63,759 nucleotides of DNA, taken from Ilumatobacteraceae bacterium. GTDB taxonomy: Bacteria; Actinomycetota; Acidimicrobiia; Acidimicrobiales; Ilumatobacteraceae. This document shows positions 1 to 63,759 of the stretch, piece by piece. Under the pieces are notes generated by a model. It was given only the letters and a program-made list of their open reading frames with translations. It was not told where the DNA came from and ran no database searches. Location of the stretch: assembly GCA_031412355.1 (NCBI GenBank), contig JANOCR010000063.1:1-63759 (forward strand), written 5' to 3'. Both the position numbers and the translations under genes were made by a program. Within the stretch, counting starts at the first letter, position 1. Each line of letters opens with the position of its first letter.

Positions 1-1
1 T

Positions 2-208
2 GAACTCGCCGCCGACGGGGACACCAGGGGGGTGCTGGTAAGCGCTGTCGGGTTCGTCGCCGATCATCTCGAAGTGCTGTACGACCTCGACATCGAGGCG
101 TGTCAACGCGCCGGCACACACGACCTGGCGTTTGCGCGCACACGGTGTGTCAACGACGATGTCTCGGTGATGACGGCGCTCGCCCATCGCGTCATCGGCG
201 CGACGTGA
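2..208 (+). CDS. hemH: ferrochelatase (coproporphyrin ferrochelatase type), C-terminal fragment; 5' end outside window
   Basis: The frame is open from the window edge and reads ...VGFVADHLEVLYDLDIEA... The DHxExLYDLD block is the conserved C-terminal ferrochelatase motif. Stop TGA 206-208 overlaps the GTG start of the next heme gene (GTGA). Confidence 0.6.
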   Translation, partial: ELAADGDTRGVLVSAVGFVADHLEVLYDLDIEACQRAGTHDLAFARTRCVNDDVSVMTALAHRVIGAT

Positions 209-1542
209 CGGGTGCGCGGCACATCGCCGTGATCGGCGGCGGCATCACCGGTCTGGCCGCTGCCCACGCGGCGATCGAAGCGGGTGCGCGCGTCACGGTT
301 TTCGAGGCGTGTGCTCGCTTGGGGGGAGTCGTACTGACCACCCCCTTCGCCGGACATCCGGCGATCGACGAAGGCGCCGATGCGTTCCTGGCCCGTGTTC
401 CATGGGCGTCCGAACTGGCCCGCAAGGTGTCGCTCGGCGACTCGCTGACGTCGCCGGCGGTGGGGAAGGCGGCGGTGTGGTGGAACGGCCTGCACGACAT
501 CCCGGAAGGCTTGCTGTTGGGCGTGCCGACAGAGTTCGCCGGCATGGCGCGATGTCGGCTCCTGACGCGGCGCGGCAAGTTGCGCGCCGCCACCGAAGTC
601 GCCCGCCGGCGAACGGATCTGACGCCTGACTCGATCGGCAGGTACGTGCGTGCCAGGTTCGGTGACGAAGTGCATGAACGTCTGGTCGATCCACTGGTGG
701 GCAGCATCTACGCCGCCGACACGGATGACTTCAGCCTGGTCGCGGTGCCACAGCTCGCCGAGATGGCGGTGCGTTCGCGCAGCGTGCTGCTGGCCAGAAG
801 GCCACGCGTGCCGGCGTCGGGACCGGTGTTCTACACACCGACGGCAGGGGTCGGTGCGCTGGTCGACGCTGTCGGTGCCGCCGTGGCGATTCGTGGTGGC
901 GAACTGCGATGCAACTCGGCCGTCAGCGAACTGGCCATCGATGCCCAGCGTTGGCGGGTCAACGACGAGGAGTTCGATGGCGTCGTCCTCGCCTGCCCGG
1001 CGCGCGATGCCGCGACGCTGCTGCAGGCTCATGCCTCGTCGGTCGCTTCGACCTTGGCCGAAATCCCGACAGCCGATGTGGCCCTGCTGACGTTGGCAGT
1101 CGCTGCGGACGGATGGCCCGATCGGTTGCGCGGCCTGTCGGGCTACCTCGTGCCGAAACCGCAGCAGCGGCTGGTGACCGCGGTGTCATTCGGATCGCAG
1201 AAGTGGGCACACTGGAGCATCGCCGGCCAGGTGGTGCTGCGGGTCTCGATGGGTCGCGACGGCCTGTCGGCATTGCATCTGACCGACGAAATACTGGTGG
1301 CCGATGCGCTGGCCGAGCTGCAGGTTCACATCGGGATCGACGTGCAACCCACCGCCGTGCGGGTCAGTCGCTGGCCGAAGGCCTTCCCGCAGTATCGCCC
1401 GCATCACGGGGCTTTGCTGGCCGGCGCCGAGCAATCCCTCCCCCGTGGCATTGCTCTGGCAGGGGCCAGCTACCACGGGATCGGCATTCCGGCCTGTGTG
1501 CGCTCCGGCCAACTAGCGGTCGGGGTGCTGTTGCAGCGCTGA
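205..1542 (+). CDS. hemY: protoporphyrinogen/coproporphyrinogen III oxidase (HemY/CgoX family, FAD-dependent)
   Basis: Lies in ORF 100..1542. It has the N-terminal dinucleotide-binding motif IAVIGGGITGLAAA and HemY-like length and C-terminus (GASYHGIGIP). GTG at 205 is the likely start; the upstream 35 codons are Arg-rich and overlap hemH. Confidence 0.8.
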   Translation: MTGARHIAVIGGGITGLAAAHAAIEAGARVTVFEACARLGGVVLTTPFAGHPAIDEGADAFLARVPWASELARKVSLGDSLTSPAVGKAAVWWNGLHDIPEGLLLGVPTEFAGMARCRLLTRRGKLRAATEVARRRTDLTPDSIGRYVRARFGDEVHERLVDPLVGSIYAADTDDFSLVAVPQLAEMAVRSRSVLLARRPRVPASGPVFYTPTAGVGALVDAVGAAVAIRGGELRCNSAVSELAIDAQRWRVNDEEFDGVVLACPARDAATLLQAHASSVASTLAEIPTADVALLTLAVAADGWPDRLRGLSGYLVPKPQQRLVTAVSFGSQKWAHWSIAGQVVLRVSMGRDGLSALHLTDEILVADALAELQVHIGIDVQPTAVRVSRWPKAFPQYRPHHGALLAGAEQSLPRGIALAGASYHGIGIPACVRSGQLAVGVLLQR

Positions 1543-1548
1543 TTCTCG

Positions 1549-2241
1549 ATGGCAGACTGTGTCATGCGGCGAGAATCGATTGCGGTGGCGTGCGCGGCAT
1601 TGTTAGTGCTGGCAGCGTGCGGAGACGACAGTTCCAATGCGAATGCAGTAGCGGCCGCGCCCGTCACGACCACCAGGCCGGCGACGACCACCTCGACGAC
1701 ACCCCCGACCACATCGACCACATCGACCACGTCGACAACCACCAGTACGTCGTCGACCAGCACGACAACGTCGTCAACGTCCACAGTGCCGGCCACACTG
1801 CCGAACCCGGAGACCCCGCCGGCCGATCCGCGGGCGCCCGAAGCAGTCGTCGAGCTGGGCACCATCGAGATTCCCAAGATCGGTGTGACCAAGTCGATAT
1901 TCGAAGGCATCACACTGACCACGCTTGATCGCGGGCCCGGCCATTGGCCGGGTACGGCAATGCCCGGCCAACTGGGCAACGTCGTGATCGCCGGTCACCG
2001 TGTCAGTCACGACAAGCCGTTCCGCAATCTCGACAAGCTCGAGGCCGGCGACGATGTCATCCTGACGACCGGTGACGGCCGATTCGTCTACAAGGTCACC
2101 GGCATCGACATCGTGTTCCCCGACGCGCTGTGGATCGTCGACCAGACACCCGAGTACACAGCCACACTGTTCGCGTGCCACCCGGCCGGTTCGACCAGGC
2201 AACGGATCGTCGTGCACCTCGCCTACGCCCCCAACGAGTAA
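1549..2241 (+). CDS. sortase-family transpeptidase with lipoprotein-type signal peptide
   Basis: Catalytic motifs are present: VIAGHRVS (His), TLFACHP (TLxxC Cys) and STRQRIVV (Arg). The N-terminus LLVLAAC|GDD resembles a lipobox. A Thr/Ser-rich linker sits between the anchor and the catalytic domain. Confidence 0.8.
   Translation: MADCVMRRESIAVACAALLVLAACGDDSSNANAVAAAPVTTTRPATTTSTTPPTTSTTSTTSTTTSTSSTSTTTSSTSTVPATLPNPETPPADPRAPEAVVELGTIEIPKIGVTKSIFEGITLTTLDRGPGHWPGTAMPGQLGNVVIAGHRVSHDKPFRNLDKLEAGDDVILTTGDGRFVYKVTGIDIVFPDALWIVDQTPEYTATLFACHPAGSTRQRIVVHLAYAPNE
1666..1785 (+). repeat. low-complexity ACC/ACG/TCG codon run encoding a Thr/Ser-rich linker inside the sortase gene
   Basis: Translates as TTTRPATTTSTTPPTTSTTSTTSTTTSTSSTSTTTSSTST. 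The DNA shows reiterated accacatcg/accacgtcg units. Confidence 0.7.
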
Positions 2242-2280
2242 CCAGGTTCGGCGCACCGCTGGGACTATGGTCGCTCGCTG

Positions 2281-3831
2281 ATGTCGATTCGTCTCCCGCG
2301 TTTGTCGACCTCGGCCGCGATGGCCATCGGCGCAGGACTCAGTGTCGCCCTGTCGTTGCCGCCGTGGGGCATCTGGCCGCTCGCGTTCGTAGGCGTCGTG
2401 ATGTTCGAGATCTCGTTGGGGGAGACGGCGTCGAACGGGGCGCGTGCCGCCAGGGGCTGGCTGTTCGCTGCAGCGTGGCTGCTGCCAGGCATGGCCTGGA
2501 TGTGGGCGCTGACTATCCCCGGCTATCTCGCCGCCGCAGCCATATTCGCGGGTTTCCACGCGCTGGCCGCCACCGTGTCACCGCGGGGACCATGGCGAGT
2601 GATCGGGCGGCCTGCCGCGCACACTCTGGCCGAGGCGTTGCGCCTTTCGTTTCCCTTCGGTGGTGTCCCGCTGGCCACGCTGCCCATCGGCCAGGCCGCC
2701 GGCCCGCTCGCCGGTGTGGTGCGCGTCGGCGGCGTGATCCTGCTGACCTGGGTCGTGTTCCAGATCGGATTCGCATTCGCCGGACCGTCTCCGGTCGTTC
2801 CACAGCTGGCTCGAACCCGCGGGCGACACGGTCGCGGGGAATGGCACGGTGTGATGGGCCTCGCTGCGGCGGTCGTCTGCATCGTGATCGCGGCCACGAT
2901 CGCCCCGACGGGCACACGCACGGCTACTCCACCGACGCTTCGTGTTGCGATCGTGCAGGGGGGCGGACCACAGGGCACGCGCGCAATTGACTCCAGCGCC
3001 CGCGAGGTGGTCGAGCGACATCTCCAAGCAACTCGAACCATCCAACCCGGCGCGGCCGACGTCGTGGTGTGGCCCGAGAACGTCGTCGATGTCGGCACCT
3101 TCGCGAGCAGTCAGGAGATCGTCGAGGTGACGGCCCAGGCAGCCCGGCTCAACGTTCCATTCGTCATCGGAGTCACCGAAGATGCGCCCGACGATCACTT
3201 CATCAACGCCCAGGTCGTCGTCACACCCGATGGTCAGATCGTGTCGCGATACGAGAAGGTTCGGCGCGTCCCCTTCGGCGAGTACATGCCCATCCGGGGC
3301 CTGCTCGACGCCGTGGGAGCACCAACAGACCTCGTGCCGCGCGACGCCGTCGCCGGTTCCGGGCCGGCATACCTCGACATCCCCATCGGCGATGTGCGGG
3401 TCCGCGCCGCAACGGTCATCTCATGGGAGGTCTTCTTCGGGGACCGCGCCGCCGATGGCGTCGACCACGCTGGAACATTCATCCTCAATCCGACCAACGG
3501 TTCGAGCTACAGCGGCACGATCCTGCAGTCGCAGCAGGTCGCCTCGTCGCGCCTCAGGGCCATCGAGAACGGACGCTGGGTTGTGCAAGTCTCCCCCACT
3601 GGTTTCAGCGCGTTCGTGTCGCCCGAAGGCGATGTCTTCGACCGAACGTCTGTCAGCGAGCAGCGCGTGCTCACTCGAACGATCACGCTGAAATCCGGGC
3701 GCACGTGGTACTCCAACATCGGCGACACACCGTTCTTCGTGCTGATCATGCTGGTGCTCCTCGGCTCGTGGATCGTCCCCGGCAAGGCTTGGCTCGAACA
3801 ACGACGAGTCACACCTCCAGTAGAACGGTGA
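2281..3831 (+). CDS. lnt: apolipoprotein N-acyltransferase
   Basis: 516 aa. The N-terminal half is polytopic and hydrophobic. The C-terminal CN-hydrolase domain reads LRVAIVQGG ... VVWPENV ... and ends with a TM segment. Confidence 0.85.
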   Translation: MSIRLPRLSTSAAMAIGAGLSVALSLPPWGIWPLAFVGVVMFEISLGETASNGARAARGWLFAAAWLLPGMAWMWALTIPGYLAAAAIFAGFHALAATVSPRGPWRVIGRPAAHTLAEALRLSFPFGGVPLATLPIGQAAGPLAGVVRVGGVILLTWVVFQIGFAFAGPSPVVPQLARTRGRHGRGEWHGVMGLAAAVVCIVIAATIAPTGTRTATPPTLRVAIVQGGGPQGTRAIDSSAREVVERHLQATRTIQPGAADVVVWPENVVDVGTFASSQEIVEVTAQAARLNVPFVIGVTEDAPDDHFINAQVVVTPDGQIVSRYEKVRRVPFGEYMPIRGLLDAVGAPTDLVPRDAVAGSGPAYLDIPIGDVRVRAATVISWEVFFGDRAADGVDHAGTFILNPTNGSSYSGTILQSQQVASSRLRAIENGRWVVQVSPTGFSAFVSPEGDVFDRTSVSEQRVLTRTITLKSGRTWYSNIGDTPFFVLIMLVLLGSWIVPGKAWLEQRRVTPPVER

Positions 3832-4246
3832 CCGGTCCGTCGTTCACCAGCGCGACCTGCATCTCGGTGCGAAACCGTCCGGTTGCAACCGTGGCGCCAG
3901 CGGCGCGCAACTGATCGATCACGATCTGCACGAGCGGCTCGGCGTGTTCGGGCCGGGCCGCGTTGATCCAACTCGGCCGACGGCCGCCACCGGTGTCGCC
4001 GTACAGCGTGAACTGACTGACGATCAACACCTCACGACTGGTGTCGGCGACGGAGCGGTTCATCACTCCGTTGTCATCGTCGATCACGCGCAGGCCCCAG
4101 ATCTTGTCGGCCAACTTGCGCGCCTTTGCCTCAGTGTCCTCGTGGGTCACTCCCACCAGCACACACAGACCCGCACCGATTTCGCCTACGACGTCGCCGG
4201 CTACCGACACCGACGCTTGCGACACCCTCTGGACCAAGCCACGCAT
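3809..4246 (-). CDS. dtd: D-aminoacyl-tRNA deacylase
   Basis: MRGLVQRVSQASVSV...VSQFTLYGD...GRRPSW...NDGPVT is the classic Dtd pattern. ATG at 4246 is chosen over the upstream ORF start at 4303. The 3' end overlaps the lnt 3' end by 23 nt (convergent). Confidence 0.85.
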   Translation of the reverse strand: MRGLVQRVSQASVSVAGDVVGEIGAGLCVLVGVTHEDTEAKARKLADKIWGLRVIDDDNGVMNRSVADTSREVLIVSQFTLYGDTGGGRRPSWINAARPEHAEPLVQIVIDQLRAAGATVATGRFRTEMQVALVNDGPVTVLLEV

Positions 4247-4275
4247 CACGCGAGTCTGCCGTACAGAATGGGTCG

Positions 4276-5052
4276 GTGATCGAACTCCGGGACGGATCAG
4301 CATGTTGCACCGTCAGCGCAGCCGATGGGGGCAGGGTCGCCTCGCTGAGCGTCGGCGCGGTCGACCTCATCGTCCGAGCCGATCCCTCCTTGCCCGCATC
4401 CGGTTGGGGAAGCTTTCCGATGGTGCCGTGGGCCGGGCGCATCCGACGCGGCCGCTTCACGTTCGACGGTGTCGACCATCAACTGCCGATCAACTTCGAG
4501 GCACACGCCATCCATGGAACGGGGTTCGAGCAACCGTGGGAAATCGTCGAGCGCGATGCGCGGAGCGTCGCCCTGCGCTGCAACCTCCATTGGGTGCTCG
4601 GTGGGGAAGCCGAGCAGTTGATCGAATTGCGCGACGACGCACTGACGTGCACGCTGGCCGTTCGCGCGGGCGATCGGGCGATGCCGGCATCGATTGGATG
4701 GCACCCCTGGTTCGTGAAGCCCGACATGGTCGATCTGCGATTCGATCGGATGTTCGTGCGCGACGACGACTACATCACCGATGGGCGCGTCGTCGAGCCT
4801 CCCCCGCCACCCTGGGACGACTGCTTCGCCGGTCCACTTGCCACCCCCCGCCTGTGGATCGCCGGTGTCGAGGTGGGGCTCCACAGCGACTGCGACTACT
4901 GGGTCGTCTACGACATGCCTGCTCACGCCACCTGCGTGGAACCGCAGACGGCCACACCGGACGCGTTCAACCTGGGTGGTGCAGCGCGACTCGAACCGGG
5001 CGAGGAATTGCGCCGCACTATGACGATTACATGGACTGGCCCATTGCGATGA
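4276..5052 (+). CDS. aldose 1-epimerase (galactose mutarotase-like) family protein
   Basis: Motifs FPMVPWAGRI, DHQLPIN..HAIHG and IGWHPWF are typical of the aldose-epimerase fold. GTG at 4276 is the first in-frame start clear of dtd. Confidence 0.7.
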   Translation: MIELRDGSACCTVSAADGGRVASLSVGAVDLIVRADPSLPASGWGSFPMVPWAGRIRRGRFTFDGVDHQLPINFEAHAIHGTGFEQPWEIVERDARSVALRCNLHWVLGGEAEQLIELRDDALTCTLAVRAGDRAMPASIGWHPWFVKPDMVDLRFDRMFVRDDDYITDGRVVEPPPPPWDDCFAGPLATPRLWIAGVEVGLHSDCDYWVVYDMPAHATCVEPQTATPDAFNLGGAARLEPGEELRRTMTITWTGPLR

Positions 5053-5130
5053 CGTGACTGGCGGCACCCCACGTTGCAACCCTGTGACGCTTACCAGTCG
5101 GTAACAACGCGCCGATAGCCTTACGGACCT

Positions 5131-6444
5131 ATGTCTGCCGTCACCTCGGCCGGCGCTTCGGCCATGTCGCCAGACGCCCCTCTCTCGATTGCCTATCTCA
5201 CCTACCGCGGCAAGCCGCACGTCGGTGGGCAAGGCGTCTATACCCGTCATCTCACCAAGGCGCTCGTCGATCTCGGGCACCACGTGGAGGTATTCGGCGG
5301 CCAGCCATACCCCATTCTCGACGAGCGCATCCCACTGCATCAGCTTCCGAGCCTCGACCTGTGGAACGACCACTTCCCAGGCCGATTTCCGGGTTACTGG
5401 GAGTTGAAGACCAAGGCCGATTGGGCCGAGGCCTTCAGCCACCTGCGCGGCACGTTCGGGGAACCGCTGTCTTTCAGCATGCGTGCCCTGAAGGCGTTGA
5501 AGACGCGCCAGCGCGACTTCGATCTCGTTCACGACAACCAATGCCTCGGCTACAGCATCTTGGGCATCGAGAAGCTGATCCCGACAATCGTCACGCTGCA
5601 CCATCCCATCACCCGCGACCGGGCCCTCGAGATGGCGCACACCAGCACATGGCGTCGTCGCTACTCGATCGGGCGTTGGTACAACTTCGTGAAGATGCAG
5701 GGCCGCGTTGCCAGTCGCATGCCGCGCATCGTGGTTGTCAGCGAGAACTCCATCAAGGACATCAACGCCGACATGGGTGTCAGCCTCGACCGCATGCGCC
5801 TGGTGCCGGTCGGGGTAGACCCCGAGTTGTTCACCCCTCTTCCCGGGGTCACGCGAACGTCTGGCAGGCTCATCACGACCGCATCGGCCGACGTTGCCCT
5901 GAAGGGCCTCGCGTATCTCCTCGAAGCGATGGCCAAGCTGCGCACCGAGCGCGATGTCACTCTGACCATCATCGGCAAGCCGCGCGACGGGGCCAGCAAC
6001 AATCTGATCGATCAACTCGGGCTGCGCCCGCACATCGAGTTCGTCAGCGATGTGTCGGACGAACGCATCGTCGAGCTGTACGCAGAGGCGGAGATGGCCG
6101 TCGTGCCGAGCTTGTACGAGGGATTCAGCCTGCCGGCCATCGAAGCCATGGCGACCGGCATCTGCCTCGTGGCAACCGATGGCGGCGCACTGCCGGAGGT
6201 CACCGGCCGTGATGGCGACACGGTGCTGCAGTGCAAGGCCGGCGACGTCGACGAACTGGCCGCAGTCATCCGACGTGGCCTCGACGACGCCGAGTTGCGC
6301 GCCCGCGTGGGCGAGGCCGGGCGTCGCAGGGTCGTCGAGCGATGGAGCTGGAAGCACTGCGCCCAACTGACCGTCGACCAGTACCGAGAGGTGCTGGCTA
6401 TGCCGCACAACATCGACAAGCTGCGTCGGAACGGACGGCTGTAG
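5131..6444 (+). CDS. glycosyltransferase family 4 (GT-B, retaining type)
   Basis: N-terminal GGQGVYTRHL and C-terminal EGFSLPAIEAMATG (the E-x7-E region) are typical of GT4. Confidence 0.85.
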   Translation: MSAVTSAGASAMSPDAPLSIAYLTYRGKPHVGGQGVYTRHLTKALVDLGHHVEVFGGQPYPILDERIPLHQLPSLDLWNDHFPGRFPGYWELKTKADWAEAFSHLRGTFGEPLSFSMRALKALKTRQRDFDLVHDNQCLGYSILGIEKLIPTIVTLHHPITRDRALEMAHTSTWRRRYSIGRWYNFVKMQGRVASRMPRIVVVSENSIKDINADMGVSLDRMRLVPVGVDPELFTPLPGVTRTSGRLITTASADVALKGLAYLLEAMAKLRTERDVTLTIIGKPRDGASNNLIDQLGLRPHIEFVSDVSDERIVELYAEAEMAVVPSLYEGFSLPAIEAMATGICLVATDGGALPEVTGRDGDTVLQCKAGDVDELAAVIRRGLDDAELRARVGEAGRRRVVERWSWKHCAQLTVDQYREVLAMPHNIDKLRRNGRL

Positions 6445-7182
6445 TTGTTGACGATTCGTTTCGAACAACTCGGTGTGCTGCCCGGTGATCTCGTACTCGA
6501 CGCAGGCGCCGGCTTCGGCCGCCACGCCTTCGCGCTTGCCCGACAGGGCGCCAACGTCGTGGCCCTCGACTACGCCAACGGCGAGGTCGAAGGTACACGC
6601 GCCACGTTCGCGGCGATGGCCGAAGCGGGAGAAATCGCCGAAACGCGATTCGTCGGCGGCCTGCGGGGCGACGCCACCCGATTGCCGTTTGCGGACAACA
6701 GCTTCGACCGGGTGATCACCAGCGAGGTGCTCGAGCACATCGAAGCCGATACGGCGGCTATCACCGAATTGGCGCGAGTGCTGAAGCCGGGTGGCACATT
6801 TGCCGCCACAGTTCCGACGTGGCTGCCGGAGAAGATCAACTGGATGCTCAGCGACGAGTACCACGCCCCGAAGAGCGTCGGCGGTCACGTGCGCATCTAC
6901 ACGGCCACCGAACTGAAGGCCAAGCTGCGTAGCGCGGGCCTGGCCATCACCGACAGCCATCATGCTCACGCGCTGCATTCACCGTACTGGTGGTTGAAGT
7001 GTGCCGTCGGCGTGCGCCGCGACGATCACCGTCTGGTGAAGGCTTATCGGCGCCTGCTCGAGTGGGAGATTGTCAAGCAACCACGCGGCTTGCGACTGAT
7101 CGAACGGGCGGCGTCGCCCGTGCTGGGCAAGAGCTACATCGTCTACGCCAAGAAGTCGGAGCACCATGCCGCGGCTGCCTGA
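6445..7182 (+). CDS. class I SAM-dependent methyltransferase
   Basis: Motif I is VLDAGAGFGRH, with a post-I acidic residue and a LKPGG motif. The TTG start directly abuts the GT4 stop. Confidence 0.8.
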   Translation: MLTIRFEQLGVLPGDLVLDAGAGFGRHAFALARQGANVVALDYANGEVEGTRATFAAMAEAGEIAETRFVGGLRGDATRLPFADNSFDRVITSEVLEHIEADTAAITELARVLKPGGTFAATVPTWLPEKINWMLSDEYHAPKSVGGHVRIYTATELKAKLRSAGLAITDSHHAHALHSPYWWLKCAVGVRRDDHRLVKAYRRLLEWEIVKQPRGLRLIERAASPVLGKSYIVYAKKSEHHAAAA

Positions 7183-8191
7183 CATCGAAGGTGTGATCTC
7201 CGCCGAAGAGATCGTCGAGACTGCCAAGTGGATCACCTCGCTGCAGCTCGACACGGGGATGATCCCATGGTTCCCCGGTGGTCATTGCGACCCGTGGAAC
7301 CACGTCGAAACCACCATGGCGCTCGACGTTGCCGGGTGCCACGCGGCTGCCGAGCGCGGCTACGAATGGCTCGTCGACATGCAGCGCGACGATGGCAGTT
7401 GGTGGAACTACTACCTGCCGGACGGCAGCGTAGAAGAAGCCAAGCTCGACACCAACGTGTGCGCCTACATCGCCACAGGCGTCTGGCACCACTGGTTGTG
7501 CACCTGGGATCGAGCGTTCGTCGACCACCTGTGGCCGACCGTGCAGCGAGCCCTCGACTGGGTGCTGTCGATGCGCCGCGAGGACGGAACCGTGCTGTGG
7601 GCGTGCACCGCCGACAGTCGACCGTGGAACTATTCGCTCCTCACCGGTTCGTCGTCGATTGCCCACGCGTTGCGCTGTGGCGCCAACCTTGCTGCGCTGA
7701 TCAACGAGCCACGACCCGACTGGACCGTCGCCGCCGACCGGTTGTGCTTCCTCATCAACGAGCATCCGCGGGTGTTCGAGCCGAAGGATCGTTGGGCGAT
7801 GGACTGGTACTACCCGGTGCTCGCCGGATGCCTCACTGGCGAGCGTGCCAAGGCCCGCCTTGCTGACGGGTGGTCCGAGTTCGCGATGGAAGACCGCGGC
7901 ATTCGCTGCGTCAGCGACGAGCCGTGGATCACCGCGTCCGAGACCGCCGAGTGCGCCATCGCTCATGCCGCGATCGGAGACCTGGCCACGGCAACGGACC
8001 TCATCCGCTGGACACGACGTCACCGTCGCCGCGACGGCGCCTACTACACCGGCCTCGTGTATCCGGGCGAGATCCGATTTCCTGACGAGGAAGTCTCGGC
8101 CTACACCGGCGCAGCGGTCATCCTGGCCGCCGACGCAGTCGACTGCGCATCTCCGGCGTCCTCCGTGTTCGTGCCACGCCACCTCGACTAG
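7166..8191 (+). CDS. prenyltransferase / squalene-cyclase-repeat (alpha-alpha toroid) family protein
   Basis: Repeated W/Y-rich QW-like segments (DGSWWNYY, REDGTVLW, RRDGAYYTG). It overlaps the upstream methyltransferase by 17 nt. Confidence 0.7.
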   Translation: MPRLPDIEGVISAEEIVETAKWITSLQLDTGMIPWFPGGHCDPWNHVETTMALDVAGCHAAAERGYEWLVDMQRDDGSWWNYYLPDGSVEEAKLDTNVCAYIATGVWHHWLCTWDRAFVDHLWPTVQRALDWVLSMRREDGTVLWACTADSRPWNYSLLTGSSSIAHALRCGANLAALINEPRPDWTVAADRLCFLINEHPRVFEPKDRWAMDWYYPVLAGCLTGERAKARLADGWSEFAMEDRGIRCVSDEPWITASETAECAIAHAAIGDLATATDLIRWTRRHRRRDGAYYTGLVYPGEIRFPDEEVSAYTGAAVILAADAVDCASPASSVFVPRHLD

Positions 8192-8193
8192 TT

Positions 8194-8523
8194 CTAAGGC
8201 TCGCCAACCGTCCAACCACGTCGGCGCAGTTCGTCGGCGAGCACGTCCGCTGGGAAACCGCGGATCAGCAGCGCTTGAGCCGATGTCAGGGTCTCGGGCT
8301 CTTCTACGACCGACACCGTCGGGTTGCCCTCGTCGGCCGACGTCAACCGATCGATCAACGCCGAGGCTTCGGCCTTGGTGAACTTGCCTCGCGCCTGGCG
8401 CTGGGTCAGCCGGTACTCCGTGCGCGCCGAACGGAAATCGTCGTACCCGGCCTTGCGCATCAGTGCCTGGATGTACGCGACCTGTTTGGCCGATGCCGGC
8501 GGACCATCGTTCCCAAAACTCAC
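8194..8523 (-). CDS. hypothetical protein (possibly DUF3072-like)
   Basis: 109-aa ORF with coding-like composition. The pattern PASAKQVAYIQAL...FTKAEASALIDRL recalls DUF3072-type proteins. The family assignment is from memory only. Confidence 0.45.
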   Translation of the reverse strand: MSFGNDGPPASAKQVAYIQALMRKAGYDDFRSARTEYRLTQRQARGKFTKAEASALIDRLTSADEGNPTVSVVEEPETLTSAQALLIRGFPADVLADELRRRGWTVGEP

Positions 8524-8568
8524 CGGGCCACCGTACCCAGTACCGGCTCGCGCTGGGTGCGTGGCAGC

Positions 8569-10095
8569 ATGGTCTCCGTGACATTGCCCACCAACACCTC
8601 TCTTTCCGAACTGACCGACGCCGCGCTACATGCCTGCGGGGCGCCTGGGCTCAGTGCAGCGGGCCAGCACACGGCCCGGAGCCCGATCACAGGCATCGAC
8701 GTGGGGTCGATCGCTTCCACGTTGGACGTGAGCACGGCAGCAGAGCGGGCCGGCGCCGCGTTCCTGGTGTGGCGCACCACGCCGGGCCCGCTGCGCGGCG
8801 AACTGATCCGCCAGTTCGCCACCCTGCTGCGGACCCACAAGGCCGACCTCGGCCGCCTCGTGCAGATCGAGGTCGGCAAGATCGAGAGCGAGGCGTTGGG
8901 CGAGGTGCAGGAGATGATCGACATCTGCGACTTCGCCGTCGGCCTCAGCAGGCAGTTGCACGGGCTCACCATTTCCAGCGAACGTCCAGGCCATCGTTTG
9001 ATGGAGCAATGGCACCCGTTGGGCCCGACGGGAGTCATCACAGCGTTCAACTTCCCGGTGGCGGTGTGGAGCTGGAACGCGGCGCTGGCCGTCGTGTGCG
9101 GCAACCCGGTGATCTGGAAGCCCAGCGATCTCACCCCGCTCACGGCGATCGCCACTAGTGCCCTGTTCGACCAGGCCGCGGCAGCGGTTGGGGCGCCGGC
9201 ACATCTCAACCAAGTCGTGCTCGGTGGCGCCGAGGTCGGGGCCGAACTTGTTGCGCACCCCGGCATTCCACTGATCAGCGCAACGGGCTCGACCCGAATG
9301 GGCCAGCAGGTTGCCGGCGTGGTCGCAGCACGATTCGGTCGCAGCATCCTCGAGCTCGGCGGCAACAACGCGGCGATCGTCGCGCCGTCGGCCGACATCG
9401 AGTTGGTCGTTCGAGGCATGACCTTCGCCGCGGCCGGCACCGCCGGGCAGCGGTGCACCTCGCTGCGCCGAGCCATCGTGCATCGTTCGCGCATCGACGA
9501 AGTCGTCGGGCGAATGTCGGCTGCGTACGCCACCCTGCCGATCGGCAGCCCGCTGGACCCCGGCACGTTGGTCGGCCCGCTGATCACATCGGTGGCGCTG
9601 CAGCGGATGATGGAAGCTGTCGACACGGCCCGCTCGGATGGCGGGACGGTGACCGTCGGCGGCGATCGGTTGCTCGCCGATGATGCACCCGACGCCGCGT
9701 ACGTACGACCAACCATTGTCACCATGCCGGAACAGACCAAGATCGTCGCCACGGAGACGTTCGCGCCTTTGCTGTACGTGATGGCGTACGACGAGTTCGA
9801 CGAGGCGTTGGCGCTGCAGAACGGGGTGCCCCAGGGCCTGGCCAGCAGCATCTTCACTACCGACGTGCGCGAGGCCGAGCGGTTCCTAGCGGCCGACGGG
9901 AGCGACTGCGGCATCGCCAACGTCAACATCGGGCCGAGCGGCGCCGAGATCGGTGGTGCCTTCGGTGGTGAGAAGGCCACCGGTGGCGGTAGGGAGAGTG
10001 GCAGTGATGCGTGGAAGGCGTATATGCGCCGGGCGACCAACACCATCAACTACTCGAACGACCTCCCCCTGGCCCAAGGCGTCAAGTTCGGCTAG
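8569..10095 (+). CDS. aldehyde dehydrogenase, ALDH7 / piperideine-6-carboxylate (aminoadipate-semialdehyde) dehydrogenase-like
   Basis: FNFPVAVWSWNAALAVVCGNPVIWKPS, the ELGGNNA Glu motif and the GTAGQRCTS catalytic Cys motif are present. ATG at 8569 removes a false N-terminal extension that overlaps the opposite-strand gene. Confidence 0.85.
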   Translation: MVSVTLPTNTSLSELTDAALHACGAPGLSAAGQHTARSPITGIDVGSIASTLDVSTAAERAGAAFLVWRTTPGPLRGELIRQFATLLRTHKADLGRLVQIEVGKIESEALGEVQEMIDICDFAVGLSRQLHGLTISSERPGHRLMEQWHPLGPTGVITAFNFPVAVWSWNAALAVVCGNPVIWKPSDLTPLTAIATSALFDQAAAAVGAPAHLNQVVLGGAEVGAELVAHPGIPLISATGSTRMGQQVAGVVAARFGRSILELGGNNAAIVAPSADIELVVRGMTFAAAGTAGQRCTSLRRAIVHRSRIDEVVGRMSAAYATLPIGSPLDPGTLVGPLITSVALQRMMEAVDTARSDGGTVTVGGDRLLADDAPDAAYVRPTIVTMPEQTKIVATETFAPLLYVMAYDEFDEALALQNGVPQGLASSIFTTDVREAERFLAADGSDCGIANVNIGPSGAEIGGAFGGEKATGGGRESGSDAWKAYMRRATNTINYSNDLPLAQGVKFG

Positions 10096-10114
10096 CCGGC
10101 TCAAGGGAACCATC

Positions 10115-10210
10115 GGGCGCGCAAAATGCCATCCCTGGCGTGATACCGCGCCCACACTCCAATACGGGCGCGCAAAATGCCATCCCTGGCGTGATACCGC
10201 GCCCGCACTC
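10115..10210. repeat. tandem pair of 45-bp palindromic (hairpin-forming) elements, period 51 bp
   Basis: Copy 1 is 10115-10159 and copy 2 is 10166-10210; they differ at one base. Each has a GGGCGCG/CGCGCCC stem around a 25-nt loop that holds a nested GCCA/TGGC stem. The pair lies between convergent gene ends. Confidence 0.8.
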
Positions 10211-10865
10211 ATCGAGTGCGTTGGAGGAGGCGGAGGCTGCCGGTGACGCCGATCTCGGTGAACAGGCCGCTGCGCAGGGCCGGTAGGTAGATCTGCTCGT
10301 ACGGCGGGCGTCCGCCGTCGGCGGGGTCGGGAAAGACATCGTGGATGGCAAGCGTGCCACCCAGCGCAACGTGCGCCGCCCAACCCTGGTAGTCGAGCCG
10401 AGCAGGTTCTTCGCCATGACCGCCGTCGATGAACAACAGCGACAGCGGCGTGTTCCAGTAGCTCGCAATCGTCGGCGACTGGCCGACAACAGCGATCACG
10501 ACATCGTCTAGCCCGGCATCGTGGATCGTCGACCGAAACGTCGGAAGGGTGTCCATCCGCCCGGTGCGCGGGTCGACCACGCTGGTGTCGTGATGTTGCC
10601 ACCCGGCCTGGTTCTCGTCGCTACCGCGGTGGTGATCAACGGCGAACAGCACCGTTCCGGCAGCCCGGGCGGCAGCACCGAGCCACACCGTTGAACGACC
10701 GCAGTATGAGCCGACCTCGACCATCGGGCCCGACGCGCTGAGCCCAGCGGCAACCGCCGCTGCGTAGAGCGCGTCGCCTTCCTCGACCGGCATGAAGCCC
10801 TTGGCAGCGATCGCGTGGTCGCGCAACGCTGGGCTGAGGGGTGCCGAGGGCATGCCGGGCACCAT
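10209..10865 (-). CDS. class I SAM-dependent (O-)methyltransferase
   Basis: VEVGSYCGRST (motif I-like) and LLFIDGGHGEE are typical of the family-3 O-methyltransferase / Methyltransf_24 type. The start could be ATG 10865 or ATG 10853. Confidence 0.7.
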   Translation of the reverse strand: MVPGMPSAPLSPALRDHAIAAKGFMPVEEGDALYAAAVAAGLSASGPMVEVGSYCGRSTVWLGAAARAAGTVLFAVDHHRGSDENQAGWQHHDTSVVDPRTGRMDTLPTFRSTIHDAGLDDVVIAVVGQSPTIASYWNTPLSLLFIDGGHGEEPARLDYQGWAAHVALGGTLAIHDVFPDPADGGRPPYEQIYLPALRSGLFTEIGVTGSLRLLQRTR

Positions 10866-10912
10866 AATCGGCGTGTGTCCGAAGCCGCGATCGCTCGAAC
10901 CCGGCTCGCCGA

Positions 10913-12436
10913 GTGCCAACGGTGACGAGCCGGCCGCTGCCGCGGTGGGCGGTTCTGGTCGCCGCCGTGCCCGCCGCAGTGCTCGTCACGATCGCCACCC
11001 GGCACGATCCGTTGCTGTCGCCCGACTCGATCACCTATCTGTCGGTAGCCGACCACATCCGGGCGGGGCACGGGCTGACCGACTTCACCGGCGAGCCCCT
11101 CGCCGTGTTTGGTCCGGTGTATCCGCTGCTGCTGATGCCCGGGGGCCGCAATCTGGCCTGGGCAACCTTGATCGGTGTGCTGGCGATCGCCGCCGGCAGC
11201 GTGCTGATGGGTGCGCTGCTAAGGGCCAGGGTCCACCCCGTCGTGGCCGTGGCGGGTGCCCTCGCATTCGGCGCCAGCCAGGGATTGGTGCGGATGGCAT
11301 CGGTGGTGTGGAGCGAGGCGCCGTATGCCGCAATCGCGCTGGCGACTGTGGTCGTGCTGTCGCGCAAGCCGGTCACGACCCGTACCGCTGCGATCGGCGG
11401 GCTGCTGGCGGGCCTTGGCTTCCTGACCCGTTACGCCGGCATCGGACTGGTCGCCACTGGTGCGGTGATTGTCATCGCATCCGCGTGGATTCACGAACGC
11501 CCCGCTGTCCTGAGGCGAACGGCCTCCTTTGCAGCCGGCGCGGCCGGGATCAGCTCGCTGTGGATCATCCGCAACCTCGTGGAAACCGGCCAACCGCTGG
11601 GACCGCGCTTCGAGGGCGGCGCCGACGAGCCGCTGACGCGAACCATCCGCCTCGCGCTCAGCGGCACCGGTCACATCGTGATGGGTGACGGCTGGTCCGA
11701 GCCGGCCCGGGAGAAGATCGGGGCGGCGATCCTCGTCGGGCTCGCCGCGCTCGTCGGTGTGGCCCTGCACAGCCGCAAGGCGGTCGCTCTCGACCTCGGC
11801 ATGGCGGCGTTCGCGGCCACATCGTTCGTCGTGCCGATCGCTGCCCGCACGGCCACAGCCAACGACATCGAGCTGCGGGTGATGTCGCCAATGCTGATTC
11901 CCGTGGTCTACGCGGCCGCAGTGATCTCCGATCGCTTGTGCACCAAGCGCGGCTTGGGAATCGCGGGCGCTGCGGTGCTCGGCTGGTGGGTCTACCAGGG
12001 CGCCGCTTTCGCGGTGCGATTCCCCGATCTGGCGCCCGGCGGAAGCGGATACCGACCACAGTTCGCGCCGCAGTTGTACGACGAGATCGACGCGCTGCCC
12101 ACCGATGCGCGGGTAATGACAAACAGCCCGCAGCTGGAGTGGTGGTTCACGGATCGTGAACCGACGTTGATGGGATTCACCACACCGCGACCGGGGAACA
12201 GTCACTATCCGCTCGACATCGATCGCACCGTGCAGGAGGCCTGTTCCGGACATGCATACCTTGCTTGGTTCGAGGGTCTGCAGAACGCCGGCGACGGCCC
12301 GCGCGAGCGGCGGCCCGACCTGGCCACCGTCGTCGATCTGCGACTCGATGCATCGGTCCCCGGTGGTCAGCTGTATCACCTCGCGCCACTCGACATCGAC
12401 GCGTGCCCAACGGATCCCGCCGCTGGGCAAGGATGA
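10913..12436 (+). CDS. polytopic membrane protein, GT-C (ArnT/PMT-like) glycosyltransferase candidate
   Basis: There are roughly 10 hydrophobic segments. An N-terminal loop SPDSITYLSVADHIRAGHG resembles the first-loop motif of the PMT_2/ArnT family. The soluble C-terminal domain is not recognised. Confidence 0.55.
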   Translation: MPTVTSRPLPRWAVLVAAVPAAVLVTIATRHDPLLSPDSITYLSVADHIRAGHGLTDFTGEPLAVFGPVYPLLLMPGGRNLAWATLIGVLAIAAGSVLMGALLRARVHPVVAVAGALAFGASQGLVRMASVVWSEAPYAAIALATVVVLSRKPVTTRTAAIGGLLAGLGFLTRYAGIGLVATGAVIVIASAWIHERPAVLRRTASFAAGAAGISSLWIIRNLVETGQPLGPRFEGGADEPLTRTIRLALSGTGHIVMGDGWSEPAREKIGAAILVGLAALVGVALHSRKAVALDLGMAAFAATSFVVPIAARTATANDIELRVMSPMLIPVVYAAAVISDRLCTKRGLGIAGAAVLGWWVYQGAAFAVRFPDLAPGGSGYRPQFAPQLYDEIDALPTDARVMTNSPQLEWWFTDREPTLMGFTTPRPGNSHYPLDIDRTVQEACSGHAYLAWFEGLQNAGDGPRERRPDLATVVDLRLDASVPGGQLYHLAPLDIDACPTDPAAGQG

Positions 12437-12440
12437 GTAC

Positions 12441-13295
12441 ATGACCGCCCTCGACGATCTCGTGAAGCTGCTCGACCTCGAATCGATCGAGGTCAACATC
12501 TTCCGCGGTCGCTCGCCCGACGAAAGCCGCCAGCGCGTGTTCGGCGGGCAGGTTGCCGGCCAGGCACTGGTCGCCGCCACCCGCACAATCGACGACCCCG
12601 GACGGCAGGTGCATTCGCTGCACGCCTACTTCCTGCGCCCGGGCGATCCGCTCGTGCCGATCCTCTACGAGGTCGACCGGATTCGCGACGGTCGCAGCTT
12701 CACAACGCGCCGAGTCGTTGCCATCCAGCACGGCAAGGCGATCTTTAATCTGCAGGCCAGCTTCCACGTGCACGAGCCCGGCGCCGATCATCAGATGACG
12801 ATGCCGACCGACGTGCCCCCACCGGAGTCGCTGCCCGACTTCAAGACTCGCATGGAGCCGTACAAGGAGCGCATGGGCGTGTGGTACGACCGGCCGCGGC
12901 CCATTGACGTCAGGTACATCGATCGCGATCCGTTCAATCGGCAAGACAACCCTGCCGACGGCCAACGCGTTTGGATGCGCGCCGACGGACGACTGGCCGA
13001 CGATCCCACGTTGCACGCATGCGTGGTCACCTACGCCAGCGACATGACGCTGCTGGACACCACGGTGCTGCCATTCGGGTTGTCGTGGGACAGCCCGGGC
13101 ATGCAGATGGCCAGCCTCGATCATGCAATGTGGTTCCATCGCTCATTCCGTGCCGACGACTGGCTGCTGTACGACCAGAAGGCGTTGTCGACCAGCGCCG
13201 GACGCGGGTTGGCCGGCGGGGCGATCTTCACCAGCGACGGCACGTTGGCCATCACTGTCGTACAGGAGGGACTGGCCAGGATAGGCAGGACATGA
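12441..13295 (+). CDS. tesB: acyl-CoA thioesterase II
   Basis: LVKLLDLESIEVNIFRG.S....RVFGGQVAGQAL and a double hot-dog length of about 285 aa. ATG at 12441 follows the stop of the upstream gene. Confidence 0.85.
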   Translation: MTALDDLVKLLDLESIEVNIFRGRSPDESRQRVFGGQVAGQALVAATRTIDDPGRQVHSLHAYFLRPGDPLVPILYEVDRIRDGRSFTTRRVVAIQHGKAIFNLQASFHVHEPGADHQMTMPTDVPPPESLPDFKTRMEPYKERMGVWYDRPRPIDVRYIDRDPFNRQDNPADGQRVWMRADGRLADDPTLHACVVTYASDMTLLDTTVLPFGLSWDSPGMQMASLDHAMWFHRSFRADDWLLYDQKALSTSAGRGLAGGAIFTSDGTLAITVVQEGLARIGRT

Positions 13296-14527
13296 AGCGA
13301 AGGCAATCGATTCACGGCTGCGCCGCCGTGGCGATGATCGTCCTCGCGGGCGGTTGCTCCGACGACTCGGCGGAGGTGGAGGTCAGCCCTGCCGACGCCA
13401 CTCGGACGGCGACGGACTCGCCGAACAGCGATCCGTCGACATCCGCGGCCGTTGCCACGACGACAGCTCCGGCACCGGGTGATCCCGTGGTGGCCTTCAC
13501 CCAGCTCGACGGCTTCAACCAACCGGTCGGGATGGCATCTCGTTCAACCGATGACACGCTGTACATCGTCGAGCAAGCCGGGCGGGTCGTCATCATGACC
13601 AACGGGCAACCGGGCGCAGTGGCTCTCGACATGACCGATCTCACCAGCGCCCGGGGTGAACGCGGCCTGCTGGGGCTCGCCATCAAGCCAGACGGAGCAC
13701 TGGCGTACGTCAACTACACCGACAATGCGAACGACACCCAGATCGACGAGTACACGATCGCTGCCGACGGAACGTTCGAACCGGCAACGCGCCGTACGGT
13801 GCTCAGCATCGCCCAGCCGTACCGCAACCACAACGGCGGCGATCTGGCGTTCGGCCCCGACAACATGCTGTACATCGGCACCGGCGACGGCGGCTCGCGC
13901 GGCGACCCTGATCGCCGATCGCTGAACCTCGCCCAGGCGCTCGGCAAGATGCTGCGCATCGATCCCCAACCGAGCGCGGATGCTGCGTACACCGTGCCAC
14001 CCGACAACCCCTTCGTCGACATCGGCGGGGCACTGCCCGAGATCTGGTCGATTGGCCTGCGCAACCCGTGGAGATTCAGTTTCGATCGGTCGACCGGCGA
14101 CCTGTGGATCGCCGACGTCGGCCAGAACCAATGGGAGGAAGTCGACGTTGCCTGGGCTGCCGACGGCGGAGGACGGGGCGCCAACTTCGGGTGGAGCGCG
14201 TTCGAGGGCAACCACCCGTTCAACGCCGATCAACTCGCCGATGGAGCCATCGCGCCGATCCACGAGTACGAACACGTCGGTGCCGATTGTTCGGTCAGCG
14301 GTGGGGCGCTCTACAGGGGCACCAAGATACCCGCTCTCGCAGGTTGGTATGTGTTCGCCGACTACTGCAGCGGACAGGTGCGCGCCCTGCAGATCGCAGA
14401 CCGTGCCGTCGTCAACCAACGGTTGCTCGGCCAGGTTACCAAAGTCACCGCCGTGCGAGAAGGTCCCGACGGCGAACTGTTCGTGCTGTCGGGCGATGGC
14501 CCGATCTACGCGGTCACCGCCGGCTGA
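13292..14527 (+). CDS. PQQ-dependent sugar (glucose/sorbosone) dehydrogenase family lipoprotein
   Basis: Lipobox IVLAGGC|SDD. Motifs HNGGDLAFGPD, YIGTGDGG, GLRNPWRFSFD and WIADVGQN match the beta-propeller soluble GSDH family. The start overlaps the tesB stop (ATGA). Confidence 0.8.
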   Translation: MKRRQSIHGCAAVAMIVLAGGCSDDSAEVEVSPADATRTATDSPNSDPSTSAAVATTTAPAPGDPVVAFTQLDGFNQPVGMASRSTDDTLYIVEQAGRVVIMTNGQPGAVALDMTDLTSARGERGLLGLAIKPDGALAYVNYTDNANDTQIDEYTIAADGTFEPATRRTVLSIAQPYRNHNGGDLAFGPDNMLYIGTGDGGSRGDPDRRSLNLAQALGKMLRIDPQPSADAAYTVPPDNPFVDIGGALPEIWSIGLRNPWRFSFDRSTGDLWIADVGQNQWEEVDVAWAADGGGRGANFGWSAFEGNHPFNADQLADGAIAPIHEYEHVGADCSVSGGALYRGTKIPALAGWYVFADYCSGQVRALQIADRAVVNQRLLGQVTKVTAVREGPDGELFVLSGDGPIYAVTAG

Positions 14528-14530
14528 GAC

Positions 14531-15916
14531 TCACGCCACCCGTTCGAGCTTGGCCGTTCGCGCTGGGATATCGGTCGACACGACGCGGACGCGCACATCG
14601 TCGCCCGGCGCGACGTGATGAGCGTTGATTCGCGACACGACGGGGAGTTCGCACAGTTGGATTCGCGCGCCGCGAGCGTCGACATCGGTGACGACCGCGG
14701 TGAACGTTCGTTGTGTCTGAGCACTGAGCAACGCCACCTCGGCCAAGTCGATGACGGCCCGCTCGATCTGCCCTGCAGCGTCGTCGGCGCGCTCCATCAC
14801 CGGTGGCAGCTTGGGAAACGCTGCGGCAATATCGTCGGGTAGCGGCTGGCCGTTGGCAATCGCCAGCGTGGCCATCACCACGTAGCGATCGGCCAGGCGA
14901 CGAAGTGGCGCTGTGGCATGTGCGTAGGTCGCCGCCATCGCCGCGTGCCACGGACGCTGACCGGTGCTGAACGGCACGTACGAAGCTCCACCGCCCGCAC
15001 GCCGAATGGCCATCAAGAAGGCGGCGGACTCCGTCGAGCGGGCGTCGAGGGATCGTTCGAAGTCGGGCAGGTTCACTTCTTCGGGCCAGTCGATGCCGAA
15101 TGCCCGCGCAGTGTGGCGCAACCGCTGCACAGCCCGCGCGTCGGGTTCCGACATGACCCTGAACAACCCAGTGCCCGCCGCGTGCAACATGTCGGCGACG
15201 GCCAGATTCGTCGCCAGCGACATCGCCGCGTTGTGGTCCTCTGACTGCAATCGCGGACGGAAGGAGATGTCGTAGCCCCCGTGATCGGTGGCGTGAACCT
15301 CTTGCTCGGGCGGTTCGATTCGTGCCGCGCCGCGGGCTTCCTCGGCCGACGCGATCCGCCGCGCCAGTTCGGGGAAGTCTTCAGGCAGGTCGGCCGGCCG
15401 CACCGTTTCGTACCCCAGCTTCGCTCTGCTACGGATCACCGACCGCTCAACGCCATCGAGCTTCGACTGGCCATCCCCCGCGACGCGCACGTGGAAGACA
15501 ACCGCCGGTCGGGGACCATCGGGCAGCAGGCTCGCCGCGCCTTCGGCCAGCACCGGCGGATACAGGCCGGCCTTGCCGTCGGGCAGGTACTGCGTTGTGC
15601 CCCGACGCCACGCTTCCTCGTCGAGCCGCCCGCCACCATCGACGAACCAGGCGACGTCAGCGATGGCGTAGTGCAGCAGCACGTCGTCGCCGCTGCGCTC
15701 GATGTGGAAGGCCTGGTCGAGATCGGTCGACGATTCGGGGTCCAACGTGACGAAGGGCCAGTCGGTGCGATCGGTGTGCGCGGCCGGCGCCCGCTTCGCG
15801 GCCTCGTCGGCCTCCGACAGAACATCCGCGGGAAACTCTGCGGGGACCTTGAACTGCCGTCGAATTCCGCGAAGACCTTCGACGAGTTCGCCGGTGAGAT
15901 CAGCGTGAATGCGCAC
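14531..15916 (-). CDS. RNB-domain exoribonuclease (RNase II/R family)
   Basis: The DLDQAFHIE motif and later RNB motifs (LRRLADRYV) are present, with a C-terminal S1-like region. The GTG start directly abuts the mreB stop (TAGGTG). Confidence 0.75.
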   Translation of the reverse strand: MRIHADLTGELVEGLRGIRRQFKVPAEFPADVLSEADEAAKRAPAAHTDRTDWPFVTLDPESSTDLDQAFHIERSGDDVLLHYAIADVAWFVDGGGRLDEEAWRRGTTQYLPDGKAGLYPPVLAEGAASLLPDGPRPAVVFHVRVAGDGQSKLDGVERSVIRSRAKLGYETVRPADLPEDFPELARRIASAEEARGAARIEPPEQEVHATDHGGYDISFRPRLQSEDHNAAMSLATNLAVADMLHAAGTGLFRVMSEPDARAVQRLRHTARAFGIDWPEEVNLPDFERSLDARSTESAAFLMAIRRAGGGASYVPFSTGQRPWHAAMAATYAHATAPLRRLADRYVVMATLAIANGQPLPDDIAAAFPKLPPVMERADDAAGQIERAVIDLAEVALLSAQTQRTFTAVVTDVDARGARIQLCELPVVSRINAHHVAPGDDVRVRVVSTDIPARTAKLERVA

Positions 15917-16921
15917 CTAGCGACGAGCCCCCATGAACATCGTCTTCAGCGCGTCGTAGTGCTCGATGCAGTGCCCCGCACCCATGACCACGGCCTCGAG
16001 CGGCATGGTCGACATCTTCACCGGCACCTGTGTCTCGCGTTCGATGCGCTGTGCGAGCCCGCGCAGCAGGCCGCCACCGCCCACCAGGTACATGCCTCGG
16101 ACCAGGAAGTCCTGGGCCAGCTCGGGTGGCGCCTTCGACAGGCACCGGACCACCGACGCGGTGATGCTGCTGATGACGTCGTCGATCGCCAGACGGATCT
16201 CTTCCGGAGTCAGGATCACGGTCTTCGGCAGGCCGCTCATCAGGTCGCGACCGCGCACCTCGGCCTGGTTCTCGTCGTCGGTGGGATCGGCCGACCCGAT
16301 GGCAACCTTGACCTCTTCCGCGGTGCGCTCGCCGATTGCGATGCCGTGCTCGCGACGTACGTACGCCTGGATCGCGGCATCGATGTCGAAGCTGCCGACG
16401 CGGACGGCCTCGAGGGCAACGATCCCACCGAGGCTTATGACTGCCGTTTCACTGGTGCCGCCACCGATGTCGATGACCATGTTGCCCACCGGCTCGTCGA
16501 TCGGCAGATCTGCGCCGATCGCCGCGGCCATCGGCTGCTCGATCAACTGGGCGTCGGCCGCACCCGCGCGACGTGCCGCGTCGGTCACCGCCCGCCGCTC
16601 GACCTCGGTGATCGCCGAGGGCACACAGATGACCACCTTCGGACGGGTAAATCGGCTGACACCGACGCGCTGCAGCAGCAGTCGGATCATTCGCTCGGTG
16701 ATCTCGAAGTCGGTGATGGCCCCACCGCGCAGCGGCCGCACGGCAACGATGTAGCCGGGAGTGCGCCCGATCATCTGCCATGCCTCGCGCCCGGTAGCCA
16801 ACACCTCGCCGGTTTGGCGGTTCAAGGCGATGACGGACGGCTCGTTCAACACGATGCCGCGGCCTTTCATGTAGACGAGCGTGTTAGCCGTGCCGAGGTC
16901 GATTGCTAGGTCGCGAGCCAT
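15917..16921 (-). CDS. mreB: rod shape-determining actin homolog MreB
   Basis: DLAIDLGTANTLVY, EPSVIA and DIGGGTSE are the canonical MreB phosphate and adenosine motifs. Length is 334 aa. Confidence 0.9.
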   Translation of the reverse strand: MARDLAIDLGTANTLVYMKGRGIVLNEPSVIALNRQTGEVLATGREAWQMIGRTPGYIVAVRPLRGGAITDFEITERMIRLLLQRVGVSRFTRPKVVICVPSAITEVERRAVTDAARRAGAADAQLIEQPMAAAIGADLPIDEPVGNMVIDIGGGTSETAVISLGGIVALEAVRVGSFDIDAAIQAYVRREHGIAIGERTAEEVKVAIGSADPTDDENQAEVRGRDLMSGLPKTVILTPEEIRLAIDDVISSITASVVRCLSKAPPELAQDFLVRGMYLVGGGGLLRGLAQRIERETQVPVKMSTMPLEAVVMGAGHCIEHYDALKTMFMGARR

Positions 16922-16924
16922 GGG

Positions 16925-17143
16925 CTAGTCCGTTGGCTCCGGTGGGCCCTTGTCGGGGTCGTCATCGTTCGGCTGGTTGGGGCGCACGCGATCCATCACT
17001 TCACGCCGCGACTCGGGTGACAACGCGTCGATGTGCCGTCGGAAACTGGTGAGCCCGGCGTCTTGGCGCGGCCGGCGCGTGTAGGCGATGAGCCCGATGG
17101 CCAAGAGCAGCACGAGAGCGGCGACAGCAATGACGACCGTCAC
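16925..17143 (-). CDS. small single-pass membrane protein, unknown function
   Basis: The GTG start overlaps the moaE stop (GTGA). One TM segment (VVIAVAALVLLLAIGLIAY) is followed by a charged Pro/Asp-rich tail. It ends 3 nt before the mreB start. Confidence 0.45.
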   Translation of the reverse strand: MTVVIAVAALVLLLAIGLIAYTRRPRQDAGLTSFRRHIDALSPESRREVMDRVRPNQPNDDDPDKGPPEPTD

Positions 17144-17652
17144 GATGCGTTCCGCCGACCGGACGTAGTCGGAACCGACACCGCGTCGACCGGCGCACCC
17201 GCAGCGACGCCCCAATCGGCGCCGTCTCGCCACATCTCACGCTTCCAGATCGGGGCACTCAACTTCAGCGCGTCGATCGCAAAGCGGGCAGCGTCGAAGG
17301 CCTCGGCTCTATGAGGAGCGCTGACAACGGCGATGACGGAACTCTCGCCAAGGGCCAAGCTGCCGATTCGATGGATCAGCACAACCCTTCCGGTTTCGGG
17401 CCAGCGCTGGCGCAACTCGACGTCGATGGCCTCGAACCGCGGCACGACCTGCGACTCGTATGCCTCGTACGTCAACGACTCGACTTGGTCGCGCAACACA
17501 CCCTGCTCGTCGACCGCATGGTCACGGACGGTGCCGCTGAACAGCACGACAGCGCCACATTGCGGCAACACCGCCCACTCGTAGGCAGCGGTGATCGGCA
17601 ACTGATCGCTGGTCAGGCTGAGCCATGAGTTACCGCTAGCCGGAGGTTGCAC
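17140..17652 (-). CDS. moaE: molybdopterin synthase catalytic subunit
   Basis: GAVVLFSGTVRD...YEAY....I..E.....V.L.HRIG.L.LGE.SV.V.V.S.HR..AF.A....ID.LK...PIWK is the MoaE pattern. GTG at 17652 removes an Arg-rich extension. Confidence 0.8.
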   Translation of the reverse strand: MQPPASGNSWLSLTSDQLPITAAYEWAVLPQCGAVVLFSGTVRDHAVDEQGVLRDQVESLTYEAYESQVVPRFEAIDVELRQRWPETGRVVLIHRIGSLALGESSVIAVVSAPHRAEAFDAARFAIDALKLSAPIWKREMWRDGADWGVAAGAPVDAVSVPTTSGRRNAS

Positions 17653-17744
17653 GACTACCCATCGTAGCTCGCCGGTTCGCAAGCGACACGGGAGACGTGG
17701 GGCGATGCCCGCAGCGAGCTCAGGGTCGGTAACCTCTCCGGCTC

Positions 17745-18914
17745 GTGGAGCGGAGTGAGTGGCCTGACGATGACGCGGCTGGCGACGGCGCATACCCCCC
17801 CGCTCCCCTGCCCGCTCACGAACGTGCATGGCGGCATCCGTCCGAGTTGGGCCGGACGGTGTGGACCCACTCCGAGCCCCCGATCACGATCGGGCGCGGC
17901 CTACTGGTGACCACGGGGGCCATCGGCGGTTTGCTATCGCTGGCCGTGCTGTGGGCCATGTTGCCGTCTGCTGGTCGGGGCGGCTTTGCTGCGCCGGCCG
18001 CAGTCACCAGCACCGCCAATGAACTGGGGCCGTTCGTCACCGCCCGCGCCGACACGCTGGTGGCCACATCGGTCGACCCACGCGTGCCCTCGACCACATT
18101 GCGCACCGGCTCGCTGGTTGCACCTGCGTCGCAGCAGACCTCGACCACCACGAACTCGACCCGCCCAGTGGCGACTGTGGGCACGCAAGCTGCTTCCGTC
18201 GAACTGGCTCCCGTTGCCGTGGGCATCGGGGACTCGCTGGTCGTCACCACGGCGCGGGCGGTACGCGGACGCAGCGTCATCACCATCACCGGCGCAGACG
18301 GGCAGCCGCACGATGCCACGGTTCTGATGGTCGATCGCGTCCTCGGGCTGGCGCTGTTGTCTGCCGATGTCGCCGCAATGACCACCTCGTACGGCATCGG
18401 TCCGGCGGTCAACCCAGGCGACGTGGTCACGGTGGTCGGCTCGACGTCGACCTCCGCCAACGTCATCCTCGATGCCGACGGCCATCTCACCCTCGACTGG
18501 TGGGGCGGATCCATGGCAGAAGGAACGCCGGTGTTGAACGCCGATGGCCAGTTGGTCGGGATGTGCAGTCGCGGCTCATTCGGCACCGAGTTGGTCAGCG
18601 TTCTCAACGTCGCTGCCATGCTGCCGCCCGCCAAAGCGGCTAAACCGGCACCGTGGCTGGGAGTTCATGGCGTCGATGGCGAAGGCGGGCTCACGGTCGA
18701 TGGCGTCGATCCGAACGGCCCGGCGGCCGCAGTCGGCGTCATCGCCGGCGACGTCATCGCCGCAGTCGACGGCATCGCTGTCACCACGGTCGACGGGATG
18801 AAAGCCGTCATTGCCCAGCACGCCCCCGACGACGTCGTCATCCTCACCGTCACCCACGCCGATCTGACTGCGGTCGATGTGGCGGTCACACTCGGCACCG
18901 CACCGTCGATGTAG
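17745..18914 (+). CDS. membrane-anchored HtrA-like protein with C-terminal PDZ domain; protease triad apparently degenerate
   Basis: It has an N-terminal Pro-rich cytoplasmic segment, one TM segment (LLVTTGAIGGLLSLAVLWAML), a trypsin-fold-like middle region, and a PDZ domain (LGVHGVDGEGGLTVDGVDPNGPAAAVGVIAGDVI). Confidence 0.65.
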   Translation: MERSEWPDDDAAGDGAYPPAPLPAHERAWRHPSELGRTVWTHSEPPITIGRGLLVTTGAIGGLLSLAVLWAMLPSAGRGGFAAPAAVTSTANELGPFVTARADTLVATSVDPRVPSTTLRTGSLVAPASQQTSTTTNSTRPVATVGTQAASVELAPVAVGIGDSLVVTTARAVRGRSVITITGADGQPHDATVLMVDRVLGLALLSADVAAMTTSYGIGPAVNPGDVVTVVGSTSTSANVILDADGHLTLDWWGGSMAEGTPVLNADGQLVGMCSRGSFGTELVSVLNVAAMLPPAKAAKPAPWLGVHGVDGEGGLTVDGVDPNGPAAAVGVIAGDVIAAVDGIAVTTVDGMKAVIAQHAPDDVVILTVTHADLTAVDVAVTLGTAPSM

Positions 18915-18923
18915 ACCGATGGC

Positions 18924-19047
18924 CCCGGCCCGGTGTGAGTCTGGTGTTAACGCCAGCGCGCGATCGGACTCACGGCTCCACGATGCCCGGCCCAGTGTGA
19001 GTCCGGTGTCACCGCCAGCGCGCGATCGGACTCACAGTTCGACGAAG
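18924..19047. repeat. tandem pair of 62-bp elements, each containing a hairpin (GTGAGTC(CG)...(CG)GACTCAC)
   Basis: Copy 1 is 18924-18985 and copy 2 is 18986-19047, with about 8 mismatches in 62. The copy 2 stem is 18997-19005 / 19027-19035 (9 bp). A third partial start follows (ccggacccgtgg). The pair lies between convergent gene ends. Confidence 0.8.
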
Positions 19048-19071
19048 CCGGACCCGTGGCTGGCAGGCTGA

Positions 19072-20046
19072 CTAGCGGGCCGAGCGGCGACGCTGGGCGC
19101 GGCGAACGCCTCGCCACACCCCGATGCCGATGGCAACAAGCAACGTGGCGAGGCCTCCGAGAGCGATCTCCTGCCTGCGCTTCGGCGTGACCATGGTCCA
19201 CCACTTCGCCTCGGTGCCCTCGACGTAGGCCTGTTCGTTGGTCACCGTTGGTGCCCAGCCCTCGGCCTTCAACCTGTCGTTGGCCACTAGCCACGACCAA
19301 CGCGTGTAGCTGCGCAGGCCTGGTGGGATGGGTCCGCGCTGGAACCGCCACCGCATGTTGCTGATGACTTCGGTCAGCCGGTCGGGCAGCTTCAGCCGCG
19401 GCACCGCACCGGCGAGCGCGCGGACCCGCTCGCCGGCTATCCACCCGTCGGGCGCAACGTTGTAGACGCCGTCGAGTCGCTGTTCAGCCGCCATCACCAC
19501 AGCACAGGCCAGATCGTCGAGATGAAGGAACTGCGCGGGGGGATCGTCCTCGCCGAAGCGCTGGCCCATGCCGGCGGCCAACGCCGCGGCAAGCCCGACT
19601 GTGCTGCCCGCGGCCATCGCAACCGCGGGGCGTAGCACGGTGACGGTGCGATCGGGTTCCGCGAGCCGCCATTCGTCGGCCAACTGCTCGACCGCGCCGA
19701 GTTGACGGGCGTACACGAATTCGACATCGGGTCGCAGCACGGCCTCTTCGGTGATCGGGACCGGGTTGTTGGCCCAGGCTCCGTACACCATCGCCGACGA
19801 AACCAGCACGAGGTGCCGGGCGTGACGGGCCTCGTCCAACGCAGCAGTCACACCTTCTGTCGCGCTCTGCCGGCGGCGAGCCCGAGCGTCGGCATCGGCC
19901 GATGCCAGCCACACAACGACATCGCAATCCGCGACGTCGCCCCGCACGAGATGGTCGTTGCCGCTCAGGCGGTTGATCACGCGCTGACCGAGCCCGGCGG
20001 AGCCGTCACTGACCCAGACTGCGGTTGTCGTCGAGGCGACGGTCAT
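19072..20046 (-). CDS. NAD-dependent epimerase/dehydratase (extended SDR) family protein with C-terminal TM segment
   Basis: VWVSDGSAGLGQRV is a Rossmann-like N-terminus with a degenerate GxxGxxG. The C-terminal hydrophobic segment is IALGGLATLLVAIGIGVW. Confidence 0.65.
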   Translation of the reverse strand: MTVASTTTAVWVSDGSAGLGQRVINRLSGNDHLVRGDVADCDVVVWLASADADARARRRQSATEGVTAALDEARHARHLVLVSSAMVYGAWANNPVPITEEAVLRPDVEFVYARQLGAVEQLADEWRLAEPDRTVTVLRPAVAMAAGSTVGLAAALAAGMGQRFGEDDPPAQFLHLDDLACAVVMAAEQRLDGVYNVAPDGWIAGERVRALAGAVPRLKLPDRLTEVISNMRWRFQRGPIPPGLRSYTRWSWLVANDRLKAEGWAPTVTNEQAYVEGTEAKWWTMVTPKRRQEIALGGLATLLVAIGIGVWRGVRRAQRRRSAR

Positions 20047-20089
20047 GACGACGGACGCTAGCGCCGACGCAGGCCGTAGGCTCGCGTGC

Positions 20090-21283
20090 ATGTCAGACGG
20101 ACCAGGGTCCGACAACCCGTTCGAGAACCTCCCCTTGTTCGGCGATCTGGCCCGGGCGTTGTCGGGTCAGGGGCCGCTCAATTGGGACGCGGCACGGCAG
20201 TTCGCCGGGTTAGCCGCTACCGGCGGCGCGGCCGAGGTCAACATCGATCCGACCGTACGCATCAAGTTCGGTGAACTGGCCCAGATTGCCGAACTGCACG
20301 TGCGCGACCTCACCGGCTTCGACGGTCCGTCCCCGGAGGTCGTTCCGGTCACGTCCGGAGCATGGGCACAACGAACACTCGAGGCCTACCGGCCGTTGTT
20401 CACCGAGTTGGCCACATCTCTCGGCCAACCGGTTGCGCCGTCCGACGCCGATGCGATGGAGACCAACGCCGATCCGATGATGGCAATGATGGCCAACCTC
20501 AGCAAGATGATGGCTCCGTCGATGATGGGCATGGCAGTGGGTTCGATGGTCGGACGCATGGCCACACAGGCCTTCGGGCAGTACGACCTCCCGATCCCGC
20601 GCCAAGACGCAAGTCTCACCGTCCTGCCGGGCAACATCGACCGGTTCGCGGCTGAATGGAGCATCGCGGCCGACGAGATGCGGATGTGGGTGCTAGCCCA
20701 GGAGCTCACCGGGCACGCGTTGTTCTCGATCGCGTCGTTGCGCGAAGACTTCGCCTCGCTGGTGCGCCGGCATGTCGGTGCCTTCCGAGCCGACCCCGAG
20801 GCGATCGCCGAGAAGCTGTCGTCGCTCGACACCGACGATTCGGATCCGATGCAGGCCATGCAGCAGGTGCTCAGCGACCCTGCTGTGTTGCTCGGAGCGG
20901 TGCAATCACCCGAGCAGCGCGAGCTCGAGCCGTCACTCGACGCGGCCGCTGCGGCGGTGATCGGCTACGTCGACTACATGGTCGACGGTGTGTCGGTACG
21001 CGTGATCGGAGGCGACGCCCTGCGCATCGCCGAGGCCGTCAGGCGTCGCCGGGTCGATCACAACTCGGACGACCTCTACATCGAGCGGCTACTGGGCTTG
21101 CGCCTGACTCACCAGCAGGTGCAGCGCGGCAAAAACTTCATCGGTGGTGTCGTCGATCGCGTCGGCGAGGCACGGCTCAGTGTGCTTCTCGCCCGCCCGA
21201 AGGCCTTGCCGACCCCGGCTGAGATCGACGCGCCCGGCTTGTGGGTGGCGCGCCTCGAGTTGCCCGGCGATGAGTTGTCGTAG
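20090..21283 (+). CDS. DUF2342-family protein (putative zinc-dependent metalloprotease type)
   Basis: The N-terminus NPFENLPLFGDLARAL...GPLNWDAARQFA and the overall pattern match the actinobacterial DUF2342 family as I remember it. Confidence 0.7.
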   Translation: MSDGPGSDNPFENLPLFGDLARALSGQGPLNWDAARQFAGLAATGGAAEVNIDPTVRIKFGELAQIAELHVRDLTGFDGPSPEVVPVTSGAWAQRTLEAYRPLFTELATSLGQPVAPSDADAMETNADPMMAMMANLSKMMAPSMMGMAVGSMVGRMATQAFGQYDLPIPRQDASLTVLPGNIDRFAAEWSIAADEMRMWVLAQELTGHALFSIASLREDFASLVRRHVGAFRADPEAIAEKLSSLDTDDSDPMQAMQQVLSDPAVLLGAVQSPEQRELEPSLDAAAAAVIGYVDYMVDGVSVRVIGGDALRIAEAVRRRRVDHNSDDLYIERLLGLRLTHQQVQRGKNFIGGVVDRVGEARLSVLLARPKALPTPAEIDAPGLWVARLELPGDELS

Positions 21284-22442
21284 CCGTCGATCCACCGCGC
21301 GACCGTGACCGCAGGCGCGACGCCCGGGTGTACAGCACCACCGCCAACGACCCGATCAGCCCAACGGCAAGGAACGCGACGCGCCCTGGGAACGTCACGA
21401 TCACGGGGATGACACCAGCGACGGCCCACGACAACTGAAAGCGGGTCTCGAACTTGGCAAAGGCCCGTCCCTGATTTGCGTCGGGTGCGTCGCGTTGCAC
21501 GATCGAATCGAACGCCATGCGCCCGATACCCGATGCAAGGTTGACGACCGCAGCGAGCACGATCGCCGCGCCGACACCGCCGAACACCGCAGCCCCGATG
21601 CCGCTGATGGCGATCAGGACGATCGCGGTCGTCAGCATCAATTCCTCCCGAAGCCGGTTGCGCAGCGGCGCGGCAAGCCCGTTCCCGAGCATGAGCCCCA
21701 CGGTGGAGGCACCGATGACTGCGCCGATCCACAGGTTGCTGTAGTTGTTCTCGCGCAGCCAGAACAGCAGCTCGAAGAACAGGAACCCGATCACAGCGCG
21801 GATCAGGCTCATGGCCACTGCGGCGGAGCGCAGCGATGCGTTGCGCAGTTCCAGGCGTTCAGCGGGTTGCACCGATGGCGCGACCGATCCGCGGGGCAGA
21901 CGCGACGCTGAGATCACAGCGCAAGCGAACATCACGATGCCGAACACCAGCGACAACTTCGGCGAGATCGCTGCCAACCCACCGGCGGGGGCCGCGGCGA
22001 GCGCGCCGGTGGCCCCCGAGATCAGTCCGAGTTTGGAGTTGGCCTCGACCAACTCTGTCTTGCTGTTGACCACAGTTGGGATCAGCGCAGAACGCGACAC
22101 GCCGTATGTCTTCTGAAGGACCATCACGCCGAATGACAGCGGGAACAGCAACAGATCGTCGAGATGAAAGATCATCACTGCAAACAGCAGCGCCCGACCG
22201 ACGGCCGTCAGCTGGATGATCAACCGCCGGCCGCCTGGTGCCCGATCGATGAACGGCCCGATCAGCGGGGCGACGACGGCAAAGGGGGCAAAGCTGACCA
22301 ACAGGTAGAGCAGCACCTTGCTGCGCGCCGCGTCGGGGCTGATCGAAAAGAACAGCGACCCCGCGAGCGACACCACCATGGCCACGTCCCCCGCCGTGCT
22401 GAGCGCGTGGGTTCGCGCCAATCTCCGGAACGGCGACACCAT
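21177..22442 (-). CDS. MFS transporter
   Basis: It has about 12 hydrophobic segments and is Gly/Ala/Leu-rich. ATG at 22442 is chosen. Its Arg/Ser-rich C-terminal tail overlaps the 3' end of the convergent gene by 107 nt. Confidence 0.7.
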   Translation of the reverse strand: MVSPFRRLARTHALSTAGDVAMVVSLAGSLFFSISPDAARSKVLLYLLVSFAPFAVVAPLIGPFIDRAPGGRRLIIQLTAVGRALLFAVMIFHLDDLLLFPLSFGVMVLQKTYGVSRSALIPTVVNSKTELVEANSKLGLISGATGALAAAPAGGLAAISPKLSLVFGIVMFACAVISASRLPRGSVAPSVQPAERLELRNASLRSAAVAMSLIRAVIGFLFFELLFWLRENNYSNLWIGAVIGASTVGLMLGNGLAAPLRNRLREELMLTTAIVLIAISGIGAAVFGGVGAAIVLAAVVNLASGIGRMAFDSIVQRDAPDANQGRAFAKFETRFQLSWAVAGVIPVIVTFPGRVAFLAVGLIGSLAVVLYTRASRLRSRSRGGSTATTTHRRATRGAPPTSRARRSQPGSARPSGGREAH

Positions 22443-22535
22443 CGGCCCCGTCGGGGGTGGCGTTACTGGAGGGCGCCGGGCACTTGCCACGCTGGCATGG
22501 TAGAGCCACCCCACCCTTGTCCGAGTGCTTGGCGC

Positions 22536-23252
22536 CTACACGTCCTTGGACCGGTCGAACTTGTAACCGAGGCCGCGGTAGGTGATGATCCGCGTCGGGT
22601 TGGTCGGGTTTGGTTCGACCTTGGCGCGCAGCCGCTTGATGTGCACATCGAGGGTCTTGGTGTCGCCGACGTAGTCGCTGCCCCACACCCTGTCGATCAA
22701 GGTCTCGCGAGGCAGCACACGCCCGGCGTTGGCCAGTAACAGGTGCAGCAGTTCGAACTCCTTCAACGGCAGCGCCACCTCGACGCCATCGATGGTCACA
22801 CGATGTTCGTCGGGGTCGAGCACGACATCGCCGACAGCCAGCGAGCCAGGCGAGAGGCTGGCCGCGCTGCTCGCAAGGTCCGACGGTGACCGGCGCAGCA
22901 CAGCGCGCATGCGAGCGACGACCTCGCGCATGCGATACGGCTTGGTGATGTAATCGTCCGCTCCCACTTCGAGCCCGACGACAGTGTCGATCTCGGCACC
23001 CTTGGCCGTCACCATGATGATCGGCACCTGACTTCGCTTGCGCAGTTGCCTGCACACGTCGATCCCGCTGAGACGGGGCAACATCACGTCGAGCAGAACG
23101 ATGTCGGGCTGCACCTCGTCGAACTGCTGAACAGCTTCGAATCCGTCACCCACCGAGACGACGCGGAAGCCTTCGCGGGTGAGCCCGATCGTGAGAGCCT
23201 CGACGAAGCTTGGTTCGTCTTCAACGACGAGAACGACAGGTTGGGTCGTCAT
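22536..23252 (-). CDS. regX3: OmpR/PhoB-family response regulator (RegX3-like)
   Basis: The receiver domain reads VLVVEDE...DIVLLDVMLP..SG...MVTAKG. A winged-helix C-terminus (TLDVHIKRLRAKVE, YRGLGYKF) follows. The start overlaps the kinase stop (ATGA). Confidence 0.85.
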   Translation of the reverse strand: MTTQPVVLVVEDEPSFVEALTIGLTREGFRVVSVGDGFEAVQQFDEVQPDIVLLDVMLPRLSGIDVCRQLRKRSQVPIIMVTAKGAEIDTVVGLEVGADDYITKPYRMREVVARMRAVLRRSPSDLASSAASLSPGSLAVGDVVLDPDEHRVTIDGVEVALPLKEFELLHLLLANAGRVLPRETLIDRVWGSDYVGDTKTLDVHIKRLRAKVEPNPTNPTRIITYRGLGYKFDRSKDV

Positions 23253-24310
23253 GCGTCTCTCGTTGGGATTCGAATCGTGAACACCGAGCCCTCGCCTTCG
23301 CGGGATTGAACAGTGACCTCTCCCGCATGATTCGTCGCCACGTGGCGAACGATCGACAGGCCGAGCCCGGTTCCCCCGGTGTCGCGACTGCGGGCCCGAT
23401 CGACTCGGTAGAACCGTTCGAAGACCCGGTCGATGTCGCGGGCTGGTATGCCGACGCCCGTGTCGGTCACGACGATCTCGATCCAGCCGTTGACCCGTCG
23501 CGACTCGACGACCACCTCGGATCCGGTGTCGCTGTACTTGACCGCGTTCTCCAGCAGGTTGGCTACGGCCGAGACCAACTGGCGGTGGCTCCCCAGCACA
23601 TGGAGGTCGACCGTCTCGTTCCTGACGATCACGCTGATCGAGTGGTGCTCGGCCGCCGCTTGCGCCCGGCCGACAGCATCGTCGATCACCTGGGCGATCG
23701 AGACCGCATCGGAGGCCGCAGCGCCTCCGAGCTCGGTCCGTGACAGTTCCAGCAGATCGTCGATGGTGCGCGCCGCCCGATGTGCTTCGCCGACCATCTT
23801 GTCGGCAAGACGTCGTGCAGCAGCCGGGTCGTCGATATCGGCCAACGCCTCGGCCAGCACGGCGAGCGCGCCGACCGGGGTCTTCAGCTCGTGGCTGATG
23901 TTGGCGACGAAGTCGGTACGAACCGCGTCGAGACGGGCCCGCTCGCTGACATCGTCGATCGTCACAAGGGCACCGCCCTCCTCGAGGGGCATGGCGTGAA
24001 TGGCCAGCACGGTGCGCGGTGGCCCGATGAACTCGACGTTCTGACCGCTCGCATGACCACGAATGGCACGGCGAACATGGCGCTCGACCGCCTCCTCCAC
24101 GAGCACCGCGGCGTGGCCGTGATGGGTGTGCGCGGCGACGTTCTCAACCCTGGTCCGTCCGGTCGGGTCTGTCAGGACCACCCCGATAGGAAGTGCATCG
24201 AGCGCCCGCCTGAGCTGCAGCACTTCGGCTTCCAACTGGGCTGCCGAGTGCTGCATGGTCTCAGTCGGTGCTTCGGCAGCTTTCGGGCGACGACGACGAA
24301 AAGTCATCAC
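23249..24310 (-). CDS. senX3: sensor histidine kinase (SenX3-like), PAS + HisKA + HATPase, with no predicted TM segment
   Basis: H-box FVANISHELKTPV, N-box LLENAVKYS and G-boxes DTGVGIP / GGTGLGLSIV are present. The N-terminal 100 aa are hydrophilic with a PAS-like fold (LPIGVVLTDPTG). Confidence 0.8.
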   Translation of the reverse strand: MMTFRRRRPKAAEAPTETMQHSAAQLEAEVLQLRRALDALPIGVVLTDPTGRTRVENVAAHTHHGHAAVLVEEAVERHVRRAIRGHASGQNVEFIGPPRTVLAIHAMPLEEGGALVTIDDVSERARLDAVRTDFVANISHELKTPVGALAVLAEALADIDDPAAARRLADKMVGEAHRAARTIDDLLELSRTELGGAAASDAVSIAQVIDDAVGRAQAAAEHHSISVIVRNETVDLHVLGSHRQLVSAVANLLENAVKYSDTGSEVVVESRRVNGWIEIVVTDTGVGIPARDIDRVFERFYRVDRARSRDTGGTGLGLSIVRHVATNHAGEVTVQSREGEGSVFTIRIPTRDA

Positions 24311-25053
24311 GGCGTGTGTTCACCGTCGGCGATGCTTGCCATTCGCGGCAGCTCACCGGTGTCGTCGGTGCGCGAGCGGTAGCGCTGCCCACCATGGTGC
24401 TCCGGCAACCATCCGGTGATCACGAACCGCACGCGCTCGCCGACATTGACGGCGTGATCACCGATCCGCTCGTAGAACCTCGCAACGACCGCCAGTTGCA
24501 CCGCAACCTGCAGATCGATTCGGCCCGCGGCATGGCTCTCGAAGATCGCCTGCACGAACTGCTTCTGCAAACCGTCGAGGTACGAATCCATGTCGTCGAT
24601 TGCGGCTGCCTTCGCCGCGTCGTTCTCGACGAAGGACTCGATGGCGGCGGTGTACAACTGCTGCGCCTGCTCGCCCATCCTCGAGATGATGCCGCGCAGC
24701 TTGGGATCGAGATCGTGCCCGTAGATTCGCCGCGCTGCCTTGCAGATGTTGCATACGAGATCGGCGGAGCGTTCGACATCGGCGATCATCTTCAGCAGGG
24801 CCACAACTTGGCGCAGGTCGCTGGCAACCGGTGCTTGTAGGGCGAGCATCCGATAGCAGCGCTCCTCGAGCTCAAGCGAGCGCGCATCGATCTCGTCGTC
24901 GCCTTGGATGATGTAGTCGGCGCCTTCGAGATCGCCGTCGAGCAGGACGGCGGTTGCCCGGGGGATCGCCTCGGTGACCGACGCGGCCAGACGCACCAAT
25001 TCGGCGCGGGCCTCGTCGAGATCGTGGTGGAAGCCCTTGCGAAGTTCGTCCAT
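24307..25053 (-). CDS. phoU: phosphate signalling complex protein PhoU
   Basis: It has a two-repeat PhoU architecture with DDEID and ERIGDHAVNV motifs. ATG at 25053 is the start. The stop overlaps the senX3 start. Confidence 0.85.
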   Translation of the reverse strand: MDELRKGFHHDLDEARAELVRLAASVTEAIPRATAVLLDGDLEGADYIIQGDDEIDARSLELEERCYRMLALQAPVASDLRQVVALLKMIADVERSADLVCNICKAARRIYGHDLDPKLRGIISRMGEQAQQLYTAAIESFVENDAAKAAAIDDMDSYLDGLQKQFVQAIFESHAAGRIDLQVAVQLAVVARFYERIGDHAVNVGERVRFVITGWLPEHHGGQRYRSRTDDTGELPRMASIADGEHTP

Positions 25054-25159
25054 CAGCCGATCCCTCCAGTGCCTTGCATGGTCACTCGTCGCAGAACGGT
25101 AGTTGGAAAACGGCGAGGCAACATCCAGCGACAAGCTAGAAGCAGGAGGTGTCGCTCAA

Positions 25160-25187
25160 CCTGAACTTCGATGAACGACAGGTGAAC
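25160..25187 (-). promoter_or_regulatory. PHO-box-like direct repeats (three GTTCA-containing units at 10-11 bp spacing) upstream of phoU-senX3-regX3
   Basis: The minus strand reads GTTCACC (25187-25181), GTTCATC (25176-25170) and GTTCAGG (25166-25160). These lie 107-134 nt upstream of the phoU ATG. The function is inferred. Confidence 0.4.
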
Positions 25188-25208
25188 AGAGGGCAAACGC
25201 AGTGGAAA

Positions 25209-27254
25209 TCACCGCCGCTGACGGTCCGCGACCCAGTGATAGAAGCGCTCCTGTGAGTCGCCTTCGGTGAGCAACTCGGGACCGAAGCGCTGCCACGAAT
25301 CGGAAGGCATCAGCTGCCAGCGCACCACATCGTCGGCGAACATGAAGGCGAAGACCTGGTCGAGCCACGCCTGGTGCTTCGCGTGGGTCACCGGCACCAG
25401 CACCTCGATTCGCCGGTCGAGGTTCCGAGGCATCCAGTCGGCCGAACCGATCATGAACAGGGGGCCGCCCTCGTCGCCGTGCCCGAACCGCACGATCCGC
25501 GAGTGCTCCAGATAACGACCGAGGACAGAGCGGACGTGAATGTTGTCGCTCAGTCCCTCGACCCCGGCGCGCAGGCAACAGATGCCTCGTACCGCGAGGT
25601 TGATCTGCACGCCCGCCTGGCTGGCCTCGTACAGGGCGTCGACCAACTGCGGATCGCCGAGCGAGTTCAATTTGGCGGTGATGCGACCCTCGCTGCCGAA
25701 GGTGACCTCGTGCTCGATGAGGTCCAGGAGCTGGGCGCGCAAGTCGCGGGGAGCAACCAGCAACGAGTAGTAGTCGTGTGCCCGGCTGTACCCCGTGAGG
25801 TGATTGAACAGCTGGGCGACGTCGTCGCCGACCGGCGGATCACACGTCAGGAACCCGACGTCTTCGTACAGGCGAGCGGTGCGCGAGTTGTAGTTGCCGG
25901 TGCCGATGTGGCAATACCGGCGCAGGCCATCGTCGTCGGCGCGCACGACCAGCACGCACTTGGCGTGGGTCTTCAAACCGACGAAGCCGTAGACCACATG
26001 CACTCCAGCGCGCTCCAAGGCCTTGGCCCAGGTCACGTTGGTCGCCTCGTCGAAGCGCGCCTTCAGCTCTACCAGAACCGCCACCTGCACACCGCGTTCG
26101 GCGGCGCGGATGAGACTGCGAGCTATCGGGCTGTCGCCGCCGGCTCGATACATCGTCATCTTGATGCTCTGCACCCGGGGATCGTCGGCGGCCTGGGCGA
26201 TGAACGATTCGATGCTGCTGGCGAAGCTCTCGTATGGATGGTGGACCATCAGCGGTCGTTCGCGAATCACCGAGAAGATGCTGCGGTCGGCATCCTCGGC
26301 GGCGCCGATGCGGCCGGCCGTGACCGGCGGCCACGGCCAATCCTTGAGCCCCGGCAGGTCGAGAGCATGCATCTGCCACAGGCAGGTGAGGTCCAGCGGC
26401 GCGCGGTGGGCGGTGACATCGGCGGGATTGAGCTCGAGCTCGCGTAGCAACAGTTCGAGCATCTCATCGCTGATCCCCGCCTGAACCTCGACGCGTACGG
26501 CTCGGCCGAATCGTCGTCGACGAAGTTCCATCTCGACAGCCGCCAGGAGATCGTCGGCTTCTTCGTCGTCCAGGGTCAGGTCGACGTTTCGAGTGACCCG
26601 GAACACCGCGTGCTCTTCGACCACCATCCCCACGAACAGGCTGTGCAACTGAGCGGCGATCAGCTGCTCGGCGGGCAGATATCGGACGCCATCGGGCAGG
26701 CCGACCAGGCGGGGGAAGACCGTTGGAACCTTGACCCTGGCAAATCGACGCTCACCGGTGTCGGGATCGCTGACCATCGCCGCCAGGCTGAGGGCCAGGT
26801 TGGAGATGTACGGAAAGGGATGGGCAGGATCCACGGCCAGGGGTGTGAGCACGGGGAAGATGCGCTGCTCGAAGATGTCGGCCAGGAACATCTTGTCGTT
26901 GTCGTCGAGGTCGTCCCAGCCGATCAGGCGCACTCCCCGCTCGGCCAGTTCGGGTATCAGCACATCGAGCAGAACCTTCTCCTGCTCGATCACGAACGAC
27001 TCGACGTTGGGGCCGATCGCGGCCAGCTGCTGGCTGGGCGTCAACCCTCCAGTCGACGAACCCGCCACACCGGCGGCGACCTGATCCTTCAACGCCGAGA
27101 TGCGCACTTGGAAGAACTCGTCGAGATTCGACGAAGAGATCGCCACGAACTTCAGCCGCTCGAGCAGCGGGATGCCCGGCTCTTGTGCCAGGGCCAGCAC
27201 GCGCCTGTTGAAGTCGAGCCAGCTCAGCTCCCGATTGAGCAGCCGACCGGACAT
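25209..27254 (-). CDS. ppk: polyphosphate kinase 1
   Basis: N-terminal NRELSWLDFNRRVL, the internal HD-type PLD motifs (GLKTHAKCVLV; RYLEHSRIV) and a length of 681 aa all fit. Confidence 0.9.
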   Translation of the reverse strand: MSGRLLNRELSWLDFNRRVLALAQEPGIPLLERLKFVAISSSNLDEFFQVRISALKDQVAAGVAGSSTGGLTPSQQLAAIGPNVESFVIEQEKVLLDVLIPELAERGVRLIGWDDLDDNDKMFLADIFEQRIFPVLTPLAVDPAHPFPYISNLALSLAAMVSDPDTGERRFARVKVPTVFPRLVGLPDGVRYLPAEQLIAAQLHSLFVGMVVEEHAVFRVTRNVDLTLDDEEADDLLAAVEMELRRRRFGRAVRVEVQAGISDEMLELLLRELELNPADVTAHRAPLDLTCLWQMHALDLPGLKDWPWPPVTAGRIGAAEDADRSIFSVIRERPLMVHHPYESFASSIESFIAQAADDPRVQSIKMTMYRAGGDSPIARSLIRAAERGVQVAVLVELKARFDEATNVTWAKALERAGVHVVYGFVGLKTHAKCVLVVRADDDGLRRYCHIGTGNYNSRTARLYEDVGFLTCDPPVGDDVAQLFNHLTGYSRAHDYYSLLVAPRDLRAQLLDLIEHEVTFGSEGRITAKLNSLGDPQLVDALYEASQAGVQINLAVRGICCLRAGVEGLSDNIHVRSVLGRYLEHSRIVRFGHGDEGGPLFMIGSADWMPRNLDRRIEVLVPVTHAKHQAWLDQVFAFMFADDVVRWQLMPSDSWQRFGPELLTEGDSQERFYHWVADRQRR

Positions 27255-27270
27255 CTGCTGTGCGGCCTGC

Positions 27271-27531
27271 TCAGTTGCCTTCTGGAATTCCGAGATCCCA
27301 CTCCAGCGAGATTCGCTCGCGCTCGGCGTCGCGCACGATGCGCTCGCGATTGCGCCGGAACTGAGGATCGTCGCGGGGCAGCAGAACTAGGCGGGCCATC
27401 ACGCGGGTACGGAACTCTTCCAGCACCGTGCGGTCGCCATAGTCGCTGTACAGCTCCCAGTGGGGCGACACCGGGCCTAGGTACACGATACGCACGTGAG
27501 CTCGTGGCGGCTCGTTGACGATGTCGGTCAT
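27271..27531 (-). CDS. hypothetical small protein upstream of ppk
   Basis: 86 aa from ATG 27531, with coding-like composition. Its stop is 16 nt before the ppk start. No family recognised. Confidence 0.45.
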   Translation of the reverse strand: MTDIVNEPPRAHVRIVYLGPVSPHWELYSDYGDRTVLEEFRTRVMARLVLLPRDDPQFRRNRERIVRDAERERISLEWDLGIPEGN

Positions 27532-27653
27532 GGTGTGAATCCTGCAATTCTGTCGGCCGGCAGCGGCCACGCGGCGACGAGTGTATCGGCAGGGGGTGCC
27601 TGGCTATCGCCAGACGACAGTGGTATAAAACCCGACTTGAACGGGAACCAAAT

Positions 27654-27690
27654 CACTTCGCGAGACGTCTATAGCTAGCAAAGCGAAGTG
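27654..27690. promoter_or_regulatory. 8-bp inverted repeat (CACTTCGC / GCGAAGTG) with an AT-rich 21-nt centre, upstream of whiB
   Basis: The arms are at 27654-27661 and 27683-27690. The centre contains the palindromes AGACGTCT and TAGCTA. It lies about 80 nt upstream of the whiB ATG, in the most AT-rich stretch of the window. The function is unknown. Confidence 0.25.
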
Positions 27691-27769
27691 TTGCGGCGAC
27701 CGGAGTCACTCTGGGCTTGGTCGGGCGCACCACTAGACTGCGACACGTCGCGGTCGAGAAGGAGACACG

Positions 27770-28033
27770 ATGCACCGTATCGAGAACCCCACCGAAGTCG
27801 ACACCGTCACGGCCTGGATGGCCGATGGCAACTGTCGCAACTACCCGCCCGCCGTGTTTTTCCCCAGTGATGGCGTTGGTGTCGATCGGGCTCGCAAGAT
27901 CTGCACCGACTGCCCGGTCGCGGCGCAATGCCTCGAATACGCCCTCGAAGAGCGCATCGAACACGGTGTGTGGGGTGGATGCAGCGAGCGCGAGCGTCGT
28001 CGCATCCTCAAGCGCCGTCGGGTTGCCAGCTAG
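27770..28033 (+). CDS. whiB: WhiB-family Fe-S transcriptional regulator
   Basis: Four Cys (C..C-x22-C-x2-C-x5-C pattern: CRNYPP...CTDCPVAAQC), the GVWGG turn and a basic tail. AAGGAG lies 8 nt upstream of the ATG. Confidence 0.85.
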   Translation: MHRIENPTEVDTVTAWMADGNCRNYPPAVFFPSDGVGVDRARKICTDCPVAAQCLEYALEERIEHGVWGGCSERERRRILKRRRVAS

Positions 28034-28061
28034 TCCCCGGCCGGTAGGCGCACCGCGAAAC

Positions 28062-28089
28062 GACGCCGGGGCGACTGGCCACCGGCGTC
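28062..28089. terminator. GC-rich hairpin between convergent whiB and tatA (possible bidirectional terminator)
   Basis: GACGCCGG (28062-28069) pairs with CCGGCGTC (28082-28089) around a 12-nt loop. There is no U-tract, as is common in high-GC actinobacteria. Confidence 0.35.
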
Positions 28090-28109
28090 GGGTAGGAACT
28101 GGGTGAGGA

Positions 28110-28307
28110 CTAGCCCTTGGCGTCGTCGGCAGTCTTTTCCACAGCCTTGTCGTCGGCTGCCTTCTGCCCCTCGGCCAGGCCGTCTTTGAACTCCTTCTGA
28201 GCCTTGCCGAGATTCTTGGCCAGCTTCGGCAGCTGAGCGCCACCGAACAGCACCAAGACGACGACGAGAATCAAGATAATCTCCGGCGGATCCAAGAAAG
28301 CGAACAT
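28110..28307 (-). CDS. tatA: twin-arginine translocase subunit TatA/E
   Basis: A TM helix plus an amphipathic helix is the TatA signature: PPEIILILVVVLVLFGGAQLPKLAKNLGKAQKEFK. Confidence 0.85.
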   Translation of the reverse strand: MFAFLDPPEIILILVVVLVLFGGAQLPKLAKNLGKAQKEFKDGLAEGQKAADDKAVEKTADDAKG

Positions 28308-28360
28308 GCCGTCACGCTACCACCGCCACGCGGCGAGCGGCATGCGGTCGTCCCGTCGAG

Positions 28361-28639
28361 TCAGGCTGACGTACGCCGGCCGGCTTGGGCGCGTTGGCGG
28401 CGCAGACGACGGCGTTCGCGCTCGGACAAACCACCCCAGATCCCGAACTTCTCGCCGTTGACCAACGCGTACTCGAGGCAGTCCAGGCGAACGACGCAGC
28501 CCCGACACACTTCCTTCGCTTCACGAGTCGATGCGCCACGCTCGGGGAAGAACAAGTCGGGGTCGACCCCTAGACAGTTGGCCTCGTCCTGCCAACTGCG
28601 CCCGTCTGTGTCGGTGTGATGATCGATGTGATCCTGCAT
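28361..28639 (-). CDS. whiB: WhiB-family Fe-S transcriptional regulator
   Basis: ANCLGVDPDLFFPE...CRGCVVRLDCLEYAL...GIWGGLSERERRRL. ATG at 28639 is preceded by AGGAGG. Confidence 0.85.
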   Translation of the reverse strand: MQDHIDHHTDTDGRSWQDEANCLGVDPDLFFPERGASTREAKEVCRGCVVRLDCLEYALVNGEKFGIWGGLSERERRRLRRQRAQAGRRTSA

Positions 28640-28848
28640 TGTGGCCTCCTGCCGATCGGCCCCTTCGTTGGAGCGCAATCACGCTCCTGTAATTACACAG
28701 ACGTCATTCTTCCCTAACACACCCGCTTTGCGCAAGGGGGGATTTCGAAATGTCGTCTTGCAGGCATGACGCACGTTGCCCATCGCGTCGGAGACAGACG
28801 CCGCGAAGCGTGTAGTTGGACTCGCGCGGAGCGCGGCTGCCAGTGCCG

Positions 28849-29448
28849 CTAGTCGGTGTCGACCGAGGAGCACAGGTCGTCGCCGAGACGTCCAAGCCAC
28901 GAATCGAGGGCGTTGGTCAAGCGGCGCGTGTCGCCTGTAGCTAACAGGTCCATCACGAGGCCGGTGAACGTGGCCTTGATCAGCGATGCCTGCAGCGCGG
29001 CACGTTCCGGCTTCAAGCCCTCGGCAACCAAACGCCGCTCGACATCGTGACGCCACACGCCGATCTGGTCGGCGCGAACATCGCCGGCCAATCCGGTCAC
29101 GGTGGTCTCGAGCGTTGCCGCTTCATAGTTGAGCCGGACGAGTGCGAGATTCTGCGGCGACGCGCACAACCACCTCCACCACCGCTTGTAGAGCTCGACC
29201 TGCGTCAGTCTCGGCGAGCGCTGCAACCAATTGCGCTGCACCTCGATCTGCTGGTCGATCGCCCGGGCCAGCGCCGCAGTGATGAGTTCGTCCTTCGAAC
29301 CGAAGTGGTGCATCAATCGATTGATGCTGACGCCGAGATCAGCGGCCATCGGACGCAACGTCGTCTGGGCCAGACCCCGTTCAGCGAGGTAGGCGACGAC
29401 CCGATCCAGCAGCTCGCGTTTGAGTTGCGGATCGGGAGTTCGGGCCAC
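28849..29448 (-). CDS. TetR-family transcriptional regulator
   Basis: The N-terminal HTH is TTLRPMAADLGVSINRLMHHFGSKDEL. It lies 6 nt downstream of the PhnD-like gene on the same strand. Confidence 0.85.
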   Translation of the reverse strand: MARTPDPQLKRELLDRVVAYLAERGLAQTTLRPMAADLGVSINRLMHHFGSKDELITAALARAIDQQIEVQRNWLQRSPRLTQVELYKRWWRWLCASPQNLALVRLNYEAATLETTVTGLAGDVRADQIGVWRHDVERRLVAEGLKPERAALQASLIKATFTGLVMDLLATGDTRRLTNALDSWLGRLGDDLCSSVDTD

Positions 29449-29454
29449 GTCGGC

Positions 29455-30192
29455 TCACGTTAGTTGCACGAGTTCGGAAAGTCCCTCGTAGTCCTGCAGA
29501 TCGCGGGCGATGAAGTCGCGGATCTTCAACGTGCGGCGAACGTCGGCCAGCGCGGGGTCGTGCACGGCTTTCGCCAGGGCTCGGCGCAACTCGCCGACAA
29601 GCGAAACCGTCAGGGATCGCGACGACACCAGGGGCAGGCATGGCACACGCGGGCCATGGCCGACCACGGTCAGGCCGAGCCCGTCGATGTGATCCCACGA
29701 CACCGCATCGATCGAGGCCAGGTGCGCACGACCCTGTCGCACCGCTTCGACGCTGCGGGCATGGGCGCCCGTCCACTCGATCGTCTCCAGCCGCACGCCG
29801 TGGGCGCCAGCTGTCGACTGCAGGCTGATCCAACCGGACAGGCTGTCGGGAGAGTTGGCCGCAACCATCAGATCGGCACGATGCAAGATGTCGTCCAACG
29901 AGTCGCCGGTCGCGGTCACCAGCACCGAGCGGTAGGTGCCGTCGACAGCGCCGTCCACATCGAAGTCGAACGTACCGACGACATGAACGGTGGTGGCGAG
30001 TTCGGTGATCAGTGGCCAGCCACAGGTCTGACCGAGCAGTAGATCATCGCGGCGACAAGCGGCGAGGTGGTCGAGATCCCAATCCAGTGCAGGCGTGTCG
30101 AACGGCAGTTGCGTGGACACGTGCTCCCACAGTTGATCGAAGGCGGGACGCAGATTGGTGAACGGATACATCGCCAGCGAGGCGATGGTCAT
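29455..30192 (-). CDS. PhnD/phosphonate-binding-fold (type 2 periplasmic-binding-protein-like) protein without signal peptide
   Basis: MTIASLAMYPF..LRPAFDQLW......LLLGQTCGWP.....VVGT.....YRSVLV matches the signal-less COG3221-like family as I remember it. The ATG overlaps the desaturase stop (ATGA). The remainder of ORF 29455..31086 is an alternate frame of the desaturase. Confidence 0.6.
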   Translation of the reverse strand: MTIASLAMYPFTNLRPAFDQLWEHVSTQLPFDTPALDWDLDHLAACRRDDLLLGQTCGWPLITELATTVHVVGTFDFDVDGAVDGTYRSVLVTATGDSLDDILHRADLMVAANSPDSLSGWISLQSTAGAHGVRLETIEWTGAHARSVEAVRQGRAHLASIDAVSWDHIDGLGLTVVGHGPRVPCLPLVSSRSLTVSLVGELRRALAKAVHDPALADVRRTLKIRDFIARDLQDYEGLSELVQLT

Positions 30193-31121
30193 CGCAGTCC
30201 GCGAGCGCCGAACGGCCGGGCGCCTGGCGAGAGAGGATGGTCGGGCTGGCAGAACGGACGCAGAAAGTTTCGCCTGGCGACTTCGACGTAACCACGGCGG
30301 TACAGGCCGGCCCCCACGGCAGCCAACTCGTCGCCGTCGAGTTGTCGATGCAGTTCGGGAAGGGCGTACCACGGAGTCGACGGCTCGGCGTGATGCGTGT
30401 GATGCAGGTTGTTGTTGAGGTACATCAGCGACATCACCGGGCCGGCTTTCACAACCGCAGACCTGGTTCCTTCGGCAACTGCGCAATGCTCGACGAACGA
30501 GCGCAGGAGGGTGAACGACTGACCCATGACCACGAAGCCAAGCACGTACTCCCAGAGCGGAATAGCGACGACAGCAAACAGCCACCAACTCAATGCGGCA
30601 ACAGCACACAGGTGGGCCGTCCAGCGACGCGCCGCCGCCGGGCTGGAGCTGAGATTGCGGAGCTCGCGCCACAGGTAGCGGCCGATGCTGTGAACTGCGC
30701 CGATGGTCAGTCGCCCGAACATCGTCCGCGTGACGAGTATGTACGTGCGCTTGACCACACCGGCGGACGACCAATCGATGGGTCGAAGGTAGAACGACTC
30801 GGGATCGAACTGGGGGTCGGTGATATCGGTGTGGTGATGCACCATGTGACTCGATCGATAGCCGAGATACGGCAGCCATAGTGACAGCGGAGCAAACGCC
30901 AGCGTGGTGTTGACACCGCGCCATCCTGTCGGGTGACCGTGCAGCGCCTCGTGCTGCAGCGACATGTAGAAGCCACCGAGGAGCGCCAGGACGGCGACTT
31001 CGGCGGGCCACGGCAACGACCGATGCCGCAGGATCACGGCCAGCCACGCGGCATAGAACCCAGCGAACAATCCGAGTGTCAGCCACTCGACCCGACGGCC
31101 CCGTTGTGCCCGCGCCACCAC
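30189..31121 (-). CDS. membrane fatty-acid desaturase family protein (di-iron, three His boxes)
   Basis: The His boxes are HEALHGH, HMVHHH and HHTHH, with hydrophobic segments between them. The start is GTG at 31121. Confidence 0.85.
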   Translation of the reverse strand: MVARAQRGRRVEWLTLGLFAGFYAAWLAVILRHRSLPWPAEVAVLALLGGFYMSLQHEALHGHPTGWRGVNTTLAFAPLSLWLPYLGYRSSHMVHHHTDITDPQFDPESFYLRPIDWSSAGVVKRTYILVTRTMFGRLTIGAVHSIGRYLWRELRNLSSSPAAARRWTAHLCAVAALSWWLFAVVAIPLWEYVLGFVVMGQSFTLLRSFVEHCAVAEGTRSAVVKAGPVMSLMYLNNNLHHTHHAEPSTPWYALPELHRQLDGDELAAVGAGLYRRGYVEVARRNFLRPFCQPDHPLSPGARPFGARGLR

Positions 31122-31216
31122 CGCGTGTCTCCTTCCAGACTCAATTGCCTACATTGTGTATCGGTCTGTGGCCCCAGACCTGGAATAAGACTAGTAAATT
31201 CTCCATATGATAGGGT

Positions 31217-31251
31217 GTTCCACGATACGGGTCGATTCTGCATCGTGGAAC
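31217..31251. promoter_or_regulatory. perfect 10-bp inverted repeat (GTTCCACGAT-N15-ATCGTGGAAC) upstream of the corrinoid operon
   Basis: The arms are at 31217-31226 and 31242-31251. The repeat ends 28 nt before ATG 31280, in the 158-bp divergent intergenic region. It could be an operator or a 5'-UTR hairpin; the function is inferred. Confidence 0.4.
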
Positions 31252-31279
31252 GGCCGGTAGCGAAGACGGAGCCGACGCA

Positions 31280-32002
31280 ATGAGTGAACAAGATGATCTC
31301 GATCTCGCGACGCTGAGCAACGAGGACCTCGTCGCCCAGATGCACGACGATCTGTACGACGGGCTGGCCGACGAGATCCTCGAGGGCACGACGATCCTGC
31401 TCGACCGCGGTTGGGGACCCGACAAGGTTCTGAACGACGCGCTCGTCGAGGGCATGCGCATCGTCGGGATCGACTTTCGGGACGGCATCTTGTTCGTCCC
31501 CGAGGTGTTGCTGGCCGCCAATGCGATGAAGGCCGGCATGGCCGTGCTTCGCCCGCTGCTGGTCGAGACCGGTGCCGAATCGATCGGCAAGGTCGTGGTC
31601 GGCACCGTGAAAGGCGACATCCACGACATCGGTAAGAACCTGACCGCGATGATGCTCGAAGGCGCCGGTTTCGAGGTGATCGACCTCGGCATCAACACCG
31701 ACGTCGACAAGTTCCTGGCTGCCCTCGAAGAACATCAGCCCGACATCTTGGGCATGTCGGCCCTGCTGACCACCACGATGCCGTACATGAAAGTTGTGGT
31801 CGACACGTTGATCGAGAAGGGTCTGCGCGAGAAGTACCTCGTGCTCGTCGGCGGTGCTCCGCTGAACGAGGAGTTCGGCAATGCCGTCGGTGCCGATGCG
31901 TATTGCCGCGACGCCGCCGTTGCCGCGGAGACTGCCAAGGCCTTGGTCAGCGCACGCCGCAACCGCCTGAAGGCCGAGCCCCCCGGCCCGTCGGTGGCCT
32001 GA
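31280..32002 (+). CDS. methyltransferase cognate corrinoid (B12-binding) protein
   Basis: An N-terminal helical cap is followed by a Rossmann B12 domain. The DxHxxG motif is GDIHDIGKN (D-I-H-D-I-G at 31616-31633), followed by GMSALLTTT and LVGGAPL. Confidence 0.85.
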   Translation: MSEQDDLDLATLSNEDLVAQMHDDLYDGLADEILEGTTILLDRGWGPDKVLNDALVEGMRIVGIDFRDGILFVPEVLLAANAMKAGMAVLRPLLVETGAESIGKVVVGTVKGDIHDIGKNLTAMMLEGAGFEVIDLGINTDVDKFLAALEEHQPDILGMSALLTTTMPYMKVVVDTLIEKGLREKYLVLVGGAPLNEEFGNAVGADAYCRDAAVAAETAKALVSARRNRLKAEPPGPSVA

Positions 32003-32018
32003 AGTTACGGATCTGGGC

Positions 32019-32651
32019 ATGACTGTCGCGCCGCTCGTCGTCGCCTGTGGAGCACTCGCATCGGAGCTTCGCGCAGTGTTGAGGGGTCAGGGTCTTGCCG
32101 ACGCAGTCGAGGTCGTATACCTGCCCGCCAACCTGCACAACCGGCCGGAGCGCATCGTTCCCGAGCTCGAACCACTGCTCGACGCCGCTGCCGCGCAACA
32201 GCGCAGCGTGTTCGTGGCCTACGCCGACTGCGGCACCGGCGGCGCGCTCGACGCCTTGCTCGAGCGTCATCCGGGCGTGACTCGGCTGCCCGGTTCACAC
32301 TGCTACGAGTTCTTCAGCGGCGCCGCGCAGTTCGCGGCGATGCACGAAGAAGAGTTGGGAACGTTTTTCTTGACCGACTTCCTCGCCAAGCACTTCGACG
32401 CGCTGCTGTGGCAAGGCCTCGGCCTCGATCGGCACCCTCAACTGCGCGACCTGTACTTCGCCAACTATCGCCGCGTGGTGCTGATCTCGCAGACCACCAG
32501 CGACGCCGTCATCGCGATGGGTCGTGCCGCAGCGGAACGACTCGGACTGGAGTTCGAGCACCGTCACGTCGGGCTGCAACCGTTCACCGATTCCGTCGTC
32601 GGTCCGGTCACCAGCGCCATCGCCGTCTCCATCACCCGGCGGGTGTCGTGA
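32019..32651 (+). CDS. DUF1638 domain protein
   Basis: VVACGALASEL...YLPANLHNRPE...VAYADCGTGGALD...LPG.HCYEFF is the pattern typical of DUF1638 proteins found in corrinoid methyltransferase clusters. Confidence 0.65.
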   Translation: MTVAPLVVACGALASELRAVLRGQGLADAVEVVYLPANLHNRPERIVPELEPLLDAAAAQQRSVFVAYADCGTGGALDALLERHPGVTRLPGSHCYEFFSGAAQFAAMHEEELGTFFLTDFLAKHFDALLWQGLGLDRHPQLRDLYFANYRRVVLISQTTSDAVIAMGRAAAERLGLEFEHRHVGLQPFTDSVVGPVTSAIAVSITRRVS

Positions 32652-33055
32652 TGGCGCGTACCGGTCGAGGCGGACGCGAGCTGATTGTCATCTACTGGCG
32701 CGACATCCCAGCGCAGGTCAACGCCCAAGCAGGACGCGATCGTCACCAGGTCGTGCTCGGCGGCAAGTTCCAACGGGCGATCGACCGCGCCAAACGCAAG
32801 GCCGGGATCTACACCGCTGACGAGGACGTTGCCCAATGGCGACGCGAGAGTCGGCCGATCGAGGGTGACCTTGCGGCCGAGGCCCAGTCGGTCGCCGACG
32901 CGATCGAGCGCGAGTACCGACGCGAACGGCTCGGGTTGCTGGCCTACTACGGCGGCTGGGAGGCCGACGTGGTGTCGACCGACGCCATCGATCGCGACGT
33001 GCTGGCCGCCCTCGAAGAACTCGACGCAGAAGAAGCCGAACAGGAGAACCAATGA
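32651..33055 (+). CDS. small accessory protein ('virulence factor'-domain-like) of corrinoid methyltransferase clusters
   Basis: 134 aa. LIVIYWRDIPAQVNA...G.FQRAIDRAK resembles the domain I recall from such clusters. The ATG shares one nt with the upstream stop, and the stop overlaps the next start (ATGA). Confidence 0.5.
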   Translation: MARTGRGGRELIVIYWRDIPAQVNAQAGRDRHQVVLGGKFQRAIDRAKRKAGIYTADEDVAQWRRESRPIEGDLAAEAQSVADAIEREYRRERLGLLAYYGGWEADVVSTDAIDRDVLAALEELDAEEAEQENQ

Positions 33056-33945
33056 CCGACACGATTGTCAGCTCAGCCACCCGCGAGGTCGTCATCGGCT
33101 TCGAACGCCCCTTCGTGATGATCGGCGAGAAGATCAACCCCACGGGCCGCAAGCTGCTGGCCGAGGAGATGAAGAACGGCGACTTCAGCCGCGTCGAGGT
33201 CGACGCACTCGCGCAGGTTGCCGCCGGTGCACACATGCTCGACGTCAACGCCGGCATCCCCTTGGCCGACGAGCCGGCCATGTTGGCCAGAGCGGTCACG
33301 CTCGTGCAATCCATCACCGACGTGCCCCTGTCGATCGACTCGTCGATCATCGCCGCCCTGGAGGCCGGGCTGGCCGTGTACCAGGGCAAGCCTCTGGTCA
33401 ACTCCGTCACCGGCGAGGAAGAGGTGCTCGAGCGTGTGATGCCGTTGGTGGCCAAGTACAGCGCGGCCGTCGTCGCGATCTCCAACGACGAGACCGGAAT
33501 CTCGATGGATCCCGACGTGCGGTTTGCTGTCGCCAAGCGCATCGTCGAGCGCGCCGCCGACTTCGGCATTCCAGCGTCGGATGTGATCGTCGATCCGTTG
33601 GTCATGCCGATCGGCGCCCTCGGCCAAGCAGGGCAGCACGCCTTTCAACTGATCCGCCGCCTACGCGACGAACTGAAGGTCAACACGATCTGCGGTGCGT
33701 CGAACGTCAGCTTCGGTCTTCCCAATCGCCATCAGGTCACGGGCACCTTCCTGGCGATGGCGATCGGCGCCGGCATGACGTCGGCGATCATGAATCCGAT
33801 GCACCCCGAGGTCAAGGCGGCTGTGATGGCTGCCGACGTGCTGGCCGGCCAGGACAAGGACTGCGCAGCCTGGATCCGCGCCAACCGTGACCCAACCGCC
33901 GCATCCACCGAGCGCGACGGTCGCCGCCGCCGTAGCCGCGCCTAG
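33052..33945 (+). CDS. methyltetrahydrofolate:corrinoid methyltransferase (pterin-binding TIM barrel, MtrH/AcsE/MetH-like)
   Basis: IGEKINPTGRK, MLDVNAG, SIDSS, LVNSV, NVSFGLPNR and MTSAIMNP are the pterin-binding domain motifs. Confidence 0.8.
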   Translation: MTDTIVSSATREVVIGFERPFVMIGEKINPTGRKLLAEEMKNGDFSRVEVDALAQVAAGAHMLDVNAGIPLADEPAMLARAVTLVQSITDVPLSIDSSIIAALEAGLAVYQGKPLVNSVTGEEEVLERVMPLVAKYSAAVVAISNDETGISMDPDVRFAVAKRIVERAADFGIPASDVIVDPLVMPIGALGQAGQHAFQLIRRLRDELKVNTICGASNVSFGLPNRHQVTGTFLAMAIGAGMTSAIMNPMHPEVKAAVMAADVLAGQDKDCAAWIRANRDPTAASTERDGRRRRSRA

Positions 33946-33950
33946 GCCCC

Positions 33951-35963
33951 ATGCCCCGAATCGTCTTCACACCCTCCGGCCTGACCGGCGAGGTCGACAC
34001 CGGTACCACGGTGTTGAGCGCGGCGCGCCAGCTCGGCGTTGATCTCGATTCGGTGTGTGGCGGTCGCGGCATCTGCGGGCGGTGCCAGATCGAGCCGACG
34101 ACGGGATCATTCGCCAAGTGGGCGATCACCAGTGAAGCGACCGCCCTCTCGGATTGGTCGTCGGTCGAGGTGGACTACGAGACAAAGGGCAACGCCCGAC
34201 GCCCCCTTCGCGAAGGCCGGCGCCTGGGTTGCGCAGCGACGGTTCTCGCCAACGCGGTTGTTGCTGTTCCGTCGGAGAGCCAGGTCCACAAGCAGGTCGT
34301 GCGCAAGACCGTCGATCTCACCGGCCTGGTGATCGATCCCCAGTTCACCCTCGTCAACGTCGATGTGCCAAAGGCGGTGCTCGGGGATTCCGAGTCCGTC
34401 ACAGAACTGATCGGCGAAGCCGTCGTGCGTACCCACAGTGTCGAGGTGCGAAACTGGAGCACCACCGTGCTGCGCGCCGCTCACAAGGCCGCCGCGAACG
34501 ACCACGGTTCTGTCACCATCGCCATCGACCGCGACGGGTTGGCCGTTGCCATCTGGCCCGGGTTCGTCGACACCGTTCTCGGCGTCGCGATCGACGTCGG
34601 TTCGACGACCGTCGCCGGCCATCTGTGTGACCTGTCGACCGGCGAGGTGTTGGCCACTGCGGGCATCATGAATCCGCAGATCCGCTTCGGCGAGGACCTG
34701 ATGAGCCGAGTGTCGTACGTGATGATGAATCCCGGCGGCGACAAGGAGCTGACGGCGTGCATTCGCGCAGCACTGAACGACCTGATCGCCGATCTCCTTC
34801 GACAGGCAGACTCGCCTGCCGACGAATTGCTCGACATCGTGATCGTCGGCAACCCGATCATGCATCACATCGTGTTGGGCATCGACCCAACACCGTTGGG
34901 CCAGGCCCCGTTTACCCTCGCCAGCGCCATGGCAATCCGCACGGCGGCGACCGACATCGGTCTCGGGTTCCCAACGGCACGTGCCTTCGTGGGCCCGTGC
35001 ATCGCCGGCCACGTCGGCGCCGACACGACGGCTGCGATGCTGGCCGAGGGCCCGCACCGCGGTGAGCAGTGGCAACTACTGGTCGACGTCGGCACCAACG
35101 CGGAGATCGTGCTCGGCTGTGCCTCGCGTCAGTTCGCTGCTTCGAGCCCGACCGGCCCAGCCTTCGAGGGCGCCCAGATCTCGTGCGGCCAGCGCGCTAC
35201 TGCAGGAGCCATTGAGCGCGTGCGCATCGACCGGGCGACACTTGCCCCGCGATTCAAGGTCATCGGATGCGATCTGTGGAGCGACGACCCCGGCTTCGCT
35301 GCGGCCACCGAGGATCTGACGATCAGCGGCGTGTGCGGTTCGGGAATCATCGAAGTTGTGGGCGAGATGTTCCTTGCGGGCGTGATCGACACCGAAGGGG
35401 TCGTGCGCGGCGAGGCCGCCGCCACCTGCGAGCACATCGTGGCCGACGACCGCACATTTCGGTATGTGCTGCATCGCACCGAGACGATCGAACTGTCGAT
35501 CACGCAGAACGATGTGCGCGCGATTCAACTGGCCAAGGCCGCGTTGCGCGCCGGAATCGATCTCCTGATGGGGCACGCGGGTGTCGACTCGCTCGACGAC
35601 ATGCGCCTGGCCGGCGCGTTCGGTGCGCACATCGATCCGCTCTACGCCCTCGTGCTCGGCTTGGTGCCCGATGCGCCGGTCGGCGCTGTTCGTTCCGTCG
35701 GCAACGCCGCCGGTGCCGGTGCGGTGAGGGCGCTGCTGTCGATGCAAGCGCGAGCCGAAATGGAAGCGGCAGCGCGCGCCGTGGTGAAGATCGAGACGGC
35801 CACAGAACCGCAGTTCCAAGAGTTGTTCGTGGCGGCGATGGCGTTCCCGCACGCCACCGCGCCCTCGCCGCACCTCGGCGCGATCGTCACGCTTCCCGAA
35901 CGAATCTCATCTGTCGATGCCGCAGGGGGCCGTCGACGCCGCAGACAGGAGAACAGGTCATGA
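33951..35963 (+). CDS. corrinoid reductive activation protein (N-terminal 2Fe-2S ferredoxin + ASKHA ATPase, RACo/RamA-like)
   Basis: The N-terminus is plant-type ferredoxin-like, with the Cys cluster SVCGGRGICGRCQIE. The C-terminus has ASKHA motifs (GVAIDVGSTTV, LLVDVGTNAEIV, VGNAAGAGA). Confidence 0.8.
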   Translation: MPRIVFTPSGLTGEVDTGTTVLSAARQLGVDLDSVCGGRGICGRCQIEPTTGSFAKWAITSEATALSDWSSVEVDYETKGNARRPLREGRRLGCAATVLANAVVAVPSESQVHKQVVRKTVDLTGLVIDPQFTLVNVDVPKAVLGDSESVTELIGEAVVRTHSVEVRNWSTTVLRAAHKAAANDHGSVTIAIDRDGLAVAIWPGFVDTVLGVAIDVGSTTVAGHLCDLSTGEVLATAGIMNPQIRFGEDLMSRVSYVMMNPGGDKELTACIRAALNDLIADLLRQADSPADELLDIVIVGNPIMHHIVLGIDPTPLGQAPFTLASAMAIRTAATDIGLGFPTARAFVGPCIAGHVGADTTAAMLAEGPHRGEQWQLLVDVGTNAEIVLGCASRQFAASSPTGPAFEGAQISCGQRATAGAIERVRIDRATLAPRFKVIGCDLWSDDPGFAAATEDLTISGVCGSGIIEVVGEMFLAGVIDTEGVVRGEAAATCEHIVADDRTFRYVLHRTETIELSITQNDVRAIQLAKAALRAGIDLLMGHAGVDSLDDMRLAGAFGAHIDPLYALVLGLVPDAPVGAVRSVGNAAGAGAVRALLSMQARAEMEAAARAVVKIETATEPQFQELFVAAMAFPHATAPSPHLGAIVTLPERISSVDAAGGRRRRRQENRS

Positions 35964-37528
35964 CATCCACCGAAGCTGGCTCGGATCACAGTGCCGAAGC
36001 CGGAACAGGCCGGCGCAGCGGGGGACGCGCCGGACGGCAGGCGTTACGCGCCTCGCACGTCGTCGAGGCCGACACGTACCTGACGCGCACCATGAAGCCG
36101 TTCGAGATCGTCAGTGACGAGGGTCTCGAGATCATCGAACGCAACGCCGAAACGATCCTCGAAGAAGTAGGCGTCGAGATCCGCGACTACCCGTCGGCGC
36201 TGAAGGTGTTCGCCGACGCCGGCGCGTCGGTCGACGGCACGCGCGTGCACTTTCCGCGCGGCATGTGCCGCCAGATCGTGCAAGCCACGGCGCCACGCGA
36301 GTACATCCAGCACGCTCGCAACCCGCTGAAGAACGTGCGCATCGGTGGCGATGCCACAGTGTTTGCTCCCAACTACGGCTCGCCGTTCGCCTACGACATC
36401 GACAACGGGCGGCGCTACGCGACGATCGAAGACTTCCGCAACTTCGTGAAGCTCACGTACCAGTCGCTGTACCTGCACCACAGTGGCGGCACGGTGTGTG
36501 AGCCCGTCGACATCCCGGTCAGCAAACGCCATCTCGACATGGTGTTCACCCATCTGCGTTACAGCGACAAGCCCTTCATGGGCTCTGTCACGGCGGCCAC
36601 CAGGGCGCAGGACTCGGTCGACATGGCGGCCATCGCCTTCGGAGGCGACCTCGCCGACCGCACCGTGATCACCAGCCTGATCAACGCGTCATCCCCCTTG
36701 GTGTGGGACGGCACGATGCTCGGTTCGGCCGAGGTTTACGCCCGCAACAACCAGGCGTGCATCATCACGCCGTTCATCCTGGCCGGAGCGATGGCGCCCA
36801 CCACCTCTGCGGGCGTGGCAGCGCAGACCTTGGCCGAGTCGCTGGCGGGCATGACGTTCACACAGTTGATCCGCCCCGGCGCTCCGGTGATCTTCGGGTC
36901 ATTCGCGTCCTCGATGTCGATGCAGACAGGTGCGCCGACGTTCGGCACGCCAGAGCCGGCGATCGTGCTGTACACGATCGCCGCACTGGCTAGGCGCCTG
37001 GGTGTGCCGTTCCGCAGCGGCGGGTCGCTGACCGCGTCCAAGATCCCCGACGCCCAAGCCGCGTACGAGAGCGCGGCAACGCTGCTGCCCACCGTGCTCG
37101 GCGGCACGAACTTCGTGCTGCACGCCGCCGGCTGGCAAGAGGGTGGCCTGTCGATCGGCTACGAGAAGTTCATCATGGACGAGGACCAGTGCGGGATGAT
37201 GGCTACGTTCGTCAAGGGGCTCGACCTCTCCGAGAACGGCCAGGCGATCGATGCCATTCGCGACAACGGGCCCGGGCAGCACTTCCTAGGCACGGCGCAC
37301 ACCTTCGCCAACTTCGAGACCGCGTTCTATCGAAGCAACGTCGCCGACAATTCCAGCTTCGAGCAGTGGGCCGAGGACGGAGCAACCGATGCGCCAACCC
37401 GCGCCAACGCGGTGTGGAAGAAGCGCCTCGCCGAGTACGAGATGCCGCCGATGGACGATGCAATCGTCGAGGAGTTGAACGAGTTCGTAGATCGCCGCAA
37501 ACAGGAGTTGCCCGATGAGTTCGCATGA
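35960..37528 (+). CDS. MttB-superfamily (trimethylamine methyltransferase family) methyltransferase, non-pyrrolysine type; substrate unknown
   Basis: 522 aa. It has an Arg/Gly-rich N-terminus followed by EGLEIIERNAETILEEVG and PFILAGAMAPTT, GAPTFGTPE, AGWQEGGL blocks. There is no in-frame TAG. The ATG overlaps the upstream stop (ATGA). Confidence 0.85.
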   Translation: MTSTEAGSDHSAEAGTGRRSGGRAGRQALRASHVVEADTYLTRTMKPFEIVSDEGLEIIERNAETILEEVGVEIRDYPSALKVFADAGASVDGTRVHFPRGMCRQIVQATAPREYIQHARNPLKNVRIGGDATVFAPNYGSPFAYDIDNGRRYATIEDFRNFVKLTYQSLYLHHSGGTVCEPVDIPVSKRHLDMVFTHLRYSDKPFMGSVTAATRAQDSVDMAAIAFGGDLADRTVITSLINASSPLVWDGTMLGSAEVYARNNQACIITPFILAGAMAPTTSAGVAAQTLAESLAGMTFTQLIRPGAPVIFGSFASSMSMQTGAPTFGTPEPAIVLYTIAALARRLGVPFRSGGSLTASKIPDAQAAYESAATLLPTVLGGTNFVLHAAGWQEGGLSIGYEKFIMDEDQCGMMATFVKGLDLSENGQAIDAIRDNGPGQHFLGTAHTFANFETAFYRSNVADNSSFEQWAEDGATDAPTRANAVWKKRLAEYEMPPMDDAIVEELNEFVDRRKQELPDEFA

Positions 37529-38348
37529 TGCCCGCCGTCGCCTGATCGAGAACGCTCGCTACGAGCTGGTCCCGCTCAAGTCGCTGCACGACCACATCCC
37601 GCATCTGCCAACGGGCTGTTCGGTCTCGGTCACGTGTTCGCCGACGAAAGGAATCGAGCCGACCCTCGAGCTCAGCGCCGAGCTCAACGGCGCCGGCCAC
37701 CACGCTGTGCCGCACATCGCCGCGCGCCTGGTCGAGGGCCGCGAACATGTCGAGAAGATCGCAGCTCGCCTCAACGAGCACGAAATCACCGAGATCTTCG
37801 TCGTCGGTGGCGACCCCGAGCCTGTCGGCCCCTACAGCGACGGCCTCTCACTGATCCGTGACTTGCTGCCGTTGTGTCAGACCGTTCGCACCCTCGGCGT
37901 GCCCGCATATCCCGATCACCACTCGGTCATTCCCGACGCGGCACTCGACGAGGCGCTGCTCGCCAAGCAGACACTGATCGCCGACCTCGGGTTGCAGGGC
38001 TTCGCCAGCACCCAGATGTGCTTCAACGCCAAGACGATCGAGCAGTGGCTGGTGCGACAACGAGAACGCGGCATGACGCTGCCGATCCATCTCGGCGTGC
38101 CCGGATCCGTGGATCGCACCCGACTGTTGAGCCTCGGTACTCGCCTCGGCATCGGCTCGTCGCTGAGGTATCTGCGGAAGAACTCGGGGGCCATCCTGCG
38201 CATGTTCTCGCCGGCCAGCTACGACCCCAACAAACTGATCACCCCGATCTCGCGCCGAGCGGACGAACTGAACATCACCGCACTGCACCTATTCACGTTC
38301 AACTCCATCGAGTCGACTGCGGAATGGCAACGCAAGTCGCTCTCCTGA
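37515..38348 (+). CDS. methylenetetrahydrofolate reductase-like protein
   Basis: ELVPLKS...VSVTCSP.KG...T...A..L...G....PHI.AR......H....A.L......EIFVVGGDP is MTHFR-fold-like. It overlaps the MttB gene by 14 nt. Confidence 0.7.
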   Translation: MSSHDARRRLIENARYELVPLKSLHDHIPHLPTGCSVSVTCSPTKGIEPTLELSAELNGAGHHAVPHIAARLVEGREHVEKIAARLNEHEITEIFVVGGDPEPVGPYSDGLSLIRDLLPLCQTVRTLGVPAYPDHHSVIPDAALDEALLAKQTLIADLGLQGFASTQMCFNAKTIEQWLVRQRERGMTLPIHLGVPGSVDRTRLLSLGTRLGIGSSLRYLRKNSGAILRMFSPASYDPNKLITPISRRADELNITALHLFTFNSIESTAEWQRKSLS

Positions 38349-38442
38349 GCCGGCCCGGCGTCCGCGGTATGGGTGCGTCCTGTGCCGTCCGTGGCGTGCT
38401 ATCGCTCCCAACGAGGCCATTGGCCCATCGGTAGGCTGGGTC

Positions 38443-40317
38443 ATGCACGTTGCTCGTGAGTTGATAGTCATCGTCACGGTCGTTGCCGCAATTGCCGGTG
38501 TGGCTCGCAAGTTCGGACGCACGGCGCCGCTGGTGTTGGTTGTCGCCGGAATCGCCGTGTCGTATCTGCCGGGTATCGACGACGTGACGGTCGAGCCCGA
38601 CCTGATCCTCGTCGGCATCCTGCCACCGCTGCTGTACGCAGCAGCGATCCGCACGTCGCTGGTCGACTTCCGCTCGAACGCTCGCCCAATCGGGCTGCTG
38701 TCCGTCGGGTATGTCGCGTTCACCACTGTGACCATCGGTTTCATCACATGGTGGTTGCTGCCGGTTCCGCTCGCGGCAGCGTTCGCGCTCGGCGCTGTCG
38801 TCGCCCCGCCCGACGCCGTCGCAGCAACCTCGATCGCCCGAAAGGTCGGGATGCCTCGCCGTGTGGTGACGATCCTCGAGGGCGAGAGCCTGGTCAACGA
38901 TGCGACGGCGATCGTCTGCTTGAGAACCGCTATCGCGGCGATGGCAGGGAGTGTCACGGCGTCGGAGATCGCGTTCGACTTCGCGCTCGCGGCGATCGGG
39001 GGCGTTGGTATCGGCTTCCTCGCCGCCTTCGTGATCGGTCACATCCGCACGCGCGTCGACGACACCGTGCTCGACACAACGATCTCACTCGTGTCTCCGT
39101 TTGTGGCATATCTCGCTGCGGAGGAGGTCCACGCGTCGGGAGTGCTCGCCGTAGTGGTGATGGGTCTACTGCTCGGGCACAAGGCGTATGTCATCCAGTC
39201 AGCTCCGTCACGGATGCTGGAACGCGGCAACTGGGCGACGGTGCAGTTCATCCTCGAGCACTCCGTCTTCTTCCTCATCGGGCTGCAAGCTCAGCGGATC
39301 ATCGACGACGTCGCCGATAGCACGCTCTCGGGCGCTCGAATCGCCGGGACGGCAGCTGCGGTGCTCGCTGCGGTCATGGTGCTCCGGTTCGTTTGGGTGT
39401 TCCCGGCGACATATCTGCCCCGCTGGTTGTCGCCGCGGCTCGCCGCGCGCGATCCCTCGCCACCATGGCAGGTTCCCACGGTCCTCAGTTGGGCAGGCAT
39501 GCGCGGCGTGGTCACGCTTGCCGCCGTGTTCCTCCTGCCCGACGACACGCCGAACCGCGAGACGCTGGTGTTGGTCGCCTTGGTCGTCGCAGCCGGGACA
39601 CTCCTGATCCAGGGACCAACGTTGCCCGTGCTCGTGCGCAAGCTGAACCTCGACGGGCCCAACGCCGCCCAAGACCTCCTCACCGAGGCCCTGCTCTACC
39701 AGAAGGCGGCGCGCGCCGGCCTCGCTGCGCTCGACAATGCCACCACCGGTGACGAAACGCCCAACGTGCTCGAACGACTACGCCAGAGCGGCCTCGAACG
39801 AGCCGATGCTGCCTGGGAAATACTCGGTCGCGACGGCGAGACCCCGAGCCAGACATACGCCCGGCTACGGGCGGTCATGCTCGACTCCGAGCGCGCCGCG
39901 GTGCTCGAAACCCGCGACGACGGAACCGCACCCGACGACGTGTTGAGCAAGGTGTTGGGCTCGCTCGACATCGAGGAAAGCGTGCTGCTCAATTTGCTCG
40001 GCGCCCAGCAAGTCGAACGCACGGGCGACCTCACGGCGGCCGAACTCGACACGCCCGGATGCCCGGACCTTCGCGAAGCCGCACACAACGACGTCCCCGA
40101 ACCGCGAACTCCAAGTGGTTGCGAGGAATGCATGCGCGACGGCACGCGGTGGGTGCACCTGCGCCTGTGCCTCAGCTGTGGACACGTCGGATGTTGCGAC
40201 TCATCGGAACACCGACACGCAGATCGTCACTTCCGCGACACCGCGCACCCCGTGATGCGCAGCTTCGAGCCCGACGAACTGTGGCGCTGGTGCTACATCC
40301 ATGAACAGGCGGGTTGA
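38443..40317 (+). CDS. Na+/H+ antiporter (CPA1/NhaP type) fused to a C-terminal UBP-type zinc finger
   Basis: It has about 12 TM segments with an ATDAV-like PPDAVAA motif and a cytoplasmic helical region. The C-terminus GCEECMRDGTRWVHLRLCLSCGHVGCCDSSEHRHADRHFRDTAHPV...WRWCY is a zf-UBP Cys/His pattern. Confidence 0.8.
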   Translation: MHVARELIVIVTVVAAIAGVARKFGRTAPLVLVVAGIAVSYLPGIDDVTVEPDLILVGILPPLLYAAAIRTSLVDFRSNARPIGLLSVGYVAFTTVTIGFITWWLLPVPLAAAFALGAVVAPPDAVAATSIARKVGMPRRVVTILEGESLVNDATAIVCLRTAIAAMAGSVTASEIAFDFALAAIGGVGIGFLAAFVIGHIRTRVDDTVLDTTISLVSPFVAYLAAEEVHASGVLAVVVMGLLLGHKAYVIQSAPSRMLERGNWATVQFILEHSVFFLIGLQAQRIIDDVADSTLSGARIAGTAAAVLAAVMVLRFVWVFPATYLPRWLSPRLAARDPSPPWQVPTVLSWAGMRGVVTLAAVFLLPDDTPNRETLVLVALVVAAGTLLIQGPTLPVLVRKLNLDGPNAAQDLLTEALLYQKAARAGLAALDNATTGDETPNVLERLRQSGLERADAAWEILGRDGETPSQTYARLRAVMLDSERAAVLETRDDGTAPDDVLSKVLGSLDIEESVLLNLLGAQQVERTGDLTAAELDTPGCPDLREAAHNDVPEPRTPSGCEECMRDGTRWVHLRLCLSCGHVGCCDSSEHRHADRHFRDTAHPVMRSFEPDELWRWCYIHEQAG

Positions 40318-40426
40318 GCAGGCCGTTCCGGGGTAGTAGTACCAATGGCCAATTGATTCACCGGACCAATAGTCGTGAACTGGGTCGAAGCGCGGCGATG
40401 TGCACCGAGCTCCCAAAGGGTCCGCC

Positions 40427-43400
40427 ATGAAGCGAAGCAACCGGTTCTTCAGGAAAGCAGCCGCGTCGATGCTCGTCATCATCGTCGCGCTGCCCGCAGT
40501 CGATGGATTCGAGGGGGTCGCGGTCGCCGCGCCGCCCCCGGCACCCGCACTCGTGGGGCCAGCCAACGGCGCCAGTGTGACGATCCCATTCGCGATCTCG
40601 TGGGCGCAGGTGACCGGTGCCGGAGGGTACAACTGGGAGATCAGCCTGACGTCGGACTTCACGTCAGTCCTCGAACGAAACCTGTCGCTGCTCGTCGGCG
40701 GGGCAACGACTCAAGACGTCATCAGCGGCCTGCCGAACGGCACGTATTTCTGGCGTATCCAGGGCGTCAGCCCCAACCTCGAGCCGGGGGCCTGGTCGTC
40801 GCCGCGCAGTTTCACCGTCACGGGGGCAGGTCCCGGCGTCCCGGGCGTCGCCGTTCTCAACCCTCCGCTCAACGCCACCCAGTTCCACTCGTGGGAGAAC
40901 ATCACCTTCACCTGGAGCGCCGTGCCCGGCGCCGTCAGCTACATCCTCCAGGAATCGATCGACCCCACCTTCCCCGTCGACACGAGGGTGCGGCAGGTCA
41001 ACATTCCGGGGCCAACCGAGGTCATCTCGTTCAACCCCAGCATCCAAGGCAACTTCAAGGCACGTGTCATCGCCGTCGGCCCCAGCGGCCTGATGGGAAC
41101 CCCGTCCAACGTTGTCGACTTCAGCGTGCTCGACAGCAACCCGTTCCCGGCCGCGCCGACGCTGACTGCCCCGAGCAACGGTGCATCACAACAGTTGCCC
41201 GTGACCCTCTCGTGGACGCACGTGCCAAACCACCAAGAGCTCGGCTACCAGCTCCAGATCGCGACGAACTCCTCGTTCACCTCGATCGAGGCGTCAATCG
41301 GGGTCTCGGAGAATTCGAAAATCGTGTCGGCACTCACGCCGGGTGCGAAGTTCTGGCGAGTGCGCTCGCAGCACGGCTACATCGGCAGCGACCCTGCGTA
41401 CACCGCCTTCTCGGCGACCGGAACGTTCACGGTGCTGGCTACTTCGCTCCGGATGGGTGCCGTCATCTTCCCGTCGACCAAGTTCAGCGGTGGAGAAGCC
41501 CGCGGCGCGGTGGAGCTCACCGGCAACGCGCCGGCGGGAGGCGCCACGGTCACGCTGACGACCGACCGACCGGATCTGCTTCCCGAGCTGCCGAGTTCGC
41601 GAGTGGTGCCCGAGGGCACCTCGTCGATCGGCGTGCTCATCGCGCCGACTGGGTTCCCGAACTCGCTCCGCGGGATGCGTGTAGGTTTCGTCACCACGCC
41701 GACAACGGTGACAGTGACAGCGACCTACAACGGAACGTCCGTATCCACCACGATCACGATCGTGCCTCCGAAGCTGAACGACACCCCGCTCCAGTTGTTC
41801 CCGGTCAAGGCGACCGGCGGAGCGGACATGTTGGGGATCGTCGACCTGGAGATCGGCTGCTTCGCCGGGTTCTGCGACGGTCTGGCTCCCCCGGGAGGCT
41901 TCGTGGTGAACCTGTCCAGTTCGTCCCCTGCCGCGGTAGTGCCGGCGACTATGACCATTCCCGCCGGTGCGGGTGGCGACCAGTTCCCGATCCAGACAAA
42001 CCCGGTCTCGACCGACACCACCGTAACCATCACCGCAGCCGCCGGCGGTGCCACCGCCAACTGGTACATCACACTCACACCGTCGCCCGCGCCTGACTCG
42101 CTCACGCTGGATCCGATCGAAACCGACAACGGCTCGCGAGGGATCGCCAGGATTCCTCTGTCCTCGATGCGCGGGCACGATCAGCTGTTGCGGTTGACCA
42201 GCAGCAACCCGGCGGTCGCCGCGGTGCCAGAATTCGCCACCGTGCCGGCCTCGACGGAGGCCGCAATCTTCTTCATCACCACGAGCACCGTGACCACTCG
42301 AACCGTGGTCACGATCTCGGTGACGGGCGGCGGCGTCACTCGCTCGGTTGACCTCGTCGTTCATCCCAGCCTGCCGGCGCTGACCGGTTTTTCCGTCAGC
42401 CCCAGCAGCGTGCCGGGCGGAACATCGGCCACCGGTACCGTCACACTGGCTAGCGCGGCGCCGGCTGGCGGGGTGTCTGTCAGCTTGAGCAGCAACCTGC
42501 CGGGCTCCGCAAGCGTTCCGCCGACCGTCACCGTACCGGCGGGCGCAACGAGCGCGTCGTTCACGGTGACCACGTTCCCGGTCGACAACACGACCGTCCA
42601 ACTCGTCGCAACCCTCGGCAGCACGACTCTCTTCGCCGCGCTCGGCATCACACAGGCTTCGTCCACAACCCTTTCGTCGCTGACGCTCAGCCCGAGCACC
42701 GTCGTGGGAGGCTCGTCGTCGACCGGCACCGTCACTCTCAGCGCCGCCGCGCCGTCGGGTGGCGCAGTCGTGGCACTATCCGACAACTCCGCTTCGGCCA
42801 CCGTGCCCGCCAGCGTCACCATCAGCGCCGGGGCCACGAGCCGAACCTTCACGGTGACGACTTCGACGGTCTCGATCACGACCGCGGTAAGTGTCTCGGG
42901 CTCGTACGGCGGCGCCACGAGAAGCGCCACCTTGACGATCAACCCGCTTGCCGCGCCCACGCTGCAGAGCCCCTCCAACGGGGCAACAGGCGTGGCCCAG
43001 CCGGTGGCGTTCAACTGGACCGATGTCGCCAACGCGGTGGACTACGAGATCCAGATCGACAACACCTCCACCATCTCCGCACCATTCGTCGCCAACCAGA
43101 CCGTCAACGTGTCGCAAGCCTCGATCGGCGGCCTTCCGGCTCAGCAACTGTGGTGGCGGGTACGGGCCCGCAACGCCGCCGGCGTGTTCGGCCCGTTCTC
43201 GTCGACCAGGCGGTTCACGCCCGTCGCCACGACGACCACGCCAAGCCTGTCGACGGTTGCTGTCTCACCCACCAGCGTCGTGGGCGGTGCAAGCGCCACG
43301 GGCACCGTCACGCTGACTGCTGCCGCACCAACTGGCGGTGCGGTCGTCGCCCTGACCAGTTCCAACACCGTGGCGGCCGTCCCGGCCAGCGTCACCGTGG

Positions 43401-44104
43401 CTGCAGGCGCGACCAGCGCGACGTTCACGGCGACGACGACAGCGGTGGCGGCCTCGACGGCCGTGACGTTGACGGCGGCCTACAGCGGCGTCAGTCGCAC
43501 TGCCACGCTCACCGTCAACCCGCCGGCCAGTCTGACCGCGTTGGGTCTCGCGCCGTCGAGCCTGGTCGGGGGTGCTTCGTCGACGGGCACCGTCACGTTG
43601 TCGAGCGCCGCCCCGACCGGCGGCCTGGTCGTGACCCTGACCAGCTCCAACGCCGCAGCTGTCGTGCCGGCCAGCGTCACCGTTCCGGCAGCTGCGACGA
43701 CTGCGACCTTCACGACCACCACGAGCACCGTGACCGCGCAGACCGCGGTGACCATCACGGCGGCTGCCAGCGGCGTGAGCCGAACTGCCACACTCACGGT
43801 CAACCCGGCCTCCACCGGGACCCTGGTGGCCCCATCGCTCATCAGCCCATCCGATGATGCCCGCTTCAACGCGGGTCAGACAATAACCTTCGACTGGTCC
43901 GACGTCGCCGGCGCGGCGACGTACATCATCCAGATCGACGACCAGGACACCTTCCCATCGCCGATCGTCAGCCAGAGCGTCACGACCTCGACGTACTCCA
44001 CCAACACGCTCCCGACGACTCGAATGTGGTGGCGCGTACGAGCCGTCGACGCATCCGGCAACCCTGGGGCGTGGTCATCGAGCCGCAGGTTCGAACTGCG
44101 GTAG
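40427..44104 (+). CDS. large secreted repeat protein (5 FN3-like 'A' modules + 7 Ig-like 'B' modules)
   Basis: The signal peptide is MKRSNRFFRKAAASMLVIIVALPAV. The A modules (about 90 aa) follow P.L.SP.NGA...F.W..V.GA..Y.IQI...F......WWRVRA. The B modules (about 95 aa) follow L.LSPS.V.GG.S.TGTVTL..AAP.GG..V.L.S.......PASVTV.AGAT...F.V.T. No LPXTG tail or C-terminal TM segment is present. Confidence 0.8.
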   Translation: MKRSNRFFRKAAASMLVIIVALPAVDGFEGVAVAAPPPAPALVGPANGASVTIPFAISWAQVTGAGGYNWEISLTSDFTSVLERNLSLLVGGATTQDVISGLPNGTYFWRIQGVSPNLEPGAWSSPRSFTVTGAGPGVPGVAVLNPPLNATQFHSWENITFTWSAVPGAVSYILQESIDPTFPVDTRVRQVNIPGPTEVISFNPSIQGNFKARVIAVGPSGLMGTPSNVVDFSVLDSNPFPAAPTLTAPSNGASQQLPVTLSWTHVPNHQELGYQLQIATNSSFTSIEASIGVSENSKIVSALTPGAKFWRVRSQHGYIGSDPAYTAFSATGTFTVLATSLRMGAVIFPSTKFSGGEARGAVELTGNAPAGGATVTLTTDRPDLLPELPSSRVVPEGTSSIGVLIAPTGFPNSLRGMRVGFVTTPTTVTVTATYNGTSVSTTITIVPPKLNDTPLQLFPVKATGGADMLGIVDLEIGCFAGFCDGLAPPGGFVVNLSSSSPAAVVPATMTIPAGAGGDQFPIQTNPVSTDTTVTITAAAGGATANWYITLTPSPAPDSLTLDPIETDNGSRGIARIPLSSMRGHDQLLRLTSSNPAVAAVPEFATVPASTEAAIFFITTSTVTTRTVVTISVTGGGVTRSVDLVVHPSLPALTGFSVSPSSVPGGTSATGTVTLASAAPAGGVSVSLSSNLPGSASVPPTVTVPAGATSASFTVTTFPVDNTTVQLVATLGSTTLFAALGITQASSTTLSSLTLSPSTVVGGSSSTGTVTLSAAAPSGGAVVALSDNSASATVPASVTISAGATSRTFTVTTSTVSITTAVSVSGSYGGATRSATLTINPLAAPTLQSPSNGATGVAQPVAFNWTDVANAVDYEIQIDNTSTISAPFVANQTVNVSQASIGGLPAQQLWWRVRARNAAGVFGPFSSTRRFTPVATTTTPSLSTVAVSPTSVVGGASATGTVTLTAAAPTGGAVVALTSSNTVAAVPASVTVAAGATSATFTATTTAVAASTAVTLTAAYSGVSRTATLTVNPPASLTALGLAPSSLVGGASSTGTVTLSSAAPTGGLVVTLTSSNAAAVVPASVTVPAAATTATFTTTTSTVTAQTAVTITAAASGVSRTATLTVNPASTGTLVAPSLISPSDDARFNAGQTITFDWSDVAGAATYIIQIDDQDTFPSPIVSQSVTTSTYSTNTLPTTRMWWRVRAVDASGNPGAWSSSRRFELR

Positions 44105-44166
44105 CCCCATCGACCTCGTCTGATGCGCCGTGCAAGCCGCGTCGGGAGATATTCCTGGTTACGGTG

Positions 44167-44769
44167 ATGCCAGTGCCGGCCGATGATCCTGGTATGTCGT
44201 CAGCGCAATTCGATCCCTCGAAGTTTGCTGATGTGCTCGACGGAGCCCGCCGTGGGGACTCCCGCGCCGTCGAGCAGCTCTTTCGCGAGCTGCAGCCGCG
44301 TCTACTGCGATTCCTTCAGTCCCAGGAAAGCCGCGCCGCCGACGATCTCGCGGCAGAGGTTTGGCTGACGGTGGCCACCGGGATCTCGCGCTTCGAGGGC
44401 GATTGGTCGGACTTTCGGTCCTGGGTCTTCGCGATCGCCAGGAGACGGCTCGCCGATCTGCGCCGGACCGCCGTACGCCGGCGTACCGATGTCGTCGACG
44501 TCGACGCGTTTGCCCGGCACCAGGCCGGCGACGCTCCCGAGGACGAGGCGCTGGAAAATCTGTCCGGGCAGCAGGCAGCGGCGTTGATCACATCGGTGCT
44601 CAGCGGCGAGCAGGCCGACGTGTTGCTCCTGCGAGTGCTGGCCGATCTCGACGTCGAACAGGTCGCTTCGATCATGCAGCGCTCACCGAACTGGGTGCGG
44701 GTGACTCAACACCGGGCGGTGAGGAGGTTGGCCAAACGCCTCGGACCGAAAGTCGTGGTAATGCGATGA
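44167..44769 (+). CDS. ECF-type RNA polymerase sigma factor
   Basis: Region 2 reads LFRELQPRLLRFL...AADDLAAEVWL..........F.SWVFAIARR. Region 4 reads LSGEQADVLLLRVLADLDVEQVASIM..S.NWVRVTQHRAVRRL. Confidence 0.8.
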   Translation: MPVPADDPGMSSAQFDPSKFADVLDGARRGDSRAVEQLFRELQPRLLRFLQSQESRAADDLAAEVWLTVATGISRFEGDWSDFRSWVFAIARRRLADLRRTAVRRRTDVVDVDAFARHQAGDAPEDEALENLSGQQAAALITSVLSGEQADVLLLRVLADLDVEQVASIMQRSPNWVRVTQHRAVRRLAKRLGPKVVVMR

Positions 44770-45725
44770 GTGGTTGGGACGATCTGTATGACGTGACTCC
44801 GCACATCTCGAGCGACGACGCCGAACGCCTGCTGGCAGGCGCGTCCGGACTCGACATGCCTGACGGGCTCGCCGATCTCACTGCGGTGCTCGGTGCACTT
44901 CGCGGGCCGGCCGAGCCCGCCGAGCTGGCCGGACTGCCGATCGCGCTTGCTTCGTTCGGCACCGCGGTTGGCACAACGTATTCCGATCCCTCGACTGCAA
45001 GGACACGCCCGATGCTCCGCAAGCTCCTCAGCGGCAAGGCAATCGCCACGATAGGGATGGTCACGCTGGTCTCGGCCGGCGCGGCTGCGGCCTCCGGCGG
45101 CGTACTTACGCCATTCTCGTCGTCCAAGCCAAGTGCCGCGACATCGACGGAAGTCGACGACGACAACGAGCAGTCCGACGACACCGTCGCCGTCAACACG
45201 ACGCCCACCACCGACGAGATCACCGAGGCTGCAACGCTGTCCGCTGCCGAAGCCGAAGCCGACGACGCCACCGATGGCACCGACGGTCAGGGGCCGGATG
45301 TCAACGGTCCGGCGAAGTTCGGGTTGTGCACCGCGTACCACGCTCGAACCAAGCACGACACGACCACGACCACTGAAGCCGCCCCCGTCGTTGCAGAGCC
45401 GGTCTCCGAGGACGATGACGGCGACCTGCCCGTGCCGTTCCAGGCGTTGACCGACGCTGCCGAAGCCGCCGGGATGACCGTTACCGAGTTCTGTGTTGAT
45501 GCTGTGCCCGGTGGATCGGACGACGCCCCAGGCAAATCAGGCGACAACCCGTCGGCTACAGCCCCCGGCCAGTCCGACGACAACCCATCAGCCACAGCCC
45601 CCGGCCAGTCCGACGACAACCCATCAGCCACGGCTCCAGGCAAGTCGGAGAACCCCAGTGGGGATCGCAGCAAGCCGGAGAACCCCGGTGGGGATCGCGG
45701 CAAGCCGGAGACCACGCAGCCATGA
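44766..45725 (+). CDS. ECF-sigma-associated membrane protein (putative anti-sigma factor), with acidic Pro/Thr-rich repeat ectodomain
   Basis: The ATG overlaps the sigma stop (ATGA). It has an N-terminal cytoplasmic segment and one TM segment (AIATIGMVTLVSAGAAAA). There is no HxxxCxxC zinc motif, so the anti-sigma call rests on position only. Confidence 0.5.
   Translation: MSGWDDLYDVTPHISSDDAERLLAGASGLDMPDGLADLTAVLGALRGPAEPAELAGLPIALASFGTAVGTTYSDPSTARTRPMLRKLLSGKAIATIGMVTLVSAGAAAASGGVLTPFSSSKPSAATSTEVDDDNEQSDDTVAVNTTPTTDEITEAATLSAAEAEADDATDGTDGQGPDVNGPAKFGLCTAYHARTKHDTTTTTEAAPVVAEPVSEDDDGDLPVPFQALTDAAEAAGMTVTEFCVDAVPGGSDDAPGKSGDNPSATAPGQSDDNPSATAPGQSDDNPSATAPGKSENPSGDRSKPENPGGDRGKPETTQP
45525..45713 (+). 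repeat. in-frame tandem repeats: three 36-bp units then about 2.4 units of 30 bp
   Basis: The 36-bp units are 45525-45560 (diverged), 45561-45596 and 45597-45632; the last two differ at one base and encode APGQSDDNPSAT. The 30-bp units are 45641-45670, 45671-45700 and a partial copy from 45701, encoding K(S/P)ENP(S/G)GDR(S/G). Confidence 0.85.
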
Positions 45726-45805
45726 TCGGGCTCTCAGCTCGCACCACCGCCGATGCACCTGCCCAGGGCGAACCAGCCGATCGTCCCCCGCCGCGTACCT
45801 CACCA

Positions 45806-46039
45806 TCAGCAGACGAGACGCTGAACAAGGTGCTCGTACGCGCCGATTCGACACTGCTGCTCTGGCTGTTCAGATAGTCGAACGCCCAGCACGCTCGTCA
45901 ATCGAAAGTCGCAGCTGAGCTGGCCGTGCGGATAGTCGCGCCGGTCGAGCGACCACTGCGGCGGGTCGAACGGAAACTCCAGCCACTGCGAGCCGTCGAC
46001 GCCCGCTGTGCCGGCCGTGAGGTGCATGTTGGCCAGCAA
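45806..46039 (-). CDS. possible small ORF or gene remnant of unknown function
   Basis: 77 codons from TTG 46039 (ATG at 46030), with high third-position GC in the first two-thirds. The frame is open back to a TAG at 46115-46117. No family recognised, and it sits in an otherwise unexplained 420-bp gap. Confidence 0.25.
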   Translation of the reverse strand: MLANMHLTAGTAGVDGSQWLEFPFDPPQWSLDRRDYPHGQLSCDFRLTSVLGVRLSEQPEQQCRIGAYEHLVQRLVC

Positions 46040-46146
46040 GCCGCCACGATCGGTCGCCGACCGGGCAACGGGTTGGCACAGCTCGGATTCGATGCCATAA
46101 CCGGAACAACTGTACTAGGAATGGTTGGCCTGGCTAGTCTCGGCGG

Positions 46147-47688
46147 GTGACCAACGGCACGGGCAATCGTCGACGTGGGCGTGACACCAGCCCGCGCAGC
46201 ACGCTGCCGCTGCAACGTCCGTGGAAGCAACCTCGCATGCGACTCAACCACACCGAAGTGGTGTCGGCCGACGAGTTGGAATCGATCCACGAGGCATCAC
46301 TGACGATCCTCGAACGGATCGGCATGGACATCTGGGATGGCGAGGCGCGCAGCATGCTGGGCGAGGCCGGCGCCGACGTCGACGAGGCCGCCCAGCACGT
46401 CCGCTTCCCCAAGGAGATGGTCGTCGAACGGATCGCCACGGCTCCGGCGGAGTTCACTTTGCACAGTTGGAACCCGGAGAAGAACCTGCACATCGGCGGC
46501 AACTGGATGGCCAACGGCACCGTGGCCAGCGCACCCAACATCGTCGGCCTCGATGGTGTGCGCCGTACCGGCGACCATGCCGGGTTCTCCGATCTGCTGA
46601 AGCTGGGTCAGATGCTCAACTCGATCCATTTCGTCGCCGGCTACCCGGTCGAGCCGGTCGACATCCATGCCTCGGTGCGGCACCTTCACGCCGCGTTCGA
46701 CGTGTTGACGCTGACCGACAAGCAGATCCACTGCTACAGCCTCGGCCGTCAGAAGAACCGCGACTGCATCGAGATGGTGCGGATCGCACGCGGCATCGAC
46801 GACGCAACGCTCGATCGCGAACCGTCGATCTTCACCGTGATCAACTCCAACTCGCCACTGCGCCTCGACACCCCGATGCTGCACGGGATCATCGAGATGG
46901 CGTCGCGCAATCAGCCCGTCGTGATGACTCCGTTCACGCTCGCCGGGGCCATGGCTCCGATCACCTTGGCCGGCGCGTTGGCCCAACAGAACGCCGAGGC
47001 GCTGGCGGGTATAGCGCTGTGCCAGATCGTGCGACCCGGATCCCCCGTGGTCTATGGCGGGTTCACCTCAAACGTCGACATGCAATCGGGCGCTCCGGCT
47101 TTCGGCACCCCCGAGTACGTGCGCACCGCGATGGTCGGCGGGCAGTTGGCCCGCCGGTACAAGGTGCCGTATCGCAGCAGCAACGTGTGCGCGGCCAACG
47201 CTGTCGATGCGCAGGCCGCCTACGAAAGCGTGTTTGCGCTGTGGGGCTGCGTGATGGGTGGCGTCAACATGATGATGCACGGTGCCGGCTGGATGGAGGG
47301 CGGCTTGCACGCCAGCATGGCCAAGATGGTGCTCGACGCCGACCTGTTGCACATGGTCTCGTCGATGATGGACCCCATCGTCGTCGACGACGACACCCTT
47401 GCCATCGACGCAATCGAAGAGGTCGGCCCCGGCGGGCACTTCTTCGGAGTGGGTCACACGCAGGAGCGCTATCGAACCGCGTTCTACAAACCGATGGTCA
47501 GCGACTGGCGCAACTTCGAGAGCTGGGACGAGGCGGGCAGACCCGAAGCCGCCGGCAAAGCCCACGATCTCGCGGCGGCATTCCTGGCCGCGTACGAACA
47601 ACCCCCAATGGACGCGGCGCGCCTCGAGGAACTGGAAGCCTTCGTCGCCCGCAGGGTCGCCGACGGCGGCGTCGCCACCGACTTCTAA
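46147..47688 (+). CDS. MttB-superfamily methyltransferase, second paralog, non-pyrrolysine type
   Basis: 513 aa from GTG 46147. It shares blocks with the 35960 paralog: PFTLAGAMAPIT, GAPAFGTPE, AGWMEGGL and GPGGHFFG. There is no in-frame TAG. Confidence 0.85.
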   Translation: MTNGTGNRRRGRDTSPRSTLPLQRPWKQPRMRLNHTEVVSADELESIHEASLTILERIGMDIWDGEARSMLGEAGADVDEAAQHVRFPKEMVVERIATAPAEFTLHSWNPEKNLHIGGNWMANGTVASAPNIVGLDGVRRTGDHAGFSDLLKLGQMLNSIHFVAGYPVEPVDIHASVRHLHAAFDVLTLTDKQIHCYSLGRQKNRDCIEMVRIARGIDDATLDREPSIFTVINSNSPLRLDTPMLHGIIEMASRNQPVVMTPFTLAGAMAPITLAGALAQQNAEALAGIALCQIVRPGSPVVYGGFTSNVDMQSGAPAFGTPEYVRTAMVGGQLARRYKVPYRSSNVCAANAVDAQAAYESVFALWGCVMGGVNMMMHGAGWMEGGLHASMAKMVLDADLLHMVSSMMDPIVVDDDTLAIDAIEEVGPGGHFFGVGHTQERYRTAFYKPMVSDWRNFESWDEAGRPEAAGKAHDLAAAFLAAYEQPPMDAARLEELEAFVARRVADGGVATDF

Positions 47689-47711
47689 CGCACCGACTTC
47701 AGGAGCACGAG

Positions 47712-50156
47712 ATGAAAGCGTCAGCACAAGTGGTGGTCGTGGGAGGTGGTGTCGTCGGCGCCAGCGTGCTGTACCACCTGACGAAAGCCGGGTGGACCGA
47801 CGTGGTGCTGTTGGAGCGCAAACAGCTGACCGCGGGATCAACCTGGCACGCCGCTGGCGGCATGCACACGCTGAACGGCGACCCGAACGTCGCCCGTCTG
47901 CAGCAGTACACGGTGAACCTTTACCGCGAGATCGAGGCGGAGTCCGGGCAGCAGTGCAGCATCCACCTGCCCGGAGGGCTGATGCTGGCCGATACTCCCG
48001 AGCGGCTGGATTGGTTGCGCATGGCACAGGCCCGCGGGCGTTACCTGGGCATGCACATGGACATCATCTCGATCGCCGAGGCCAAGAAGCTGAACCCGTT
48101 GTTGGAGGAGAAGTACTTCGTCGGCGCCCTGTTCGACCCCGACGAAGGCAGCGTCGACCCATACGGGGTCACGCACGCCTACGCGATCTGTGCCCGCAAC
48201 CGCGGCGCCGAGGTGTACACCGACACCTGGGTCACCGGCCTGCAGCAACGACCCGACGGCACGTGGGATGTCGTCACCGATCGAGACCACACCATCCACG
48301 CCGAGCACGTTGTCAACGCCGGCGGGTTGTGGGCTCGCGAAGTCGGGCGCATGGTCGGCCTGGAGCTTCCGGTGCTGGCGATGGAGCATCACTACCTGAT
48401 GACCGAGCCGATGCCGGAGGTGATCGCCTACAACGAAGAGAACGGCCGGGAGCTGCCACACATGATCGACTTCGCCGGCGAGATCTACGCGCGGCAAGAA
48501 GGGCAGAGCATCCTGCTGGGCACCTACGAGCAGGACAACCGCCCCTGGTCGCCCAACGAGACACCGTGGGATTTCGTGTTCCAATTGCTGCCGCACGACC
48601 TCGACCGCATCGCCCCCGAGTTGGAACGCGGGTTCGCCCATTTCCCCGCGGTCGGCCGTGCTGGCATCAAGAAGTTCGTCAACGGTCCGTTCACCTTCAG
48701 CCCCGACGGCAACCCGCTGGTGGGGCCGATCAAGGCGATGCGCGGCATGTGGGTAGCTTGCGCCGTGATGGCGGGCCTGTCGCAAGGCGGCGGTGTCGGC
48801 TTGTCGCTGGCGAACTGGATGGTCAACGGCGATCCGCAGGACGACATCTGGGGAATGGACGTTGCTCGCTACGGCGATTGGGCAACGCTCGCGTACACCA
48901 ACGCCAAAGTTCGCGAGAACTACTCGCGCCGCTTTCGCATCACATTCCCCAACGAAGAACTGCCCGCCGGGCGACCGCTGCACACCACACCGATCTACGA
49001 CCGGCTCACCTCGCACAACGCAGTGTGGGGAGCCGGCTTCGGCCTGGAGCATCCGTTGTGGTTCCAAGAACCTGGCAAGCCACCGATCGAGGACGTCACC
49101 TTCCATCGCTCCAATGCCTTCGCGCTGGTTGCCGAAGAATCACGTGCGGTTCGTGAGCGGGTCGGGCTCTCCGAGGCATCGAACTTCGCCAAGTACAAGG
49201 TCAGCGGAGCAGGTGCGGCGCAGTGGTTGCAAGGTTTGTTGACCAACGCATTGCCGAAGGTCGGCCGCACCAACCTGACCGCGATGCTCAACCCACAAGG
49301 TCGGATCGTTGGAGAGTTCTCAGTCTCGCGTGTGGGGCCGGATGAGTTCTTCTTGTTCGGCTCGCAAGCCGCCGAAGTGCATCATCCCCGATGGTTCATC
49401 GATCACTTGCCCCAGGGGAGCCCGATCCGCTTCGAGGTCCTGGCGTTGTCGATGGTCGGACTGACAGTTGCCGGGCCGCTTTCGCGCGACGTGCTCCAGA
49501 AGGTGACCAACACCTCGTTGGCGTCGGCCGACTTCCCGTTCATGTCGTTCCGCAGGGTAGATATCGGCATGGCCAAGGTGTGGCTGTCGCGCATGACGTA
49601 CACCGGCGACCTCGGATACGAGATCTGGATGCAACCCGAAGACCAGCGTTACCTGTTCGACCTGTTGTGGGAGGCCGGCCGCGAGTTCGACATGCGCCTG
49701 TTCGGCTTCCGGGCCCTCATCACCATGCGGCTGGAGAAGAACTTCGGCACGTGGTACCGCGAGTACCGCCCGATCTACACCCCGCTCGAGGCGGGCATGG
49801 ACCGCGTGCTGAAGTTCGATCACGACTTCATCGGGCGCGCCGCGGTCGAAGAAGAGACGGCCGACGGGGGGCCGAAGCGCAAGCTGACGATGTTCGTCGT
49901 CGATCCCGATCCAGACTCCCCTGCCGATGTGATCGGCGACGAGCCGATCTGGCACGGAGAGAACGTCGTGGGCTGGATCACCAGCGGCGGCTATGCCCAC
50001 TACTGCGGGTTGTCGCTTGCCTGGGGCTACATCCCGACCGAACTCGCCGAACCCGGCACCACCGGCTTCGAGATCGAGATCATCGGCAATCGCCGCCCCG
50101 CCCGGCTGCAACTCGAGCCCGCGCTGGACCCTGCTGGCACCCGAATGCGCGCCTGA
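47712..50156 (+). CDS. dimethylglycine/sarcosine dehydrogenase-type enzyme (FAD DAO domain + GcvT folate-binding aminomethyltransferase domain)
   Basis: AGGAG lies 7 nt upstream of ATG 47712. The N-terminus is VVVVGGGVVGASVLYHL, with the STWHAAG motif (the covalent-FAD His region in this family). The C-terminal GcvT-like blocks are YTGDLGYEIW and RLEKNF. Length is 814 aa. The upstream 497 codons of ORF 46221..50156 are an alternate frame of the MttB gene. Confidence 0.85.
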   Translation: MKASAQVVVVGGGVVGASVLYHLTKAGWTDVVLLERKQLTAGSTWHAAGGMHTLNGDPNVARLQQYTVNLYREIEAESGQQCSIHLPGGLMLADTPERLDWLRMAQARGRYLGMHMDIISIAEAKKLNPLLEEKYFVGALFDPDEGSVDPYGVTHAYAICARNRGAEVYTDTWVTGLQQRPDGTWDVVTDRDHTIHAEHVVNAGGLWAREVGRMVGLELPVLAMEHHYLMTEPMPEVIAYNEENGRELPHMIDFAGEIYARQEGQSILLGTYEQDNRPWSPNETPWDFVFQLLPHDLDRIAPELERGFAHFPAVGRAGIKKFVNGPFTFSPDGNPLVGPIKAMRGMWVACAVMAGLSQGGGVGLSLANWMVNGDPQDDIWGMDVARYGDWATLAYTNAKVRENYSRRFRITFPNEELPAGRPLHTTPIYDRLTSHNAVWGAGFGLEHPLWFQEPGKPPIEDVTFHRSNAFALVAEESRAVRERVGLSEASNFAKYKVSGAGAAQWLQGLLTNALPKVGRTNLTAMLNPQGRIVGEFSVSRVGPDEFFLFGSQAAEVHHPRWFIDHLPQGSPIRFEVLALSMVGLTVAGPLSRDVLQKVTNTSLASADFPFMSFRRVDIGMAKVWLSRMTYTGDLGYEIWMQPEDQRYLFDLLWEAGREFDMRLFGFRALITMRLEKNFGTWYREYRPIYTPLEAGMDRVLKFDHDFIGRAAVEEETADGGPKRKLTMFVVDPDPDSPADVIGDEPIWHGENVVGWITSGGYAHYCGLSLAWGYIPTELAEPGTTGFEIEIIGNRRPARLQLEPALDPAGTRMRA

Positions 50157-50200
50157 CATCGTCAGCGCGGGCTGTATCGCTGCAGCGTTTGATGACTCCG

Positions 50201-50215
50201 GCCCCGTTACGGGGC
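50201..50215 (+). terminator. short GC hairpin downstream of the dehydrogenase gene (weak terminator candidate)
   Basis: GCCCCG-TTA-CGGGGC, 45 nt after the stop. There is no U-tract. Confidence 0.3.
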
Positions 50216-50302
50216 GCCAGTCGTCAGACGCAACGACACGGCGGCGATGTTCGAAATCCGAGCTAGGGTCGGATCGGGCTGTGTAGAGGGACAGGAGATT
50301 CA

Positions 50303-52153
50303 ATGCGGTTTGTGCATCGTCGGGCGGCGCGCATCTCCACGGTCGTCGCACTGCTCTGCCTCGGTGTGTGCGTCGTGGCACCGGCCGCTGTCGTACACGC
50401 TGCTCCTCCCGGCGCCAGTGCCTACGTGCCGGTCAGCCCGTACCGCATCCTCGACACCCGACTGGGCCAGGGGTTCCCCCAACGGGTCACCGCCGGCCAA
50501 ACGTTCACGTTGACGCTCACAGGCGTGCCTGCGGGTGCCAGCGCGGTGGTGCTGAACCTCACGATCGATGGCTCGGCCGCCGGCGGCTTCGTCACCGTCT
50601 ATCCCACCGGGGTCACCCGCCCCTTGGCGTCGTCCATCAACGTCGACGCTGCCGGCCAGACGATCGCCAATCTCGTCACCGTGCCGATCGGCGCTGGTGG
50701 CACGGTCGACATCTTCTCGCAGATCACCACCGATCTGGTCGCCGATGTGCAGGGTTACTACATGCCAGCGAGCACGGCCCAGGCCGGGTTGTTCAGACCG
50801 ATGAACCCGACCCGTCTGCTCGACACGCGCGCCCAGAACGCCATCCACGTCGGCGTGCTGGCGCCCGGTCAGCAGATCGACCTCGACGTCGCGGGTCTCG
50901 CCGCGCTGCCTGCCGACGCGACCGCAGCAGCATTGAAGGTCACCGTCACCGAAAGCCTCGCCAGCGGCTTCTGGACGGTCTTCCCCACCGGCACAACGCG
51001 CCCGACCGTCAGCAACCTCAATGTCGTCGGTGTCGGCGGAACGATCGCCAACCAGGTGCTCGCCCGCCTCAGCAACGGCCGCACCACCGTGTTCGCCCAG
51101 AACGGTGGACATCTCGTGATCGACCTCGTCGGCTGGTTCACGGGGGCCAGCGAGCCATCGAGCGAAGTCGGACTGTTCATCCCCGTCGCTCCTTCGCGTC
51201 TGCTCGACAGTCGCGAACCGCCACTCGGCGCGCTGCCGGGACACAACCGCACCGCAGAGGTGCCGGTGGCCAACCGCGCCGGTGTCCCAGCCAGCGGTGT
51301 GGGCGCTGTGGTGGTCAACGCCACCGTCACGCTGACAGCGGCACAGGGCTTCTTCTCGTTGTGGCCGGCGCGCACCTACCGCCCCACGGCGTCGAGCCTC
51401 AACGCCACGAACGCGGGTCAAACCATCGCCAACCACGTGATCACGCCGGTCAGCGCGGCAGGATTCAGCTTCTACACGCAGAACGGCGCACATCTGATCG
51501 TCGACATCGCCGGCTGGTACACCGGCACCGAGTTGCCAGTGGTCCTCCCGCCGCACGTGCCCCTCACCGGTCCCGCCGGGCCGCCGCCAACGCTGCCCTA
51601 CACATTCTCGCTCACGGTCGGTGGCGTGCCGGTTCGATGGAACCCGTGTGCACCGATCCGCTACTACGTCAACTTGGGTGGCTACGACCCCAGCTTCCGT
51701 CTAGTCATCACCGAGGCCGTCGAACGGCTGGAGGCGGCCACCGGCCTGCCGCTGGTCCCGGTCGGCGACACCACCTTCATGCCGACCACCGCAAATAGCA
51801 CGCAACTCCCGGGAGTCGACGGCGAGATCGTGATTGCGCTGGGTGATGAAGGCCAGACGAACCTCGTCCCCGGTTCGGTCGTCGGTCGTGCTGGGATCCG
51901 GTACAGCACATCGATCGTGAAGGCTTCGGTGGTGATCGACATGGGTGATGTCGGCAGCAACCCGCCGTGGTCCAGCACGGGTCCGGGGCCCGTACTGCTG
52001 CACGAGTTGGCCCATGCCGTCGGCCTCGACCATGTCGACGACTCATCGCAGTTGATGGACGCATTTGCATCGCTTGGCGGACCCGACACGTATGGGGCCG
52101 GTGACCTGACCGGGCTGTGGCGGGTCGGAGCCGCTTTTGGCTGCACCGCTTAG
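50303..52153 (+). CDS. secreted metzincin-type zinc metalloprotease with three N-terminal repeats of about 120 aa
   Basis: The signal peptide is VVALLCLGVCVVAPAAVVHA. The three repeats each follow P.R.LDTR....... (V/T)(V/L)YP.G..RP..S.LN......IAN.V. The C-terminal domain carries HELAHAVGLDH (HExxHxxGxxH). Confidence 0.75.
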   Translation: MRFVHRRAARISTVVALLCLGVCVVAPAAVVHAAPPGASAYVPVSPYRILDTRLGQGFPQRVTAGQTFTLTLTGVPAGASAVVLNLTIDGSAAGGFVTVYPTGVTRPLASSINVDAAGQTIANLVTVPIGAGGTVDIFSQITTDLVADVQGYYMPASTAQAGLFRPMNPTRLLDTRAQNAIHVGVLAPGQQIDLDVAGLAALPADATAAALKVTVTESLASGFWTVFPTGTTRPTVSNLNVVGVGGTIANQVLARLSNGRTTVFAQNGGHLVIDLVGWFTGASEPSSEVGLFIPVAPSRLLDSREPPLGALPGHNRTAEVPVANRAGVPASGVGAVVVNATVTLTAAQGFFSLWPARTYRPTASSLNATNAGQTIANHVITPVSAAGFSFYTQNGAHLIVDIAGWYTGTELPVVLPPHVPLTGPAGPPPTLPYTFSLTVGGVPVRWNPCAPIRYYVNLGGYDPSFRLVITEAVERLEAATGLPLVPVGDTTFMPTTANSTQLPGVDGEIVIALGDEGQTNLVPGSVVGRAGIRYSTSIVKASVVIDMGDVGSNPPWSSTGPGPVLLHELAHAVGLDHVDDSSQLMDAFASLGGPDTYGAGDLTGLWRVGAAFGCTA

Positions 52154-52162
52154 AAGGTCGGC

Positions 52163-53971
52163 TCAGCCGTAGGCGGCAGCCTGGATGCGGAACAAATCGG
52201 CGTACTGGCCGTTGCGTGCCATCAACTGTTCATGGCTCCCGAACTCGGCGACCCGCGAACCGTCCATCACCACGATCAGGTCGGCCATGCGCACGGTCGA
52301 GAACCGGTGCGACACCAGCACGGTCACCCGACCGGAGTCGACGTGAGCGCGCGATGCCTCGGCAAAGCGCTCGAACATCGCGTGTTCGGTCTCGGCGTCG
52401 AGTGCCGCTGTGGGTTCGTCCAGGATCAGCAAGAGCGGCGCATCCCGCATGAACCCGCGAGCCAGCGCCAACTTCTGCCACTGGCCAAAACTGACCTCAG
52501 CACCCTCGTCCCACGACGGTCCCAACTGGGTCTCGAGACCGTACGCCAGCCGTTCGATCACGTCGTGGGCGCCTGCACGGTCGACCGCGCTCTGTGTCGC
52601 CGTGCGATCGTCGACGCGTGGCAGGTCGCCGACCCCGACCGTCTGTTGAGCATGGAGCTCGAATCGGTAGAAATCCTGGAAGGCACCGGCCAGGCATGAA
52701 CGCCATTGGTCGGTTGCGATGGTGGCCAGGTCCACGCCATCGACAGCGATACGTCCCGAGGTCGGCGCATACATGCGCGCCAGAAGTTTCACCAACGTCG
52801 ACTTCCCTGCACCGTTCTCGCCGACGACGGCCACCACGGCACCCGCAGGCAGCCGAAGGTTGATGTCGTCGAGCACGAGGCGTTCGGTTCCCGGGTAGCG
52901 GAAGCAGAGTTGCTCAAAGGTGATCCCGTCGACCAGTCGTTCGGGCGGCGCGGCGGTCGCCGACGCGTCGATCCCTGCCGCGTAGTCCTCCAACCATGTC
53001 AGACGCCGCGACGAGTCGAGCCAGAACCCGCGCAAGAAGCCGAGCTCGCCCGCAGTTGCGCCGACGTAGCGGGCCAGTCGAGTTCCTGCGGCCAGCACCA
53101 GCACGACATCGCCGACATCGCGATCGAGACCGGTGGCCACATACACGACTGCGGCCACATAGGCGCCTGCGAACATCGTCCACGCTGCTGTGTGCCACGC
53201 CGCGCTGACCCAGCGCACCTTGGCAACAGGCTCGTAGTACCGCTGCCACGCCGCCCGGCGCTCGGCGACCAACCAGTCGCCGGTGTTGGTGACTCGCACT
53301 TCCTTGGCCGGTGGCGCGCTGGTGCCTAGCACGAACAGATGGCGAGCCAACCGGGTGTTGGCGATCACCGATTCCTCGACCCGCCGCTCGACGGCCGGAC
53401 GCCATGTCGAGACCCAGAACGCGGGGAGCGCGAACGCCATGAGCAACACCAGTGCCGGGTGGATCGAGGCCAGCAGGATCGCCGTGATCGCCAGCCGGAA
53501 CAGCCAGCCGAGCGTCGAGAACAGCGACATGAACATGTGGTCGAGGGCGAACACCTGGTCGCGCAGCATTGCCAGGCGATCGAGGTACTCGGGGCGTTCG
53601 TGGTGTTCGATGGTCGGCACCGACGCCTGCAGGTGGGCAACGTGCGATTCGAGTGCGATCGCCACCCTGTCGCGGAAGCGCCGCTGCACACGTTGCGACA
53701 GCAGCGACAGGTACCACGTCGCCGTCACCGAGATGGCCAAGCCGACCCCGGCGATGATCACAGGCTGGCGTTCGCCGCGCAACACGCCGTCGACCAGGAA
53801 CTTCAGCCACAGGGCCAGCAGGGCGTCGGGAAGCATCATCAACATCGCCAGTCCGAGCGAGAGGGCCAGCAGCCGAGGCTCGGCGCGGAAGCCGAGGCGG
53901 AACGTGCGCCACAGCGACTGCATCGCCGGCGGCAAATCGTCGCGGCTCGTGGTGTCAGTGGAGCGGCTCAT
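52163..53971 (-). CDS. ABC exporter, fused permease/ATPase subunit
   Basis: It has a six-helix N-terminal TMD. Walker A is GENGAGKST, the signature is SFGQWQ (LSGGQ-like), and Walker B is LLILDEPT. Confidence 0.85.
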   Translation of the reverse strand: MSRSTDTTSRDDLPPAMQSLWRTFRLGFRAEPRLLALSLGLAMLMMLPDALLALWLKFLVDGVLRGERQPVIIAGVGLAISVTATWYLSLLSQRVQRRFRDRVAIALESHVAHLQASVPTIEHHERPEYLDRLAMLRDQVFALDHMFMSLFSTLGWLFRLAITAILLASIHPALVLLMAFALPAFWVSTWRPAVERRVEESVIANTRLARHLFVLGTSAPPAKEVRVTNTGDWLVAERRAAWQRYYEPVAKVRWVSAAWHTAAWTMFAGAYVAAVVYVATGLDRDVGDVVLVLAAGTRLARYVGATAGELGFLRGFWLDSSRRLTWLEDYAAGIDASATAAPPERLVDGITFEQLCFRYPGTERLVLDDINLRLPAGAVVAVVGENGAGKSTLVKLLARMYAPTSGRIAVDGVDLATIATDQWRSCLAGAFQDFYRFELHAQQTVGVGDLPRVDDRTATQSAVDRAGAHDVIERLAYGLETQLGPSWDEGAEVSFGQWQKLALARGFMRDAPLLLILDEPTAALDAETEHAMFERFAEASRAHVDSGRVTVLVSHRFSTVRMADLIVVMDGSRVAEFGSHEQLMARNGQYADLFRIQAAAYG

Positions 53972-55769
53972 AGGTCACCTCCTCGCCGTGCTCGTCGTAC
54001 TCGGTGAAGCGCGAAGCCTGCAGATCGAACATCGTGCGATACCGGCCGCGCAGCTCCATCAGTTCGTCGTGGCTGCCAAGCTCGGCGACCCTGCCGTCCT
54101 CCATCACGCAGATCCGGTCGGCCAGCCGCACCGTCGAGAAACGGTGCGAGATCAAGATGGTCGTGCAGTGGCGTGTCGCGGCAAGCACGCGTTCGAAGAT
54201 CTCGGACTCGCCGCGCACGTCGAGCTGCGCCGTGGGCTCGTCGAGCAACACCACGCCAGCGCCCTGCTGCACCGCGCAGAGGGCCCGCGCCAGCGCGATC
54301 CGCTGCCACTGCCCGCCCGACAGATCGGTGCCACCCGGATAGCCCTTCGACAGAATCGTGTCGAGGTTGCCATCGGCCAGATCCGATCCACCGGCCGCGG
54401 CCAACGCGGCGCGGATCACGTCGTCGGGTGCACCGGTCGGCGCGACGTTGTTGCGGAGAGGCAACTCGAAATGGATGAAGTCTTGGAAGACCGCCGTGAC
54501 CTGCGAACGCCAAGTCGCCAGTTCCAACGACGTCAGCGCGTGGCCGTCGATCTCGATGGATCCCGATGTCGTGTCGTACAGCCGGCAAAGCAGCTTGGCG
54601 AGGGTTGTCTTGCCGGCGCCGTTGCTGCCGACGATTGCCATCGACGTACCGGCGGGAATGGTCAGGTCGAAGCGATCGAGCACCGGCCGGCCGGCATCGG
54701 TGTAGGCGAACGACACTTCGCGGAAACGAATCTCGGCCGCGCCGGACGACGGGATCGTCGAGCCTGCGGCCAAGGCTCCGCTTCCCACGGCGGCCTCGAC
54801 GCGCGCCAGCGCGACCACCGGGGCGGCGGCGCCGTCCATAGCCCAGTTCAGCCCACCGAAGGCGATCGACGACACACCGATCGCGGCCTGCACGAATACC
54901 ACAACCCGCGCGGTCGAAACTGTCGCGTCGGCTGCTCCATCCGCCAGCAACCAAAAGACCACCGCGTTCGACGCCAGCACGATGACAAGGCACGACAGCA
55001 CCGACTTCTCGCGCAAGCGCGTGGCCTGATACTGCAGGTCGTAGAGGCGGCGGCGGGTCGTGACGAATCGATCGGTCACCCAGCCGGCCAGCCCGAAGAA
55101 TCGCAACTCCTTGGCGGGTGCAGCTTCGACGGCCAGGCGATACGAGTACTCGGCGTGGCGTTGCGCCTTGCGAACTTCGTCGGTGTTGCGGTCCTTCCAC
55201 ACGCCGCTCTCGCGCAGCAGCCAGTGCGTCGACAACCACGCCACCGACAGCAACAACGCCGCCCACCAGTGAAAGCTTGCCAGCAGGATCGCCGCGCTGA
55301 CACCGACTACGAGGTCGACCAGCCCGCCGGCGATGAAGTCCATCGAGATGTCGAGTGGAGGGCCCATCATCCCGAGGTCGAAGTCGCGTGCCATCGTCAA
55401 GTCGGTGGTCAGTTCGGCGCGTTCGAGATGGGCGATGCCGGGCGGGGCGACGCACGTCGAGATGAGGCGGTCGTACAGATGCGCAGCCATCCGTGCTCCG
55501 AGGTTCGCCGACACGACCTGATGCAGCGGCTGCGAGATCAGCAACAGCGTGAATGACACACCCACCATGACCAGTGGACCAACCAGCGACACGTCGCGGG
55601 TGATCGCGCTTACCAACCATCCGAACCCCACCGAAGTCACTGCGGGAAGCGTGCCGCGCAGCACGACCAGCACCCACCAGGCGATTGCGTAGACCGGCGC
55701 CGCGCGACGGAGGGCGCGGAAGAACTGCCACTCCTGTCGGGCCCGCAACCGATCGATCATGTGGTGCAC
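53955..55769 (-). CDS. ABC exporter, fused permease/ATPase subunit (partner of the downstream gene)
   Basis: Walker A is GSNGAGKTT, the signature is LSGGQWQR, and Walker B is VVLLDEPT. It overlaps the partner gene by 17 nt, which suggests a heterodimeric exporter. Confidence 0.85.
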   Translation of the reverse strand: MHHMIDRLRARQEWQFFRALRRAAPVYAIAWWVLVVLRGTLPAVTSVGFGWLVSAITRDVSLVGPLVMVGVSFTLLLISQPLHQVVSANLGARMAAHLYDRLISTCVAPPGIAHLERAELTTDLTMARDFDLGMMGPPLDISMDFIAGGLVDLVVGVSAAILLASFHWWAALLLSVAWLSTHWLLRESGVWKDRNTDEVRKAQRHAEYSYRLAVEAAPAKELRFFGLAGWVTDRFVTTRRRLYDLQYQATRLREKSVLSCLVIVLASNAVVFWLLADGAADATVSTARVVVFVQAAIGVSSIAFGGLNWAMDGAAAPVVALARVEAAVGSGALAAGSTIPSSGAAEIRFREVSFAYTDAGRPVLDRFDLTIPAGTSMAIVGSNGAGKTTLAKLLCRLYDTTSGSIEIDGHALTSLELATWRSQVTAVFQDFIHFELPLRNNVAPTGAPDDVIRAALAAAGGSDLADGNLDTILSKGYPGGTDLSGGQWQRIALARALCAVQQGAGVVLLDEPTAQLDVRGESEIFERVLAATRHCTTILISHRFSTVRLADRICVMEDGRVAELGSHDELMELRGRYRTMFDLQASRFTEYDEHGEEVTYEPLH

Positions 55770-55840
55770 CTTGCCACGTTCAACATCGCTCGGGCACTGC
55801 AGAATCCGTCGTGCCTATCATCTCCGCAGAACGGAGGACT

Positions 55841-56860
55841 ATGCGAGCACCGGGGTCCGTGATCGTCGGCATCGACAACGGCGGGACGAAGAACAATGTC
55901 ACGGTGCTCGACAGCGCTGGGCAGTTCCTGATCGACCGCATGGTCGAGGTTCCGAGCAGGGTGATGGAGGGCACCACGGCGGCCCTCGATGCACTGGCCA
56001 CCGCGTTCGAGGTCGGTCTGCAGATCACCGATGTCGATCGCGACCAGGTGCGTGCCGTTGGCCTCGACACCCCGGGCCCGGCGTCGGCTGAAGGAATCAT
56101 CTCCTCAAAGGGGGCGACCAACTTCGCCCTGCCCGAGTGGTGGGGGTTCGATGTGCGCGGCGCGCTCGAGACGCGGCTCGGCATCCCTGTCGTGTACAGC
56201 AACGACGGCAACGCCGCTGCCCTCTATGCCCACTACGCGTACTACGGCGAGAAGTCGCTGCGGCGGTCGTCGGTGTCGGCCATCGTGGGCACCGGTCTGG
56301 GCGGCGGGGTGATCGAGTCCGGCACCGTCGTGCGCGGCGCAGCGGGCATGGCCGGCGAGCTCGGTCACGTGCACATTCCCATGCACGGTCTGCTGGGCGA
56401 CGCTCAACCGATGCCGCGCTGCAACTGCGGATTCGTTGGTGATGTCGAGAGCGTTGCCTCACTGACGGGAATCCGCCACAACCTGCTGCCGTACTGGTTG
56501 ACTCGATATCCCAACCACGAACTTGCCGCGCTGCCGATCGAGGTCGCTGCCAAGGAGTTGCGCTCCTACGGTGAACGGGGTGACGAGATGGCCCGCAAGG
56601 TGTTCGAGCAGCAGGCGATGGCGATCGGCCGCTTGTTCACGATCGCTGCCAACTTCACCGATCCCAACGCCTACTTCGTGGGCGGAGGCGTGGTCGAGAC
56701 GGCACCCGAGTTTCGTGACTGGTATCTGTCGATCGTTCGCGCCAACACGCTCCTGCGCGACGAACAGATCGGCGTCGCCGAGTTCTCGCTGGTCCCGGAC
56801 CTCGACATGGCGGGCGCTCGCGGGGCTGCGGTAGCCGCCCGCAGCGCGTTCCCCACCTGA
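55841..56860 (+). CDS. ROK-family sugar kinase
   Basis: VGIDNGGTKNN is the ATP motif. The ROK signature region is the zinc motif GHVHIP......CNCG..GDVES. GGAGG lies 4 nt upstream of ATG 55841. Confidence 0.8.
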   Translation: MRAPGSVIVGIDNGGTKNNVTVLDSAGQFLIDRMVEVPSRVMEGTTAALDALATAFEVGLQITDVDRDQVRAVGLDTPGPASAEGIISSKGATNFALPEWWGFDVRGALETRLGIPVVYSNDGNAAALYAHYAYYGEKSLRRSSVSAIVGTGLGGGVIESGTVVRGAAGMAGELGHVHIPMHGLLGDAQPMPRCNCGFVGDVESVASLTGIRHNLLPYWLTRYPNHELAALPIEVAAKELRSYGERGDEMARKVFEQQAMAIGRLFTIAANFTDPNAYFVGGGVVETAPEFRDWYLSIVRANTLLRDEQIGVAEFSLVPDLDMAGARGAAVAARSAFPT

Positions 56861-56866
56861 CAGCGG

Positions 56867-58654
56867 TCACCAGGAACCGGAGCTGCCGCCACCTCCGCCG
56901 CCGCCGACGCTGCCACCGGAGAAGCCACTGGACGAACCACCGGAGCCCGATGTCGATGGCGCGCTGTGTGTGCTGGCAAACGACGACCCCATGCTGTACA
57001 CCAAGAGCGGGCTTGTCAGGTTCATCTCCGGTGCGGGCACGTTGCTGTTGGCCAACGCTCTACCCCAGGCATCGGCAGCACCAAGGGCGACGGCCCACGC
57101 GCTGTACTCGCGAAGCAGGCCCTGCTTCCACGCCCAGTCGACGTGCTTTCCTTCGCTTGCTGCAAGGAAGCGGCGAAACGATTCGGTCCGCAGCGCCAGA
57201 GCCGAACCGGTGGCGCTGCGCACCTTGCGCAATGCCCGGTACACGAAGTGGGCAGTGATCGCCGGCACGAGCAGAGCGAACGCCAGCGCCAGCAGTTTGC
57301 CGCCGTAGCCACCAAGGAGTGCTGTCAGCAGGGAACCGCCTCCGAAGACGACGAAGACGAGGACCAGAACGACGAGATGAGCCGTCGCTTTGCTGTCGCC
57401 GGCGCCACCACCCGGCGGCAGGCGCTTCCACCAGCCCGATGCGACGATGCGGTCACGCTCCAGCGTCAGCACGTTGTTCCACGCTTTGCCGAAGTTCGCG
57501 TTGTACGTACCCAGCGCAAGTTCGTCCTTGTGGTCGAGCATCTGGTCGACGATCTGCCTCGTCTCATCGTCGAGCCGATCGAGGCCCGGCCCCGGCCGCA
57601 TCACCAGACCGTCCCCCTCCTCGGTCAGCGTGATGGCGTCTTTGGCCACCAACCCCGACATCCACGCCGCGACTGTTGTGCGATCGATCGTCTCGTTCAG
57701 CAGCACGGCCCCCTGCCACGGCTCGAGGCCCTTCGGCGGCACGAACTCGATGGTCGCCAGTTTGTCCATCCTGCTGTCGGCCACCAGGGTGACGGGGACC
57801 GGCGCCGGCACGTCTCCGGTCGGCACCGGCAACGACCCGTAGGCGGCGTCAGCAGCGCCACCGGCAAACACCTCGTTGCGGCCGGCACGTCGCGCCGCGG
57901 CGTAGACCGCGCCGACGCCGATCACGCCGATCGGAATGCTCGCCAAGGCGAGCGCAAGGCGATTGTCGGGTCGCCGTTTCGGCAGCGCTGGATCGGCGGG
58001 CTCGACAATCGGCAGGAGGCCCGCGATCGTGCCTCCGATCGTGATTCCCTCACCTGGCTTCAGAGGCTTGATCACGGCCCGGTAGACGTCGCCATCGCGG
58101 GCCAGGGTGCAACCGCCCTCCATGTCCGTTTCGCCGGCATTGCACCTCGTGTTGTCGAGGTCGAGACCAACGACAACGACCTCGAATCGATCTGTCTGCA
58201 GTTCCTCCGGTTTGGCCGCATCGCCGATGATGTCGAGGGCGAGTTCACCGATCGACAGCCGCGCATTCGGCAGCGTGTACTCCAGGATGTAGCGATGCTG
58301 GCCCGTGATCGTGTCGTTCGGATCACCGAGACGGATGCGATCGCCTGTTGCCACAGGCGTGACATCGATGTCGGCGTTGGCGTCGGGCGACGATGCCTCG
58401 ATGTCGACGGGCCTGCCGAAGTCGGTACGAACGATGCGCTCGTATCCGTGGCGCTGTTTGTTGGCGAAATCCTGGTCGACCACCTCGCGTATTCGCACGC
58501 CGTCGCTGCCGGCGGGCTGCACCGTGACCACCTTCGATTCGAACCGCTCGCCGTTGTCCTCGCGGCCGATCACACCGATCGCCGCCAGCAACGCCGTCCC
58601 ACCGATGGCGCTCGCTGCTACCGCATGACGCCACATACCGATCCTGCCGAGCAT
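56867..58654 (-). CDS. DUF2207-family membrane protein with Gly/Ser-rich C-terminal tail
   Basis: It has an N-terminal signal/anchor, an extracytoplasmic domain, several TM segments, and the tail SGGSSSGFSGGSVGGGGGGGSSGSW that I recall as typical of DUF2207. Confidence 0.65.
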   Translation of the reverse strand: MLGRIGMWRHAVAASAIGGTALLAAIGVIGREDNGERFESKVVTVQPAGSDGVRIREVVDQDFANKQRHGYERIVRTDFGRPVDIEASSPDANADIDVTPVATGDRIRLGDPNDTITGQHRYILEYTLPNARLSIGELALDIIGDAAKPEELQTDRFEVVVVGLDLDNTRCNAGETDMEGGCTLARDGDVYRAVIKPLKPGEGITIGGTIAGLLPIVEPADPALPKRRPDNRLALALASIPIGVIGVGAVYAAARRAGRNEVFAGGAADAAYGSLPVPTGDVPAPVPVTLVADSRMDKLATIEFVPPKGLEPWQGAVLLNETIDRTTVAAWMSGLVAKDAITLTEEGDGLVMRPGPGLDRLDDETRQIVDQMLDHKDELALGTYNANFGKAWNNVLTLERDRIVASGWWKRLPPGGGAGDSKATAHLVVLVLVFVVFGGGSLLTALLGGYGGKLLALAFALLVPAITAHFVYRALRKVRSATGSALALRTESFRRFLAASEGKHVDWAWKQGLLREYSAWAVALGAADAWGRALANSNVPAPEMNLTSPLLVYSMGSSFASTHSAPSTSGSGGSSSGFSGGSVGGGGGGGSSGSW

Positions 58655-58768
58655 GCCCCCAGTGTGCCGCGGACTGGGATCGAAAGGCTTGCACCGCTCT
58701 CGATGAGTTGACGCCCGCTTGCCAGCTGGCCGGTCGATGTTGGTTCGTCGTATCCGGTGATGCGTCGC

Positions 58769-59683
58769 TCACTGCAGCACCTCCGGGAAGCCGGGGGCTC
58801 GTAGGTCCGTGCCCAAAGCATCTTCCAACAGTTTGACGACCTGCGACGACCATGCCCCGCCACCGTACTTAGCCTTCGAGCGAACGAACGTTTGCTCGAC
58901 TAATCCGGCGACCTCGAGCGGTACGCCGAACTCACGGCCCATCTGCAACGCGAACCCCAAGTCCTTCAGAGCGAGGTCCATGGTGAAGCCGATGTTGTAG
59001 CTGCCGTTCAAGATCACCTGGCTCTCGGTTTCGTGAACAAAGCTATTGCCCGAGCTATTGCGAATCGCCTCGAACGACTGAGTCAGATCGAGACCACCTC
59101 GCTTGGCAAGCATCAATGCCTCGCCCGCTGCCACCAGATGTACGAACGCGAGCATGTTGGTGATCACCTTGATGATCGCTGCGTTGCCCAGCGGACCCAT
59201 GTACAAAATCGGGCTTCCCACAGCTTCCAGCAAATGACGATGCCGCTCGAACACGTGCTCATGGCCGCCAACAAGCACCGTGATATCGCCTTGGGCGGCC
59301 TTGTGGACGCCCCCGGTGACCGGGCACTCCAACATGTCGATTCCGCGATCTGCACACCGCTCGGCCAGTCGCAGCGTCTCACTGCGGTCGTTGGTGCTGT
59401 TGTCAATCCAGGTACCACCGGCCATCAACCCCTCCAGAACACCTGTCGGGCCGCAGACCACGGCGTCGACGGCCACCGGAGACGGTAGGCACGTGAACAC
59501 CACCGTCGATTGTGCTGCGACCTCGGCAGCCGAGTCGGCCCAGGTGGCACCCGCCGCGATCAACCGCTCGGCGAGCTCACGATTGAGATCGGTGACCGTC
59601 ACATGGTGGCCCGCTCGCAGCAAGCTCATCGCCAGATGAGCGCCCAGATTGCCGAGTCCGATGTATCCGACATGTTCAGTCAT
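58769..59683 (-). CDS. NAD(P)-dependent oxidoreductase, 3-hydroxyisobutyrate / tartronate-semialdehyde reductase family
   Basis: The N-terminus is VGYIGLGNLGAHLAMSLLRAGH.V.V.D. An internal GGTWIDNST motif and a catalytic Lys region are present. The start is ATG 59683. Confidence 0.8.
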   Translation of the reverse strand: MTEHVGYIGLGNLGAHLAMSLLRAGHHVTVTDLNRELAERLIAAGATWADSAAEVAAQSTVVFTCLPSPVAVDAVVCGPTGVLEGLMAGGTWIDNSTNDRSETLRLAERCADRGIDMLECPVTGGVHKAAQGDITVLVGGHEHVFERHRHLLEAVGSPILYMGPLGNAAIIKVITNMLAFVHLVAAGEALMLAKRGGLDLTQSFEAIRNSSGNSFVHETESQVILNGSYNIGFTMDLALKDLGFALQMGREFGVPLEVAGLVEQTFVRSKAKYGGGAWSSQVVKLLEDALGTDLRAPGFPEVLQ

Positions 59684-59812
59684 CACCACAGTCTTGTCGC
59701 TCCGGACAACTCGTGCCGGGGCGGACCAACGAATCTCAACGGGACAATCGTTGGCAAGCGTTCGACCCCGGGTACCGTCGCGGTACAAGCGCACGCACGA
59801 GAGAGATCACGA

Positions 59813-60604
59813 ATGACGATCACAGACTTTGCCATGGGGTACTTCGGGCTCGCGAGCAAGAACGCCATCGTCACCGGCGGCAACACAGGTCTCGGGCAGG
59901 CATTCACGCTCGCCCTCGCCAAGGCTGGCGCCAACGTGTTCGTTCCCAGTTTGATGGACGACGCCCCGACTGACGACAAGGGCGGCACGCGCGCCATGGT
60001 GGAAGCCGAGGGTGTGCGTTACGAGTTCATGCAGGCTGACATCACCGAGCCCGGCACACCGAAACGAATCGTCGAGCGGTGCGTTCAAGATTTCGGCTCA
60101 CTCGACATCCTGATCAACAGCGCTGGCGTGTGCCCGCTGGCGGAGGTGCTCGACTTCGGGCGGGAACAGTGGGACACCACCGTCCAGGTCAACCTGACTG
60201 CCGCGTTCGAGATGAGTCATCAGGCCGCCCAGCGGATGGTGCCGCAGCGCAGCGGGAAGATCATCAACATCTGTTCGATGTTCAGCTTTCTGGGCGGCAG
60301 GCTTTCACCGGCGTACGCGGCGACCAAGCACGGCATTGCCGGCCTCACCAAGGCCTACTGCGACGAGCTCGCCCAGTACGACATCCAGGTCAACGGCATC
60401 GCCCCTGGCTATTACGCGACGGCGATCACCGCGACCACCCGGAGCAACCCGGAGACCAGCCGCCGCGTGCTCGATCACATCCCCGCCGACCGTTGGGGCG
60501 ACCCGATCGACCTGATGGGCACCGTCGTCTTTCTCGCCAGCCGCGCTTCGGACTACGTCAACGGCCACATTCTCGCTGTGGACGGCGGCTACCTCGTCCG
60601 GTAG
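59813..60604 (+). CDS. SDR-family oxidoreductase (KduD / 2-deoxy-D-gluconate 3-dehydrogenase-like)
   Basis: TGGNTGLGQA (TGxxxGxG), NSAG, and the YAATKHG catalytic YxxxK. Confidence 0.8.
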   Translation: MTITDFAMGYFGLASKNAIVTGGNTGLGQAFTLALAKAGANVFVPSLMDDAPTDDKGGTRAMVEAEGVRYEFMQADITEPGTPKRIVERCVQDFGSLDILINSAGVCPLAEVLDFGREQWDTTVQVNLTAAFEMSHQAAQRMVPQRSGKIINICSMFSFLGGRLSPAYAATKHGIAGLTKAYCDELAQYDIQVNGIAPGYYATAITATTRSNPETSRRVLDHIPADRWGDPIDLMGTVVFLASRASDYVNGHILAVDGGYLVR

Positions 60605-60619
60605 TACGAGGAACTCAGG

Positions 60620-62059
60620 ATGATGGAAGGTCCCTATCTCATCGGTGTCGACTGCGGCACGCAGAGCGCCAAGGTCGTCGTCTACGATGCTGCCGGGAAC
60701 GCGGTCGCGCGGGGCCAGCATGCCCTGCAGCCGATGGGCAGACCCCGGCACGGTGTCGCGATCCATACGGATGACGATCTCTGGGTATCGATCGCCACAG
60801 CGAGCCGCCAGGCGTTGGCCGTGTTCAACGGCGACGTCAACGACATCGTCGGCGTCGGGCTCTGCCCGATCCGGTGCTGCAAGGCCTTTCTCACAGCGGA
60901 TGGCTCGCTGGCTGAACCGGTGATCAGCTGGATGGACGACCGCGCCTACCAGCCGTACATACCCGACGACGCCGAGGTCACCTACGCCACGACCTCGTCG
61001 GGATATCTGGCCCATCGCCTCACGGGCATGTTCAGGGACACCGCGGCCAACAACATCTTGCTGCAATGGCCGATCGACACCGATACGTGGAAGTGGAGCG
61101 AGGACCCCGGTCTGTACAAGCAGTTCGGTGTCACGCCCGACATGCTGTTCGAACTACAGATGCCCGCCGATGTCATCGGCGGGGTCACGCCGGAAGCGGC
61201 CGAGGCCACCGGCCTCCCGGCCGGCGTACCGGTGGTCGCCACGGCCAACGACAAAGCAGTGGAGATGCTCGGTTCGGGTTCGCTGGGCGAGACGACGGCC
61301 CAGGTGTCTCTCGGCACGTACATCGCAGCGATGGTCCACGGGCGCGAGAACCACAAATCTCCGCAGCACTTCTGGACGAACTTCGCCTGCATACCGCACC
61401 GGTATCTCTACGAGAGCGGTGGGGTGCGCCGCGGAATGTGGACGCTCACCTGGTTCTTGGATCTCCTCGGTGCGGAGGTCGCCGAACGCGCCGCGTCGCT
61501 TGGGCTGTCACGGGAGGACTACATCGAGCGCGAAGCGGCACAGGTCACGGCGGGCTGCGACGGATTGATGACGGTGCTCGACTGGCTGGCACCGACCGAC
61601 AAGCCCTTTCGCAAGGGCATGATGCTCGGCTTCGACGCTCGCCATTCCCGGGGCCACGTCTACCGGTCGATACTCGAATCGATCGCGTTGACCATGAAGT
61701 ACCACGTGGATGCGATGTGCGACGAGCTCGGTATCACGCTGGAGGAAATCGTGCTGTCGGGCGGCGGTTCCAACAGCCCGCTGTTCATGGGCATCTTCGC
61801 CGACGTGTTCGGCATTCCGACGTCGCGCAGCGTCGACGGCGGCGGCGCCAGCCTCGGTGCCGCCATGTGTGCCGCCGTCGCCGCCGGCCTGCACCCCGAT
61901 ATCGAAACGGCGGCGTCCCGGATGGCGAAGCCACGCGAGTCGTTCACACCTGACCCCGCCAAAATGGAGGTCTACCAGCGCATGAGCCAGACCGTGTATC
62001 ACGACATCCGCAGCCACACCGATGCGCTCTTCGAGCGTTCCTATCCCCTCTTCCACTGA
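60620..62059 (+). CDS. FGGY-family carbohydrate kinase
   Basis: The N-terminus is YLIGVDCGTQSAKVVV. The C-terminal domain carries the FGGY motif LSGGGSNSPLFMGIFADVFG. Confidence 0.85.
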   Translation: MMEGPYLIGVDCGTQSAKVVVYDAAGNAVARGQHALQPMGRPRHGVAIHTDDDLWVSIATASRQALAVFNGDVNDIVGVGLCPIRCCKAFLTADGSLAEPVISWMDDRAYQPYIPDDAEVTYATTSSGYLAHRLTGMFRDTAANNILLQWPIDTDTWKWSEDPGLYKQFGVTPDMLFELQMPADVIGGVTPEAAEATGLPAGVPVVATANDKAVEMLGSGSLGETTAQVSLGTYIAAMVHGRENHKSPQHFWTNFACIPHRYLYESGGVRRGMWTLTWFLDLLGAEVAERAASLGLSREDYIEREAAQVTAGCDGLMTVLDWLAPTDKPFRKGMMLGFDARHSRGHVYRSILESIALTMKYHVDAMCDELGITLEEIVLSGGGSNSPLFMGIFADVFGIPTSRSVDGGGASLGAAMCAAVAAGLHPDIETAASRMAKPRESFTPDPAKMEVYQRMSQTVYHDIRSHTDALFERSYPLFH

Positions 62060-62086
62060 ACGTGTGCCCGAGAGAAGGTCGCCGCC

Positions 62087-63529
62087 ATGCCCCTCAACCC
62101 TGACGCCATCGTCGAACACCTGCAGCAGATCCTGGGGAGCGACTCCGTATTCACCGATACGCCGCTCCTACAGCAACGCAGCATCGACAACTTCCGCAAG
62201 CTGCAGAACATCTTCGAGGTGTACACGATGCCGCTGCCTGCGGCAGTGGCGGTGGTGCACAGCGCGCAGGACGTCGCAGCCGTGCTCGCATTTGCCGACG
62301 AACATGGTGTGAACGTGGTGGCCCGCACAGGGGGCACCGCCACCGAGGGAGGTCTCGAGACTCCCGTCGAGAATTCGATCGTGCTCGACGGCTCGCACAT
62401 GAACGAGATCATCATGATCGACACCTACAACATGCAGGCCACAGTGCAATGCGGCGTTCCCCTCCAGGTGCTCGAAGACAGCGCTCGCAAGCTGGGTCTG
62501 ACGACCGGCCATTCACCACAGTCGAAGCCGGTGGCCCAGATGGGCGGCCTCGTCGCCACGCGCAGCATCGGCCAGTTCTCCACGCTGTACGGAGGCATCG
62601 AAGACATGGTGGTCGGTGTCGAAGTGGTCTTCCCGGGTGGCCAGGTGTGTCGAATCAAGAACGTGCCGCGCCGCGCCGCCGGTCCCGACATCCGCCACAT
62701 CGTCATCGGCAACGAAGGAGCCCTGTGCTTCATCACCGAGGTCACTGTGAAGCTCTTCCCGTACATGCCGGAGAACAACACCTTCCTCGGCTGGACGCTG
62801 AAGGACATGAAGACCGGCTTCGAAGCGTTGCGGGAGGTGATGGTGGCCGGCTACAAGCCGTCCGTCGCCCGGCTGTACGACCAGGAGGACGGCCAACTGC
62901 ATTTCTCCGATTTTGCCGCACCCGACGACTGCGTGCTGTTGTTCATGGCCGAGGGGGCGGCAGGGATCGCCAAAGCAACGGCCGAGGGCATCGCCGAGAT
63001 CGTCGCCCGCCACCCCGAGTGCACCCCGGTCGACAGCCAACTGATCGCCGAGTGGTTCGACGACCTCGTGTGGGGCGTCGACAAGATCAATCGCGAGGAC
63101 GAACGAATCCGCACCACTCGCAACGTGAACCGCACCACCGAGATCTCCGCCGACTGGAGTTCGATCCACGACATCTACGTGAGCGCGCTCGCACGGATCC
63201 GACGCGAGATTCCCGGCATCACGCTGCTCGGCGGGCACTCGTCGCACAGCTACATCAACGGCACCAACATGTACTTCAACTACTTCTACGACCTCATCGA
63301 CTGCGCCCCGGAGGACGAGACCGCGAAGTACTACCTGCCCATCATTTCGATCATCTGCGAAGAGACACTTCGATATGGCGGCTCGATCGTCCACCACCAC
63401 GGCATCGGCAAAGCCCGAGCGCCGTGGGTGACGCACGAGTACGGGTCGTCGTACCCGATTCTCGAGACCCTCAAGCGCGCCTTCGACCCGAACGGCATCA
63501 TGAACATGGGCACCATCATCCCCCTTTGA
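62087..63529 (+). CDS. FAD-linked oxidase (FAD_binding_4 + C-terminal oxidase domain; GlcD / alkyl-DHAP-synthase-like)
   Basis: The PCMH-type FAD domain reads VVARTGGTATEGG, GGLVATRSIG and GNEGALCFITEVTVKL. The C-terminus carries HHHGIG. Confidence 0.8.
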   Translation: MPLNPDAIVEHLQQILGSDSVFTDTPLLQQRSIDNFRKLQNIFEVYTMPLPAAVAVVHSAQDVAAVLAFADEHGVNVVARTGGTATEGGLETPVENSIVLDGSHMNEIIMIDTYNMQATVQCGVPLQVLEDSARKLGLTTGHSPQSKPVAQMGGLVATRSIGQFSTLYGGIEDMVVGVEVVFPGGQVCRIKNVPRRAAGPDIRHIVIGNEGALCFITEVTVKLFPYMPENNTFLGWTLKDMKTGFEALREVMVAGYKPSVARLYDQEDGQLHFSDFAAPDDCVLLFMAEGAAGIAKATAEGIAEIVARHPECTPVDSQLIAEWFDDLVWGVDKINREDERIRTTRNVNRTTEISADWSSIHDIYVSALARIRREIPGITLLGGHSSHSYINGTNMYFNYFYDLIDCAPEDETAKYYLPIISIICEETLRYGGSIVHHHGIGKARAPWVTHEYGSSYPILETLKRAFDPNGIMNMGTIIPL

Positions 63530-63558
63530 GGAGTCCTCGGCTCGGGCTCAAGTCCAGC

Positions 63559-63759
63559 TCAGCCGCGGCCGGCGAAAGGCATTCCGGCGGCCATCACCGT
63601 CAGGAACAGCACGTTCGAACCAGCCGGCAGGCCGGCCATGTAGCGCACGGCACGGGCGGCATCGTCGACGTCCATCACCGGCTCGGCCCGGCGGCTTCCG
63701 TCGGGTTGGGGTACGCCATCGGCCATGCGAGCCGTCATCGGCGACTCGGCATTGCCGAT
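63559..63759 (-). CDS. SDR-family oxidoreductase, C-terminal fragment; 5' end outside window
   Basis: The minus-strand frame is open from the window edge: ...MDVDDAARAVRYMAGLPAGSNVLFLTVMAAGMPFAGRG*. This is a typical C-terminus of classical SDRs. Confidence 0.45.
   Translation of the reverse strand: MGNAESPMTARMADGVPQPDGSRRAEPVMDVDDAARAVRYMAGLPAGSNVLFLTVMAAGMPFAGRG

Follow-up and report, generated by a model that had tools for sequence, protein, structure and literature searches.

The window analysed here, a 63,759-nt stretch of DNA from an Ilumatobacteraceae (Acidimicrobiia) bacterium, holds seven consecutive same-strand genes, mtgC to metF2, each beginning with ATG and free of internal stops (Table 1). 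In order, they are joined by a 16-nt gap, a 1-nt overlap (TGATG), an ATGA overlap, a 5-nt gap, another ATGA overlap and a 14-nt overlap; the seven genes and exact junctions given in an earlier sequence-only reading both stood when the gene geometry was rechecked. GGAG-type ribosome-binding sites precede mtgC, mtgD, mttB1 and metF2. The seven-gene order is identical in every locus with enough flanking sequence among 80 Acidimicrobiia species representatives, the MttB gene of these related loci always lying within the operon, and given this preserved order the operon is far beyond chance.

Table 1. Features of the window discussed in the text.
Feature	Position	Strand	Basis or remark
HemY-type protoporphyrinogen oxidase	205-1542		
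GSDH-type PQQ dehydrogenase	13328-14527		
WhiB	27770-28033		
TetR-family regulator	28849..29448	-	TetR_N
PhnD-like (PF12974) SBP-fold protein, 245 aa	29455..30192	-	Pfam, 50 bits
FA_desaturase-family membrane di-iron protein, divergent from mtgC	30189..31121	-	PF00487, 105 bits
Perfect 10-bp inverted repeat, GTTCCACGAT-N15-ATCGTGGAAC	31217..31251	.	29 nt 5′ of mtgC start
mtgC-like corrinoid protein (B12-binding cap + B12-binding domain)	31280..32002	+	PF02607, PF02310
DUF1638 protein, putative cofactor-reactivation accessory	32019..32651	+	PF07796
Small PF13769 ('virulence factor' domain) protein, 134 aa	32651..33055	+	Pfam
mtgD-like methyl-tetrahydrofolate:corrinoid methyltransferase (pterin-binding TIM barrel)	33052..33945	+	Pterin_bind, NF005719
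RACo/AcsV-type reductive activase (2Fe-2S-like N-terminus + ASKHA ATPase)	33951..35963	+	RACo_middle, RACo_C_ter
mttB1, non-pyrrolysine MttB-superfamily substrate:corrinoid methyltransferase	35960..37528	+	MTTB
metF2-like MTHFR homologue	37515..38348	+	PDB match 7XG9
mttB2, second non-pyrrolysine MttB paralog	46237..47688 (alternative start 46147)	+	MTTB
Dimethylglycine/sarcosine-dehydrogenase-family flavoenzyme (DAO + FAO_M + GCV_T + GCV_T_C)	47712..50156	+	Pfam

Pfam searches recovered the B12-binding, DUF1638, Pterin_bind, RACo and MTTB families that had been proposed from the letters. MtgC combines a B12-binding_2 (59 bits) with a B12-binding match (97 bits) and carries its His-on motif DxHxxG as DIHDIG at nucleotides 31616-31633, the position previously claimed for it; against the anaerobe-type MtgC models of NCBIfam it reaches 207 bits, under the cut-off of 370. 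MtgD matches Pterin_bind (94 bits) and, above the cut-off of 259, the NCBIfam model NF005719 (358 bits). The DUF1638 protein scores 86 bits to PF07796, a structure comparison returning no usable fold match, and by analogy it is genetically implicated in the system because its counterpart is required, along with a RamA-like protein, in aerobically grown Phaeobacter inhibens (PMC5764234). The small protein scores 59 bits to PF13769 (Virulence_fact); of its 1457 homologues, the 120 listed measure 131-156 aa and all stand alone, and its AF2 model (pLDDT 46.7) is too low in confidence for use. The activase matches RACo_middle (153 bits) and RACo_C_ter (269 bits), while its scores to the AcsV (318 bits) and RamA (110 bits) models each stay under the respective cut-off. 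Its proposed 2Fe-2S domain found no Fer2 match in Pfam; the proposal is based on Cys36/42/45/94 in the N-terminus and weak matches to ferredoxin models.

The two MttB paralogs, 41% identical to each other, match MTTB with 730 (MttB1) and 635 bits (MttB2). There is no in-frame amber codon, as had been claimed for the operon gene, and the residue aligned to the pyrrolysine of Methanosarcina barkeri MttB is Leu357 (CTG) in MttB1 and Val347 (GTG) in MttB2. MttB1 matches PDB 4YYC (E 3e-205) and Desulfitobacterium hafniense MtgB (E 1e-120), and pyrrolysine-containing MttB at E 1.5e-31. The D. hafniense enzyme contacts glycine betaine via Y97, R312, H348 and F356, and the exchanges F356L and Y97A each push Km up several-hundred-fold (PMC13080624). 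Three of these four contacts are kept in MttB1 (Y139, R352, H388), with G396 in place of F356, whereas MttB2 keeps two, R343 and H378 only; the carboxylate-binding Arg and His are invariant. From these comparisons, MttB1 is a probable glycine betaine methyltransferase of the MtgB type of aerobes, with caution as to the exact substrates because three and two of the four contacts, respectively, are retained.

About half of the MttB2 homologues among the matches listed are 483 aa long. In one related locus (L017), mttB2 lies immediately 3′ of metF2. In the window, 23 nt separate it from the following dimethylglycine-dehydrogenase-family gene, a pairing kept in 9/9 close relatives whose locus reaches far enough past mttB2 and found again in locus L084 (85% identical) and in seven metagenome loci.

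The claim that the last operon gene belongs to the MTHFR family fell short in Pfam, where MetF2 scores 18.7 bits under a cut-off of 24. The assignment nonetheless stands because the best PDB match is Sphingobium MTHFR 7XG9 (S6MTHFR; E 4e-25, residues 9-271), a 'type 4' MTHFR that oxidises methyl-THF (PMC11868366). Of the type 4 motif residues, MetF2 keeps P49 and F269 but has Ser for L48 and Leu for both C219 and F215. MetF2 is also the least conserved gene of the operon (43-53% between clades). By this resemblance, it would work in the oxidative direction, from methyl-THF to methylene-THF.

Upstream of mtgC, the inverted repeat sits in a 36-nt block with one variable base across 11 clade-A loci, the surrounding intergenic sequence being variable and containing indels. 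Its RNA fold has a predicted energy of -30.7 kcal/mol (z -3.05), and it is confined to clade A, the clade with the TetR gene. The repeat is a candidate operator, possibly for this divergent TetR, or else a 5′ stem-loop; the TetR protein, which resembles BetI weakly, in the HTH region only and far under the cut-off, would be the candidate repressor acting there. The desaturase-like protein has three His boxes in its sequence, is 79-87% identical among close relatives and is possibly linked to the pathway. The N-terminus of the PhnD-like protein, inspected by eye, has no obvious signal-peptide-like stretch. A 543-aa open reading frame in the mechanical listing (29455-31086) covers both of these genes and is an artefact. 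As a side observation, the desaturase-like gene is repeatedly found beside MttB or mtgC genes, and of the 36 metagenome loci that span 6 kb or more, 25 have the PhnD-like gene next to it.

The genes around the operon in relatives are informative as to its role. In one type of locus (L020), FTHFS, FolD and the choline dehydrogenase BetA (832 bits, above the equivalog cut-off of 732) lie upstream, and the downstream side holds a DAO oxidase and a homocysteine methyltransferase of the MtgE type (503 bits, cut-off 338). In 22 loci BetA immediately precedes the MttB1-type operon, and in 28 related freshwater loci a same-strand MtgE-type gene, 62-66% identical to Sinorhizobium meliloti Bmt, follows about 1.3 kb past metF2. 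Another type (L055) holds three dimethylglycine-dehydrogenase-family genes together with ETF alpha and beta. Taken together, these neighbours suggest catabolism of choline and glycine betaine along with C1 oxidation. In the window itself, the search returned no betaine transporter, MtgE, FolD, cobalamin gene or cobalamin riboswitch, and in the closest relatives an MtgE gene is absent within 10 kb.

We therefore read the operon, with a probability of roughly 0.8, as an MtgBCD-type cobalamin-dependent methyltransferase system of an O2-respiring Ilumatobacteraceae bacterium whose substrate is most probably glycine betaine. The sequence-only reading had put forward an O2-respiring actinobacterium that moves methyl groups by way of a corrinoid from a quaternary amine onto THF, spends ATP on reactivating Co(II) and oxidises methyl-THF, and domains, cross-phylum orthology and genomic context support it. 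The functional reading draws its support from the choline and glycine betaine catabolism genes beside the operon in relatives and from the mttB2-flavoenzyme pair in the window. In the proposed mechanism, MttB1 would bind a quaternary amine with a carboxylate group, glycine betaine being the most probable one, and MttB2 would form a second substrate module. The Co(I) form of MtgC would take one N-methyl group from the MttB-bound substrate, and MtgD would transfer it from methyl-Co(III)-MtgC onto tetrahydrofolate; the MetF2-like enzyme could then yield methylene-THF for folate-linked C1 oxidation or assimilation. The 2Fe-2S/ASKHA activase would spend ATP to re-reduce cofactor that has been oxidised to Co(II), DUF1638 and perhaps also the PF13769 protein serving as accessory factors. 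The dimethylglycine product may be passed to dimethylglycine/sarcosine-dehydrogenase-family flavoenzymes such as the one after mttB2. The domains, the key motifs, the orthology to the Sinorhizobium meliloti cluster, the strict synteny and the catabolic surroundings are observed; the identity of the substrate, the direction of MetF2, the roles of the accessory proteins and control by the TetR at the inverted repeat are what we infer.

One might instead suppose that MttB1, MttB2 or both demethylate another quaternary amine, be it proline betaine, hydroxyproline betaine, carnitine, gamma-butyrobetaine, a derivative of choline or a novel compound, and this reading, though we give it less than even odds, must be taken seriously. 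The glycine betaine contact set is incomplete in both proteins, MttB2 has diverged considerably from MttB1, and the MttB2 genes of relatives have an enolase-superfamily (MR_MLE) gene and an Opp-type ABC transporter as neighbours. The enolase superfamily includes proline betaine and hydroxyproline betaine epimerases, but an NCBIfam search gave no specific name to the MR_MLE proteins near MttB2. Members of the MttB superfamily with different specificities are known (PMC12478193; PMC13080624), yet the invariant Arg and His for carboxylate binding, the adjacent BetA, the dimethylglycine/sarcosine-dehydrogenase-family genes at operon flanks in other loci and the S. meliloti MttB1 orthologue, whose cluster the literature assigns to glycine betaine, all argue for the latter.

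It is rather unlikely that methionine synthesis is the main task of the core (MtgC, MtgD, activase and DUF1638), which would then form a split cobalamin-dependent methionine synthase with an MtgE from elsewhere in the genome, betaine demethylation being secondary or absent. The MtgE-type gene of the 28 freshwater loci favours such a role, but its absence from the window and from the vicinity of the operon in the closest relatives, the constant presence of MttB, an MTHFR homologue that resembles the oxidising rather than the biosynthetic type, and the catabolic flanks (BetA, dimethylglycine dehydrogenases, ETF, FolD, FTHFS) speak against it. The two roles are moreover compatible, the published model being one of dual function, and MtgC and MtgD may also serve methionine synthesis, partnered by an MtgE whose gene lies elsewhere.

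That the organism is not truly aerobic, or uses the operon under anoxia only as a classical anaerobic pathway, seems improbable. Corrinoid chemistry is indeed independent of O2, Co(I) is oxygen-sensitive and the metagenome-type contig comes with no physiology attached. However, the aerobic context genes proposed earlier (HemY-type oxidase, FA_desaturase-family di-iron protein, GSDH-type PQQ dehydrogenase and WhiB) are all present; O2-dependent or respiratory-chain-linked enzymes, among them the first two, ETF-linked dimethylglycine-dehydrogenase-family enzymes and choline dehydrogenase, occur in the window and beside the operon in relatives; genes for the Wood-Ljungdahl pathway or for methanogenesis were not encountered; and the homologous system runs in aerobically grown Roseobacters. 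Finally, the label 'trimethylamine--corrinoid protein Co-methyltransferase' that most automatic annotations give the MttB genes is hardly credible in view of the missing amber codon with Leu or Val at the pyrrolysine position, scores of 261 and 318 bits to the Pyl-MttB model TIGR02369 (cut-off 525) and a match to M. barkeri MttB much weaker than those to MtgB-type proteins, the Rfam PYLIS_3 matches within orthologues of four related loci being marginal (40-44 bits, threshold 38) and due to coding-sequence homology.

Among known systems, the mtg cluster of S. meliloti, assigned to MtgBCDE (PMC12478193), shares 76% (MtgC), 66% (MtgD), 62% (MttB1), 50% (DUF1638), 49% (activase) and 41% (PF13769 protein) identity with the operon, and its MttB agrees with the printed PDB 4YYC sequence over the 71-residue stretch tested. 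It additionally holds bmt (MtgE) and an MTHFR, and the equivalent S. meliloti clusters likewise contain a PF13769 homologue. In the Azoarcus KH32C cluster, a PF13769 homologue lies directly 3′ of DUF1638, and the Azoarcus plasmid carries the same core beside a glycine betaine ABC transporter, ETF and PurU. The premise that characterised non-pyrrolysine MttB systems come from strict anaerobes only is outdated because three papers on aerobes contradict it (PMC5764234; PMC12478193; 10.64898/2025.12.19.695462). In P. inhibens grown aerobically, fitness genetics identified the B12-binding and pterin-binding proteins, the RamA-like ferredoxin/DUF4445 protein and DUF1638 as needed (PMC5764234, 2018). 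An mtgB1 gbcAB double mutant of P. inhibens does not grow on glycine betaine (10.64898/2025.12.19.695462, 2025 preprint). MtgBCD, a RamA-like activase, DUF1638 and MetF2 work in aerobic Ruegeria and Phaeobacter (Price 2018, Mausz 2025, PNAS), MtgB, RamA, DUF1638 and MetF2 are induced in the aerobe system, and of the marine mtgC reads, 5% were attributed to Actinomycetota (PMC12478193). Since the same system was described in O2-respiring bacteria between 2018 and 2025, the kind of pathway is already known; what is new here is its occurrence in a new phylum.

Seven plus-strand genes, each with an ATG start and no internal stop, run from mtgC to metF2 and are joined in order by a 16-nt gap, a 1-nt overlap, an ATGA overlap, a 5-nt gap, a second ATGA overlap and a 14-nt overlap; GGAG-type ribosome-binding sites precede four of them. 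The sequence-only reading had taken this operon for a system of B12-dependent demethylation to tetrahydrofolate (THF), and this functional reading is well supported. Its gene coordinates and junctions were reproduced exactly, and a Pfam search agrees with its parts list of corrinoid protein, DUF1638 protein, small protein, pterin-binding enzyme, activator and MttB, including the MTTB assignment of the ORF starting at 35960.

Features of the window and of related loci from other genomes (handles beginning with L)
Feature	Location	Strand	Assignment or remark
desaturase/PhnD-like module	29455-31121	-	two genes
same module, related loci	L084 5931-7591; also L086-L104, L120, L130, L132
inverted repeat	31217-31251		perfect 10-bp repeat, 15-nt spacer, 29 nt before mtgC
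mtgC	31280-32002	+	Pfam B12-binding_2 + B12-binding
DUF1638 gene	32019-32651	+	Pfam DUF1638, 86 bits
small accessory protein gene	32651-33055	+	Pfam PF13769 'Virulence_fact'
mtgD	33052-33945	+	Pfam Pterin_bind
activase gene	33951-35963	+	Pfam RACo_middle + RACo_C_ter
mttB1	35960-37528	+	Pfam MTTB, 730 bits
metF2	37515-38348	+	sub-threshold Pfam MTHFR; PDB 7XG9 match, E 4e-25
metF2-mttB2 interval genes	38443-45725		exchanger with C-terminal zf-UBP zinc finger; 1234-aa Ig-like-repeat protein; ECF sigma factor and downstream gene
mttB2, second MttB paralog	46147/46237-47688 (two possible starts)	+	MttB family
dimethylglycine/sarcosine-dehydrogenase-family gene	47712-50156		23 nt after mttB2
616-aa protein gene	50303-52153	+	after the dehydrogenase gene
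third MttB paralog	L044 13988-15433; L079 13832-15268		about 1.5 kb downstream of metF2
MR_MLE gene	L084 7660-8823; L011 4108-5232; also L007, L001, L005, L008, L012, L018	- (L084, L011)	enolase superfamily
PYLIS_3 matches	L020 11018-11117; L024 11018-11117; L028 11018-11117; L055 11057-11156		Rfam

The closest relatives of the encoded proteins come from metagenome genomes of Ilumatobacteraceae and other Acidimicrobiia. A scan with one genome per species found 290 stretches encoding a relative of MttB1, many of them from soil, glacier-stream and freshwater metagenome genomes. By title, the 80 loci kept for comparison belong to Ilumatobacteraceae, to other Acidimicrobiia or to unclassified Actinomycetota, save for one mislabelled 'Bifidobacterium' bin. 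The seven-gene order is identical in every locus with enough flanking sequence, and protein identities among relatives range from 43-53% (metF2) up to 75-97% (mttB1). This conservation of order and sequence argues that the operon is real, under selection and a clade-wide trait.

The corrinoid protein MtgC is of the stand-alone kind, consisting of a B12 cap and a B12-binding domain with the DxHxxG motif noticed at first reading (DIHDIG, 31616-31633); it is 76% identical to its counterpart in the mtg cluster of Sinorhizobium meliloti and scores far under the NCBIfam cut-offs of the anaerobe-type MtgC. MtgD passes the cut-off of NCBIfam NF005719 (358 versus 259 bits) and is 66% identical to the S. 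meliloti protein. The activase (49% identity) has the architecture of the RACo/AcsV proteins, i.e. an N-terminal 2Fe-2S domain with four cysteines (Cys36/42/45/94), a weakly matched linker, a middle domain and a C-terminal ASKHA ATPase. The AcsV model covers residues 4-636 at 318 bits versus a cut-off of 800, which by sequence places the activase as a relative of AcsV rather than an equivalog. The DUF1638 and PF13769 proteins (50% and 41% identical to those of S. meliloti) gave only chance matches in searches of the PDB by sequence (DUF1638) and by profile (PF13769). AlphaFold models of both were unusable: pLDDT was 60 for DUF1638 (single sequence), whose model found no Foldseek match in the PDB with E <0.001 (best TM 0.37), and 46.7 for the PF13769 protein, from a shallow alignment of 30 sequences. 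Since both are translationally coupled to the corrinoid protein, it becomes more credible that they genuinely belong to the system.

In S. meliloti, the annotated replicon cluster comprises bmt, a trimethylamine methyltransferase family protein, a cobalamin-binding protein, DUF1638, a 'virulence factor', a MetV-like protein, an MTHFR, a methyl-THF cobalamin methyltransferase and an ASKHA protein. On an Azoarcus plasmid, the same core lies beside a glycine betaine ABC transporter, ETF, an FAD oxidoreductase and PurU. Identities of 41-76% across phyla suggest an old horizontal transfer, as far as sequence comparison can tell.

Compared with solved structures (4YYC, 2QNE/9YCE and 7XCL), MttB1 is closest to 4YYC (E 3e-205), followed by Desulfitobacterium hafniense MtgB (2QNE and 9YCE, E 1e-120) and, far behind, the pyrrolysine-containing MttB of M. 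barkeri (E 1.5e-31). MttB1 is 62% identical to the MttB of the S. meliloti cluster, which equals the 4YYC sequence over the 71-residue stretch compared. The first impression that mttB1 lacks an in-frame amber codon was correct: the position aligned with pyrrolysine is CTG (Leu357) in MttB1 and GTG (Val) in MttB2, and with 261 and 318 bits against the TIGR02369 cut-off of 525 the two paralogs fall outside the pyrrolysine MttB family. Inside amber-free, non-pyrrolysine mttB orthologues, Rfam's model of the mttB pyrrolysine insertion sequence, PYLIS_3, scored marginally over its gathering threshold, which mttB1 of the window does not reach; these matches are most simply an artefact of coding-sequence homology in that model.

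Glycine betaine is contacted in D. hafniense MtgB by Y97, R312, H348 and F356 (PMC13080624). In the alignment, neither paralog carries this full set: the arginine and histidine that bind the substrate carboxylate are kept in both (R352 and H388 in MttB1, R343 and H378 in MttB2), Y97 is retained in MttB1 (Y139) and replaced in MttB2 (Ala127), and F356 is replaced by glycine in both (Gly396 and Gly386). These states are near-invariant in 120 homologues of each paralog, except that position 127 of MttB2 alternates between Ala and Gly. Four residues before the glycine stands an invariant tryptophan (W392 in MttB1, W382 in MttB2), which might supply the aromatic contact in place of Phe356; the AGW-EGG motif is also found in S. 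meliloti 4YYC. A simple assignment to glycine betaine is thus weakened by the partial presence of the D. hafniense contact residues. We conclude that the substrate is very likely a carboxylate-bearing quaternary amine, with glycine betaine as the best guess for MttB1; neighbouring genes in the window and its relatives indirectly favour a route from choline to glycine betaine.

Among these neighbours, L020 and about 20 other freshwater-type relatives have FTHFS, FolD and a choline dehydrogenase passing the BetA equivalog cut-off upstream of the operon, and downstream of it a DAO-family oxidase and an MtgE-type homocysteine methyltransferase passing its NCBIfam cut-off. MtgE-type genes lie next to the operon in 28 loci of more distantly related Acidimicrobiia; the window and the loci of its closest relatives have none. 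In loci of the L055 type, the operon is flanked by three genes of the dimethylglycine/sarcosine dehydrogenase family and by ETF alpha/beta. The window's aldehyde dehydrogenase, considered as a betaine aldehyde dehydrogenase, is instead an equivalog of piperideine-6-carboxylate dehydrogenase.

The MTHFR-like call for the last operon gene held despite its sub-threshold Pfam score, as its best solved relative, matched over 263 residues, is S6MTHFR (7XG9), a methyl-THF-oxidising enzyme that makes no use of NADH (PMC11868366). The motifs of such type 4 enzymes lie in loop beta2-alpha3 (L48-P49), helix alpha8 (F215, C219) and loop beta8-alpha11 (P268-F269) (PMC11868366). This set is only partly kept in MetF2, which retains P49 and F269 and has Ser for L48, Leu for both F215 and C219, and Thr for P268. 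Neither MetF2 nor any other protein of the window matches the MetV-like and MetF proteins paired in the S. meliloti cluster at E 1e-4. From its similarity to S6MTHFR and the FolD/FTHFS neighbours, we infer that MetF2 would run in the oxidative direction.

The second paralog adds a further module. mttB2 and the dehydrogenase gene behind it stay paired in every close relative whose locus reaches far enough past mttB2. The 616-aa protein that follows, without matches in Pfam or NCBIfam, is 70-80% conserved at this place in close relatives. In the window, 7.8 kb separate metF2 from mttB2 and code for a Na+/H+ exchanger, a 1234-aa protein and an ECF sigma factor. These interval genes lack counterparts in all related loci, and in L017 mttB2 directly follows metF2 at a distance of 147 nt. 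The interval has the look of an insertion, specific to this lineage, that split a former super-operon. Two related loci encode a third MttB paralog, 51-52% identical to MttB1, which implies several substrate modules per corrinoid core in Acidimicrobiia.

Upstream of mttB2 and its dehydrogenase gene, and divergent from them, there is often a gene of the enolase superfamily (MR_MLE); L084, one such locus, continues downstream with an Opp-type ABC transporter and FTHFS. The enolase superfamily includes epimerases of proline betaine and hydroxyproline betaine, and MttB2 may act on a substrate of this type. NCBIfam assigns no specific family to the MR_MLE neighbours, and the idea of proline betaine is to be taken as a lead.

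Upstream of mtgC, the inverted repeat lies in a 36-nt block of which all but one base are invariant in 11 close relatives while the flanking intergenic DNA diverges. Only the clade with a divergent TetR gene has the repeat, which may be an operator or a 5′ hairpin. The TetR protein itself is no equivalog of BetI (30.6 bits versus a cut-off of 201).

The genes divergent from the operon in the window's clade encode a membrane di-iron desaturase-family protein and a PhnD-like protein. A 543-aa ORF (29455-31086, minus strand) with a C-terminal PhnD-like match was rejected as a single gene: codon scoring, Pfam and conservation all point to two genes in different frames, encoding a desaturase-family protein (310 aa) and a PhnD-like one (245 aa), the latter with no signal peptide obvious by eye. 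The Arg/Ala-rich N-terminal half of the ORF is an out-of-frame read-through of the desaturase gene, as is typical in high-GC DNA. The module recurs across numerous independent loci, either with mttB2 and its dehydrogenase gene or with mtgC. It lies beside mttB2 and its dehydrogenase gene in all 11 metagenome loci with enough flank and a desaturase at least 52% identical; at about 40% identity, it accompanies mtgC-DUF1638-PF13769 and the activase gene in L120 and L130. One could read from this that not all Acidimicrobiia MttB modules are glycine betaine enzymes and that the conserved block of mttB2, its dehydrogenase gene and the divergent genes for the desaturase and a probably cytoplasmic PhnD-like protein is an undescribed aerobic pathway for another methylated amine, a proposal that we consider unlikely. 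In such a pathway, the di-iron enzyme, dependent on O2, and the methyltransferase, dependent on B12, could share a substrate family, or else the two could serve as cobalt-limited and cobalt-replete options.

The aerobic surroundings described at first reading are all present: the window encodes a HemY-type oxidase, the di-iron desaturase-family protein, a GSDH-type PQQ dehydrogenase and WhiB, together with an FAD-linked oxidase. The window contains no cobalamin genes, and an Rfam search of it returned no cobalamin riboswitch or other family; in seven related loci, the same search yielded only tRNAs and the marginal PYLIS_3 matches. ARAGORN reported a 91-nt tRNA-Arg(CCG) (61135-61225, minus strand) inside an FGGY-family kinase ORF (60620-62059, plus strand), which is probably a false positive; Rfam has no tRNA anywhere in the window.

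The sequence-only reading assumed that all characterised non-pyrrolysine MttB members stem from strict anaerobes, a premise outdated by genetics in aerobic Phaeobacter inhibens and Ruegeria pomeroyi (PMC5764234, PMC12478193). Fitness data from P. inhibens revealed that its three-part B12 methionine synthase requires a ferredoxin/DUF4445 RamA-like protein and a DUF1638 protein (PMC5764234), and an mtgB1 gbcAB double mutant does not grow on glycine betaine (preprint 10.64898/2025.12.19.695462). [quoted passage not shown] Actinobacteria entries are absent from the supplements of that study, and our literature search found no paper analysing this operon in Acidimicrobiia. The finding extends the aerobic B12-dependent route of betaine demethylation, recognised only recently, from marine Proteobacteria to this class. 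If the operons are active, these Actinomycetota would be consumers of choline and glycine betaine with a cobalamin requirement, which annotation pipelines mask by naming the key gene 'trimethylamine methyltransferase' and placing it under methanogenesis. With its seven genes packed together, the operon also offers a handy cassette for reconstitution.

Among known systems, D. hafniense MtgB/MtgC/MtgA (and Methanolobus vulcani MtgB) share the three-component logic and, for D. hafniense MtgB and MttB1, the MttB fold family. Yet these hosts live strictly anaerobically and conserve energy through the pathway, and the D. hafniense THF methyltransferase MtgA, described as lacking sequence identity to known structures (PMC7154762), differs from the MetH-like pterin-binding protein of the window. 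In Eubacterium limosum, MtpB, MtcB, MtyB and MthB act on proline betaine, carnitine, gamma-butyrobetaine and choline derivatives, with several MttB paralogs feeding one corrinoid protein and one THF methyltransferase; MttB1, MttB2 and the third paralog suggest a similar several-paralog design, although E. limosum is an anaerobic acetogen channelling methyl-THF into acetogenesis. Aerobic demethylation to methyl-THF is also known from Methylorubrum extorquens CM4 (CmuA/CmuB/MetF2) and Sphingobium lignivorans SYK-6 (LigM/DesA with S6MTHFR) (PMC11868366). Both pathways are coupled to an oxidative-direction MTHFR homologue, yet they start from other donors and enzymes, i.e. chloromethane and CmuA in CM4, aryl methyl ethers and the corrinoid-independent LigM in SYK-6.

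The aerobic Alphaproteobacteria R. pomeroyi DSS-3, P. inhibens and S. meliloti (PMC12478193, PMC5764234) have the same parts list of non-pyrrolysine MttB, corrinoid protein, pterin-binding methyltransferase, ferredoxin/ASKHA activase, DUF1638, PF13769 protein and an MTHFR homologue and, like the window, combine an aerobic setting with nearby genes of glycine betaine catabolism. The system thus belongs to a kind already described in aerobes and opens no new kind of biochemistry. What is new is the phylum, with Acidimicrobiia of soil, freshwater and glacier-stream metagenome genomes in place of marine Proteobacteria; the compact operon, in which seven genes are translationally coupled that lie scattered in Ruegeria and Phaeobacter; and the MTHFR partner, which is 277 aa long and related to the type 4 enzyme of Sphingobium, where S. 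meliloti and Azoarcus have a pair of MetV-like and MetF proteins.
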